Assembly (NCBI GenBank): GCA_040285825.1
Contig: JAUPSS010000001.1
Span: 310,001 to 374,000, forward strand
Reading direction: 5' to 3'
Length of the DNA: 64,000 nucleotides
DNA from: Eukaryota sp. TZLM1-RC
Lineage: Eukaryota; Protista; Metamonada: BaSk clade
Shown here: piece after piece, positions 1 to 64,000 of the stretch
Position numbering within the stretch: position 1 is the first letter of the stretch
How the letters are laid out: each line of letters opens with the position of its first letter
Notes under the pieces: generated by a model
What the model was told of the DNA's origin: nothing
The model's input: only the letters and a program-made list of their open reading frames with translations
The model's database searches: none
Made by a program: the position numbers and the translations under genes

Positions 1-2
1 AA

Positions 3-596
3 TCTGCTGTCAGCAACAAAGATGCTTCAATTGAACAATTACTCAACAATGAAGTAGTCCTGAACAGTAAAATTGCTGATTTAAATGCAGCAAATGAAAA
101 TATAGAAAAGTTATATACAGATATTTTGGAAAAATCTACTGATAATAGTTCTTTGCAATTAGACTTATCTAAACTTAGACAAGAAAAGGATGAATTCTTA
201 GTTGAAATTGAAGAAGCTAAGACTGCATTATCTCAATTAACTACCGAAAAGCAAAGTTTATTGCAGGAATTCCAAAGTGCTTTTGAGGAATGTGAAAAAT
301 TAAGACTTGACAAACAATCGCTCGAAGATGATATAATCTCCAAAGATGATTTGAATTCTCATTTACAAAGTAGATTCCAGAATCTTTTAACACAATATGA
401 GGAGCAAATGGAATCTCTCGGTAAAGAGAAGGCGGCTAAAACAGTGAAGGAAAAAGAGTTGAAACAGCTCCGTAGTAGTGTGATTGCTTTCAAAAAGGAC
501 TTTGACTCTCTATCCAGTAGGTTTAGAGCGGCAACTGATTATGCAAAGGGATTGGAAACATTGATAAATGAACAATTAGTAACAAAAACAAAATAA
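3..596 (+). CDS. 3' end of a long coiled-coil protein (starts upstream of the window)
   Basis: Frame is open from position 3 to TAA at 596; heptad-rich E/K/L/Q sequence. Confidence 0.7.
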   Translation, partial: SAVSNKDASIEQLLNNEVVLNSKIADLNAANENIEKLYTDILEKSTDNSSLQLDLSKLRQEKDEFLVEIEEAKTALSQLTTEKQSLLQEFQSAFEECEKLRLDKQSLEDDIISKDDLNSHLQSRFQNLLTQYEEQMESLGKEKAAKTVKEKELKQLRSSVIAFKKDFDSLSSRFRAATDYAKGLETLINEQLVTKTK

Positions 597-692
597 ATGG
601 GTAATTATTTATTGACCAACATGTTCAAAAAGTTTACAAATAAGGTTAACATATAACAAAAAGACTAACAAAACAAAAGTAGGGATGATGAA

Positions 693-936
693 TCAGCTTT
701 GGGTACTTTCATGGGGATTATATAAGAGGAGCTTGTCAATAAGTTCCACATGGGTAAGCACCATACGGCGACAACAGTAACGTTTGAGATTAAGCTTGTC
801 GAGGGCTTCGCTGTAATAAGTGGGGTGAAGAGAGTACCAACCCTTCAGAAGTTTGAGCTTGAAGAAGTTCAAGGTATTGCTCGTACTTATTGCCTACTAC
901 TTTGCCACAAGTAAAGCAGCGTACCGGGATAATCAT
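693..936 (-). CDS. RPB10: RNA polymerases I/II/III shared subunit RPB10 (RPABC5), 70 aa, one 31-nt intron (811-841)
   Basis: Exon 1 encodes [15 protein letters not shown]. Removing GTTGGT...TTACAG (841->811) gives [30 protein letters not shown] and stop at 693-695. Confidence 0.96.
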
Positions 937-1006
937 ATAAGGTGTGCTAAATGGCAAAGAATTTGGACCTAATTCCCCCATACCCAACTTATTATCTACA
1001 TATTAT

Positions 1007-1729
1007 ATGTCTGACCATCGTGCCCAATTATCTCGTCTATTGAGGCTGCCTGAAAATCAATTTTGTGTAGATTGTGGAGCACGTGGTCCCCGATGGAGTA
1101 GTACCAATCTTGGGATTTTCTTTTGCATGAATTGCTCAGCCATCCATCGTTCTCTCGGTACTCACATTTCAAAAGTCAAATCTTGTACACTTGACGAATG
1201 GACCCTTGATCAGGTTGAATATATGAAATCAGTAGGTAACCATCGCTTCAATTCTCGTTATGAATCCAAGTTATGTAATGGTCAAAAAATCAAACCTACT
1301 TGTTCCACTGATGAACGAATCCAGTTCATTAGGTCAAAATACGAACGTAAACAATGGTATTCTGATGCACCAAGACCGCCCTCTCGAGTGTCCCCTGCAC
1401 CCTCTCCTCCTCTCTCCCCACAGCACTCTCCAAGGTCGACTGTGTCCTCGTTGAAGAGTCCATCCCCTTCACATCTCTCCAAGACATCTTCTGTTGATTC
1501 AATTGACCTCGTGGACCTTTCCGACTGTTTGATGTCTTCTGTGGAGTCCACCAAGTCTTCACTTAAATCTCCGATTCCTGAAACACCCAAGAGCACCCTG
1601 AGTAGTAATTCAAAGGAAGGACAGGGTTCAAGCAATGGAAAGTCCAAAATTAAATCTGCAAAAGCATCAATTTTGTCTCTTTTCGATGATGATTTGAACC
1701 AAAATAATAAGAATTTTTCATTATTTTAG
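1007..1729 (+). CDS. ArfGAP domain protein (SMAP/AGD5-like)
   Basis: CVDC-x16-CMNC zinc finger, [24 protein letters not shown]; S/P-rich tail; first ATG at 1007. Confidence 0.92.
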
Positions 1730-2195
1730 TCTTTTAATTATTGTTTTTAAAGTTTTTTTTGTAAATTATTTTAGATTTATTCAGTATTCATGTAACTTTG
1801 TTTGAGTCAAATTTTCTTTTTTTTGGCTCTTGAATTAAATCCAATATCTACTTAATACTTGTTTAGCTTATTACAACATTTACGGCTAAGATTAAATCAA
1901 ATATAATTGATCAATTCGATGCTCAAGTTGACGCAGCCATAACAATTACTTTCAAACTTCTAATAGTGTGGTAGGTGATGTCACTACAGCAACCCCCAAT
2001 TTTTGATGATTCTTCACAAAATGAAAACCAAGTAACTACTGTAACAAGACTCTATGCCATATTTTCTAATGAAACTAATACCGAATAAAGAGTTCCTTTT
2101 GCATAACAAAGAGACCCGGTACCTAGCCTTTAACTTCCGTTTCAGAATGTTCATGAATCACTCATAACTGAACAAAAGTTATCAAGAGACTGCTA

Positions 2196-2224
2196 AATTA
2201 TAAGGGGCAATGCCCCTTATAATT
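2196..2224. repeat. Perfect palindrome with 14-bp arms
   Basis: AATTATAAGGGGCA-A-TGCCCCTTATAATT. Confidence 0.85.
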
Positions 2225-2316
2225 GATGTAAAGAAAGGGATTTATGTGTGAAAACAGATTTTTAAACAAGAAGTTCTACTGCAGTAGTTGAAATAGGGGT
2301 TTGAGAAAACGTTTTC

Positions 2317-2388
2317 GAACAAAAACCAGTAATAACAAATAATAAATGAACAAAAACTAGTAATAATAAATAATAAATGAACAAAAAC
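2317..2388. repeat. 31-bp tandem repeat, about 2.3 copies
   Basis: GAACAAAAAC(C/T)AGTAATAA(C/T)AAATAATAAAT starting at 2317, 2348 and 2379. Confidence 0.8.
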
Positions 2389-2423
2389 AGTTCAGCAAAA
2401 TCAATCCCAATCGAACTTCATAT

Positions 2424-3640
2424 ATGACTATCAATGAGATTGCCGTCGAAATGACTGTCCCAAATCCACTAAAATCAGGGTCGCAGAAGGTGACAGACTC
2501 CTCAATGTCTTCCCCCTCTGCCAAGCACCCAGAGTTGCAAAGTCGACAAGATGCCATGGATATGGTATGACTAAAACAAGATCTGACCAGCAGGCTAGAG
2601 GTTTGTCTGTCATACTGATGATTTTTCACCATGTTATCATTTACTTTGCACATTATGATCTTTGGGACTCTCCTGTTTTAATTTGGAGTTTACATGGCCC
2701 AGGATCTGTAGCTGTTATGTTCATGTTCATCATGGGAATTAATGCTGCTGATTCCGAAAAGAATAATGCCAGAACACTTGCAAAACGAGGATTGAAGATC
2801 CTTATATTTGCGTATTTTCTAAACTTTGTCAGGGATCAACTACCACTGATCCTGAGCTGCACATTTCAGAGCCTGTGTCCAGAAGATGTTTACCTTGACG
2901 GTTATTGGGACATGTTGTTCATCTTGGACATATTTCCTTTTGTGGGGTTGTGTTTCCTTTACATTGCCATGCTTCGGCACTTTGAAATTAACAAAGAGGG
3001 TCAGCTGACATTGACAGCTATTTTGGTTCTCATTTTCTCTCTCTTTGAAAAACACTCAGATCCTACTCCTATTTTTGGCTATTTCTTCCTTGGTGATTGG
3101 TATCTTTGCTACTTCCCCTTCAGAAGTTGGGTTATTTTCCCTGTGTTTGGAGCTCTTATTGGCTCCTATTATCGTCCTTATGGTTCTCTCACTAAGGACA
3201 GTGTTCCCATGAAGAAGCTGCTCATCATTGCTCTTATTGGATGGATTACACTGTTTATTGGAATGTTCATTTTTTACCCTCAATTAGATCACTATGGATT
3301 CCAAGACGAAACTAACTACTATCACCAAGACCCGCTCACGAATTTCTTCTTTCTTTGCCAGAATGTACTGCTATTAGAAACGTTGAAACTATTGATGGCT
3401 AGGAACCTAGTTCCATCAATCTTGTTCAGGTATATCAAGTGGATGAGTCGTAACATTACTGCGGCCTATGTAGTTTCTTGGTTGGTCATAACCTGGTTCG
3501 CTACGTTGATTACTGGTTGGTATATTCTGACTAATATTATTTTAATTTATGTCTTCATTGTTACTGTAACTGGAATTACATCTGGTCTTTTGTACTTCTT
3601 CCCTGCTATATCTAAATTGTTGAAAAAGACACTTGCTTAG
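2424..3640 (+). CDS. DUF1624/HGSNAT-like multi-pass membrane acyltransferase, bacterial type, one 29-nt intron (2565-2593)
   Basis: Splicing GTATGA...CCAGCAG rebuilds RQDAMDMARGLSVILMIFHH (family R..D.ARG...M..H motif); FMFIMG, RGLKI, YFPFRSW; about 10 TM segments. Confidence 0.8.
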
Positions 3641-4026
3641 GCTGATTTATCTCGTTTTTTGCTTTGATGAATGGTATTTTTTCAACATTTTGTGTATAAA
3701 TTTAATGAAAAGTGGTATAGCTTATGAATATAAAATCAAAATCATACAATACTACCAGTGATACTCCCAGCATCTTTCAACATTTAATAAGACATTGAAA
3801 CAGTAAGAAATTTCATGTGAATATATCAAAAGGAAAAACAATTATGATGTGTGGGAGAGGGAAGTTTTGAGGTTGTGGAGCATTAGTTGAGTATTTGATC
3901 ATTGTATTTCGTTTAATAAAAGCATGAAAATGTTTTTTTTCACTGGTTCAAGAGGTATCCTGGCAATTTATGTATACAAGAATCATGAAATGCTATTGTA
4001 TTTAATGCGATTATGTCCTACACCAA

Positions 4027-6798
4027 TTACTGTGATAACGTTACAACATCAATGGTGCTGCTGGTTCCATCACCAAACTCTGCAAAAATATTGATAATAA
4101 CCCTTGATGAATTGAAAGAGATGACCCCCATAGAAAGGTCAACAACTTCGTCATTGGAAACCTCCACGTGTCGGGTCATTAATCCGTCAAAACCAATCAA
4201 ATTGCGTTGACTTTCATCAACTGAGAATGTGACAATAGCTGATTTTCGAAGAAAGACCTTGAATTTTGTCAAAACATCTCGCTCAACAGTCAAAAATGGC
4301 CCACAATCAGTCCAAAAGTCTTGAGAAGTCTTCGAAGAGGTCAATAATAGAGATAATTGACCCTCTATTTTATTAGAATACTTATATTTTAAATAAGGAA
4401 ATCGATTTTTAACTAAGATAGAACCAAATTTTCCAGCACCAATGCTTTCCCACCTGCCTAATTGAAAAACTTCTAAATCAAAATTACTAGAATTCTTTAC
4501 CACAACTAACCAATTGTCTCCAGGAATCTCCTTGACCAGGCAAATATTTGGTGTGATTGATTTGCCAGTTTCCCGGGCAGGAACAAAAAGATTGGAAGTA
4601 CTTAGAGATTTCAGTGATTTTTTATCAACAAGTATAATAGAAATAGAAAATTCAAAATCAAAAGTTGGCATATAGATAAATCTCTTGGATTTGGGCTTTA
4701 AGGGAAACAAATTAATAATTTCAGTAAATAAATGTTCGTTCAATTCATTTAATTTTGATTTTGATTCAGGATTGACATTTTTTAAGGGCCTAATTGACAA
4801 AGAAATTGAAAACTTCTCGTCTATTTCCAGCCCCAAAGAACTATTTGTTACTATTAAAGAATTATCATCAGTCAAAGAAAGACTCATACAGGGAACCTCA
4901 ATCAATTTGATTGAAGAGATGCAGTCAGGTACAAAAACTTTAACATCACCTTTAAGAATAATATTGTTCAACCTAAAACCTATCGATTCTATGGTTAATT
5001 CACCAATATTTTGTCCGGGAACAGAGAACGTGACTGACGCCTTGGAATGACGATTAAGGCTCATACCTGGATGAGTAAGGATCACTTCTGAAAATTTCCC
5101 TTCATTGACATGTGTCAAGTACAAGAAGAGCTCATCAAGACCCAGATCATAACTAAAAGGATTCTTCATCACGACGTTAATTCTCCCTTTGTGGTGGCTG
5201 GACCAAGTTATAAACTTTGGCTTTTCCGTTAGTTTAGATGCAGTCATTGCTTTAGATTTAACAATAAAAGGAGAATTTTGTTCTGAGTCTCTTTCAGTTT
5301 CGATTGAATTAGAAAATAAATGCATTTGAAGGGGATCAATAGACTGAAATATTGGAAGTGTCAAGGAGGACGTAGTAGAGCTGACTGACAAGCTGAGTGA
5401 CACGAGACGATCAAAATAATGACGTGTGAGGTCAGAATTGTATGTATGAAGCGCAATCAGTTGCCCAATAAGTGATGTCACCGACTGCTTGACTTTGGTA
5501 GACCCGTCACCAATCGACAACTGATTGATTGACTCTAAAAGGCCAACAGATAGTTCCTTCCATTTTCGCAATTTTCGAATACAAAATTGTTTCTCTTTCT
5601 GACAAAGAAAGAATTGGTCTACATTATAGTAATCACTCAATAAATTGATTAATTCAGACGCTAATTTGAATTCTTTTAATTCAATCAATAGAGTACTAGC
5701 TTTTTTTAGCAACAGAGCTGACTTCCTTTCAAATGGCTGCTTTAAATCAAACGATAATGGATATTTGGAAACTGTCCACGTGGTAAATAACGTGCTGACG
5801 TCACCAATGTTTTTTTGATTGATGACTTGCTTAAATCCATACACACAGGCAAAAGAAAAACACAAAGCAACTTGGTCTTTCTTTTCTAAAAGGTCCATAA
5901 TTTCCAAGGATTTTGACACATATTTTGACCCAATCGTTTGACCAGCCGTGACCAACACATCATCAAAACAGCTACTTGGTAATGCTGAGACCAATGAACA
6001 AATTCTGATACAAAATCCACAAAGAGCATAATTCATTAAACACCGTGAAAATTCCCCAACCGCGGCTAAAATAAAAGGTTCTACCAGGGAATAAGTGAAG
6101 GGTTCATTATTATCAAGGGAAAGGTAGAGTAAACAAGTCACCAAGGATTCAAAAGACAATGCTGCTGAAAAAGAATCATTCAATGCTCGAGATGCATCCA
6201 GGACTGCCGAGAATAAGGACTTTGCCTGTCTAAAGCGGCCTAAAACCAAGTTTGAACCGGCTGAATAGAACAGCTTAGAAAGGGTTTCCTTCTTAGTGTT
6301 ACTAGGGAGGGGAGGGGGTTGGTGGGGTAGAGAACGGAAGATTAGAGAAGAGAGGCGGGTTATGACTGAAGAGATAGAACAAGGAGACGAGCAGGAGGAA
6401 GAGATGCTGGGAAGACAGTCATAGAGGAAGTATTGATTGGAAGTGGAAGGATAGATGAATGCAAGAATGGATGATGAGGGCAGCGAAGAGGAAATTCCCT
6501 TTATAAGGGAAGGAGAGGGTGGTCTAGTGGGGAGGGTGGAGTAGGCGACATACAGAATGGGGAAGAAGCCAGGGTGCAGTGGTGAAGAGTTGGTAGGCAC
6601 TACAATACGGGGAATAAAATGTAAACGGAGGGAGCAATCAGATTCCAAGAGAATGGGAGAAGAGCAATGGTGATTTAGGTCATTAATGAATGATGAACAA
6701 GCTTCGTGGTCATGTTCATCTACCGGAAATACACAAATCTTCGACACTGCAAGATCATAGAAAGTAGGAGCATATGTAAAAATGTGTGGTATATTCAT
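4027..6798 (-). CDS. TRAPPC9: TRAPP II subunit TRAPPC9/Trs120-like
   Basis: 923 aa; alpha-solenoid segment (GSNLVLGRFRQA...ALNDSFSAALSFES), ERKSALL, SPFI, VVMKNPFSYDLGLDELFL, then beta-rich Ig-like folds. Confidence 0.7.
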   Translation of the reverse strand: MNIPHIFTYAPTFYDLAVSKICVFPVDEHDHEACSSFINDLNHHCSSPILLESDCSLRLHFIPRIVVPTNSSPLHPGFFPILYVAYSTLPTRPPSPSLIKGISSSLPSSSILAFIYPSTSNQYFLYDCLPSISSSCSSPCSISSVITRLSSLIFRSLPHQPPPLPSNTKKETLSKLFYSAGSNLVLGRFRQAKSLFSAVLDASRALNDSFSAALSFESLVTCLLYLSLDNNEPFTYSLVEPFILAAVGEFSRCLMNYALCGFCIRICSLVSALPSSCFDDVLVTAGQTIGSKYVSKSLEIMDLLEKKDQVALCFSFACVYGFKQVINQKNIGDVSTLFTTWTVSKYPLSFDLKQPFERKSALLLKKASTLLIELKEFKLASELINLLSDYYNVDQFFLCQKEKQFCIRKLRKWKELSVGLLESINQLSIGDGSTKVKQSVTSLIGQLIALHTYNSDLTRHYFDRLVSLSLSVSSTTSSLTLPIFQSIDPLQMHLFSNSIETERDSEQNSPFIVKSKAMTASKLTEKPKFITWSSHHKGRINVVMKNPFSYDLGLDELFLYLTHVNEGKFSEVILTHPGMSLNRHSKASVTFSVPGQNIGELTIESIGFRLNNIILKGDVKVFVPDCISSIKLIEVPCMSLSLTDDNSLIVTNSSLGLEIDEKFSISLSIRPLKNVNPESKSKLNELNEHLFTEIINLFPLKPKSKRFIYMPTFDFEFSISIILVDKKSLKSLSTSNLFVPARETGKSITPNICLVKEIPGDNWLVVVKNSSNFDLEVFQLGRWESIGAGKFGSILVKNRFPYLKYKYSNKIEGQLSLLLTSSKTSQDFWTDCGPFLTVERDVLTKFKVFLRKSAIVTFSVDESQRNLIGFDGLMTRHVEVSNDEVVDLSMGVISFNSSRVIINIFAEFGDGTSSTIDVVTLSQ

Positions 6799-7238
6799 AA
6801 CATGTTAAGGTCTGTTGAGAAGCGACGAAATATTAAAGTGTATTTGATTGAAAAAAGATTGCATAAATGGTGACTTACAAGGGATTGTGTTTGTCTTTTG
6901 TCCATCATTGCAAACAATCAGATGATAATCCAGGGGCTTACTTAGATTTATTTTGTTTTCAAGATGAATAACATCAATGAGAATTTTGATAAACGTTCCA
7001 TTAATTAAACCAAAATTCAGCCTAAATTTTGAAGGAACGCTTGAATACTGAAATCAAAAAATGTGTTCACTTCATAATGAATCACTATTTTATGTAAAAC
7101 TGGTTTTATAAACATATTTATTTAACAACCGTTGTAGAGAGAAATGTCTAGTTTGTGTTTTTGTTTTAGCTTCAAGAAAGGAGTATTAGATTTGATTCTT
7201 AGGAATCATTGTATACAGTGAATCAACAAAAATGCTAT

Positions 7239-7775
7239 TTACAAAGTCTTACAAGGATCAGTATCCCCACAAATACTACAACCTCCACGAGTGTGAATGT
7301 TATGGGGCACATATTGAACATCATAGTGACCATTAATAAAATTACTTGCTTCACCCCTGGCCCAAGAGTGACACTGTGAATACGATCCGAAATACGCAAA
7401 ATCACATCGATTGGGGCACTTGCATTGTCTGACAGGGAAGATAATTTCTTCGTTGATAGAATCAGTATTTCCAATAACACCATCAGCGAGATGTTGTTCT
7501 AAAAGTACTTCACAAGACAATGCCTCAGCAGATGATGCAACAGATTGAATACTATTTGAACAAATAGAGCATCCACCAGAATTAAATGAGCTAGAGGCCA
7601 CAAAAGTACATCGTGCATCAGGTCCAGCTCCGAGACGCTTTGCTGTTTGATCACAGAAGCAAAAACATTCTGCTTTCGATCCTTTGAATCCCCAGTTACA
7701 TTGATTAGGACACCTGCAACCAGCAGACGCTTGATGAACTAAAGCAACAAAAAGAAGCACAAATAAAGTTCTCAT
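7239..7775 (-). CDS. Small secreted cysteine-rich protein with two repeated modules
   Basis: Signal peptide MRTLFVLLFVALVHQASA; modules CRCPNQC...GGCSIC and CKCPNRC...GGCSIC. Confidence 0.75.
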   Translation of the reverse strand: MRTLFVLLFVALVHQASAGCRCPNQCNWGFKGSKAECFCFCDQTAKRLGAGPDARCTFVASSSFNSGGCSICSNSIQSVASSAEALSCEVLLEQHLADGVIGNTDSINEEIIFPVRQCKCPNRCDFAYFGSYSQCHSWARGEASNFINGHYDVQYVPHNIHTRGGCSICGDTDPCKTL

Positions 7776-7985
7776 GAGAAAGATTCTCAATCTAAGGTAT
7801 TGAAATTGAAGATGAATTTAAACTTTAAATCTGAACAAAATTAAATTTTAAAGAATTAAATTGAGTGTTCAGTGTTAAATCAGTGTTCAGAAATCCACGT
7901 ATGCCGTGTCAACAGGTATTTGACACGCGTTCCCCAGTTGAAGACACGTTAGGGTGTTCCATATGCGATCGTTGGGCAACAATTT

Positions 7986-8820
7986 TTTTTCATTTATAGA
8001 CAATTTTATTCATTTAATAAGAAATATGAAAACATAAAATACACAACCAAAAATCCATCCTCAAAACCTGTCTTCCCTACATCAAAGCAATTAATTGCTA
8101 AAGATTCAGAAAATTTCCCAAAAGAAGAGAGTGAATCAGAAATTAGTTTTACCATTTCCTTAAAAATAGAAAATACAATCCTGTTTTGCCAGTAAACACG
8201 ATTGAAAATTCTCCCAGTTCTTTCCTTTACAACTACAACAAAATCCTCAAGGAAAGCCATAGCAGCCTTACCGAGAGATCCAAGCAAAGAAAAAACAAAG
8301 AGAAATAAATTATATTGGGCATGAGAATTTTCATTAACTGAGGAAATGTGTTTCGCATATTTAGCATTTTTTTATTTTTCGCCAGCAAGAAGAGGATTAT
8401 TTACATCTGAGTTAATGAAATGTTCGTCAGAAGAATTACAAGGGTCAATGGACATGGCGTCTAAAATAGTAAAACTACCATTTAAGCCGGGAACAATTAG
8501 ATCACTTCTTGTCAGACCCATAGAATCTCTGTTGTAGCGGGTACTATCAGTATTGGGGTCATCAAGAATTAATTTTGATAGCAAAGGCTCTAAAAAGGAA
8601 TTTACTCGATATGATTTACACATTACGTAAATTTGGTCCCTGGTATTATTCTGCACTTTACTTCTAAATGTAATGAAATGTTTACAGCTCAAAAGATGAG
8701 TAAACAAAAGAGGTTTACCACATTTGCATGTGAAATGATTGGGCAAATTGTTTGGCCATAGAAAACAACGAAAACGCATGTTTAAAAGCCATTCATTGCT
8801 TTTTAACAAAAGTCCAACAA
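7986..8820 (-). mobile_element. 5'-truncated RLE-type non-LTR retrotransposon (family B), decayed
   Basis: CKCG..HLLSC zinc knuckle, RSDLIVP..ILDAMSID endonuclease motifs; 14-bp TSD TTGGGCAACAATTT at 7972-7985 and 8821-8834. Confidence 0.8.
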
Positions 8821-9425
8821 TTGGGCAACAATTTGTATATTTATCTATTACAATAACAATGTGAGTGGATTATGCTCTATAAGTGTTAACTTCCAAGAGT
8901 GTTGCTCAAGTAACAGCTAATTTTGATAGAAAACATTAATATTAAATACCAATCAAAAAGAACATAAAAACATAAACGAAAAAGGGAAAAAGATTACTGC
9001 TGAAGCTGCAAGCAGACGAAATTTGCTGTTGAAAATCTGTTTTGAAGCTAACATTTCATTGGAAAAAATCGATTCAGATGCAATTTTTTACATGATTACC
9101 TCCATACATTTCACTGTTACTCTCCCTTGTCGGTTGTTATTTTTCAGGTTTAGTACAAAGCAAAGTACTAACAGCTACTTACTGTTAATACAGACCCTGT
9201 TGTAAACTTTTTTTTGACAATCACCTTGTAGAAGATATCCCTTTTTCTTCGTGTGAGTGCCTTCGGGCTTAGCATATTTTTGTTCTTATTCGATTATTTC
9301 TGGTTGTCAACACTATTGACACTGTTGACTCAACAGCAATAGTCTCATTTTATTCTTTTTCAATTGTAAATTTGCAATGAATTTGCTTTCGTTTTTAAAA
9401 GATTTTTGGATCAATTATGTAAATG

Positions 9426-12122
9426 AAAGTATGCTGTCAATATTCTTTGAAAATTTTTTGGTTCTTTTTGTCCTCCTTTTGAACAAAATTTCGTAAATAA
9501 TTCCGAAGATTTAACTAATATAGCACCTAGAAAACAGTCATCTGAGAAATTAAGTAAAATTTTGGAAGACAAATGCTTTGACAACAAATGGTCCAAGGCT
9601 TTGACAGCTTTAAGCCCCGGAGTTAAAGCACCCAACAATGAAAAAACAATAGATAAACTAAAAATACTTCATCCTTATGAAGACCCTATAATGGATCAAA
9701 ATTTTTACGACACTTACTGGGAAAATTATCCATTGATGCCATCAGAAGTATTTTCGGTGATAAAAAAAGAGACCACGCGGTAAGTCTGCCGGACTTTCTG
9801 GTATTACTATCGATCATGTAAAAGCCGCAATTATTTCTTCAGAGGATTGTCTTGGTTTATTAACCAAATTTTTAAACAAAGTATTGACTGGTCAACTTAG
9901 ATATCCAGAAGAATTAAGAAGTTCTCGTTTGACTGCACTTGTCAAAAATTCAAAAATGGATGTTCGTCCTATTGCAGTCTCTGAGAGCTTACAAAATATT
10001 TTTTCTGCGTGTTGCTTGAACAGGTTCAATGAGAAAGCAAAAAAGATTTTATTACCCTTTCAACATGGAATTAATACCACTGATGGAGTCTCTTCAGCGA
10101 TATTTGCTACTGATGTATTATTTCGCCAAAATGAATCCAATGTTTGTATGTCATTGGATTTTAGTAATGCATTCAATTCACTCAGTCGTCGCAGTATCCA
10201 TGGTGCTTTATTGCAATATGCGCCTGAATTAATGCCGTATTTTCAATCAACATATAGCACATATTCTAATTTACATTTTGGTAATTGCATTTTGAGTTCA
10301 TCAAGTGGTGAAAAGCAAGGAGATCCGTTAGGACCTCTTTTGTTTTGTTGGACCATTCATCCTATTTTATTGCAAATTTAGGAGATGTTTCCTTCGCTAA
10401 AAATGATTGCATATATGGATAATGTTGTGCTTATTGGTGATTTAAATATTGTGAAACAAGCAATTGTATGTTTTAAAGAATTATTTACCAAAATTGGTCT
10501 CCGACTTAATTTACTTAAATGTGTTTTGTTATCAACTACTTCAGTTTCCACAATAGTTGATGGTATTGAAATTCAAGCCAAATTATATTCAATTGATGCT
10601 ATTCGTCGTTTGGGTTCGTTTTTAGGAAATAATGATGAAATTACCAAAAAATTGTTTCAAAAGTTGAACTCAATTTCTGACAAAATTGACCAAATAATGA
10701 ATTCAGATATACAAAAACACATCAAATTTACCATTATAAGACTGTGTTTTAGTTCCAATTTCAATCATATATTTCGATCTACAAATCCTCTTGTCACTAG
10801 GCCTTTGGCTCAGAAATTTAATGAGTTACGTGCAAAAGTTCTGTCTCAATTACTGGGATGTAAAATGTTCCAAATTCCAGATCATGCTTTTCTTAATCCA
10901 CATTATGGCGGTTTAGGGTGGACGAAGGCTTCTATTCTTACCTCGTGTGCTTTTGTTGGTGGATGCAGAAATGCAATTTTTGAGTTTTCCGAAAGATTTG
11001 CAGATTGGGAAGATTTATTGATGACAACACAAAGTTCCACTGTTTTTGCGTTAAATGAAGAAATTTCAAAAATTGATGTAGAACAATGGGGTCGATGTTT
11101 TCCCCAATCATTCAATGGCAATATTCCAGAAAAGAATGTTTTAAATTTGAAGTACACTCTTCGAACATTACAGAAACGATTGACTGGAATGTATGAAAAT
11201 GATCTTTATAATAATATATGCAGCTCGGCTGTTTTAAATCAAGATCTTCACTCATTGTTACTGGAAAAGGGAGTTTGTGAAAGCAAGTCATCAGATTCTT
11301 CACTTTTTGTAACCATTGTACCACGAAGATTTGGATTGTGTGCCACTAATGAAGCATTTGTAACAAAAATGAGATTATATTTGAATATCCCCATTAATCA
11401 ATTATTATCAAAAGAAAAATGTATTTGTTCGTATTGTTTGTATTTGTTCACCTCAACTCACTTTGCGCCATGCTCTGAATTGCTCTAAATTGATAACTTA
11501 TCGTTCTTCATTACATGATGCTGTTAGAGACACTGTTTTCAATATGGCACAAACTGCAAGGATATCGTGTATCAAAGAGCCCCTGCTGAAGGAAACACTT
11601 TCTCTGAATAATTTTGGTTCTGATGACAGAGGTGATGTATACTGTGATTGGATTGATAATTCTGAAGCTATTGTTGACTTTGTTTCATGTAATGTTGCAA
11701 ATGATACTTTGGTTCACAGAAGAAAACTTAATCCTGTGACTGCTCTTGATTTTAAAGCAAAAGAGAAAAATAGAAAATATGATAAAGATATTGAAGAGGC
11801 TAATGCCGAGAGAAATACACAGCTGGTTTTTATTGCTTTCCCATTTTCGATAAATAAAAGATTATCAGATGAAGCAGAAACTTTTTTGAATGACTTCCAA
11901 AAAATGGTGCAAGAAAAAACAATGAAAAGATTTGATATTTTTTTGTGGCGTTCACGGATTCAATTTGCCATTATTAATAGATTACCTCGGTTTTTCAATC
12001 GAATAAGAGAAGTTTTAGCTAGACAGCAAGCAGATCAAGATTTTGTAGAGGAAATCTTGGTTCAATGATAGTCCTCCCATTAGTTATCAGTTAATTTAAT
12101 TAAGTGTACAAATTCAATAAAT
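9426..12122 (+). mobile_element. Non-LTR retrotransposon, RT + zinc knuckle + RLE (CRE-like, family A); longest copy, with stops and frameshifts
   Basis: RPIAVSE, LDFSNAFNS, QGDPLGPLLF, YMDN (YMDD in the copy near 63830), GGLG, CIC..HALNC, HDAVRD, RGD..D..K..KY; conserved 3' UTR ending AATAAAT. The 5' boundary is approximate. Confidence 0.9.
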
Positions 12123-12356
12123 ATTAAATTTAAGTAAATGTCTAAAAAATCTATACAACACGTCACTAAATACGTTTCTACACTAGGATTACATCTACTT
12201 CAGGTCATATTACCCCATTGTGCACATATGTATGCAGATTTTGTTTGATTGAAAGTACCAACAGTGCTCCTACCTCATGTTAGATGTCTGCTAAAGTTTC
12301 CAAGTGATACTCTTGTTTTCGCATCCCTTCAACACATAACACCACTGTGAAGTTCA

Positions 12357-13008
12357 ATGGTTAGAGTTATCTACTCCGAATCACCACTCTCTGAATACCA
12401 TGAAAAGGAAATTGAACGAATGATCGGTGATGAGTTTTATGAGAAGTCATCACTTATTCTCAATAATGACAATAAAGCTCGACAGCTGTACAGACTTTTA
12501 TACCGATATGGGAGACTTCCTCGACGGAAGTGTGTTGCCATAGAAGGTGGACAGGCTGTAGGTGTTGCACTACTAGGTCCTCAACGAAGAAGAACTATTT
12601 GGGAAGGACTAATTTTCTACCTGAGACTGATTTGATTTTTAACGGTTCAACATTGTTCAACTACACAGATCACTCAAACTACGAAGACTATTTGATAGGT
12701 TCGAAGAAGATGCTACAGAGGGTATGCGGTATCCTGAGGTGGCATTTCTCTGTGTGAAGGAAGGGTTTAGAGGACAGGGAATAGGATCATTGTTGCTTCG
12801 GAAAGTTGAAGAATTTATTATGAACGAACAGAGTTGGGTTTGTACAGTTGATAGAATCTTTCTCACATGCTATGAAGGGAATCCAGCCATGAAACTCTAT
12901 CAAAAACATGGTTATAGAGAAGTTCATAGGTTATGCAGTCCGGATTTTGCAAAGTATGCAGGAGAGAAATATAGCTGCTGGATTGCATTAATGAAACCTT
13001 TAACATGA
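12357..13008 (+). pseudogene. GNAT acetyltransferase, disrupted by a TGA and a frameshift near 12635-12645
   Basis: VAFLCVKEGFRGQGIGSLLL (motif A) and NPAMKLYQKHGY (motif B); the N-terminal half is in another frame. Confidence 0.7.
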
Positions 13009-13624
13009 TTGGTTCCCAACAGTGGATGTTGTTCAACTTATTTTTTTGCGTTCTATTGAGGTTAAAATAAATTTGATTTTGAAGAGCTGAAATGAGATGA
13101 ACTTCGTCCATTTATATCAAAAAAAGCGGGTGTAAATGATTTGAACAAGTTGAGGTGAGGTTGATTTTTATGTTGAATACAATTCCCCCAAACATTCCCA
13201 ATTTCAGTTTCCCCAAAACTCCCCCAAACAATATGCCCCAAACAATATGCTATTGTGGATATAATACCATTGCCCAACCTTTTGTTAAGTCTCTTTCTGC
13301 TCGCCGCATCAATTCTGATGCTTTGCTTTCTTTTGGATCTGACTATGAGAAAGTTGGAGCTAGTGTTTTTGTTTTGGAAGAGATGGATTTTTTAGATGTT
13401 GATTTATAGGTTTTTAATAAAAAAATTAAAAAAATATACACACCTTAAAAATGTGGTCTGTGACATATTACAGTATGAATGGAGATGATGTTATGACATC
13501 ATTGTGACTGATGAAAGTAGAAGTGAGAAAATTGAAATTTGTTATTTTGACTGGTTACCACACAGGTGAAAGTCTTAAAGCTGCATTGTGTCAGAATCAT
13601 CAAACATGCTTTGATGATTTTCAA

Positions 13625-13930
13625 TCAAACAATCAGGATTTGCCTTTCATCTAGTATTGTTATGTTGATATACCTCGTGGCAATCTCAGTCGATGCACGG
13701 GTATAGTATTCAACGAAGCAAAAACCGCATGGTTTGAGTGATTTCTTGTTGTGTCCCATAATGATACGTTTGATACGACCAGCACGAGAGAAAAGAGCAT
13801 GAATCTGCTCCTCTGATGTGTAAAAAGAAAGATTTCCGACATAAACAGTGGTAGTAGCTGCAAGCAAGGATTCGTAGGAGAAGGTTCGTAGTAGAGTAAA
13901 TGATGAAATGTTGTAAGTGATGAAATTCAA
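13625..13930 (-). pseudogene. NCBP2: Nuclear cap-binding protein subunit 2 (CBP20) RRM, C-terminally truncated
   Basis: [16 protein letters not shown]...[16 protein letters not shown]; stops before the conserved D(W)D.GF..GRQYGRG segment. Confidence 0.75.
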
Positions 13931-14178
13931 TTACGAATTTGTGGAATGATGACAACCCAACCAAACTTCACTCACCAACTTTTGTAACATGTAGTTCTTG
14001 TCTGAAGAAAGGAAAATATTCAGAAAGTAATCTTGAACGATATGTCTCATTAATAAACACTTATAACTAACTGTACTTTGAATTGACAACTATAAGATTG
14101 ATTGACTTCAACAAAATTTTAATTTTAGGAAACAAATTTTCAATCATTTCTGACTGTTTCCGTTCTGTGTTGACTGCC

Positions 14179-15840
14179 ATGGATAACGTTCTACAAACTA
14201 CAACTGTGGGAGCGTCTGTCAACCAGTTCTTCGACTCAGAGGCACAAGAAGCTATGGAACGCCAGTTCCAAGTTCTTGCTAGTATTGGAGCTCATGCTAC
14301 TCACCTAGCACAACTCTTTGTGCTCCAATACCCAGAACACTCTATGTGGCTAACTCAAAGCCAGTTCTGGAGCCTCTGTTTCGACTTTGTTTGCCAAAGT
14401 GAGCCTAAACAAAGGAGGCCATTTGAGAACCATCCTTTGGTTTACCAAGCGCTGCAACACCTTGTTCAGCACTTTTGGCCCTGGAGACCGCTGAATGAAA
14501 CCAACTCAGCTGACGGTGGTAGATTTTGGTGTCTTTCCACTCTTCTTGGCAGTCGAGCCATCCAACTGCGAGAAGCCTTTTGTCAGTTGCTTGCTGACGG
14601 CCCTGTTGTCTGGAAACACAATTTTTTCAAGAGCTGTGCTCAGTTTCTAAATTGCCCTTGGCCCAAGAAGTACGCCGACTGTGTACTTCAAGGGATTCAG
14701 CCAGATGAGTCAATTTTAGAATGGCATCAAGAAATACACCAGCATATCTTGGTCCATTGGCTCAATATGACAGCCAACACCCATATTGGTGGTGGTTAAA
14801 ATTTGTTCGAAAATTCAATAAGAAACGAACGATTTCCCATCAATATGGAGTCTGCGGCAACAATCGTTCAATCTGCCTTGAACATTTTATCTTTTTTAGA
14901 AGATAACTGCCCTGATGTGATGAAAAGGCACTCTCTCTCCACTGTCCAGTTGGTCTCCATGCTTCTGCAGCTTGACTAAAAAAACAGAAGCTTATTTCAC
15001 AAAACTCAATGCAAACAAAGAGCTTTTGAACAACCCTTATCGGTTTTTTAATAAATCCAAATTTATTAACTATACCATTTTTTCAAATGGTGATTCCTTG
15101 CGGTTTACGTTTACCCAAAAGGAAAGAAAAACTTATAATAGGCCAAGTAAAGCGGAATTTGAGCCCAGGCGAGCCTCTGGAAATTATGATTTTCATAACT
15201 CTGAAAAGAAACGAAAATCCAATGTCCATAGAACAGCAAATCCACAGAGAAGACTGCGGTTACCAGCGGAACAACAGCCCAATTACAGAGATCCTGATGA
15301 AAATTTGTTTTTTGTAGCCATTGATCCCAACCACAGCAATCTTTATGGTTGGACTGCTGGTTCTTTCCGAAATTCTGCACCTGTTTTTGAACGTTCTGGA
15401 CTGCTACTGAATCGAAAAGAACGAAGACTAAATCACCCTCCTCCTCTCACTCAAGCAACTCCTAACACTTATTCCGCTCAGAGCTTCCAAGAGTATCTGA
15501 TTGAAATAAGTTTACCTTATGTTTCTGAATCTGAGGAAGAGCCTGAATATTCTTCAATTATGTCTGGAAATTTGCAGCGTGGTGCAAGAAAAAAATTGAG
15601 AAGAAATAAGTTTGATTTCTTCATACGAAGGCAAAAGAGAATAACTAGTTTTATTAACAAAATTAAACGCTGGTCTGAAGGAAGAAACACTATAGTTTGG
15701 TTCGGCAATGGCGGTGGTGGTCCATCTCGTCAATCTGTGAAATCCCCCCGAAAGAGATTTCTCAAACAAATCAAAAAACACTTTGAAAGCCTCAAAGTCG
15801 GGGACGAGTTTATGACCTCAGCAACAGTGAATTGCTGTAA
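14179..15840 (+). pseudogene. Fanzor (eukaryotic TnpB-like) relic A: stop at 14797, frameshift near 14935, truncated after the first zinc-finger cysteines
   Basis: RuvC-I FFVAIDPN; IVWFGNG..SP..RFLK; RuvC-II DEFMTS..CC; N-terminus resembles the ORF at 20860-22044; no RuvC-III. Confidence 0.8.
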
Positions 15841-15934
15841 GGTCATTCATAGAAAGTCAATATTCACTCTGTGTAAAATTCTCAGAGGTAATTCAACTTT
15901 CAAAACACCACTTCTTTCCATTCTTTCAGTAAGA

Positions 15935-18900
15935 ATGGACCAAACTCGTGAACGGTCTGGTTCCTCTGTAGGCAACCGCACAAATTCTGTCACATATGCC
16001 AATATTGAAAGTTTCTCCTCTCTGCAAGAGGCAACCCAGTTAGCCCTCTTTGAATCTCTTGCTGACCAGAACAGTGGAATCGTGACATCTTCTTTTATTT
16101 TGTCCAAACTAGAGACTATTGGCATATATTCTGATGATCCCAGGATCATAGGCATTCTGGCCGAGGAAGATCATGTACTTTCCTTCTCGGACTTTGTGGT
16201 AATTCTCTCCAAGTCTTGTCTTTTTCAGCGAGCCCTTGATGGCCAGTTGATCATCCCAGAATGGAAGTCCTTCACTAGTGATATTACTGACATATTCAAC
16301 CTAGTTTCTACCATTAAAGATGGTGAAGTTGCCAAGTACATTCCTCAACTGGCTAGGGTCGATCCTGACCTATTTGCTGTTTCTATCTGTTCAGTAGATG
16401 GCCAACGTTTCTCACTTGGTAACCACGAGACTCCCTTCTCTATCCAATCATGTAGCAAACCCGTGACTTACTGCATTGCTCTTGAACAGCATGGTTTAGA
16501 TACTGTGCATCGCCACGTGGCAATGGAACCGAGTGGGAGGAACTTTAATGAGTTGGTATTGAATTGCGAGAACTTGCCTCACAATGCCATGATTAATGCT
16601 GGAGCAATCATGGTGACGTCATTGATTAAACCAGAATTACCCCTTTTTGAGCGTTTTAGACACGTCATCAACACATGGGGTGATCTGGCAGCTGGTTCTC
16701 CGATCTCTTTTGATAATGTTACCTTTCTATCTGAATCCGCAACAGCCGATCGAAACTTTTGTTTAGCATACATGATGAAAGAGGCACAGAGTTTTCCCGA
16801 AGGAACTGATATACAGGAAGTTCTTTCCCTTTACTTAATGTTCTGTGGAATTCAAGTGACTTCTTCCCAGGTTGCCTCTGTTGCCGCTACCTTGGCAAAT
16901 AACGGCGTTTGTCCATTGACCAACAAAAGGGTATTCGAGGAAGATACTGTTCGAGATTGCCTTTCCACAATGGCTAGCAACGGTCTTTATGATGCTAGTG
17001 GGCAATACTTTTGTGAGATTGGAATCCCAACCAAGTCATCAGTAAGTGGATGTTTGATGTTGGTCATCCCAGGGGTTCTAGGGGCAGTCAGTTGGTCTCC
17101 ACCTCTGGATTCATTGGGGAATAGTATCAAAGGAACAGCATTTGCTCAGAAGCTTTGTGAACGCTTCTCTTTCCATGTTTTCGATTCTGTCACTGATAAT
17201 TCCAAGGTTGATGTTGTTCGAAAGCCAGAGGTCACTCTTGAAGATGACCAAATCATGCTTTTGTTTGCCGTCTGTGTCGGCGATTTTGGTTACGTTCAGC
17301 GGCTTGTGGCTAAAGGATGTAATGTCAACTTCCTTGACACTCATTTACGTTCACCTCTCCACATCGCAGCCTGCCATAACCAACTAGACATTGTTGAGTA
17401 TTTAGTTAACCACGATGCAGACGCTTCCATGGAAGATTGTTATGGCAACACACCCTTGCAGGATGCAATTCGATTTGGGCACAAAGAAGTTGCTGAAATT
17501 CTAAAGAAATGCACCTCTCACACTTCAACACCCAAAGTAAACCATCAACGATGTCCTTCCCCCAAGGTTTGTTCCAGTTGCTCCCCTAAAAACCTTATTG
17601 ATGAACTTGGCTATAAGGATGATGAAGTCAATGAAGTAGCTAATGAAGATGAGGTGGAAAGGATTAGTCAAATGATTTCTCTTGAAAATCAACTATCACA
17701 TCATTATGAAGATGATACTGACATCAACACCGAATTGATTGAAGAAGTCCAATCTGATGGTTTTGCTGATTATTTTTACATTCCTTATTCCTTGGATCTC
17801 TCTTCCTGTGGAAAGGTTCTGAAGAAAGACTTGTTAACATCCTTGGAACGGACAGGAATTCTTTGGAAGTGTGATATTAGGTTTTCTTCTTTGATTAATG
17901 AGCTTGATGATGTGATTGATTACGAGAAGATTGAAGAACTCTGTGCCGAAGTTCCTGCACTTGCGAGAGCTTTGATCGGAAACCTGGTGGTTCCTGATTG
18001 GCCTTTTACGACTAGTCAGTTTCGAGAAATTTTCGAAACAGTCAACAATGAACCAATCAAAGGGAAAGTTGCTGATTACATTGATGACCTTGCCAGAAAA
18101 GATCCTTCATTGTTCTCTGCAGCTGTCTGCTCTATCGATGGACAACGAAGCTTTTTTGGAAACTGTGCGCATACCTTCACCCTACAACATTGCTCAAACG
18201 TCATTTCTTTTTGCCTTGCTTTGGAAGAATTAGGAGAAGAAGAGTACTTCACCAAAGTGGGCAGGGAACCCTCTGGATTACCATCTGATTGTTTGGCCTT
18301 GGATTTCGAAAACAAACCCCACAACCCTTTTATTAATTCAGGCGCTATGTTTTCTGCATCTGTTATTGCTAAAGGAGAGCCCCTTGCTGACAGGTTTGAT
18401 TCTATTAGAAAAACTGTATTGAAGTTAATAGGATGCTTTGGGAGAAATAGGCTAATTGTAGATCATGTTGGTTACTCGTTGACATCATATTTAGCTGAAC
18501 TAAAAGCAAGTGACCGTAATTACGCACTCCTTTACCTAATGAGAGAGAAGGGGGTCTTTGAGTCTGATGCTGATCTTGATGAAATTCTTAAACTATATTT
18601 AATGCTCTGCTCCATAGAAATGAACACTGCCTCGCTCTCAGTCCTTGCATCAGTACTTGCTAACGAAGGTGTGTGTCCTTTTACCTCTGAACGCCTGTTC
18701 AAACCATCGACTGTAAGGAATTGCTTGGCTCTAATGAACTCATCCTCAATGTATAACTTCTCTGGTGCTTATATGTTTGATATTGGGCTACCAGGAGTGT
18801 GTGGGTCTAGTGGATGCATGATGATTGTCATTCCTTCCGTTCTTGGCTTTGCTGTTTATTCTCCTCCATTGAACAAGTGCAAAATATCAGAAAAGGGTCT

Positions 18901-19303
18901 ATCATTTTGTAGAAATTTGCTGAGGAAATACCATTTGCATCCTTTTGAAATTTCTACTTCTCACTCTAAAAAAGTTCTCCAATCGTGGAGGAACACCAAG
19001 GTTTATAAGGATGTTGCCAAGCTTTGTCATGCCTGTTCAATGGGAGAGGTTAGTGAAGTCCGACAATTGCTAAGGGAAAGAGTTGATGTTAATCTTGGCA
19101 ACTATGATTCCAGAACTGCACTCCATTGTGCATGTGCTGCCCCTGGTAATATGGAAATTGTAAATATTTTGTTGGAGAATGGAGCTGATCCAAACTTGAA
19201 AGATGATTATAATCAGACTGCGATTGATGTAGCAATCAGAAATGGACATGATTCCTATGTTCCTTTCTTAAAGAAGATAATTAAAAAGGAATTATTGAAG
19301 TGA
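15935..19303 (+). CDS. GLS: Tandem double glutaminase: (glutaminase + ankyrin repeats) x2, about 1122 aa
   Basis: Unit 1: KYIPQLA, FSIQSCSKP, EPSGRNFN, NAMINAGAI, LYDASG. Unit 2: DYIDDLA, EPSG, NPFINSGA. Ankyrin motifs SPLHIAA and TALHCAC. Confidence 0.9.
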   Translation: MDQTRERSGSSVGNRTNSVTYANIESFSSLQEATQLALFESLADQNSGIVTSSFILSKLETIGIYSDDPRIIGILAEEDHVLSFSDFVVILSKSCLFQRALDGQLIIPEWKSFTSDITDIFNLVSTIKDGEVAKYIPQLARVDPDLFAVSICSVDGQRFSLGNHETPFSIQSCSKPVTYCIALEQHGLDTVHRHVAMEPSGRNFNELVLNCENLPHNAMINAGAIMVTSLIKPELPLFERFRHVINTWGDLAAGSPISFDNVTFLSESATADRNFCLAYMMKEAQSFPEGTDIQEVLSLYLMFCGIQVTSSQVASVAATLANNGVCPLTNKRVFEEDTVRDCLSTMASNGLYDASGQYFCEIGIPTKSSVSGCLMLVIPGVLGAVSWSPPLDSLGNSIKGTAFAQKLCERFSFHVFDSVTDNSKVDVVRKPEVTLEDDQIMLLFAVCVGDFGYVQRLVAKGCNVNFLDTHLRSPLHIAACHNQLDIVEYLVNHDADASMEDCYGNTPLQDAIRFGHKEVAEILKKCTSHTSTPKVNHQRCPSPKVCSSCSPKNLIDELGYKDDEVNEVANEDEVERISQMISLENQLSHHYEDDTDINTELIEEVQSDGFADYFYIPYSLDLSSCGKVLKKDLLTSLERTGILWKCDIRFSSLINELDDVIDYEKIEELCAEVPALARALIGNLVVPDWPFTTSQFREIFETVNNEPIKGKVADYIDDLARKDPSLFSAAVCSIDGQRSFFGNCAHTFTLQHCSNVISFCLALEELGEEEYFTKVGREPSGLPSDCLALDFENKPHNPFINSGAMFSASVIAKGEPLADRFDSIRKTVLKLIGCFGRNRLIVDHVGYSLTSYLAELKASDRNYALLYLMREKGVFESDADLDEILKLYLMLCSIEMNTASLSVLASVLANEGVCPFTSERLFKPSTVRNCLALMNSSSMYNFSGAYMFDIGLPGVCGSSGCMMIVIPSVLGFAVYSPPLNKCKISEKGLSFCRNLLRKYHLHPFEISTSHSKKVLQSWRNTKVYKDVAKLCHACSMGEVSEVRQLLRERVDVNLGNYDSRTALHCACAAPGNMEIVNILLENGADPNLKDDYNQTAIDVAIRNGHDSYVPFLKKIIKKELLK

Positions 19304-19557
19304 GTGGTTTCTTTTTTCTTGTTTTTTTGGGATCTTTGTCTTTATCAGTCCATTGCTTCAATTTTTTGTAAATCTGTTATTTAAATGCTCTTTTGATTTA
19401 TTGATATCCATTTCTATCGCTATAATATTCATCTGTACAGTAATGGTCACAACAATCTAAGAAAACAAACAAAAACCTTTCTAAAGAAACAATTGCTGTA
19501 GCAATGTTAATTTGTAGATTCTTGTAATCTTTGAGTAAATAAAAGTTATAGAAATTC

Positions 19558-19735
19558 TGTATTGAACTTCCACACTTAACAAAATATACTCATAACTAAT
19601 GGGACGAAATTCATGGAACCAAGATTTCCTATACAAAATCTTGATCTACTTGCCGTCTCGCTAAAGCTTCTGTGACTCGATTGAAAAACAGAGGCAATCT
19701 ATAAATTATGGCAAATTAAATTCAAGATTAAATTC
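19558..19735 (-). mobile_element. Short diverged 3' fragment of retrotransposon family A
   Basis: Matches the family A C-terminus and 3' UTR (CATAACTAATGGGAC..AACCAAGATTTCCT). Confidence 0.75.
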
Positions 19736-19798
19736 ATAAGAGGATTGAAATAATAAATAATATAATGAACAGCTGTAAGTTGTAGTTTCATACATACT

Positions 19799-20065
19799 GT
19801 GAATTTCACTTATCATGCATTCCCCTGTGAAATTCACTCCTGTTTTCAACTTTCTCAATGTCTACTCACAGGTTGTAAGAGACATGTAGCATCATTTGAC
19901 AAAGACAATCATGATCTTCATCAATGGGCTACCTCACTTAAATACACCTACTGCTTTCACAGAACAAAGCCTCGCGACTTGATGTATCTAAGTGGATCTA
20001 CCAAATGCTACTAGGGCATTTGTAGATCGGTCTCAAAAGTTTTTGTTTCTGCTCAGGTTCCCCAT
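19799..20065 (-). ncRNA. Candidate Fanzor omegaRNA scaffold (about 270 nt) directly 3' of the Fanzor stop codon
   Basis: At least seven stems, with G-U wobbles and a GAAA tetraloop that work only on the minus strand; position matches TnpB/Fanzor omegaRNA loci. Confidence 0.7.
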
Positions 20066-22044
20066 TCATCTTCTCAACAGAGCATCTGGGCAAATGTATC
20101 GCTCCGGCCACAATTCCGCTTTCTTCTTAATTTGAATATTTTTTGCAGCGGAAATATCTCTGTCATATACTATTTGACACTCAGTACAAATACGCATCTG
20201 CCATGAGCCTGCTTGAATATTCTCGGCCATGCAACAACTTGACATTTTGCTTGTATTAAATTCACTGGTTGACAAGTGCTTCACGTCCTTTTGATAACAC
20301 AACCATTTTCTGAAAGCTCTTGCTGATCCATATCGATTGACTTTTCGGCAATGAGAAGGGAAATTAGCAGAACCCACAGCAAGATAGAGTTTTTCAGGAT
20401 GTCCAGCCAGCCTTTGAAATTTGTTGAGACTCTCTCTGAACCGTCTCTCTTTTCGTCTGCGGTTATCAAATTTAATTATTTTCCATTTCTGGCGATTACT
20501 TTCCAAATACACTTTCCTCCTGACCAAATTCCAATGGTTCAAATATTGGTTGAAATTTTGAACGGAATATTGGTTGGGAGAGTGTTTACTGGGTGAAGGT
20601 TTTGTCACGTATCTTCTGCCAGTTGGACAAGGGATAACTCCACATTGATTATCATTTAAGAAGTAACCACATAATCTTGATTGGCCAAGATCAACGCCGA
20701 TAAGGGGCCTTTCAGGTAAAATTTCGACTGGATGTCTACGTCTTCGACGGGGCATTTTTTTAGTACCCTTCAACTGTGTTTCTCTGGTTTTGTTGGCATC
20801 AGGGTCACTTTTTCATTTCATTTTTGATCTTCTTTTTCTTTTTCGGTGGTTCATCCAGCTCATCTGTGTTTTTCTGAGTCATTATTTTTACCTTCAAAGG
20901 TCAAAAGCAGTTCATTACCATTAGTTTTCAATAAAATTTTGTTAAATCTATTTTTCAAACTTTTTCTGTTGATATTGAATTTTTGGTAAGGACATTGTTT
21001 GAATACTCGTTTCAGACATGTATTTTTGATAAACTTTGTTTTGGAAGATGATCCTTCAATAATTGGAAATTTTTTCACAGAGTGGAAAATTTGTGAAGGT
21101 ACCTCAATAAATTTAGAACCTTTATGAGAAGCTAAAGGTATTATTCTAAATTTCTTCCAGCAATGCATATGAGAAAAGAAAGTGAGTAAGTATTGTGAAA
21201 TTTTAAGATTGAAGAGAAAAAGCTCACTAATTTCCTTTGATGAAAAAGTGATTTTATCATGTGAGGACAGTAGGGAGGCAGTGGTAGGAAATCTTTGAAA
21301 GAGATTCAAGATAAACCTACATGCATTCAATAAAAAAAATCTTTCTCTTGAATTATTCAAATTGAAATTGATGAGGTATTCAAGAACAGAATCAACTACT
21401 ACTTCCTCGGGTTGGGCTAGTAGTTCATCTGGCAAAAGTGAAAGAATATTATTTGCAAAGACATTTGTTTTATTCAGGGCTCTACAATGAGCACGAATAA
21501 AGTTTTTTGTCCAGGATTGACAAATTTTGGGTAAACATGTCTTAACGTTGGAGGCCAATTGACGAGCCCGACAAGCAAGGTAAAGAGAAAGCCCTTTTCT
21601 ATTGATAAAATTACAGTTCTGGGACTGCAGCCAATCATTGAGGAAAAGATTGAATGAATTTCTGTAGGGCACTAAAGAATTTTCCCACACAGAAACAAGA
21701 GACCTGTCTTGGGGGCATTCAGGAAGAAATCCATTGTAAAAGATATGGAGTAATTGGCGTTGGCCTTTAGATGTGGAAGGCTTAGGAAAAGAACCAGTGG
21801 TGATGACGGTCATAAACAGATACCATACATCCTGTTCCACTAAAGCTCTAGATGCCAACGGAAAATTTAGAAGAAAAGATTGAAGTAATAAAGAAGCTTC
21901 ATGACAAATCTCGGTGACCACTGGAAGGTCAGTCCGAATTTGTTGCACCGCTGCAGGGGTCAGCAGCGAGTTAAGTGCACAAGACCGAGTGAATACACGT
22001 GATACAGAGGGGTGTCTGACATGTAGTGAGAATAAAGAGCTCAT
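20066..22044 (-). CDS. Fanzor (TnpB-like RNA-guided nuclease) B, about 649 aa when reconstructed; putative intron 20864-20891 plus a 1-nt frameshift at 20809-20813
   Basis: RuvC-I LIGVDLG, LAVGSANF, RuvC-II SEFNTSKMSSCC, zinc finger CTEC, RuvC-III DRDISAAKNI; N-terminal ORF has Fanzor-like FRIIPL..FIEV and KTNG..L.LTF. Confidence 0.85.
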
Positions 22045-22217
22045 CTATCAAATTTTACACTTGTCACCCATTTTCGACTTCTGGTTGCCTATTCTGGGAG
22101 GTTTTTAACCCTCAACTTGGTTTTGGGAGGTTTTCACTATTCCCACACTTTCCCCTCACTTCATAAACTAGGTTCATAAACTAGGTATCCTTTGTAAAAG
22201 TTGCACTGGAGTAGTCA

Positions 22218-22622
22218 ATGACATCCATATACGACCACCTACTACCATGCTTTCTATCTGAGTTCTCTGCTTGTCACATGAACTGCTTTTATCACAAGCC
22301 TCCCCTTCTTGCTCAATTTACAGACCACCGATCTTCGTTTATCAATATTACACTGAAGCACCTCCTCACCTCAGTAATCCGCTCTCTTAAACTCAAAGAT
22401 CCACCCATAACAATATACTCTTCCTACTCTGTCTTTCACTCACATTTACCCCTCCTCTCCTTATCCCAGCGAAAGACACTTTGTGAGATCATCTTCTCTA
22501 CTCTTTCGCCCTTCCATCCTTCTTCTTCACCATTAGATCCTCATACTCCATTTTTCTCTCCTGATTCTCTTCATCACCTCACGCACCTTACCACTACCCT
22601 ACTCCAACAAGAGGAACATTAA
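22218..22622 (+). CDS. Hypothetical S/L/H/P-rich ORF, possibly a detached 5' part of the downstream SMYD gene
   Basis: ATG-initiated 134 aa; C/T-rich composition like the 5' ends of host genes in this window. Confidence 0.35.
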   Translation: MTSIYDHLLPCFLSEFSACHMNCFYHKPPLLAQFTDHRSSFINITLKHLLTSVIRSLKLKDPPITIYSSYSVFHSHLPLLSLSQRKTLCEIIFSTLSPFHPSSSPLDPHTPFFSPDSLHHLTHLTTTLLQQEEH

Positions 22623-23091
22623 TGTAATGTAAGATGCTTTTGTTAAATTAATTAATAATAAATCTAATATTCCCTTCGTTTACCATTTCAACATTCATTA
22701 GTTTTAAGTCCCAGTATGTATAGTGGACCATCTCCACCATCTGATTGTGCTGCCAAAACTTGCGGATTCCTACTAATAAATTTAATAAATTTGAAATTCT
22801 ATTTAATTCACCTTCATCCAATGAAGGTTAGATATCTTGATTTAGACTTGTTGACCAATAATGTTGACCAATCATTAAGCCATATTTATTTCTATGCAAT
22901 ACAAATCCAACTATCCTTGTTGTTGAGCTTTCATTGACAAGCTTCTTCCTAAAGTTAACAGAATGATCATAAGGTAACAAACCAGCAGCTATAATTTCAT
23001 CACACAACAATAATTGAGAAACATACATAAAGTGACAATCTAATAACATTTATTAAACATTGACCCACTTACTAATTCCCTAATTGCATCA

Positions 23092-24438
23092 ATGAGTGTC
23101 GCTCTACGGGAATCAGCTGCTGTCTCTTCCCTTCGCAACGCGTTCTTTAACCGCTGTTGTGCACATTGCTTCAAACTTCGAGCCTCACCAGATAATGTTG
23201 CCGAGTGTGAAAACGAGGTTTTCTGTGACAACTGCAGTCTTTGCTTCTGCTCGAGTACTTGTCACAATACTGCCACATATCATTCTTTTGAATGCGATTG
23301 CTTCCACTCTCTCACCAATACTGAGCTTGACGCTGATCGAGAGTTAATTCGCATCGTCATCAGAGCATTGGAACTCAAAAACTCAAACTCACACCTATTT
23401 GATCAAATCCTATCACTACCAACATTTCCAACCAAATTTAGTGATCTAACCTCAGACCTAAAGGAACATTATGGTCAGGTTGCTGAGTACATAACCCAAT
23501 ACATCCCCTCTGATCACGTTTCCAATGATGTAATTTTGACCCTTTGCCATGTTGTCAATTGTAATGCTTTTGGACTCCAAGACTCACTCGCTTTGGGTAT
23601 CTTTGACGTCGGCATTGGTCTCTTCCCCAAGTTGTCCACGATCCCCCATTCTTGTGTACCTAATGCTGTTCTCTCTCCAGTAAAAGGAAAGTCTTTTGAA
23701 ATCAGAAGACTTGACCCTCATGACACGTCATCCAACATCACTATTTCCAAACTATCTTCCCTTGCCTTACCCTTACTTGATAGGAGGGAAGAGTTGAACT
23801 CCATGGGTATTGATTGTCAATGCCCACGATGCATTGATTCAGAAGTGATTAGAAAAGAAGCAAAGTACTATGGATGGATCTGTCAGTCCTGCAGGGAAGG
23901 ACTTCTTGAAGAAAGCAAAGAAACTGAAGATCTTTTTTGTTTGGGATGTGGCAAAGTAACAAGGAAAGAAGCTATTTCAGATCTGGCAAATAAAATGGTT
24001 CAATTCATCCATTTAGGTAACTCACAATTAAGGAGAACTGAATGGAAACTGGTTCAAGCAACATTTGAGAAGCTGTTGAGCGAGTATAGTCGATTTATCA
24101 CCAAGGAAGCGAGTAATAATGCTTTAATTAGGCTTCCTCTAATGGTAGCACTTGAAAATCTAGGTTTATTTGATGATGCTTGTAGTCATGGAGCTGCTGC
24201 CTTGGATTTTGTTAGGGCTCTTCACCCCGAAAATCATCCCAAGGTAGCTGAAGTTTGTCATCAATTAGGAGAGGTTTATTTATCAAAAGCCAAGTATTTA
24301 TTATCAAGTAAACCAACCTTGGCCAAGTTAGTTCGTAAGCAAGGAAGGAATTACTTAGAAGAAGCTGTTAGAATTAGAAGTATTTGTTTTGGGGAAAATC
24401 ACAGAGTGACAAACGAATCTAGGAAATATTTAAAATAA
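23092..24438 (+). CDS. SMYD-like SET/MYND protein with C-terminal TPR region
   Basis: CAHC..CDNC..FCSSTC MYND, NCNAF, GLFP..PHSCVPNA, post-SET CQCPRC, HPKVA TPR-like helices. Confidence 0.85.
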   Translation: MSVALRESAAVSSLRNAFFNRCCAHCFKLRASPDNVAECENEVFCDNCSLCFCSSTCHNTATYHSFECDCFHSLTNTELDADRELIRIVIRALELKNSNSHLFDQILSLPTFPTKFSDLTSDLKEHYGQVAEYITQYIPSDHVSNDVILTLCHVVNCNAFGLQDSLALGIFDVGIGLFPKLSTIPHSCVPNAVLSPVKGKSFEIRRLDPHDTSSNITISKLSSLALPLLDRREELNSMGIDCQCPRCIDSEVIRKEAKYYGWICQSCREGLLEESKETEDLFCLGCGKVTRKEAISDLANKMVQFIHLGNSQLRRTEWKLVQATFEKLLSEYSRFITKEASNNALIRLPLMVALENLGLFDDACSHGAAALDFVRALHPENHPKVAEVCHQLGEVYLSKAKYLLSSKPTLAKLVRKQGRNYLEEAVRIRSICFGENHRVTNESRKYLK

Positions 24439-24591
24439 ACTGTGTTGAATAATTTAAACTTTTTTTGAAACATTTTAATTCATTTTGGTAATGTTGTTTA
24501 TTCTTTTGTTTTTCCACAAAAATTTAATCTCAACATGAACAATTTAAAACTGCACCATTAAGTGTGCAAACAATTTATCATATCGAAATTC

Positions 24592-24878
24592 AAACAGAAT
24601 GACCTGGTTACGTGCTTCCTTGTCAAACAACATGGACGTTGATTCCTCTATGGAAAAAAGTGTAGTTGAAGTGATATCAGCAGAACTCAAGGTCTGGACC
24701 AACATGGAACGGTATCTACAGCCTCTTACTGAACCAGAAGGACATGTTCAAGTTATACGTTCCATATTGATCCAGACCTTGAGTTCTGCTGATATCACTT
24801 CAACTACACTTTTTTCCATAGAGGAATCAACGTCCATGTTGTTTGACAAAGGAAGCACGTAACCATGTCATTCTGTTT
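24592..24878. repeat. Long fold-back inverted repeat (about 125-bp arms, about 40-nt loop) derived from the gene family seen at 34021-34823
   Basis: 24592-24715 is the near-perfect reverse complement of 24755-24878; the arm encodes DVDSSMEKSVVEVISAELKVW. Confidence 0.9.
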
Positions 24879-25126
24879 AATGGCATTGTTTTCTGTGGTA
24901 ACGTTTTGAAGATGTACAATGGGCAGAAACCCAGATAGAAGGAATTAGTAACGTGCTACAGATTGATCCATCTGGACAACCTCCAAGATCATGTACCCTA
25001 GTTTCATACCATCAATAAAGCTCCATCAGTAAAGCTAATCACAGAGCTGAAGATGATAAGACAGCGACTTTAGATATGAAAAACAGATATTGAACAGGCA
25101 GAAATTTTTTTATGTATTGTGGATTT

Positions 25127-26442
25127 CACTAGGCCTTTGGCTCAGAAGTTTAATGAATTACGTGCAAAAGTTTTGTCACAATTACTGGGATGTAAAATTT
25201 TTCAAATTCCAGATCATGCTTACCTTAGTCCACATTATGGCGGTTTAGGGTGGACGAAGGCTTCTATTCTTACCTCGTGTGCTTTTGTTGGTGGATGCGG
25301 AAATGCAATCTTTGAGTTTTCTGAATGATTTGCAGATTGGGAAGATTTATTGATGACAACGCAAAGTTCCACTGTTTTTGCATTAAATGAAGAAATTTCA
25401 AAAATTGATGCAGAAAAATGGGGTTGATGCTTTCCCCAATCATTCAATGGCAATATTCCAGAAAAGAATGTTTTAAATTTGAAGTACACTCTTCGAACAT
25501 TACAGAAACGTTTTACTGGAATGTATGAAAATGATCTTTATAATAATATATGCAGCTCGGCTGTTTTAAATCAAGATCTTTACTCATTGTATTTGGAAAA
25601 GGGTGTTTGTGAAAACAAGTCATCAGATTCTTCACTTTTTGTAAACATTGTACCACGAAGAATATGATTGTGTGCCACTAATGAAGCATTTGTAACAAAA
25701 ATGAGATTATATTTGAATATCCCCATTAATCAATTATTGTCAAAAGAAAAATGTATTTGTTCGAATTCACCTCAACTCACTTTGCGCCATGCTCTGAATT
25801 GCTCCAAATTGATAACTTATCTTTCTTCATTACTTGATGCTGTTAGAGACACTATCTTCAATATGGCACAAACTTACAAGAATATCGTGTATCAAAGAGC
25901 CTCTGCTGAAGGAAACACTTTCTCTGAATAATTTTGGTTCTGATGATAGAGGTGATGTATACTGTGATTGGATTGATAATTCTGAAGCTATTGTTGACTT
26001 TGTCTCATGAAATGTTGCAAATGATACTTTGGTTCACAGAAGAAAACTTAATCCTGTGACTGCTCTTGATTTTAAAGCAAAAGAAAAACATAGAAAATAT
26101 GATAAAGATATTGAAGAGGCTAATGCTGATAGAAATATACAGCTGGTTTTTATTGCTTTCCCATTTTCGATAAATGGAAGATTATCAGATGAAGCAGAAA
26201 CTTTTTTGAATGACTTCCAAAAAATGGTTCAAGAAAAAACAATGAAAAGATTTGATATTTTTTTATGGCGTGCACGAATTCAATTTGCCATTATTAATAG
26301 ATTACCTCGGTTTTTTAATCGAATACGAGAAGCTTTAGCTAAACAGCTAGCATATCAAGATTTTGTAGAGGAAATCTTGGTTCAATGATAGTCGTCCCAT
26401 TAGTTATGAGTTAATTTAATTAAGTGTGCAAGTTCAATAAAT
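25127..26442 (+). mobile_element. 5'-truncated retrotransposon family A copy, multiple stops
   Basis: High identity to 10795-12122; imperfect TSD TATGTATTGTGGATTTCACT / TATATATGGTTTTCACT. Confidence 0.9.
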
Positions 26443-27280
26443 ATATATGGTTTTCACTTCTATCGCATAAAAACAAATTTTAGACCTCTCTTCTAGTTTG
26501 TCCCTGATGTCTTTTCCTGTTGACTTTGGTTCCACATTGAATAGTCCTCGTACTCCAGCCCAAGCCTTCTTAGCTTTGAACCATGAATCTCGTGGAGACA
26601 TTACTGCTGTTTCATCCCGTTCGTTAACCGAACAGTTGCTTTCGGTGGATGACAATGCACAAGCATTTGAGGGTCCCGTTATTTCCAAAACCTTCTTTAC
26701 TGGCTCTTTGAAAAAGGTAGTCAAACCTTTTTGGACAATAATGCATAAGTCTTTGTTCACCCTAATAAAGACCTACTGGATGTTTCTGGTTTCTTTAATC
26801 ATTTTGTAAATCTGTACTTTGAGGAGTGTCAACGAAACAGGAGGTCTCATGTGTCCAAAAGTGTACTTCAGCTCAAGTATAAGACTGCAGCTAATGCTGC
26901 CTTTAAGCAAAACCTCACTAGTTCTTTGCTTGAGCGGTACCTCTATGACTCTGAGGCTGGTCCTACTGTCTGTCTCCAGTTAGCTCCAAGAACCCTGAAC
27001 AGAGCTGAATTCAACCGAATGTGCCAAAAGTATAACAAGCAAGAAGCCCGATCAATTACTCTTGAAGACTTAAAATATTGATATTCTGGCCCCAGATGTT
27101 GCATGGAGGACTTGGCGAAGTCTTTATGAGTCTGGAAAGGTAGACCTCTGCACTATTCCATATTCACTCGGAAAACTCTTCACGACAAAAGGGCCTGTGG
27201 CTGAGATGTCCGAAGACCATATTCTTGCTAAAAATTTAGCACTATTTGTTGTCAGAAGATTGAGTGCATTGGACGTGAAG

Positions 27281-28371
27281 CGTGTTTGTAAAAAACTTCG
27301 ACCCAAAAAAGTTTGAACTTTTTGAACTATTCTAATATTGTTCGACAATTTTTCGGTCGAACATTATTCAGTTCGAACATATGTGAAAGATAAAATATTT
27401 AATCTTTTCTTCTAAAAGTTATTAATCATTTCGTGTGATTTGTACTCTTTCTCATAGGGTCACTATGCCAAACCTTCTTTCTTCTGAACCACCAAAAAAC
27501 GTCGTGTTGCTATACTCGACTACTATCAGCTGCTATGCCCCTAAAGGTTCAGAAGAAGTTCAACTACTTGGGCAAGGTGACGAACGTGAAAATACTGCAT
27601 CTTTGACTGTAACACTTGATGGTAAGTTACTGAATCCTCATTTAACTTGAGAGGGTAAAACACTGCGATGTGTGGGCAACACTATTTATCCGGAAGGTTT
27701 TCTGAACTGTCCATCTGGTGAAGATCCTATCCCCAAAAAACCGGTTCAATGTGGCAAAATGATGACACTATGATGGTCTATTTAAGGTCTATTGTGAAAC
27801 CCTTTTTGGAAAAAGAAAGATCAAAAAAAACACAAGAATTCAATTTAAATTTTCCTGTTGATTATCGTTCACTTATGATTTGAACCCGACACTATAAGCA
27901 TGAGTTGGAAAAAGTGTGTACACTTGCAGAATAGCTCAATTTGGATATTGAACTTATTCCTGCAAGGACATTTTTTAATTTCTTTTGAGTACTGGACGTT
28001 TCTATTAATGTACCCTTTGAAAAAGGGCCGAGAAAAAGATTTGGAGAATACTGTACCGAAGACTTTACCGAACAGTTACAGAACAATGTAGCTTTAGATG
28101 ATGTAAGGTTAAATTCATTGGCAACAACTGTAAAACCAAAAATTGGGCAGTGGATCATTGATTCATTTGAGCATTTGAAGAGGTATGAGGAAAACTATAT
28201 TCTCAATGGATGGAAACATGTTCTCAAAAACATTGATCCATGCATTCAAGCCCTTGAATAGTTGTTTAATAGTTAATTTTAAATAGTGTTATTTAGATGA
28301 TTTCAAATAAATTGTGGTTTTTCTGAAATATGTTCGAACTCTTTTCTATTCAAACTTTTTTACAAACACGG
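27281..28371 (+). mobile_element. Decayed pogo/Tc1-mariner superfamily (DDE_1-like) DNA transposon
   Basis: TIR CGTGTTTGTAAAAAA at 27281 with its reverse complement ending near 28370, followed by G-TA; remnants GDERENTASLTVTLDGKLL and VLDVSINVPF. Confidence 0.65.
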
Positions 28372-28384
28372 TAATGTATCTTTA

Positions 28385-29640
28385 TTGAAATAAAATTCTA
28401 TCTAGTATTCAATATCCTCCGAACAAGCATCACTATCACTAAACCTACTCACAGCATTTCGTACATATTCTACACTAATAGCTAAAAGAGCTCTAGAAAT
28501 GATTGTTTGAATAGACTAGAAATTTTCAAAAAAATGCAACCCTGAAGGTCCAATATTGCCAAAAAGAGAAACTGCACACATCACAAACTGATATTTCACA
28601 TGTTCGACTCCACCTAAAAGCGCCAATGGTTCTTCATATTTTTTTATTTTTTTTCTTTCGGCGTTAGATAGCGGCGATTCGGCGGAATACACTAAACGAG
28701 CAGCAGAATTTTTGCAGACATCTTCTCAGGCAACATCCACAACGTTGAGAACACCATCGAGCCGTGGAGCTATGAAATCTGCTCTTTTTTACCAAAAGAG
28801 TCGTCAGTCTGATCTGGAAATAGCTAACGAACTAACGGCTCAATAAAAGCCTCTATATTGAAACTTTTGCACATAACATATAATTGATCAGGAACTGAAT
28901 CATGAACAATTGAGCGTAAGGTAATAAAGTATTTGCAGTTCAAAATATGGGAAAGCATAACCACATTCTTAAAGCGACAAATTGAATCATGTGGTGACGA
29001 ACAAGGCCATAACCAACATCTAATTCTCAGTGCAGTAATCCATTGATGATCATTGAGTAGAAAACCATAAATTTTGGGAAATTGGGAGATCAGCCAACTT
29101 GAGCCATTTTCTTTAAGGCCAATCAAAAAGTTTGCAAATATCGGATTTTCCTTAGCCCAACAAGACGTACAATTAAATCCAAGTTTCTAAAACTTTTATG
29201 ATTTATATATATATATAAATATATATCCACAAATCTATAACATAAAGTAAGCCAATGTGATTTTCCACACAATTTCTGAGGCTATTTATACTTCTCGGCA
29301 GAATTTGACTGCTTGAATCAACATTTCGCTGGTGATGATCACCTAATTTCATTATTCAGTTTTTGTAAATAAATTAAAGTTGGACAGTTCAATAAATAGA
29401 GATAATTAGGACACATCAAACTCATGAGCAAGATTCTTGTAATTACCTGTGAATGTTGACTAACAATGAATTTTTGCTGAAAAAAAACCATTCCACCCAA
29501 CTTGGGGTGACAATAGGGGATTATTGTTTGCAGATCTACATCTGTTAACCTACAAAACCATTGTTTAGTAATTTTGTCAAAATTTCTTGCGAAATCTGTG
29601 GTGGCTTGAGGATCAAGTGCACCTGACAATAGATTCACCT
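28385..29640 (-). mobile_element. Decayed RLE non-LTR retrotransposon (family C)
   Basis: PKLGGM, ALRIRCWLWP..C..HILNC, RSIVHDSV, IEPL, RADFIAP remnants. Confidence 0.7.
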
Positions 29641-29683
29641 GACCTGGATTTCACTATTCAAAACTTCTTGTAATATAATTAGT

Positions 29684-31489
29684 ATGCAGACCTTGTTAAC
29701 CATTGGTTCTATCAAGAACCTTCACCTAATAGATCCTGGGCTATATGTTCTTCTCATAATGGTTCCTTATGCTTCAAATTGCAATGTCAAAAGGGCATCT
29801 TTTAGACCTTCTCAACCTCGACTCCACACCCAAACCGACCAGTCTGGTCTTCTCACTTCGTTTCTTCCTTCTTTGTCAGATCTTTCATCAACCGTCCAAA
29901 ACCACATTAATTCAATTGCATCTTCCAACGACATTTCCCCCGACTCTTACACCTTGTTCTCCTCCAAGTGCGTAGAGATTCATTACCGTGGTGTTTCAGA
30001 ACAAATCAACGATCTTTTCTCATTTTCCCTTCCTTCCCCACCACCCCTTGCCCATTTCATTCTACTCTACAACCCCTCTCTCAATAATGAAGCCAGAGAA
30101 GTGGATCTTTCGGAGTTTGTGTTTGCCACATCGACTTGTCTATCTCTTAGTCCTAACCACAACCACTACCATGTTCCATTACTGTTTACGGACTTATCTT
30201 ATTATTGTTGTTTTTCAATAACTTTGCATTTTAATTTAAATGATCAAACAAACAGGGAGTTTTTGAATACAATTTCAAGTCATTATCCTGGAGATTTAAA
30301 TTTCGCTTTATTTAAATTCAACTCTTTTAATTCCTGGTCTGAAGTTTGCCACGTGTTGTCTACGTGTTGTGGTCTCGTTAATAAATGCTTACTTACTGAA
30401 ACCGCAAAAAGTAGGTCAATTGGGTTTAGGTCAATATTCCCTTCTTTTCTGAGCTCTTGTCATGTCATCAGTGATCTCTACTTGTCTGAAATTCGTCAGG
30501 AATCACACGGAATTAACATTTCTGATAATTTTTCTTCTCTGATTCAAACACAAGTACCGACTTTGTCCCCTGATTTACTTGAAACCAGCTTCTTCAAGTC
30601 AAACGTGATTTACTGCACGAAATCTCAAATTAAATCACCAAGGAAATCTTGTGGAAAGCATCATCAAATGTTTTTGTTGTACGGTTTGGGTGGGAAAGCT
30701 TCTGACATGTTCTATTGGAAAACTCTGCTATCAATCTATACGTCATGTGATGTCATCATCTTGAACTCAATCACTGACTTTTCTAGAAATTTGACCGATC
30801 TGACTGACACACTAGCTGAGGAATTGAGCTCACATCTTAAGAAATTGCCGAAAAATACGAAGATTTCATTCTTGGGTCACTCACTAGGGGCAGTTTTGAT
30901 TAGGTCAGTACTTTCTTCTCCAAATATTCAAAAATTTTCTAAAAATTTTCATACTTTTATTTCGTTAGCCGGTCCTCACTTGGGGATTGAATTAAATTCT
31001 TTTTTAGTCAAATCTGGTATTTTCTTGATGAAAACGTTCACTAGACAGCGATCTCTTTCTGACTTGCAGTTGAGGAAACCAATCAATCTTTCCTGTCGGA
31101 AACCAGTCGAGAATGATTGTTTTATGTCGAATTTGGCACAAAGGGGGTCAGAATTGGGAAATTTCAAGAACATTCTTCTTTTTGGAAGTCAACAAGACGG
31201 CTTCGTGCCTTACACCTCATCACTCTTGACTTTAGTTGACGAAGTCACAAATGATTGTGAAGCTAATATTAACTCTGCCTGTAGTGTACTACTTGCCAGA
31301 ATTTCTTCAGGAAAACTAATTGAAAATGTTTACAGATTTGATGTTGTTTTCTCAGAGCACAATTTATCCAAGACGTGTCAGTCAAAATTGGATCACTTAG
31401 CTGGAAAGGCTGCTCATGTGGCGTTCTTGGTCGATTTGCAGTTTATTACAACATCAATTCATTCTATTATGCATTTATTGGACGAGTAA
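29684..31489 (+). CDS. FAM135/DUF676 putative serine esterase
   Basis: ISFLGHSLG, FISLAGPHLG, GSQQDGFVPYTSS, GKAAHVAFL. Confidence 0.85.
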   Translation: MQTLLTIGSIKNLHLIDPGLYVLLIMVPYASNCNVKRASFRPSQPRLHTQTDQSGLLTSFLPSLSDLSSTVQNHINSIASSNDISPDSYTLFSSKCVEIHYRGVSEQINDLFSFSLPSPPPLAHFILLYNPSLNNEAREVDLSEFVFATSTCLSLSPNHNHYHVPLLFTDLSYYCCFSITLHFNLNDQTNREFLNTISSHYPGDLNFALFKFNSFNSWSEVCHVLSTCCGLVNKCLLTETAKSRSIGFRSIFPSFLSSCHVISDLYLSEIRQESHGINISDNFSSLIQTQVPTLSPDLLETSFFKSNVIYCTKSQIKSPRKSCGKHHQMFLLYGLGGKASDMFYWKTLLSIYTSCDVIILNSITDFSRNLTDLTDTLAEELSSHLKKLPKNTKISFLGHSLGAVLIRSVLSSPNIQKFSKNFHTFISLAGPHLGIELNSFLVKSGIFLMKTFTRQRSLSDLQLRKPINLSCRKPVENDCFMSNLAQRGSELGNFKNILLFGSQQDGFVPYTSSLLTLVDEVTNDCEANINSACSVLLARISSGKLIENVYRFDVVFSEHNLSKTCQSKLDHLAGKAAHVAFLVDLQFITTSIHSIMHLLDE

Positions 31490-31700
31490 GGTTCCAGAAT
31501 CCAAGGAAAAATATCAATCAAATCCTTTTTTTATTGATTTATTTTTTCAAAAAAATTAATTAATTGTCAATGTTTTAACTGATTCTTAATTAATTGTCTG
31601 GACCTTAACTTTTTTTCCATTCAATTTGAATCAACAACAAGAGAATTCCAGGTATTCAAATGATCTCTAAGGTAATTTTATTTTTTTTATTTTCCAATAA

Positions 31701-33425
31701 TTACTTCATTTGTTTCAAGAATCGAACTACCTCAACAGCTTCATCCCAATCAGTATTTTTAAATCTTAACAATAATTGGAATAAATAATCAAATGAAGTG
31801 TAATCTTGAATTGATAGCAAGTGTTTAAAATAGAACACAACTAAACAAAACTTGGCGTGGGAAATTTTTGAATTTAATAATGTTTTCATTGAATAATAAA
31901 CATCAGAAATTATTTCATATTTGAATAACGTACCTCTAATTCTCGAAATATTATTTAAAAATTCTTTTCCTTGGATGATTGGGTCATAATCTTCTTCGTC
32001 AGACACTGGTATTATTTCCTTGTCTTTGTTTGACTTTAAAAGAAACTGTTCTATATTTGACCCACTATTTGATCCCCTTTTTGAAATTTTGGTGAAGCTG
32101 ATGGCAACCCCCCTGATGTCCGTCAAGTCAAAACCATATTTGGTGTAAAGTCTTTCAAAACATTTTCTTCCATCCTTCAACAAACTTGTCTGACACCTTG
32201 AAATTTTCAAATCGTAATCGATATTGATCCCTTCTGTGTACTGCACACACTCCCCGCACCCTCCCCACTTAGGCGGAATGACAGGAGCAGAAGGAGCCCT
32301 GATGAGGAGTTTAAGAGACATTCTACCTGCATTAGAATCATCTTCATTCAACCGGGTTATGTTTTCCTTGACAACACGGTCAATAAAAGTCAGCGTATTG
32401 TCAAGAGTAGTCAACCGAACTCCCCAGTTAATATTTGTCGAAACTGTAGACCTCAGAGAAGAGCTCAAGTCGAGATCATCAGAGGTGTCAGTTCCTCTGG
32501 ACAAAAGGGTGAAAATTTGAGTTCTCTTTGGTCCCAAAATTTCAATCAATTGCGATTGATTTTCTTGATCGAATGTTTTTAACTGTCCCAAAACGGAAAC
32601 TCCAATCATTTTTAATTGACTTTCCAAGATTCCTCCTATTCCTGGTACTTTGGATATCGGAAGTTCATCCAAATATTGAGCAAAATTTATACCATGTATC
32701 ACCAACTGTCCATCAGGTTTAGCTATAGAAGTGGCAATCCTAGACAATCTGGGACCAAGCCCAACTCCACAAGAAGAGCTCAGCCCAGTCTCAGCCATAA
32801 TTTCAGCGCGTATGACAGTTGCAAGCTCAAAAGGGTGAAGTGAGCAATCAGAAATATCAAGAATAGCCTCATCAATCGAAATTGGTTTAATCTTAAACGA
32901 TGGCACAAATTTATTAAATATCTTGTACATTTTCAAAGAGAGGTCTGCATAGACAGAAAACGGTTCATAAGGGACAACAACTAGGTCAGGACACAGCACC
33001 TTGGCTTGGGACGTCCACATTGATGCCCTGACCCCGTACTCTCTTGCCTTGTATGAACATGCTGCAATCTCTCCCGTTCCATTCCGAGAATGGGATATGG
33101 CAATGGGTAGACCAAGAAGAGAAGAGTTGTGTTTAATGGCAACAGAAGCAAAGAAAGAATCCAGATCACAATGAAGATAGACCTTCTTAGTCAAGGGAAA
33201 TTCAGGTGGTGTTCGCCATGGTGGAGGGTGGGTGGAAGTGGCTGGTTGAGGGAGTCTGGACAGCGTAGATTGAATCTTAGCACGGAGAGAGGTCCTCCAG
33301 TATGATAGATGATGTAGCCTTGAAGATCCAAAATACTTACTGATAAAGTCTTCGTCCATACAGTTAGGCAGGGATGCCTCTGGATTAGGCTGAATAGGCT
33401 GGTGTATGTCGTCTACATCATCCAT
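31701..33425 (-). CDS. REV1: REV1 deoxycytidyl transferase (Y-family polymerase), no N-terminal BRCT
   Basis: N-digit SRLHHLSYWR, HCDLDSFFASV, IAACSYKAR, SIDEA, AKPDG, GCGEC, DIRGV. Confidence 0.92.
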   Translation of the reverse strand: MDDVDDIHQPIQPNPEASLPNCMDEDFISKYFGSSRLHHLSYWRTSLRAKIQSTLSRLPQPATSTHPPPWRTPPEFPLTKKVYLHCDLDSFFASVAIKHNSSLLGLPIAISHSRNGTGEIAACSYKAREYGVRASMWTSQAKVLCPDLVVVPYEPFSVYADLSLKMYKIFNKFVPSFKIKPISIDEAILDISDCSLHPFELATVIRAEIMAETGLSSSCGVGLGPRLSRIATSIAKPDGQLVIHGINFAQYLDELPISKVPGIGGILESQLKMIGVSVLGQLKTFDQENQSQLIEILGPKRTQIFTLLSRGTDTSDDLDLSSSLRSTVSTNINWGVRLTTLDNTLTFIDRVVKENITRLNEDDSNAGRMSLKLLIRAPSAPVIPPKWGGCGECVQYTEGINIDYDLKISRCQTSLLKDGRKCFERLYTKYGFDLTDIRGVAISFTKISKRGSNSGSNIEQFLLKSNKDKEIIPVSDEEDYDPIIQGKEFLNNISRIRGTLFKYEIISDVYYSMKTLLNSKISHAKFCLVVFYFKHLLSIQDYTSFDYLFQLLLRFKNTDWDEAVEVVRFLKQMK

Positions 33426-34020
33426 TGCATTGTTTTGTGACTAAATGTGAGTATTTACTCAAATTCAAAACAAAAGAAAAGCATCAAAATAAGGGAAATA
33501 AATAGCTTGTGTGAAGTGACATCACTGTCCCATTTTCCAAAAAAGAATACTTGAGCAAATTGGCTCTCAAACATGAAATTTTTGAACGACTTCCTGAAAA
33601 TAGTGCAGAGACAGTAATTAATTGATATCTTTTAATGGCGTTCTTGAATCCAATCCGCCAGTAATAGTTTATTTCCATTATTGCAATTTTATTAGTTGAA
33701 GTTACAGCTAGAAAGCAAGCAATTTAGCAATTTGTAGAGGAGATATCAGTTATATCAATTGTGTCTTGCTAATTCTGTGTTTACGTTAAGTATCAAAGTT
33801 TGATACAGTTTATCTAACAAACAAGCAGTGTTGCAATCAGTTTGTGGATGTTGAACTCTGCTGTGGCAATTAGTGAAAAGAAGCAGAGAAATAGTTGTCT
33901 AGCTGATGCAATTGTGCATTAGGATTGTAAACGGTATATGATTCAAAAGTTTGGTTCAAAACTATGCAGGGAATTCAAAAAAATTCCCGGCAAAATCCAG
34001 GGTTACATTCTCCTTCAACT

Positions 34021-34823
34021 ATGAAACGAACATCCCAACGATCCACGCATTCACATAAGAGAGTCAATCAAGAAGAATCCACGGATACAAGATCCCAACT
34101 TCTTCCGTATGTACATCAAGCAGTAGCTGACCACAGTACCTTAGAGAATAATGACTTGCATATTTGCAAGAGAATTTGAGTAACATTGGTCTTGAACGCA
34201 TGTCACACTGCTACTTTGAGAGCTGTCTCCTGAATAAAAGTGAGCTCAGTATCGATGCCATGTCACCCCTCAATGAAACAGATACTGCTGCATTACATAA
34301 TCTCAAGTCTCAATGCTCATTCGATACCTACGAAAGCAAGTTCATTTCAGAAATTGAAGATTATGTGATCAATTATAACCTTCCTGACGAAGTTCAAAAC
34401 AAACTTAATTTCTCCCATGAAGAGAAAGCGGAAGCTAGATGCTTTCTTGGTCATGTTTTATGGTCAATGTACACCTCCTTCGACGTTGATTCCTCTATGG
34501 AAAAAAGTGTAGTAGAAGTTATAACAGCAGAACTGAAGGTCTGGACCGAAATGGAAAGGTACCTTCAGCCTCTTGCTGAACCCGAAGAACATGTGAGTGT
34601 TGAAGATACTCCTCCTCCACATCGCTCCGTTTTTGACCAAATATTGTTTACAATGGAAAAAGGCTTTGAATCTATGGCAAATGGCATTCAACGGATGGAA
34701 AACCGCTTTGAATCTATGGCAAATGGCATTCAACGGATGGAAAAAGGCTTTGAATCTATGACAAATGGCATTCAACGGATGGAAAACAGCTTCGAATCTA
34801 TGGCAAAAGAATTTCACCAATGA
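34021..34823 (+). pseudogene. Member of an uncharacterised repeated gene family with a C-terminal coiled-coil repeat; frameshift near 34165
   Basis: Two overlapping ORFs; a paralogous segment is present at 24600-24750. Confidence 0.5.
34653..34807 (+). repeat. 42-bp coding tandem repeat (MEKGFESMANGIQR), about 3.7 copies
   Basis: ATGGAAAAAGGCTTTGAATCTATGGCAAATGGCATTCAACGG repeated without spacers. Confidence 0.9.
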
Positions 34824-35147
34824 TAAGAATTATCAACACATATTTAAAGCAATGTGATATTTTTAAGCATGAAGTTCAGTTATGATTTATAATTAAAAAC
34901 GAAATTTCCTATTTATTTATTTATTGCTGCTTCATAGGGCTCATTTGAACAGAATAAGCAAATTTGCAGTTAGAAGCAGCTATGTAAGAATCTAGCTTCT
35001 CTTGGCTCAGAACTGCCTTAGACTTTTCCTGTGCTTGAACTATTGGGTCATGCCATGGATTAGCGTATATGGTACGTATATCCTAGAGACATTCATTGTT
35101 GAACAGTATAGGATTTGTTGATAACTTTGGTTGGTCCAGACCAAATA

Positions 35148-35573
35148 CACCACCCCACGAACGACAATTTTCTTACCACACGACAATTCCTATTTTTGAT
35201 TGACCTCCATGGAAAACTTATCCTTTTGTTTTACAACTGGATGTAATGTACTTACAAGACAAATATACAAGAAATGCCACTGCTAGCAATTGTAAACACA
35301 ACTCCATAAGAAAGCATTTTCAAACGTTGTAAACAACACCAGACAGAAGCTTACAGAACCCGAAGAAAGTGTTGCTAGGAAGGAAAGAAAGAAATCATCA
35401 AGTACTGCACAAAAGAAACCGTAGAAAGAATTGTTAGTAATTGATAGTTAACTGATTTATCAATATTGACTGACAACATATAAGAGTAACACAGAGAAAG
35501 AAGAAGGAAAGTATGACGTCATAATGGAAAGAAAATGTCGTGCAGTGAGAAAATTGTCGTCTATGGGGCGGTG
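35148..35573. mobile_element. MITE (Tc1/mariner-pogo type), about 40-bp TIRs, TA TSD
   Basis: TA-CACCACCCCACGAACGACAATTTTCTTACCACACGACA versus TGTCGTGCAGTGAGAAAATTGTCGTCTATGGGGCGGTG-TA. Confidence 0.8.
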
Positions 35574-35743
35574 TACATAGTCTATAGTCTATCCTTTGGT
35601 TTTTATCAACTTTGGCCAGTAACGAATAGTATTTGTGAGAATTTTACCAGAAACAAAAATGAATTAACATTTTATTAATTCGAATCAAAATCCTAAGAGA
35701 CCATAGGTAAAGCCTTATTAACTAACTACCAACGGCAATTATT

Positions 35744-36358
35744 TAGTATTTATTGAATTTGCACACTTAATTAAATTAATTCATATCTAATGGGACGAAT
35801 ATCATTGAACCAAGATTTCCTCTACAAAATCTTGATCTGCTTGCTGTCCAGCTAAAGTTTCTCTTATTCGATTGAAAAACCGAGGTAATCTATTAATAAT
35901 GACAAATTGAATTCGAAAGCGCCAAAAAATAACAAATCTTTTCATTGTATTTTCTTGAACCATTTTTTGGTAGTCATTCAAAAAAGTTTCTGCTTCTACT
36001 GATAGTTTTTTGTTTATCGAAAATGGGAAAGCAATAAAACTAGTTGTTTATTTCTACCAGCATTAGCTTCTTCGATATCTTTGTCATATTTTCTATGTTT
36101 CTCTTTTGCTTTAAAATCAAGAGCAGTCACAGGATTAAGTTTTCTTCTGTGAACCAAAGTATCATTTGCAACATTACATGAGACAAAGTCAACAATAGCT
36201 TCAGAATTATTAATCAAATCACAGTATACATCACCTCTATCATCAGAACCAAAATTATTCAGAGAAAGTGTTTCCTTCAGCAGAGGGTCTTTGGTACACG
36301 ATTTTCTTGTAGTTTGTGCCAATATGAAAACAGTGTCTCTAACAGCATCATGTAATGT
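35744..36358 (-). mobile_element. 5'-truncated retrotransposon family A copy
   Basis: LHDAVRD..RGDVYCD plus 3' UTR; perfect 13-bp TSD AACGGCAATTATT at 35731-35743 and 36359-36371. Confidence 0.9.
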
Positions 36359-37506
36359 AACGGCAATTATTGAAATCATAAGAAGTACAACTTCAACTAA
36401 ACATGATGAATAATTTACTGAAACACACTGTAATTTAGCGGGAATATTGGTAACTTTTTCTCAGGCAGTTTTGACATCTGACAATTCATTACATTGTTGA
36501 TTCCAGTATATCAAAGTGAATGGTTGAAAACTCTTCTGTATTTCAGTTGATCAAAAATAAGCTATAAACATTGAATTGTGTCAGCAATTGATAGGGATTT
36601 CTAATGATAATGGTACCCCATTTACGGAAAATATAAAGCAGAATAATCTGGGTTCAATTCCCTTTCTGACTACAGTTTTCTGTAACAAAATCGAATTTAA
36701 TTTTTCTATTGCCAGCAACGGATGTCAATCATTTATTCTTGATTCTTTTCATTTTAACGTTTAGGTATGCTGTGTTTGATGTACGTGGTTACCTTTACAT
36801 ATGGTAATGTTTTAATTCAGCACTATCAATACATTGTCACAATTAGTCGAAATATTAGTTGAGAAACTATGTAATCCACACAAAATCACAATGATTTCGC
36901 TTAAGTGTGATAGTACATCTTCGTTGGCACATTAAGGCTTTTGAATATCAATAGAAAATAAATTAACTTGTCCTTTTTGTAATTCTCCAACTTATGGCCA
37001 CGTCTTCAGCTTTAGCAACATACAATCCTCAAGTTTATGGAACTCTCTGAACTGATTCTGGTTGGACTTTGAATACGAGCTTTTGTTCCTTTATGTGACC
37101 TGATAATTGACCTCATTTCTTAATTTGTAAAAGTAATCAAAAAATTACAGTCACTCATTTTTTATATTGTAAACATTTTCACAAACACTATGTATGTTTC
37201 TCCTCTCAAGAAAAAGTTGTTGAACAAGCTCCTTTTCAATCCTTTCCAATTTTGTACAAATTCGTTCAATGTGCCATTGATTAAGTTTTCACTACTTACA
37301 CGTTCATTTCCTATTCAAATAAAATATAGTCTGAATTCAAATGAAATTCCCAGGTCATTAATCAGTAAAACAGTATGCCGAACCAATCCATCACTTCCAT
37401 CACTTTGATGCATCATCTTCTGAATTGGTTAACACTGATTATAGAAAGAAGATCATACTTTCAATTTTTTGCTTTAATCTTTTAAATCATCAACATCAAT
37501 AGGTGA

Positions 37507-38550
37507 ATGCTTCCACCTATTGGTGTGAAAACACCTGAGCCCCGTCCTCTTGTTATATCAAATCTCAATAAAGCAAAGGCAATCTTTATCGCTCAGAAGT
37601 GTTCGATACCACCACTCTTTCACTACAGCAATAACACACGGAGCTGTTCACCAGTTAAACTTACTACATTATACTCTACTCCACAATCTGATTTGGAAAC
37701 TCTCTCTGAAAATGTACTTAGGCAAATCTTGCAGCGTTTTAAGAAACTCAGTCTCTTTCTGAAACATGTACACGGTTCCTGTGTACTTTCTCCCACAGAA
37801 ATAGTAGACTTTATAAACAATTACATCTCTTCCCTAAAACTCAAAAAAAGAAACCCCATCACAATCCAGTACAAAAGGAACATGAACTCAGCCTTTGCTA
37901 TGACCAATTCGACTTTGTTCATTAGACTTCCATTGACCAGGATGACCACAGTGGAAATTCAATCAGTCTGTGATCATGAAATTGGCACCCATTTTCTTCG
38001 TTCTTTTAACCATTCAAAACAAGCTTTTGGTGCAAAAAATATGAAAAAACAATTGAAACTTTGTAGTTATTATGAAGTTGAGGAAGGTTTAGCTGCACTT
38101 AACACGATCATTTCTTGGAAGTTCAAATCCATATTTAAGCCATGTCTTCATTACTATTCTTGTATCAAAGCCCACAACCTGCCTTTTTTAGACCTATTTC
38201 GACATTTAAAACAATTTATTGATAGCGATGAACTGTGTTGGGACGAAGTTATAAGAGTAAAGAGGGGTGTTGGAGTCAAAGAAGTGGGAGTGTACAGTAA
38301 AGATCAAGTCTATTTGAGGGGTTTGATTAGATTGTTGCGGTCGAGAAGGGTTATTAACTGGAAAAAAGTCTACAGTGGAAGACTTGATTTGAGAGATTTG
38401 GACGTGATTGATGGTTATTATGACGAGTCATTAGTGGTGATGCCTCCTTTTTTTATCAATGAGGATCATTATTTGTCATTGTTGGATCAGATTGTAGTTG
38501 ATAATAACTTGACTGAGTATGTGGGAGAAGGGTTTGCTACAATTGGTTAG
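37507..38550 (+). CDS. MATCAP/KIAA0895-like (DUF1704) metallopeptidase, putative tubulin tyrosine carboxypeptidase
   Basis: DHEIGTHFLR (HExxxH), EEGLA, RVKRG, SKDQVYLRG. Confidence 0.85.
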   Translation: MLPPIGVKTPEPRPLVISNLNKAKAIFIAQKCSIPPLFHYSNNTRSCSPVKLTTLYSTPQSDLETLSENVLRQILQRFKKLSLFLKHVHGSCVLSPTEIVDFINNYISSLKLKKRNPITIQYKRNMNSAFAMTNSTLFIRLPLTRMTTVEIQSVCDHEIGTHFLRSFNHSKQAFGAKNMKKQLKLCSYYEVEEGLAALNTIISWKFKSIFKPCLHYYSCIKAHNLPFLDLFRHLKQFIDSDELCWDEVIRVKRGVGVKEVGVYSKDQVYLRGLIRLLRSRRVINWKKVYSGRLDLRDLDVIDGYYDESLVVMPPFFINEDHYLSLLDQIVVDNNLTEYVGEGFATIG

Positions 38551-38606
38551 TTCTTGTAAATATTGTATAATAAATCATTTATTTCACCACCTAATCAATC
38601 AATCAA

Positions 38607-40340
38607 TCAATCAGTTTTGATTGAACCATATGCTTTGTTGATGAAAACAAATACAGCCATCCACGCTACACTACCTAATATTAAATACAAACCATAACAA
38701 CCAAGAAAAGTGTAACCAATAAAGTAGAAAAATTGAAAAGTTCCAGACATTTCAGATCTGATGTAGTATAACAAACAATAAAACCAAACAAAAATAGCCG
38801 TTGAACCTCCATAAAAGAAGGCAGAAGTCCACCATCTGTAATCACCAGCTGAAAGTTGAAAATAGGTGAGGACAAGAGTGACAGATATTACCACAACGAG
38901 GAGAGAAATGGCAATGACCACTAGGACACCATATAATTGGTAAATATTGTTGGACCAAAAAGAAGACATCACAAAGGACAATTCAAGAAAGATGGCTGAG
39001 AATGGCAGCAGCCCAGCTACTACCCCAAATGCCTTTCTTGACCTGAACCAAGGCTGACCTGGAATAGGCTTGGGGTAAGGGGAGACTTTAACAGGAGGAG
39101 AGAACGTAGGGGTGAACTTTCGAGAAGCTAACCCAGTCACAATGGAAAGAGGAAAGGAGACAAAAAGAAGAAGGGAAACCAACAGGAGGACGGTAGAGAA
39201 AGAAAGCGAATGCGTCACATTAGATCCCAAAGCAATAAAGGATAAGGAAAAGATGATGAACAAAGCCGGGACAGAGTACAACACACTTTGAACCACCAGG
39301 TTAAGAGCGTAGTCCTTACCACCAATTCTTTTATAAAGGTACCCTGATATCGTGCCACCTATTGAAGAAGAAAGAACGAACAAGAACAAGAGGAGGGAGA
39401 CAGAACTACCGGCGTAGGGTTTGAGTGATGAGGAGAAGAAGAGACGGACAATGAGAGAAAGAGCCAGGGTTGAAAGAAGTTGAAGCCCTGTAGCTACAAA
39501 GGCAATCAAAAATGATAGCTTCTTTGGAGGCCTAAACACGTCTGGGGAGATGGACTTCCATCCCTGTAGATCAAATTCATCAATGGTGAGGGATGTAGGA
39601 AGAGCCTCTGATGCCTTGTTGTACCTCATCACATCCTTTCTCAGAACCCTTAGTAAGACCCCAGTCATCAAAACAACACCAATGATAACCAAGCTGGTGG
39701 AGTTTATGATGGAAAACCAATGTATCTTCATTGATGAAGTCAGGGCTGATCCATAGATATCAAACCTTTGATCGTACTGCACCTTTGTTGGAAGCCATGT
39801 AACTTGATAAGAGAACGGAATGTGGACAGGGGAGAGGTCATTACGGGGAAGAGGGAAGGAGTGTGTTTTGGATAATGTTACATTGACTCCTACCACATCA
39901 TCCTGGTTGTAAAAGATGTAGAAATGAAAGTCAGTGTATATGGAGGGGGTTTTCTGAGAATTGATGAAACCTACAGGCCCCCACATTGGGAGGTCATCTA
40001 GCATCATCTCGTGCCAGTATTCATTGTCTACTGCCTTAATGAACTTGCGAAGGCCCTTGACAGGGATTGGTTTGTCTGAAGTGCAGATTGGAGTCTTTGG
40101 CACATCCATTTTGAATGGGATTTGGTAAGGAGATGCAATATAACGGTGACCTTGTAACACTTCACCGAGGCTCATAAGTTTCAGTATAAGCTTTGGAGGG
40201 CGACAGTATGGAAGAGAGTAAAACTGGTAGCGGGTTGAAACAGAATGTTGAGGAAAGACAGTATTGACATAAACTACCCGTGAGGATGATGTACAGAGGA
40301 CTGTTGCTGCCAACAGACATATTAAGAGGATGTGTCGCAT
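38607..40340 (-). CDS. Transmembrane 9 superfamily (EMP70/nonaspanin) protein
   Basis: Signal peptide, YSLPYC, LGEVLQG, DDLPMWG, IHWFSIINS, GWK...DVFRPP, DYRWW, C-terminal IKTD. Confidence 0.95.
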   Translation of the reverse strand: MRHILLICLLAATVLCTSSSRVVYVNTVFPQHSVSTRYQFYSLPYCRPPKLILKLMSLGEVLQGHRYIASPYQIPFKMDVPKTPICTSDKPIPVKGLRKFIKAVDNEYWHEMMLDDLPMWGPVGFINSQKTPSIYTDFHFYIFYNQDDVVGVNVTLSKTHSFPLPRNDLSPVHIPFSYQVTWLPTKVQYDQRFDIYGSALTSSMKIHWFSIINSTSLVIIGVVLMTGVLLRVLRKDVMRYNKASEALPTSLTIDEFDLQGWKSISPDVFRPPKKLSFLIAFVATGLQLLSTLALSLIVRLFFSSSLKPYAGSSVSLLLFLFVLSSSIGGTISGYLYKRIGGKDYALNLVVQSVLYSVPALFIIFSLSFIALGSNVTHSLSFSTVLLLVSLLLFVSFPLSIVTGLASRKFTPTFSPPVKVSPYPKPIPGQPWFRSRKAFGVVAGLLPFSAIFLELSFVMSSFWSNNIYQLYGVLVVIAISLLVVVISVTLVLTYFQLSAGDYRWWTSAFFYGGSTAIFVWFYCLLYYIRSEMSGTFQFFYFIGYTFLGCYGLYLILGSVAWMAVFVFINKAYGSIKTD

Positions 40341-41755
40341 TACAAGTGTGCAGATTCAAATTTTTGAATAAAATCTAGAATTTTTCACCTGAAATTCCAT
40401 TGATTGGAACACCAGATTCCACACAAGAAAATGACAGCAATACCATTACAAACTACAGCAATCAATTGTAGTAATCTCAGCATTTCAGGAATCATGGAAT
40501 AATGAATAGGTATTTACCTACTCAAATGTCCAAAGATACTGTTTCTCAAACAACTTGTTGTGACAGCTTCATTGAGAGCATTTCAGGGTAATGTGGTATA
40601 TGGTTGTATGTATGTTTCCATCATCTGTTCAAGAACAATATTGTTAGGACTGTCTACTTCAGAAAAACTGAAAGTTCGTGAATGAACGTCAAAAGCATTG
40701 ATCTTAAATTTTATCGTTGTTTGGAAAAAAATTAGACTCACGTACCTTATCACTGAAAAATCATTTTGAGGAATTATTTTACTAGTTACTCCACCTTTAT
40801 TTCTACCATTTAGAGTTGAACAAAATTACGAAAACTTAATGATCGTTTTCCAAACTATTTTAGTCTTCTTCGAAATGAATTCTCTTCAACTGTACATGAT
40901 GGATTAATGTTAGTTAATTAATTCATTTTCATTATATCCTGTCATCAAAATGAGATCATTGATGATTTGAAGAAAATATTGTTACGAATAACTTTATATT
41001 AATTTCATAATCAACATTGATTTTTACCAAATTCAAATGAGAATTTACATTGAATCTAAAGCGTTCAATGTATTTCCACTGATGTTCTGTTGTAATGTTG
41101 AGACTCTTTTTTCTATTTTATAAGGCAAAGTGATATTTAGAGTTGTCAACCTCTTATCCAATTTATATGGATTCATGCCCTCTTTATACCTCTGGGTTAA
41201 TTGTTTTTTATTTTTTTATTTTTTTATTTTTTTATTTTTTTGAATTGCCCTTACGTGTATTTTTGAATACAATCAACATTTACAAAATTTTGATCCCAGA
41301 TGAATCCGATTACACGAAAAATTCCAACATCAATACTAAAATGATGTCTTCAAACAGGGAAAAAGCTTTTCCAACACAAAGTTCGTTATTGTCAGATTTC
41401 ACGGACTGACAGTGTATGTTGCTCCTTACACCTAAAACGAAAAGATACAGTCGGCAAGAGCCGCTTGAAGACGCCATAAAAAGGTCAAAAGGATCCATAC
41501 TTGATTAGTATTCCAGTCAGCTCCACTGGTGGAACTAGAGGAGCTGAATAGCTATCTTTTAAAGTAATTGACCGTAATACCAGGCATCAGTTGATGGCTT
41601 GGAAACGAAAATTAAATTCTCCTAATCTCAGCTGATTCATTGAAGGACCCACTCCTCTAACAGAATCAAGATGGTATGAAGAGTAAAGAATGAAATTGTG
41701 AAAACAAGGAGTTTCTTTAAGAGACTCACACATCCTTCAAAAGATCCTTTAGTTG

Positions 41756-42535
41756 ATGTCACCACTAATTCCAATCATTGATACATACCCTCTTCAGAAA
41801 TTTGACTTCTATGAACTTTTTGCTGCAGCTCTCCATGCCACTTTTATCTTTCATGACTTTCAATGTGTAGGTTCTTCTCCAGAACATCCCACCTCTCCTT
41901 CTCGTTCACTGCCTTCTTCTTGGCGTGATGTAGATCATTTTTCATTTGTGATGGCATCTTCCAAGTTTCCTTATGCACTTCACTGTTCTCTTTCATTCTC
42001 GAATGACTTGGTGATCCTCATTGTCAGTGTTGTTCCTCTCCCTAACCAAAAAGAAGTACCCGAATCGTTTGAAAGATCACTGAAAATCTCAAATTTCTTT
42101 TCAAAGAAAGATCCATTAATTAAAAACGTAAAAGAATCATCATTTATGTCTGTGTTTAATTCTATTATTTCGCACTTCAAAGCTACAGGTTCAGGTGAAA
42201 ATAAATCTGTTTCAATTACTGCACCACTTGAACATAAACATATTACCATCAAAAACCCTAAAAGAGACAAACTAAAGAAAGAAACAGCAGAAGAAAGATG
42301 GAAAAGAGAAAAGGCAACGGCTAAGATGGATAGAGCACCTGCTGGTGAGATTGGTGAGTGGAGAGAGGTGGTGCAGAAGGAAGAAGAGGATGAACCACAT
42401 GAAGAAGAAATTGATATTTCACAAGAAATTAAGGAAGAAACTTTCAGGTCAGTTATCACCCCAACGACAGCGGTTCCATCTGGGTTATTCAAAAGAAGGT
42501 CTTCTTCTGGTAGGGGAAAGAAGAAACGTGTTTGA
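41756..42535 (+). CDS. PI31/FP-domain-like protein with a charged C-terminal tail
   Basis: ELFAAALHATF..HDFQCVG....LPSSW resembles the PI31 N-terminal FP domain. Confidence 0.5.
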   Translation: MSPLIPIIDTYPLQKFDFYELFAAALHATFIFHDFQCVGSSPEHPTSPSRSLPSSWRDVDHFSFVMASSKFPYALHCSLSFSNDLVILIVSVVPLPNQKEVPESFERSLKISNFFSKKDPLIKNVKESSFMSVFNSIISHFKATGSGENKSVSITAPLEHKHITIKNPKRDKLKKETAEERWKREKATAKMDRAPAGEIGEWREVVQKEEEDEPHEEEIDISQEIKEETFRSVITPTTAVPSGLFKRRSSSGRGKKKRV

Positions 42536-42819
42536 ATAAATCTTTTCAAAATTTGCAAATTTGGCAATTTGCTGAATAGAATCAGACGATTAACAACCAA
42601 ATCGAATACTGTCTATGTCAAATGCTGGCTTCTATGCTGGCTTCTGCAAAAATAAATTCAAGATCGCTGTAAAAAACATTCTGGAGAGCAACTCGAATAG
42701 TCGTTCTTTATTGTTTGCTGTGTTGTTGTATTTTGGAACCATTTTCCAACTGAAATTAAGTGTCTTAAATGGGCCAGGTTCCTAATCATGCTTATCTCAG
42801 TCAATACTATGGTTGTTCA

Positions 42820-43200
42820 AAGCAGGAAATTTAATCCTGGAAAAGCCCATGAATACATAGAGAAGGAAAAACATAGAACATATGATGAAGAAATCGAAGA
42901 AGCTAATGCTCATAGAAATAGACCACTTGTTTGAATTGCTTTTCCATTTTCTATAAACAAAAGACTATCAATAAAAGCAAGGAAATTGTTTGAATGATTT
43001 CCAAAAATTGGTTCAAGAAAGACAATGAAGATATTTGGTGTCTTTTTATGGCGGTTTCGTATTCAATTTGCTATAATTCATAGATTGCCTCTGTTCTTTT
43101 ATCGAATTAGAGAAGCAATGGCGAGAAAACAAGCAGATCAATTTATTTAAACTTTTTTTTAAAGAAACAATGGTTCATTGAAACTCATCCTATGAGTTCT
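42820..43200 (+). mobile_element. Old diverged 3' fragment of retrotransposon family A
   Basis: KEKHRTYDEEIEEANA...IAFPFSIN...RIQFAI remnants. Confidence 0.7.
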
Positions 43201-43309
43201 GATGATATTCTTTTAAGTTTTGTAGATCCATAAAAAAAATAAAAAAATAAATCTTTATCTTTATTCAAACAAAGCAAAGCAGACCAAGACTACCTCCACT
43301 TCCAGTCCA

Positions 43310-44956
43310 ATGTTAGCTTCTTTCTCTCCAGACAGGTCTCTCTTCGTCTTTGTTACAAATGATTCACGCTTGATTTTCACTAATTTATATGAGTCACACG
43401 AAGCCCCCAAGACTGTAAGTGAACCTGAACACCTCACCCGAAAGTACCAATGCCTTACTTGGGGGTACACCACTTCTTCCCTTACTCTTTTCCTTGGGTG
43501 TCAAGATGGTTCTATCTCTCACTTTAATGCCTCTTCGCTTACCTTTTCTGGTACGATGAAATCAAAAGACAAGAACCCTATACTGTCATTGACCGTGGAT
43601 AGTCAATGTAAGCGTCTTTTCACCACCAATGGAGATGCTATTCACGAATGGGATCTGTCATCCCTTGCTGTCTCCCAACAACTCCCGACCCATGGACAAG
43701 TAGTATCCTGTCTTGACCTTATTGATGATGTCACTCTCCTACTAGCTGGGCAGAATATCTCTTTGCTTTCCCTTACCTCTAAAACAATCTCCTCCACGCT
43801 CTCTGGCCACTCTTCCTCGATAGAACTTGTCTTTGCCATACCCAACACCCCTTACGTTCTCACTTCTTCCTCCAATCGCTTTGTTAATCTGTGGAATATT
43901 CAGACCAATGAGCTAATGAAGGTCCTCCACATTGACCATAAACCCATTCATTTAAACGCCACTGTGCATAACAACTCTCTTTATTGCACAGTCGTTTCAT
44001 CTCGAGGTTCCTGTTCCCTCTTCTGTCTTCCAACTTCAAGCACTTCCTCCTCCCTTCCTCTTTCTCCCTTGCTCAATGTTGCTCATTCGTTTGAAAAGGG
44101 TGATATCTATGCATCAGTTTGTGAGACAGGGGATGAAGTAGGGTTAGTGGTGGGAAGGTATTCAAGTGGTTTTACCATGGTTGATAAGGTTGCAGTTTCT
44201 GATGATAGTCAAACAGTTACTTTGCCAGCAATCAATAATGATTTTAGTTTCACAAAGAATCAACGAGACTCTGGTTCAAATTCTTTTATTGTTGACGTTG
44301 GAGCTTCAGTTGATGATGCGATGATTGATGATCGTAATCGGAAACAGGTAAAAGCCATCGGTGATGAGCACAAAGAAAAACCACTATCTCTAAAGGATCG
44401 TCTTTTGTTGCTTCAGACTAGGAGAAACAATTACCAATCAAAACCTTCTTTATCAGTAGCCAATGCCCTAAAACAAGCTATTTCTACTGAGAATAGAGAG
44501 TTGTTAGATAAATGTCTGACCAGTGCAGGGGGAATGTACATCAAGCCCACCATTGCTGATCTAGATTCCAATCAATGCGTGGTTTTGTTGAAAATGTTGA
44601 TTGCAAAGGTTGATCAGAATCCTAATTCATTACATCTAGTTCTTAATTGGATTCAAACTTTATTAATTGTACATGCTGCTTCACTGATAGCAAATCCTTC
44701 AACTAAGTCGGTTTTACAAGCAGTGAATTCCATTTTGTCACTATCATCATCTAGCTTTAACTCTTTTGTAGCTTTAAAATCAAAAATAGATTTAGCTGTA
44801 TCCCTAGCTTCTCAATCAAATGGTGTTGCTGATGAAGTGCAACTTCCTTTGGTAGAGGTAGATTCAAGAGAACCAGAAGAGGAAGGTGATGATGTCGACT
44901 TTTTGGACTTTGATGATGACGATTTAATGGAAGAAATTTTGAATATGGATGAATAA
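43310..44956 (+). CDS. WDR43: WDR43/UTP5-like SSU processome protein
   Basis: WD40 repeats, then a Utp12-type domain (SVANALKQAI..N.ELL..CL, WIQTLL..HA..L) and an acidic tail. Confidence 0.8.
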   Translation: MLASFSPDRSLFVFVTNDSRLIFTNLYESHEAPKTVSEPEHLTRKYQCLTWGYTTSSLTLFLGCQDGSISHFNASSLTFSGTMKSKDKNPILSLTVDSQCKRLFTTNGDAIHEWDLSSLAVSQQLPTHGQVVSCLDLIDDVTLLLAGQNISLLSLTSKTISSTLSGHSSSIELVFAIPNTPYVLTSSSNRFVNLWNIQTNELMKVLHIDHKPIHLNATVHNNSLYCTVVSSRGSCSLFCLPTSSTSSSLPLSPLLNVAHSFEKGDIYASVCETGDEVGLVVGRYSSGFTMVDKVAVSDDSQTVTLPAINNDFSFTKNQRDSGSNSFIVDVGASVDDAMIDDRNRKQVKAIGDEHKEKPLSLKDRLLLLQTRRNNYQSKPSLSVANALKQAISTENRELLDKCLTSAGGMYIKPTIADLDSNQCVVLLKMLIAKVDQNPNSLHLVLNWIQTLLIVHAASLIANPSTKSVLQAVNSILSLSSSSFNSFVALKSKIDLAVSLASQSNGVADEVQLPLVEVDSREPEEEGDDVDFLDFDDDDLMEEILNMDE

Positions 44957-45529
44957 TTAGTTTTTAGTTTTTTAAATAAAATTTATGGTCAATTATCACG
45001 GTGGAAACTCATAGAAATGCATGCTTTTGTCCATGCTAAATTAATAAATTATATTATTGAGCGCTATATTCTTGCTGCACTCACTGAATTTTACAGTTCA
45101 TCCCTTTCTCAATTATTTTCCACACCAGCAGCACATCTTGTACTGGTACTACTCACCTACCAAGAAGACTCTAATACCAGCTGTTCTAAGAACTCTTTTC
45201 AGTCCTACACCTCTGAACATGTTTTACCCTTGCGATGTTGATTTTGCTTCCCAACCCCTACAGCCTACTATTGTTTTTAGCATCAGTATTTAATTTGACC
45301 ATTAATTTGTTAATCTAGTTTGTCTTACCGATTATTTATATATTTGTATAAAGTGTGGCGCTTAAACAGAGGGTCTTGGAAAATGGGCAAAGTAATTTAG
45401 TATTCAGTAAGTTGGTAAATCAGCTCCGATCTCCATGGAGTAAAATTGTTGGCTTTGATCAGTTTAGTGATTGAAGTTCATTATCGTCTTTTTTAAGTTA
45501 AAATTTGAATCGACTCAAATATACAACTA

Positions 45530-45720
45530 AATATACAAAACTCATCCCAATTGAAAATTCTTCCTGTCCTTTCCTTTACAACAATGAACTTTTCAAGGAA
45601 TTCCACTGCACTTCTAGCTACAGAACCGAACAGTGAAACAACAATGGGACAAAGACTAAACTTGGCATAAGAATTTTCATTAACTGAAGGAATAGGTTTC
45701 GTATAAGTTGACTATCGTGT
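45530..45720 (-). mobile_element. Short RLE retrotransposon fragment related to family B
   Basis: Similar to 8200-8360 (NENSYAKF..VSLFGS...EFLE). Confidence 0.55.
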
Positions 45721-46163
45721 TGAGGAGTTTTCGGTATAACATTCTTGGGTACATTTTATCTTGGTGAGCTGTTTCTGGAAATTTTCGCAGATGCCCAAGA
45801 GTTGGGATGAGCTTTTTAATCTTTACACCAATTCAAGAAGCCTTCTTTTCTAGACTGTATTAGAAATTGTCCAACGTTTGGAAGTCTATCATATAAGTCT
45901 ATCAGTAGTTGATTTAAGTTTAGGTGACATTTAGGTGTCGAAAGCTAGTTAAGCATTAACAGAATCACGACTGTTTCAGGTTATTCTAAAGTACAAGTGC
46001 AATTCATCATGCAGTTTTTTGCCATTAGTTAGTGTTTGCGAAATGAGATTTGCCAATATTGTATAATGTATGAAGAGTTTACGTTATTTATTTTTCTTAT
46101 TCTTATTTTTAGACAAACTTTTCGAAAAAACATGGAAAATTCACTTAATTTTACCTGAAAATT

Positions 46164-46874
46164 TCAACAGGGTGGTTTTATTCGAATTCTTACTCCAGAT
46201 TCTACCTCTATTTTACTTACTGCCTCCTCTATGCTATCCCAAATAAAAGACCTTATTTTTATAGGTAAGACCTTTGCTAGAGCTAATTCCTCAAGTTTTG
46301 CCTCAAAGTTGATAGGGTTTTCTCGAAAAGCTTGCATGGCTCTTTGCATGAAAACTATCGAGAATATGCCACAATCATTACCATTAGTCTGCTGATCGCA
46401 ATTGAGTTCTACGAAAGTTGTATCTTCGAGGGACATTTCGGTCGTCAGTTTAGAGGCGATGTCAAAAGCTGCTTGATTGTTGTGCATGAACAGTGAGTCT
46501 AAATGAAAAAATGTGAGTGAAGGTCTGTGAAATACGAGGGTGCTCCAATGGCTTCCCGCTTCTGCTTTGTCTATTTCAGTATGTGTGACATCAGAAACAG
46601 CAAAGATTACTAGATTAGCAGTGTCAATTTTAGAACCTTCAATCACAGATCTTGTATCTTTTTCATCCCCAAAGCGTATGAGCATCAGTGCTGATGGTTG
46701 GATGAATGAAATATCAGTCTCAGGGTATAGTTTAGAAAAATATAACATCATAAAGGAAATTATCGTGTCATTGAGCCAACGTCCTGGTGAAAGCAGATTC
46801 ACATCAGACTGATAAACAGTAAGACCTTCAAAGCCGAAATACGATGTAGTATTTGAAAGATGCCTTGAGTACAT
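46164..46874 (-). CDS. SENP8: NEDD8-specific protease SENP8/NEDP1 (Ulp1/C48 family)
   Basis: DVNLL...WLNDTII.F, GSHWS, DS, QQTNGNDCG; catalytic domain only. Confidence 0.85.
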   Translation of the reverse strand: MYSRHLSNTTSYFGFEGLTVYQSDVNLLSPGRWLNDTIISFMMLYFSKLYPETDISFIQPSALMLIRFGDEKDTRSVIEGSKIDTANLVIFAVSDVTHTEIDKAEAGSHWSTLVFHRPSLTFFHLDSLFMHNNQAAFDIASKLTTEMSLEDTTFVELNCDQQTNGNDCGIFSIVFMQRAMQAFRENPINFEAKLEELALAKVLPIKIRSFIWDSIEEAVSKIEVESGVRIRIKPPC

Positions 46875-47029
46875 TGCTACAAGTCAACAGTACTCCGCTT
46901 TCTTGGTTTCTTGGAGAACAACTGTTCAGGCTCCTAGAAGGACAATACAGGGTTGAAAGAGAGAACAAAAGTTGAAATCGGATTATAAATATTTGTTTAA
47001 AATATATAATAATTATTTATTCTACGAAG

Positions 47030-47550
47030 AAACAAAACAAAACAAAACAAACTAAAACACATAAGAAACAAAATTCTCCACGCCATCTTTTGATGAATCC
47101 TTATACAGCTTGGACATCATTAAATTTAAATACTTGGGAACACTTCTGTACAAAGCAAAAATGATACGATTCTTCCATAAATTCCCTGCAAAATTCTTAC
47201 CACTTGAACGACATAAATTATCGAAATCATTGAGAAAATTCAAGACAGACTGTCCAATGTTGCCAAAAATCGAGAAGCCAAAAGGAACAAATGAAAACTC
47301 GGAGTAAAGGTTATTATTTAAATCATTTAATATTTCAGTATATTTGTCTCTTTTACGATCCTCAGCCTTGTTTAAATGACCATTAGAACTAACTACAACA
47401 TCATCACGATAAATAAAAGCAATGGGATCAACTGTAGTAAAATCCACAACAACATGGGAGGAATCCACAAAAGGAGCAATTAAATCACCTCGACGTGAAT
47501 TAAACACATTATTATCGCTATAATGTTTCAACAACGGTTCTACTTTGCAA
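47030..47550 (-). mobile_element. 3' RLE fragment of a non-LTR retrotransposon (family D) with a (GTTTT)n tail
   Basis: EPLL..RRGDLIAP..VVVDFT..AE..KRDKY..FVPFGFSIFG. Confidence 0.75.
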
Positions 47551-47574
47551 CTAAAATTTGTTTAAAATTATTTA

Positions 47575-50146
47575 ATTTATTGAACTTGCACACTTAACAA
47601 AATAAACTCATAACTAATGGGACTAAGTTCATTGAACCAAGATTTCCTCTACAAAATCTTGATCTACTTGCAGTCTAGCTAAAGCTAATTCGATTAGAAA
47701 ACCGAGGCGACCTATTAATAAAGGCAAATTGGATTTGAGAGTGCCATAAAAATTAGGGTTAATTTCATAAATATCACTTCTCAGACAAACAATTTCATAA
47801 ATATCATTTTTACAAAGTGAAGTTCACTCCCATCGCTACACTGAAATGAACAACCCCATTGTCCTTAGAGTCGATGATGACTTTCAATCTATGAAAGTTC
47901 TACGACAGACCATACAATTGTTTGAATCACAAACAAGAAAAGAACAAAACTCTTACGCCGAAGAAGTGACAAGCACAATATTACGCTTTGTTGTCGGCAA
48001 GTGGGTTGCAACTTCGCGCTGCGTTCAACTTCAAATATGGCAGTATTACAAAGCTCAAAGCATTTAGAACCAGGAATATTTGTAGAACAATGCGATGAAT
48101 GGTATCATGAGTATTTCACTCAAGGCCTACAACTTTCTGCAAGCGGTTGGTGTGGAGAATTGGAGCAGTTATATGTTCAAAGGACAGACCTACGGACATG
48201 TGACCAGTAATGTCGCAGAGTCTCTCAATAGTTGGATTAAGTCACTGAGAGGACTACCAATTGTTGTCATGTTGGAAGTTTATAGAAGGAAATTAATGGA
48301 TTGGTTTATTGCAAGACATGAACAGTCCCAAGTCTATCTAAGAAAGAACATGTTGATTGTACCAGCAATTCGAGAGAAAATATTGCTGAACCACGCATAA
48401 ATCAGATCGTTACCCGGTAAAACTAGCTAAACAAGATGGAACTGTTATTAAAGCTGAAGTAGGTTCTGCTGCAAACACTTACGTTGTTAAGTTGAGTGAA
48501 AGAAAATGTGATTGTGGTTTATGGCAAAGAGAAGGATACCCATGTAGTCATGCTTTAGCAGCATTCTCTGAAATTGGAACAGCTTCCATTGAAGGTATTG
48601 ACCCAGTGTTCTTGACACAAACATATTCAAGGGTATATCAGAAGAGTTTAATGCCCATTCCCGACAAAAAAAGATGGACTGGAGACGAAACTCTTATGAA
48701 GCCATTACCTCCTCTCTTGAAGGCTAAGGTAGGACGTCCAAGAAGGAAAAGAATTCAATCAAAGCCGAAAAAACGCTCCATCATGACTAAGTATGTATCT
48801 GCTGACAAACAAAGAAAAAGTTGCTATTCCGAAGACGACAACTGGTTGATTGGACGTGTAAATTCTCCTCAATCACAAGAAGAAGTCAATGTTGAAGATT
48901 CTCAAGATGAAGAATGGGTTATGAGTGATGTATTTGTTACTTCAGATAGTGATGTTGAAGAGGATAGTGATTCACCAGCAGATGGATTTGATATCCAGTA
49001 GATGACCATTTGAAAATAGAATAAAACTGATATTTATGAAACTAAGACACAAGAAAGTGACATTTGTGAAACTTGTGTGTTGGAAAAGTGACATTTGTGA
49101 AATTGCCCCTAAAAATTATCAAATTTTTTCATTGTTTTTTCTTAAACCATTTTTTGGAATTCATTCAAAAAAGTTTCTGCTTCTACTAATAGTGTTCCGT
49201 TGTTGGAAAATGGTAAAGCAATAAAACAAATGGTGTATTTCTTTCAGCATTAGCTTCTTTAATATCTTTGCCATATTTTCTATGTTTTTCTTTGGCTTTG
49301 AATTTAAGAGCATCTACATGATTATGTTTTCTTCATTGAACCAAAGTGTCATTTGCAACACGACAGGAGACAAAGTCAACAACAGCGTCAGAGTTCTCAA
49401 TCCAATCACAGTATACATCACCTCTCTCATCAGAATTAAAATTATTCAATGACAGTGTTTCTTTCAGCAGAGGCTCTTTGATACACGAAATTCTTGCAGT
49501 TCGAGCCATAATAAAAACAGTGTCTCTAACAGCATCATGTAATGAAGAACGATAGATTATCAATTTCGAACAATTAAGAGCATGACGCAAAATGAGCTGT
49601 GGTGAATTTGAACAAATACATTTTTCTTTTAATAATAACTGATTAATGGGAATATTCAAATATAATCTCATTTTTGTTACAAACGCATCATAATTAGCAC
49701 ACAGTCCAAATCTTCGTGGCATAATGGTCACAAACAGTGAAGAATCTGATGACTGATTTTCACAAGCACCTTTTTCCAATAACAATGATTGGAGATCTTC
49801 ATTTAAAACAGCCGAGCTGCATATACTTTTATGAAGATCATTTTCATACATTGTAGTCAGGCGTTTCTGTGATGTTCCAAGACAGTGTTCTAAATTTAAA
49901 AAATTCTTTTCGCGAATATTGCCATTCAATGATTGGGGAAAGCATCGACTCCATTTTTCTACATCGATTTTTGTAAATTCTTCATTTTAGGCAAAAAAAG
50001 TGGAACTTTGTGTTGTCATTAATAAATAATCCCTATCAGCAAATCCTTTAGAAAACTCAAAAAGTGCATTTCTGCATTACACCGATAAGAGCACACGAGG
50101 TAAGAATTGAGACCTTTGCCCAACCTACACCGCCATAGTGTAGACT
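47575..50146 (-). mobile_element. Diverged retrotransposon family A copy split by a Mutator insertion
   Basis: 47575-47755 and 49110-50146 are colinear with family A. Confidence 0.85.
47756..49109 (+). mobile_element. Mutator/MULE element, internally deleted
   Basis: TIRs GGGTTAATTTCATAAATATCACTT / AAGTGACATTTGTGAAATTGCCCC; 9-bp TSD TAAAAATTA at 47747-47755 and 49110-49118; TSNVAESLN, R.LPI, SWIM finger CDCGLWQREGYPCSH, GRPRRKR. Confidence 0.92.
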
Positions 50147-50839
50147 AAAACAAAAGAAATAAGCATACAAATATAATTGATCATTAAGCATGATCTATTC
50201 ATCCACACCGATTGTAAAATTCTCAACAGTTGAACTCAGCTACACTTTGTATTACAAACATTGATGCCTAAAGCTTTTGCATATTGATTACACAAAAGTG
50301 CACAAGTTCAATATTGTTGTTGAAAAAGTTGAAGATATTGGACCAGCAATGTTATGATGCTTGTCAAACAGTTGTTCAAATTATCAATTTTTTGAATAAT
50401 AAAAAAGTCTTAAATGGACATAACACAATTCAATTTTAACTATTTTAATTAAGATTCTACTTGGTACTGTAGTAGTTCATTTTGAACTGCTGTTGCCTAT
50501 TATTTCGCAAGGTTTTGAAAATTGGGAGCTTCAGCTTCGTCTAACATAATTGTTTGTGATATGTCATCAAGCTGTATCAGACAATTATTGTATACTGAGC
50601 TTACCGTATTTATTGATCAGATGAATTCTGCTGTATATCGCATAGGAAAATTAAGCACCAGTTATTTAAAACGATTTTCACAAGATGTTTGGGAATTAGT
50701 CATCAGAATTTGCAATGAGTAATTCCTTATTGTAAAAAAGAAGAAATGATGAATTACAACATTTAAAATGAATCAATTCGGCAAATATTATTTACATTAT
50801 TTTCCGTGACTATATCAATTGGCCACTGTATTGGGGGGC

Positions 50840-51416
50840 CATTGTTGAACCAGTCAGTTGCCTACTTGATGTTGGCATTGTGCGTTGTTCCAAAGCATTG
50901 AAAATACTTTGCAATAATCCTCGTCATGAGACTCTTCTCGCTAGTTTGTTTGCTTTTTCAGACAATAACTCATCGACTTGTTCCACACCCTCTTGTTCTA
51001 ATAAATTTTTTTGACAGCTTCAAAACGTGTTTCAAACATCTGAATCATTTTTTCAATAACCGTTTTCGGAGAGAATTTGGAACGACGTGTTGAGCTCGTT
51101 GTTCCTGCCTGCATCAAGTGAAGGAGCCACTGCAGCTACAGTGACGAGAGGTTTAGTAGAAGTTTGTTCTTGAGAGTTGGACGCTTCATTCATGTTGGAG
51201 TTTACATGATTGAATGATGCTTGTGATCTAGCGAAAGCAGCAAGAATCGGAGAGGGGGAATGAATGCTGAGCCTGTTCGTTTTTGGCCAGGTATCAATAA
51301 AAAGAAGACAAAATTCATTTTGGCAATTTCCAACAACACAATATCAAAATTAGTCTCAGTGAGACTAATTTGTGGTAAGACTAACTTCGTAGTGAGACTA
51401 ATTGTGATGAACGGTG
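50840..51416 (-). mobile_element. Truncated 5' end of the pogo-like element at 57315
   Basis: Same TIR and first ~575 bp, inverted. Confidence 0.85.
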
Positions 51417-52641
51417 TAGTTGTTTGCACAACCCCTGTTTGATATATGGATTTGCTTTAAGAATGCGATCGTTTGGATTACCGATTTAAATTTGAGTTAA
51501 TTGGAGAAATACTCTGCTTTGGAAAACTTATTAGAAAATCAATAGAGATTTGGTAGGTATAATGTATGCGAAACGTGTCCATAAAGGGTTTATTTGATGT
51601 TTGTGATGGGTTTAGTGATGTACTAATGAAAGTACCAAGTCATTGTAACCATCATGTAACTAAAAACACAGACATGGTGACATCATCAAATAGAACAGGA
51701 TGGATAAGTTACCATAAAAGAATTGGGTACAAAGTATCAAATTTTTCAGAGGTGGATAGATGTGTTCCACTTTTCAAAAACTAGGTAGACATGTCCCAGA
51801 CCCTAAAAATTTTTGTTTATTCAATTTCAATGCAAAGATTTTTTTATCGAACTCGGTGAGTGCGTCAATTATGTTTTAAATCAAAATAAACTTTATTTAA
51901 CATCTTGGTATTCATCAATGCCTCTTTGAATACATCAATTATGCAAGATAAAAAAGTACAATGTAAGTCGCTTCAGGCTATTTTTAGTAAAGGACAGGAA
52001 GGAGAGCACCATTTGCCGATTTTCAGTGTTCAAAATAAATGATTTCTTGCAATTTTGTGATTAGTTAAATTTGTATTTGTCTTTATGTTAATGATTAAAT
52101 AAGTTGTTTTACTTGAAACTCTATATTGATTTATGAAACAAGTTTGTTGACAAATAATCTTAATGGAAAAATTCATCGCACTCAAGCGTGTTCGTTCAAC
52201 TGGTCGAACTCTGTGCGCACTCGCACTTTATTTTTTAATTTAATTTGAATTCTCAAAATTCGTCATCAATTCCACCCATTGTAGCTCAAAATGATGAGTT
52301 GTAGTTCGGTGCCATAGTGTGTACCGCGAAATTGTTGCGTTTACTATCAATCCACTATTTGTCATACTATCGATCATTTGAGTGACCTTAAAGAAAAGAA
52401 AATTAAATATTATTATTCATTTAGTATATGATTTATTTCAATAAGAGCTATACGACAAAGTTAAAATTCTATATCTATTTCTATAATCATTTAGTTGCTG
52501 AATTTGTGTAAGCACTTTCAATCATTGGTACAATAAAACAATAACACTTTCTTTATCAAATCCTACCCCATTGTAAATTTTCTACCCAATTTTATTTGTT
52601 CCCACTGTTTTTCTACCCAATTTTTCCTAGAACACAGTATT

Positions 52642-52714
52642 GGGGGTGTAGCTCAATTGGTAGAGCGTGCGCTTTGCATGCGCAAGGTACGGGGATCGAA
52701 ACCCTGCATCTCCA
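52642..52714 (+). tRNA. tRNA-Ala(UGC)
   Basis: GGGGGTGTAGCTCAATTGGTAGAGC-GTGCGCT-TTGCAT-GCGCA...CATCTCCA; G3:U70 alanine determinant; followed by TTTT. Confidence 0.95.
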
Positions 52715-53099
52715 ATTTTCCGGAATTGTTAACTTCATTTTTGATTTCAATTGGATTCATTTCACCATTATTTTCCTTAACAAAGTCCTGAATTAAAACA
52801 GTTGATGGAGCATCTTCTGTGTCACTGTCTGGCATCTCCACATTTTTCCTGTGAGTAAAACTAAGACCAATAGAAATGCCAATTTGTTTGTATTGCTTTC
52901 TCAATTTCTATAAGCAGAAAACTATCAGTAGAAGCATGAATTTTTGGTATCCAAGTGGTGGTCCAAAGAAACAATGAAGAGATTTGATATCCTTTTATGG
53001 AGCTTTCACATTCAATTCGCTGTAATTAATTAATAAATTACCTCGGTTTTCATCAATTGAGAGAAGCGTCAATGAGTAAACACGCAGATCAGAACTTGT

Positions 53100-54262
53100 T
53101 TTGGCAACTAAAATTTATTTTCCAACGAAAACAGAACAACTAAACAAAAACTAGAACTCAATTTCCTCAATACACGCATCAACTTCATCAAATTTCTTCA
53201 GTGCGCAATTTTCATATTCTATTCCTAAACATCATAAACAACAAGCATCATAAACAACTGAGCGATATTTAGTATTAAATTTGCAATTAAATAAATGATT
53301 CAAAGTAATAAGTTGACCACAACGACAAATCAAATCGTTTGGCACACTGCATGGTCACAGAAAAAAATTCATTCTTAGGGCAGTTGTCCATTGATGGTCA
53401 TTTAACAATAGACCAAAAACAATGAGAATTTGGGAAATGAAACAACTTGAGCTACTTTTTTTAAGATCAATTAAAAAGTTGGTATAAACGGGATGCTTTT
53501 CAAAGTTTTAAAAGAGTTTTAATATCTTTCTCTTCAGTTTGGATTATGCAAATCTTAACGAAACCAAACTTCGGATTACAATTTGTTGGATATCGGCAGG
53601 AAAACAGTTGCACCAGATGTGAGGAGAGAGGCATTCAATTTCATTCTGCAAAGACACTTAAAAATCACTAACACAAAGTTTTATTAAATGTTGGTCTTCA
53701 GGAAAAGGTTTCAAAAATTCAAAAATGAAATTTTTGGCCTCCACCATTAAATGCAGCTTTACACAAATATTTAGATTTGTGAAAAGCTAGACCACCCAAT
53801 TCGGTGCTACAAAAAAATATGATTACACTAAAATACAGAATCAATGTCAAGTAAATTAGCCAAAAATTGTTCTTAATTCGTTAAAAATTCTGCAAATTTA
53901 AGAGATAGTGCTGATGTGGTTGATCGCAGGATTTGAGTAAATTTCCTTCAATAATAAATTCTGGGAAAGAAGTATTTGAGATGTTTTCAAGAACTGAACC
54001 TGAAAGAACGTTAAGTTCATGCTCAAAATTTGCTAAAAGAGATAAAAGTTGATTTTGAATTTCAATTTATGAATTAATTTAATTAGGTGTGCATGTTTAA
54101 TATTTATTTAAATTTCATCAAAATTGCCAAAAAAACAACCTAAAAATCGAAAACCTGATTCATGATAGTTGATGAAAGGAACCATTTGATCTTCAATAAC
54201 AATTTCAGCAGGTTCCTTACGAATCAACAGACATTTGGAAATGTTTAAAGAAAGATCAATTT
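53100..54262 (-). mobile_element. Heavily decayed non-LTR retrotransposon remnant
   Basis: LSLNISKCLL..GFRFLGCFFG, GGL and CRCG remnants. Confidence 0.55.
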
Positions 54263-54275
54263 GATAATAGCGATT

Positions 54276-55512
54276 CAAATTCCAGATCATGCTTACCTTA
54301 GTCCACAATATGGTGGTTTAGGGTGGACGAAGGCTTCTATTCTTACCTCGTGTGCTTTTGTTGGTGGATGCAGAAATGCAATCTTTGAGTTTTTCGAAAG
54401 ATTTGCAGATTGGGAAGATTTATTGATGATAACGCAAAAATCCACTTTTTTTGCATTAAATGAAGAAATTTCAAGAATTGATGTAGAAAAATGGGGTCGA
54501 TGTTTTCCCCAATCATTCAATGGCAATATTCCAGAAAAAAATGTTTTAAATTTGAAGTACACTCTTCGAACATTACAGAAAAGATTGACTGGAATGTATG
54601 AAAAAGATCTTTATAATAATATTTGCAGCTCGGCTGTTTTAAATCAAGATCTTCAGTCATTGTTATTGGAAAAGGGTGTTTGTGAAAACAAGGTGTCAGA
54701 TTCTCCACTTTTTGTAACCATTGTACCACGAAGATTTGGATTGTGTGCTCCTAATGAAGCATTTGTAACAAAAATGAGATTATATTTGAACATCCCCATT
54801 AACCAATTATTATCAAAAGAAAAATGTATTTGTTCGAATTCACCTCAACTCACTTTGCGCCATGCTCTAAATTGCTCTAAATTGATAACTTATCGTTCTT
54901 CATTACATGATGCTGTTAGAGACACTGTTTTCAATATGGCACAAACTGCAAGGATATCGTGTATCAAAGAGCCCCTGCTGAAAGAAACACTTTCTCTGAA
55001 TAATTTTGGTTCTGATGATAGAGGTGATGAATACTGTGATTGGATTGATAATTCTGAAGCTATTGTTGACTTTGTCTCATGTAATGTTGCAAACGATACT
55101 TTGGTTCACAGAAGAAAACTTAATCCTGTGGCTGCTCTGGATTTTAAAGCAAAAGAAAAACATAGAAAATATGATAAAGAAATTGAAGATGCAAATATCG
55201 ATAGAAATACACAGCTGGTTTTTATTGCTTTTCCATTTTCGATAAATGGAAGATTATCAGTTGAAGCAGAAACTTTTTTGGATGACTTCCAAAAAATGGT
55301 GAAAGAAAAAACAATGAAAAGATTTGATATTTTTTTATGGCGTTCACGGATTCAATTTGCCATTATTAATAGATTACCGCGGTTTTTCAATCGAATTAGA
55401 GAAGCTTTAGCTAGACAGCAAGCAAATCAAGATTTTGTAGAGGAAATCTTGGTTTAATGATAGTCGTCCCATTAGTTATGATTTAATTTAATCAAGTGTG
55501 CAAATTCAATAA
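54276..55512 (+). mobile_element. 5'-truncated retrotransposon family A copy with an intact C-terminal ORF
   Basis: ORF 54261-55457; TSD ATAATAGCGAT on both sides. Confidence 0.9.
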
Positions 55513-55899
55513 ATTAATGATTAATAATAGCGATGTTGAACAACTTTAGCAATTTTTCCCAACGAACCAATTAGACCAATTATTGAAATGTCATCCAGAT
55601 AGGCTGTAATTTCTATTGCTGGGTATTGTTGTTTTAATTCACACATTGAAGTATAAATAGCAAGGCAGAAGAAGAAAGTACCTAATGGATCACCTTGTTT
55701 AACACCAGATTATTGTATCAGAATATAGTTTTCATATACAAGTGTTGATTCCAAACCGTAAAAATTGTAAAAGAATCAGCTTCCAAAAAATGAATTAAAA
55801 GCAAGAACAAAATTGATTACCTCTTCACTGCATTGAAGGTGTTTTTAAAATCTAAATTAAAAATATAGTTCGAATTACTTAAATTAAAAAAAAATCAGA

Positions 55900-57892
55900 A
55901 GACAATGACACAGAAGAAGCTCCATCAACTGTTTTAATTCAGGACTTTGTTAAGGAAAATAATGGTGAAATGAATCCAATTGAAATCAAAATTGAAGTTA
56001 ACAATTTCGGAATAATGGAGATGCAGGGTTTCGATCCCCGTACCTTGCGCATGCAAAGCGCACCCTCTACCAATTGAGCTACACCCCCAATACTGTGTTC
56101 TAGGAAAAATTGGGTAGAAAAACAGTGGGAACAAATAAAATTGGGTAGAAAATTTACAATGGGGTAGGATTTGATAAAGAAAGTGTTATTGTTTTGTTGT
56201 CCCAATGATTGAAAGTGCTTACACAAATTCAGCAACTAAATGATTATAGAAATAGATATAGAATTTTAACTTTGTCGTATAGCTCTTATTGAAATAAATC
56301 ATATACTAAATGAATAATAATATTTAATTTTCTTTTCTTTAAGGTCACTCAAATGATCGATAGTATGACAAATAGTGGATTGATAGTAAACGCAACAATT
56401 TCGCGGTACACACTATGGCACCGAACTACAACTCATCATTTTGAGCTACAATGGGTGGAATTGATGACGAATTTTGAGAATTCAAATTAAATTAAAAAAA
56501 TAAAGTGCGAGTGCGCACAGAGTTCGACCAGTTGAACGAACACGCTTGAGTGCGATGAATTTTTCCATTAAGATTATTTGTCAACAAACTTGTTTCATAA
56601 ATCAATATAGAGTTTCAAGTAAAACAACTTATTTAATCATTAACATAAAGACAAATACAAATTTAACTAATCACAAAATTGCAAGAAATCATTTATTTTG
56701 AACACTGAAAATCGGCAAATGGTGCTCTCCTTCCTGTCCTTTACTAAAAATAGCCTGAAGCGACTTACATTGTACTTTTTTATCTTGCATAATTGATGTA
56801 TTCAAAGAGGCATTGATGAATACCAAGATGTTAAATAAAGTTTATTTTGATTTAAAACATAATTGACGCACTCACCGAGTTCGATAAAAAAATCTTTGCA
56901 TTGAAATTGAATAAACAAAAATTTTTAGGGTCTGGGACATGTCTACCTAGTTTTTGAAAAGTGGAACACATCTATCCACCTCTGAAAAATTTGATACTTT
57001 GTACCCAATTCTTTTATGGTAACTTATCCATCCTGTTCTATTTGATGATGTCACCATGTCTGTGTTTTTAGTTACATGATGGTTACAATGACTTGGTACT
57101 TTCATTAGTACATCACTAAACCCATCACAAACATCAAATAAACCCTTTATGGACACGTTTCGCATACATTATACCTACCAAATCTCTATTGATTTTCTAA
57201 TAAGTTTTCCAAAGCAGAGTATTTCTCCAATTAACTCAAATTTAAATCGGTAATCCAAACGATCGCATTCTTAAAGCAAATCCATATATCAAACAGGGGT
57301 TGTGCAAACAACTACACCGTTCATCACAATTAGTCTCACTACGAAGTTAGTCTTACCACAAATTAGTCTCACTGAGACTAATTTTGATATTGTGTTGTTG
57401 GAAATTGCCAAAATAAATTTTGTCTTCTTTTTATTGATACCTGGCCAAAAACGAACAGGCTCAGCATTCATTCCCCCTCTCCGATTCTTGCTGCTTTCGC
57501 TAGATCACAAGCATCATTCAATCATGTAAACTCCAACATGAATGAAACGTCCAACTCTCAAGGACAAACTTCTACTAAACCTCTCGTCACTGTAGCTGCA
57601 GTGGCTCCTTCACTTGATGCAGGCAGGAACAACGAGCTCAACACGTCGTTCCAAATTCTCTCCGAAAACGGTAATTGAAAAAATGATTCAGATGTTTGAA
57701 ACACGTTTTGAAGCTGTCAAAAAAATTTATTAGAACAAGAGGGTGTGGAACAAGTCGATGAGTTATTGTCTGCAAAAGCAAACAAACTAGCGAGAAGAGG
57801 TCTCATGACGAGGATTATTGCAAAGTATTTTCAATGCTTTGGAACAACGCACAATGCCAACATCAAGTAGGCAACTGATTGGTTCAACAATG
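55900..57892. repeat. Right arm of the ~2-kb inverted duplication
   Basis: Reverse complement of 50840-52830. Confidence 0.95.
56016..56088 (-). tRNA. tRNA-Ala(UGC), second copy, possibly a pseudogene
   Basis: Same as 52642 except GAGC->GAGG in the D-stem; the downstream T-run is broken (TTATT). Confidence 0.8.
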
Positions 57893-59391
57893 ACTCAAAC
57901 TATCTTAATAGTATTGCCAAGGTAGAACAGAGTTTGTCATTATCCACGTCTCAATTTGGAACAAAAAAGGTGGCTTTAACTAAGACATCGGTTGGGAGAG
58001 GAAGATCCAAAGCCGAGTGATTGGTCTGGCTTTACAACGAGCTGCTACAAGAATTTACAAGGCTCAAGAAAGCAGCTGTCAAAATTAATGCTCCGATGCT
58101 TCTTGATTTGGCCATCGAAATCTTACACAGACCCGACGCAAAGTATACATCTTCCTTTTTAGACCCAAAAACGGATCGAGACATAGAGACGAAACTGAAT
58201 AGAGTCTGGATTCAGCGATTTATGGAGGACAAAAAGATTGTTCTTAGATACCAAACCAGCAAATAGGATACCTCGCCAGAGAAAAAAGAAGCTATTGAAA
58301 AGGCTGTAGCATTTCACCTTGGTGGGCTGAAAAGGGCTTTTGAACTTGGTGATTTGAATGAGATGCTCATAGCGAACTTTGATGAAATCCATTTCGTTAT
58401 CAACATTGACAACGAAAAAACATTAGGCTTCAGTGGTGACACAGAAATACGGTATGCAAACGTCGTGTTGGGTGGACAGGCCTTCACAATGGTTGTGAAA
58501 CTTATTGGTGGAACCTTGGGTAAGGTTGACACACCATTTCTGATCTTTGTTGACCCCAGCAGTTCTTATCCTATTCGTGGAGTTACAAACAATATTGAAG
58601 GTGCTGCCTATCGTTCTTCACCTTCTGGTTTTATGAGCCGATTGGTTTTGAGCAGGTATCTTTCTGACATAAGTTTGTGGAAAAGGGACAGATATGGTAG
58701 AAAACGGAGTATATTGTGACAATGCACCAGGTCATCTTCCATTAAAAGATCCCAACATTGTCAGTCCATTTCATCTGGATTTAGAAAGACAAAATGCCGA
58801 GATTCGCTATTTTCCAGAAAATAGTACGCACTTGGTACAACCTTGTGACAGTTTCGTCATTCAAAAAATCAAGAAAACATGGACGAAATTCGGGAGAAAA
58901 ATAAATTACAAATGAAAAGGTCGAATGAGTGGAGTCCTACCTCATGGAAACTGCCTGATCCTGGGAATTGTTGTTGAGTCTTGCAGGACAGACAGCGAGA
59001 GAAGTGCACTCAATGACGGATTCCAATGGTATCAGCTTGGCTCGAAAAATCATGATAAGATGTGGATTAGCTTTTGACATCAATGGAAAATGGTATAAAC
59101 ATCATTTGTCTGTTGAGTTACAAAAAATTGTGAAGAAACAACGCGAAACATTTGCATCAGCTAGAGAATATGTTGTAGAAGAGGTTCATATGGATTAACT
59201 TTGGTGTAGTTTCAATAAAATGACTAATTGCGACTTCTATTTTGTGAGACTATTTCCGTACGAATTGAAATAGTCTCAGTGAGAATAATTTAATCATACC
59301 ATATTTAGCCTCACTGATACTAAAAATGATATGAGTGCATTCTAAAAGTCCTCGTATTTAGTCTCAATGAGACTAAATGTGATGTTTGGTG
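57315..59391 (+). mobile_element. pogo/Tc5-like DDE DNA transposon, full length but with stops and frameshifts
   Basis: TA-CACC..CATCACA.TTAGTCTCA TIRs at both ends; NFDEIHF, CDNAPGH, FPENSTHLVQPCDSFVIQKIK; subterminal TAGTCTCANTGAGACTA palindromes. Confidence 0.88.
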
Positions 59392-59553
59392 TAGAGATAT
59401 TGATGGTGAAACTTCTGCAATGAAAAACAAAGTCTCAAAAATTATTTCGCTTTTCATTAATGACCGGATCCCTCTTTTACTTCCCGGTAATTCCAAAAGG
59501 GAAAAATATTCAAAGTTTGATTTGCCTCAAAATCAAATTGCTATTTAAGAGCA

Positions 59554-60830
59554 ATGTTTCAGGTCAATAATTATTTAGAAGATGAGGAGATCAAACTTGT
59601 TCATGCTCTGCCTTTGAAGAATTCTTGTATTTCCCCCTATATCAGAATTGATAAAACAAGTTTATCGGACCTGTTCTTTGTCGAATTCAAGAACGTCCTT
59701 GGTCAAAAATCCTCCTATCAATACAATAATCAAGTTGCTGATTTGGTCTTATGGAATACCTTTCTGAAAAGGGATTAGATTACAAACAGTGAATTGTTCT
59801 CAGAAAGTTCCAAGTACATCATGTCTGGTATCGAGACTGATGGAATATCAGTATCATTGATTCAATCTAGAATTGACTTGAAAAAGTAACTGCAAAAGAA
59901 TTGAAAGATAAAGAAAAATATATTGATGATCCCAGCATCAATCCTTCTGAATTTCAAGATATGACCATTGCTGCTACTGACCAAGGAAATCTGATCTATT
60001 CTATTTTTCTGCTAATTTAGCAACTGGAATGACTTATTCAAAAAAGCCTGAGAGATAAATATGTTCATTTCAGGTACACTCAAAATCAACGAAGATTTGA
60101 GTCGAAAAGTTCCAAATTCAAAAGAATAGGAAACAGCATACGGAATGACACTCTTATCACATTAAGTAACTCTACTGGTAGAGTGACTGATCTATCCAAT
60201 TACGAATTATCAGAACAGCAACAACAAAGGATGGATTTAAACAGCAGTATAATTAATCAAATGACTGAAAGAACAATTAGTTTATTACAAGGTGAAGTAT
60301 CTCAAGAAAACAATTTTCCCTACGAAATTGATTACTCATTAAGCTTGAGAAACAATGATCAAAAAACTAAATCTGTAGCAGAATGAGAAGCCACTTTATC
60401 CCAAATCGATTCCAAAAGCAGCATATTTGCCACATTTAAGGAGTATATTAAACAAAGGAATTTACGTCAATAATAATTGAGAACAACGAAAACAGATGAA
60501 ATTTAAAGAACCTACCAAAGGACAAGGTTCGAGAATTTTGATCAAAAAGGCTGGTTATAAGGTCTTTTTAATTGATGAGTTTCGAATCAGTTGCTGTTGT
60601 TTCAATTGTAAGAAAGCGGAGAAGACAGTTGAAACATTCTAGTGGTGCTGAAATCCTAGGCCATGGAAGAGCCATGAGATGTCTATTCGTCACGGGCTTA
60701 CCATGTGTAAATCATGCGAAAGTATGTGGAATAGAGATCGAAATGCTTCGCTGAAAATGATGGCAGTGATGGAAGTACATGTAAAAGGTGGAGATAGACC
60801 GGTACAACTGCAAAGAACAAGGTTGAAGGT
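59554..60830 (+). pseudogene. Fanzor relic C (canonical Fanzor1-like), heavily decayed
   Basis: ALPLK..YIRID, IETDGISVSLI, EKYIDD, AATDQG, FRYTQNQRR, EPTKGQG..GYKVFLIDEFRIS.CC..C, HGL..CKSC..WNRDRNAS..RP..L.R. Confidence 0.85.
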
Positions 60831-60927
60831 TCAAAGAAAGTGGTATAATGGTGGAAACTCAAAACTCAGTCCCTCTACATTGGTGAAAGGACACTCATTT
60901 CATTGATATAGACATCATCAGTAACTA

Positions 60928-61749
60928 ATGATCGAAATCTTTGGTTACATTGCTGCTGTCTTCATTGGTATCACCTTGGGTCTTATTGGAGGTGGGGGAT
61001 CAATACTTACAGTACCCGTTCTCGTCTTTCTATTTAAAATTAAACCAACTTCAGCTACAGCATATTCTCTATTTATTGTAGGGATTACCAGTGGAATCGG
61101 ATCTATTCCATTCTTTAAACGAAAGCTAGTATGTGTTCAGACTGCTGTTGTCTTTGGCATTCCTTCAATTATTGCTGTTTTTTCAACCAGGGCGTTTCTC
61201 CTTCCCTTGCTTCCAGAAACGTTCATATCAATCAGTTCATTCACTTTGACGAAGGACATTTTCATAATGATTCTTTTTGCTAGTCTCATGATTGTTACTT
61301 CCTTTTCCATGATAAAGAAGAGTAAAAAAAGTGTTTTGGAAGAACCTCTCCTACATCAAGATTCTATAACCAAAGACTTTAATTATAAACTTATTCTATT
61401 AGAAGGAACTATTGTAGGAGCACTCACTGGTCTTGTAGGTGCTGGAGGTGGGTTTCTCATCATTCCTGCACTGGTTATCCTAGGAAAACTTCCAATGAAG
61501 AAGGCCGTTGGGACTTCTCTTGTAATCATATTTTCAAAGTCTCTTATTGGTTTGCTGGGTGAACCACTGTTGAGAGGTTCTGATTTTCAGTGGGTGATAG
61601 TGCTCAAATGTACCTTTATGGCCGTTCTCGGTATCTCCCTCGGCTCCTTTTTGTCAACCAAAATTGATGGCACCAAGTTGAAACCTGCATTTGGTTATTT
61701 TGTGCTAGTAATGGGCTTTTATATTTTTGTGAAGGAAATATTTTTCTAG
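60928..61749 (+). CDS. Sulfite exporter TauE/SafE (TSUP) family protein, bacterial type
   Basis: GLIGGGGSILTVPVL, ATAYSLF, GLVGAGGGFLIIPAL, AVGTSL, LKPAFGYFV. Confidence 0.9.
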   Translation: MIEIFGYIAAVFIGITLGLIGGGGSILTVPVLVFLFKIKPTSATAYSLFIVGITSGIGSIPFFKRKLVCVQTAVVFGIPSIIAVFSTRAFLLPLLPETFISISSFTLTKDIFIMILFASLMIVTSFSMIKKSKKSVLEEPLLHQDSITKDFNYKLILLEGTIVGALTGLVGAGGGFLIIPALVILGKLPMKKAVGTSLVIIFSKSLIGLLGEPLLRGSDFQWVIVLKCTFMAVLGISLGSFLSTKIDGTKLKPAFGYFVLVMGFYIFVKEIFF

Positions 61750-62147
61750 TTGGTTCAAATTTGACATCATTAAATTTGAACTAATTCTTATGATTTAGCC
61801 CAATTTGGTAGTTTAGCAGCTTTTTGCCTGAATACTAAATGAGAGGCAAAGTTCACATTCTTTTCTACCCTGTAAGCCACAAAATTAAAACTAAGTTAAA
61901 TGAAAATAGAGTTTTTTTACAAAAGTTCTTATTTTACAGCTAATTTTGTTGAGTTTTTAGAAAATAAGTATTACAACTTAATCTCTTTTTTCCAAATACA
62001 ACTTTAATTGCACAAATTTGACGAAGTAAAAAAATAATACATAAATATTAAAAAATACACCAAAAACTGAGAAAATTCTTCCAAAGCTGACGTTTCCTTT
62101 TTATATAATGGAGATTTTTAAAACACACTAACCACTATGAGAATATT

Positions 62148-63911
62148 TATTGAATTTGCGCACTTAATTAAATTAACTCATAACTAATGGGATGACTATC
62201 ATTGAACTAAGATTTCCTCTACAAAATCTTGATCTGCTTGCTGTCTAGCTAAAGCTTCTGTTATTCGATTGAAAAACCGTGGTAATCTATTAATGATGGC
62301 TAATTGAATCCGTGAACGCCATAAAAAGATATCAAATCTTTTCATTGTTTTTTCTTGCAACATTTTTTGCAAGTCATTCAAAAAAGTTTCTGCTTCATCT
62401 GATAATCTTCCATTCATCGAAAATGGGAAAGCAATAAAAACCAGCTGTGTATTTCTATCGACATTAGCCTCTTCAATATCTTTATCATATTTTCTATGTT
62501 TCACTTTTGCTTTAAAATTCAGAGCAGCCACAGGATTAAGTTTTCTTCTGTGAACCAAAGTATCATTTGCAACATTACATGAGACAAAGTCAACAATAGC
62601 TTCAGAATTATCAATCCAATCACAGTATACATCACCTCTATCATCAGAACCAAAATTATTCAGAGAAAGTGTTTCCTTCAGCAGAGGCTCTTTGATACAC
62701 GAAATTCTTGCATTTCGAGCCTTAATAAAAACAGTGTCTCTAACAGCACCAAGGAAAGAAGAACGATAAGTTATCAATTTAGAGCAATTCAGAGCATGGC
62801 GCCAAGTGAGTTGAGGGGTATTCGAACAAATACATTTTTCTTTTGTTAATAATGGATTAATTGGAATATTCAAATATAATCTCATTTTTGTTACAAATGC
62901 TTCATTAGTGGCACACAATCCAAATCTTCGTGGTACAATGGTTACAAAAAGTGAAGAATCTGATGACTTGTTTTCACAAACACCCTTTTCCAATAACAAT
63001 GAGTGAAGATCTTGATTTAAAGCAGCCGAGCTGCATATATTATTATAAAGATCTTTTTCATACATTCCAGTTAATCGTTTCTGTAATGTTCGAAGAGTGT
63101 ACTTCAAATTTAAAACATTTTTTTCTGGAATATTGCCATTGAATGATTGGGGCAAACATCGACCCCATTTTTCTACATCAATTTTTGAAATTTCTTCATT
63201 TAATGCAAAAAAAGTGGATTTTTGCGTTATCATCAATAAATCTTCCCAATCTGCAAATCTTTCGAAAAACTCAATGATTGCATTTCTGCATCCTCCAACA
63301 AAAGCACACGAGGTAAGAATAGAAGCCTTCGTCCACCCTAAACGGCCATAATGTGGACTAAGGTAAGCATGATCTGGAATTTGGAACATTTTACATCCCA
63401 GTAACTGAGACAGAACTTTTGCACGTAATTCATCAAACTTCTGAGCCAAAGGTCTAGTGACGAGAGGATTTGTGGATCGAAATACATGATTAAAATTGGA
63501 ACTAAAACACAGTCTTATAATGGTAAATTTGATGTGTTTTTGTATATCTAAATTCATCATTCAGTCAATTTTGTCAGAAATTGAGTTCAACTTTTCAAAC
63601 ATTTTTTTTGGTAATTTCATCATTATTTCCTAAAAACGAACCCAAATGACGAATAGCATCAACTGAATATAGTTTGGCTTGAATTTCAATACCATCAACT
63701 ATTGTGGAAACTGGAGAATTCGATAACAAAACACATTTAAGTAAATTAAGTCGGGGACCAATTTTGGTAAATAATTCTTTAACACATAGAGTTGCTTGTT
63801 TCACAATATTTAAATCAAAAATTAGCACAACATCATCCATATATGCAATCATTTTTAGCGAAGGAAACATCTCTTGAATTTGCAGTAAAATAGGATGAAT
63901 GGCCAAACAAA
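62148..63911 (-). mobile_element. 5'-truncated retrotransposon family A copy
   Basis: YMDD through RLE and 3' UTR; imperfect TSD AACCACTATGAGAATATTT / AACCACTATTGGGATATTT. Confidence 0.9.
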
Positions 63912-64000
63912 AACCACTATTGGGATATTTTCACAAAATTTTGTGTAAAGTTTTTGTGAAAGTTGTGGAATACTGAAGAGTAGTTGATACTTTGTACTGT

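Follow-up and report, generated by a model that had tools for sequence, protein, structure and literature searches.

Identity of the element

The window analysed here (64,000 nucleotides of contig JAUPSS010000001.1) contains, from 23021 to 19797 on the minus strand, a frameshifted member of a young, many-copy mobile element of Skoliomonas litria (TZLM1-RC), a soda-lake flagellate. The element almost certainly carries Fanzor1, an RNA-guided DNA cutter. As an explanation of the whole, including scars of re-cutting at the insertion sites, we rather favour a non-autonomous, TA-inserting DNA transposon of Skoliomonas carrying Fanzor1. The family is new and lineage-specific, Fanzor1 being an already known kind of nuclease; profile, fold and element anatomy all identify Fanzor1 where the first-pass annotation had suggested a possible new nuclease system. 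That annotation had placed the Fanzor element at 22044-19799, where it was indeed found, but its true extent is larger.

Reading frame of the Fanzor1 gene

Two minus-strand ORFs, 20860-22044 and 20066-20773, were present in different frames, and had been joined into a single protein of about 649 aa. They do belong to one gene, but not by one joining event, since five one-base indels (22009, 20869, 20833, 20820 and 20809) were revealed by comparison with locus L001, which encodes the uninterrupted 651-aa protein P0053.

20066-22022, minus strand: Fanzor1 gene, 651 aa in intact copies, 97.8% DNA identity to the intact L001 (over 2381 bp)

Given these indels, the gene starts at the ATG at 22022-22020 and has a natural length of 651 aa; in intact copies the ATG at 22044 falls in another frame. 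As assembled, the window copy encodes no full-length protein. An intron or programmed split in the linker was considered and rejected, as intact copies are continuous there and the gap consists of four one-base indels, so that no intron is needed.

The window gene was either recently frameshifted or mis-assembled, with about even chances. The assembly (GCA_040285825.1) was produced from R9.4 Nanopore reads at 41x corrected with Illumina reads (PMC11316075), and the five indels could be uncorrected Nanopore errors in a repeat beyond the reach of short-read polishing, the gene being intact in the cell; the chance of this is put slightly below one half. In line with such errors, the four indels at 20869, 20833, 20820 and 20809 lie in A-runs within 60 bp, none of the five was shared by any of the nine other copies compared, and the window copy has no private stop codon, its private changes being 7 synonymous and 5 non-synonymous. 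Contigs from three short-read runs gave the uninterrupted form in all cases, but they merge all copies and have zero depth at the unique flanks 19400-19530 and 23068-23300, and so are no test of the window copy. Real lesions (stops and indels of 76-426 bp) exist in other copies, which speaks against assembly error. The question concerns the state of the window copy and leaves the family identity untouched. The description of the element as recent or still active holds for its recent spread, while activity could not be claimed for the window copy with its five frameshifts as assembled.

Catalytic motifs, fold and class of the nuclease

The D/E/D triad and the CC..CxxC finger reported by the first-pass annotation were all located, with every catalytic codon and the four Cys:

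20690-20692, minus strand: RuvC-I Asp (VDLG), aligned with Fanzor1 relatives
20261-20263, minus strand: RuvC-II Glu (SEFNTS), eight residues ahead of the first zinc-finger Cys
20177-20236, minus strand: zinc finger (TNB) of the CC...CxxC form, Cys at 20236-20231 (CC), 20188-20186 and 20179-20177
20156-20158, minus strand: RuvC-III Asp (DRDIS)

The split RuvC domain with D, E, D and with E a few residues before the zinc finger is a Fanzor1 feature, and so is the C4 zinc finger (TNB) followed by RD, for which Pfam PF07282 was matched over the cut-off (Cas12f1-like_TNB, E 7e-7 with the window ORF). The two ORFs were searched separately rather than as a joined protein; for the fold and profile work P0053, an intact copy occurring naturally, was used.

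A profile of 19 relatives matched SpuFz1 best in the PDB (E 3e-11 over 350 positions), meanwhile TnpB and Cas12m were matched at the zinc finger only. The AlphaFold model of P0053 (pLDDT 66.7, pTM 0.54) gave Foldseek E values of 1e-9 to 1e-6 for SpuFz1, PpFz1 and GtFz1, compared with 0.03-0.09 for TnpB and ApmFz2. Against the three Fz1 structures Z reached 18.7, 16.3 and 16.1, within a range of 15.7-18.7, with 460-500 residues aligned at an rmsd of about 9, versus 10.7 for ApmFz2 and 10.2 for TnpB. The modelled fold, with an enlarged REC/WED lobe, is thus nearer to Fz1 than to Fz2 or TnpB, and by this model the nuclease of the element is Fanzor1. The comparison with Fanzor1, Fanzor2 and TnpB that had been proposed earlier gave this answer. 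A Fanzor2 or IS607-type element was rejected, as 651 aa is not compact and TnpB-like, ApmFz2 was matched weakly, and no recombinase was found in the 12 loci fetched.

A categorically new class of RNA-guided nuclease could be argued from the lack of any sequence relative above 30% identity outside Skoliomonas, the CC...CxxC finger, an RNA region twice the known Fz1 size and the lack of an Rfam match. It is extremely improbable, since the structural match runs over the whole length (about 480 aligned residues) in all three solved Fz1 structures and the nearest outside matches are typical Fanzor1-like proteins; at the level of the predicted fold it is refuted.

Copies and relatives

The intact P0053 is one of more than 80 related ORFs. 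Clustering at 90% put the window N-terminal ORF in a group of 82 predicted proteins; other clusters contained 27, 17, 8, 5 and 4 fragments. Most of the S. litria ORFs were fragments; among the 120 S. litria sequences retrieved, the catalytic D, E and D were kept in 44/49, 28/30 and 21/25 of the sequences covering them. The recent multi-copy spread suggested by the first-pass annotation is borne out by this number of ORFs and by an intact copy at 98% DNA identity.

Relatives in GEM-RC1 were 58% identical and intact, with 646-648 aa (intact copies P0067 and P0071). Those in TZLM3-RCL were 32-41% identical, and were recovered by exhaustive search after being missed by a word-index protein search limited in the lengths covered. 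Outside Skoliomonas the nearest matches were two Fanzor1-like proteins (E about 6e-4), and the absence of any relative above 30% identity there agrees with the lineage-specific family proposed earlier. No match was found in JGI metagenome scans or viral contigs. The tree was midpoint-rooted and had no Fz2 or TnpB rows, thus it was not used for class assignment.

A second Skoliomonas clade takes in the relic at window 14972, to which the element has only 25% identity, in keeping with the difference in motifs noticed earlier. This relic (14083-15916, plus strand) of a second Fanzor1 clade has lost its C-terminal end and groups with RCL P0129/P0131. It runs in frame into a double glutaminase-ankyrin gene, giving a 1443-aa open frame to 19303.

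The closest RCL relative, P0142 (L011:8001-11972, Skoliomonas sp. RCL), is a 1323-aa ORF consisting, in order, of a short leader, a motif resembling 2A/StopGo (DVEPNPG), a 5' nuclease of the XPG/Exo1 family (Pfam XPG_N, XPG_I) and an intact Fanzor1. The same architecture was observed in P0137, P0138 and P0140, and a second RCL family, P0148, retains the tail of the XPG/Exo1-family domain. A resection nuclease fused to Fanzor1 in RCL would suit homing. A literature search found no paper on a fusion of an XPG/Exo1-type nuclease with Fanzor1.

Element ends and left arms

The collection of genomic copies, proposed earlier as a way to define the element, set the right end at CACAG (19797, 11 copies) and the left end at 23021:

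19797-19809, minus strand: inverted repeat of the right terminus, with CACAG as its last bases; the 11 copies are homologous no further than 19797
22023-22202, minus strand: upstream core of all S. litria copies, shared from 22202 or 22173 on
22203-22616, minus strand: type B upstream segment, 98.9% identity to L006 9406-9872
22617-22869, minus strand: 250-bp filler unique to the window copy, opening with an 11-bp tandem duplication and without a match in any fetched locus
22870-23021, minus strand: 5'-truncated remnant of a left arm of type A, consisting of the tail of a TCP-1 chaperonin gene fragment that was captured; 98-99% identical to the left arms of L001, L002, L003 and L007

At the right end CACAG is followed by TA, and a right-side TA was present in 11 of the 12 ends. 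Full copies have CTGTG...CACAG ends with a TA duplication; in L010, a GEM copy, a perfect 11-bp inverted repeat has TA on both sides. In type A full copies of S. litria the first bases are CTGTGGTTGAATTT, in type C CTGTGGTTTTCAC; both are degenerate versions of the right end. Defined ends and a target duplication make this a eukaryotic DNA transposon, as is found for Fanzor1, and the TA duplication and terminal inverted repeats (L010; TA in L003) are features of non-autonomous Tc1/mariner (IS630) elements.

No DDE transposase with the same termini was found in the window or the 12 loci, and no copy carried a transposase, which agrees with the transposase-less element described earlier. A TA-inserting transposase of the Tc1/mariner type presumably acts in trans. 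In L008 the terminus of another Fanzor family is likewise GAAATTCACAG, then TA, in keeping with a single trans-acting transposase.

That different family (L008:14446 and L008:273) has its right terminal 11-mer and TA in common with the present element. There G or A precedes the flank TA, and the RNA region is unrelated.

The upstream core is likely a promoter or 5' leader. A left end near 22085-22190 was rejected, as homology continues to 23021. With a type B segment common to the window and L006, the left arm of the window copy is a mosaic.

In type A, the left arm includes the 3' part of a TCP-1 chaperonin gene and, in antisense orientation, a piece with the MJ1316 domain. A longer chaperonin piece in L007 matched Cpn60_TCP1 (E 4e-27); we take the captured gene to be the zeta subunit. 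The left arms of types B and C carry other DNA. Such captured host fragments (L007:7400-7990, L003, L005 and L009) resemble the cargo of Pack elements. Read outward, the type B segment (window 22218-22622, plus strand) holds a 134-codon frame, which in L006:8446-9804 (minus strand) is fused in frame to a host coiled-coil gene, giving 452 aa. Docking at host start codons was not observed: no long ORF begins less than 20 bp from any of the 12 right ends, the nearest being at 21, 96, 104, 124 and 156 bp.

Neighbouring repeats

A 160-bp repeat at 19560-19723 was considered as part of the element and rejected, since it forms the 3' terminus of a non-LTR element of CRE-like type present in at least six other places of the window. 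Many 5'-truncated copies of this retroelement were observed (19560-19723, 10343-12125, 25126-26444, 35741-36357, 49081-50148, 54274-55514 and 62142-63912). In L001 the Fanzor terminal repeat is interrupted by a CRE-like copy that inserted with a duplication of 10 bp; in L012a it is the RNA region that such a copy truncates.

In addition, the window contains a 2-kb inverted duplication (50840-52830 and 55900-57892) of 99.1% identity with a tRNA-like stretch and no long ORF, a Ulp1/C48 protease ORF (46164-46874, minus strand) between retroelement fragments, and a 287-bp fold-back (24592-24878), which is 89% self-complementary and related to 34482-34594.

Predicted omegaRNA and guide

The region from the stop codon to the right end is very probably the omegaRNA of the element:

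19795-20065, minus strand: predicted omegaRNA scaffold of about 270 nt, its conserved core beginning near 20040; the terminal hairpin and TA close it
19799-19837, minus strand: terminal hairpin of 11 bp, with arms at 19837-19827 and 19809-19799; it overlaps the right terminal repeat and has one compensated pair in GEM-RC1
19780-19794, minus strand: predicted guide, about 15 nt of host flank past TA, the length taken by analogy (PMC10711439, PMC13565253)

The 272 nt from the stop codon had an MFE of -85.6 kcal/mol, against -62.2 +/- 5.3 for shuffled sequences (z -4.46), confirming the highly structured region described directly after the stop. The antisense strand reached -66.5 only, and the GEM version formed the same stems (z -5.06). 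Between S. litria and GEM-RC1 identity was 88% in the 3' region, compared with 74% in RuvC coding sequence and 40% at fourfold sites. The consensus fold has 76 pairs with 98.9% of cells paired, versus 35-42% in slid controls. Five pairs changed on both sides, and one-sided changes pass through G-U, which is workable on the sense strand only; coming from two lineages only, this covariation is support and not proof. An Rfam search of the region gave no match.

All 11 copies are homologous up to CACAG, meanwhile the flank beyond TA was different in every copy. A conserved, structured, non-coding 3' end followed by a variable flank is a further Fanzor1 feature, and the omegaRNA position at the 3' end, as first proposed, is supported by this structured region. 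At about 245-270 nt the predicted omegaRNA is likely about twice as long as those of the solved Fz1 (75, 90 and 150 nt; PMC11423790).

Target duplications and predicted TAM

The junctions of the window copy could be read as follows:

23022-23029, minus strand: left member of the 8-bp target duplication, TATGTATG, identical to 19796-19789 and exactly at the left junction
19789-19796, minus strand: right copy of the duplication, its first two bases being TA
23028-23031, minus strand: TAM predicted from the junctions (TT plus the duplicated TA; family consensus T-T-A, often W-T-T-A)

None of about 5000 random positions matched as well as this duplication. Its counterparts were 7 bp in L001 (obscured by a CRE insertion into the right end), 11 bp in L005, 10 bp in L009a, 4 bp in L007 and 2-3 bp in L003; all start at TA, and the four longest have P at most 0.003. 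No duplication was found at L006, L008, L009b or L012. Microhomology or short tandem insertions were observed at the left junctions of L001, L007 and L009a. In L009:7926-8570 the left side has two occurrences of the 10-bp duplication: one precedes a type C left end that was joined by microhomology, the other a triple 8-bp tandem. Two successive repair events at one site may be reflected here.

The left junction could be read in only six S. litria loci; T precedes TA in 6/6 of them, against 34% in the background, and L002 is irregular (TT). Known Fz1 TAMs include the left duplication (PMC13565253), which together with the T ahead of TA suggests, at the level of sequence, that the TAM probably contains TTA. 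The GEM copy L010 carries GATA instead and may use a different TAM.

Origin of the scars

In the proposed mechanism, transcription of the RNA would run past the terminal repeat and TA to take in about 15 nt of flank, and this RNA would guide Fanzor1 to the TAM and flank, that is, to the element's own emptied insertion site; both steps are established for Fanzor1 and assumed here. New insertions at TA would be made by a Tc1/mariner-type transposase in trans. After excision by the transposase, Fanzor would cut the empty site about 14-21 bp beyond the TTA-type TAM. The right broken end would prime copying from a filled template, so the right end would always be rebuilt first, and the left broken end would still hold part of the target. 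Complete repair would restore the element with a TA duplication. Aborted repair with microhomology joining would keep the right end intact, leave the left arm truncated or mosaic, and produce a longer duplication starting from TA, too short for re-cutting. The window copy, with its 8-bp duplication and mosaic left arm, may be a product of aborted repair.

Fz1 cuts 14-21 nt past the TAM (PMC10432273), and all duplications are shorter than this distance. That Fanzor cutting made the scars is given not quite an even chance. Somewhat more tentative is the full claim, in which TA-started duplications, the fixed right end and mosaic left arms record self-site cutting by Fanzor1 with abortive repair capturing host fragments, and an omegaRNA of about 270 nt, twice the solved Fz1 ones, is included. 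Cut-and-paste excision normally leaves a footprint, which could spoil the Fanzor target and counts against re-cutting.

The main rival is one-ended transposase integration: the transposase would join only the good right end at TA, leaving the other side to be closed by host repair, and Fanzor would play no part in the scars. The degenerate type A left repeat of S. litria means that such insertion could yield the same asymmetry. The degenerate left ends of types A and C, the clean TA duplication of L010 with its perfect 11-bp repeat, and a left flank shared by L012a/b, which fits variable-length copying, are all in its favour. By itself it predicts neither the T before TA, nor lengths under the cut distance, nor template-switch mosaics, and the similar pattern of the Chlamydomonas CRe-1/2/3 elements occurs in Fanzor-carrying but hardly in Fanzor-free Helitrons (PMC3627910). 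It is considered somewhat unlikely.

Spread through an RNA intermediate borrowed from the CRE-like retroelement would explain 5' truncation and variable duplications, such copies being abundant and one of them (19560-19723) lying 74 bp beyond the right end. It is already disfavoured and very improbable, as neither poly(A) nor a carried-over guide lies between CACAG and the duplication, the DNA-transposon ends with TA are exact, and the 5' arms are mosaics of non-collinear pieces.

If Fanzor re-cutting is true, it would also explain the CRe-1/2/3 scars, the cause of which was left open (PMC3627910). A literature search found no paper tying such scars to Fanzor cutting. With more than 80 young copies bearing measurable junction scars, the homing model could be tested by computation on one public assembly. 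Fanzor1 is hereby extended to the metamonad lineage Skoliomonas, and no paper mentioning Fanzor alongside Skoliomonas or metamonads came up in a literature search. P0053 (KAL0223451.1) provides a natural, intact nuclease with a defined RNA boundary and a predicted TTA-type TAM; its soda-lake origin may, speculatively, confer tolerance to salt or pH.

Comparison with known systems

The proposed cutting of the emptied site, with recombination restoring the element, is like the restorative homing of IS200/IS605 TnpB. That homing was demonstrated in bacteria for TnpB/IscB working with scarless transposases of the HUH or serine type, and no Fanzor1 case of it is given in the review (PMC13565253).

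Chlamydomonas reinhardtii CRe-1, 2 and 3 (PMC3627910) share intact 3' ends, frequent 5' truncation and extra captured 5' sequence, with variable duplications beside a T-rich motif (7-19 bp there, 4-11 bp here). They are Helitron2-type and lack a duplication when full-length, whereas terminal inverted repeats and a TA duplication were found here. A Helitron2-type Fanzor element was accordingly rejected, the likeness to CRe being in the scar pattern only.

GtFz1 and PpFz1 (PMC11423790) have the same Fanzor1 fold (Z 16), and an AT-rich TAM would be expected as in these. Their omegaRNAs are 150 and 75 nt, and the third catalytic position is N in GtFz1 but D here.

SpuFz1/SPu-1 of Spizellomyces punctatus (PMC10432273, PMC3627910; PDB 8GKH) was the best profile and fold match, with 11-12% identity in the structural alignment and a CC...CxxC finger differing here. 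Terminal repeats are 5-13 bp with the left often degenerate (30-33 bp in SPu-1), the conserved RNA region is about 245-270 nt (90 nt in SpuFz1), the predicted TAM is TTA-type (CATA in SpuFz1), and variable left arms with captured host gene fragments are found here, unlike in SPu-1. As in SPu-1, the element has a single ORF of about 630-650 aa without transposase, terminal repeats, a TA duplication ending the TAM, D/E/D with E beside the zinc finger, a predicted omegaRNA in the stretch from the stop codon to the right end, and many young copies.
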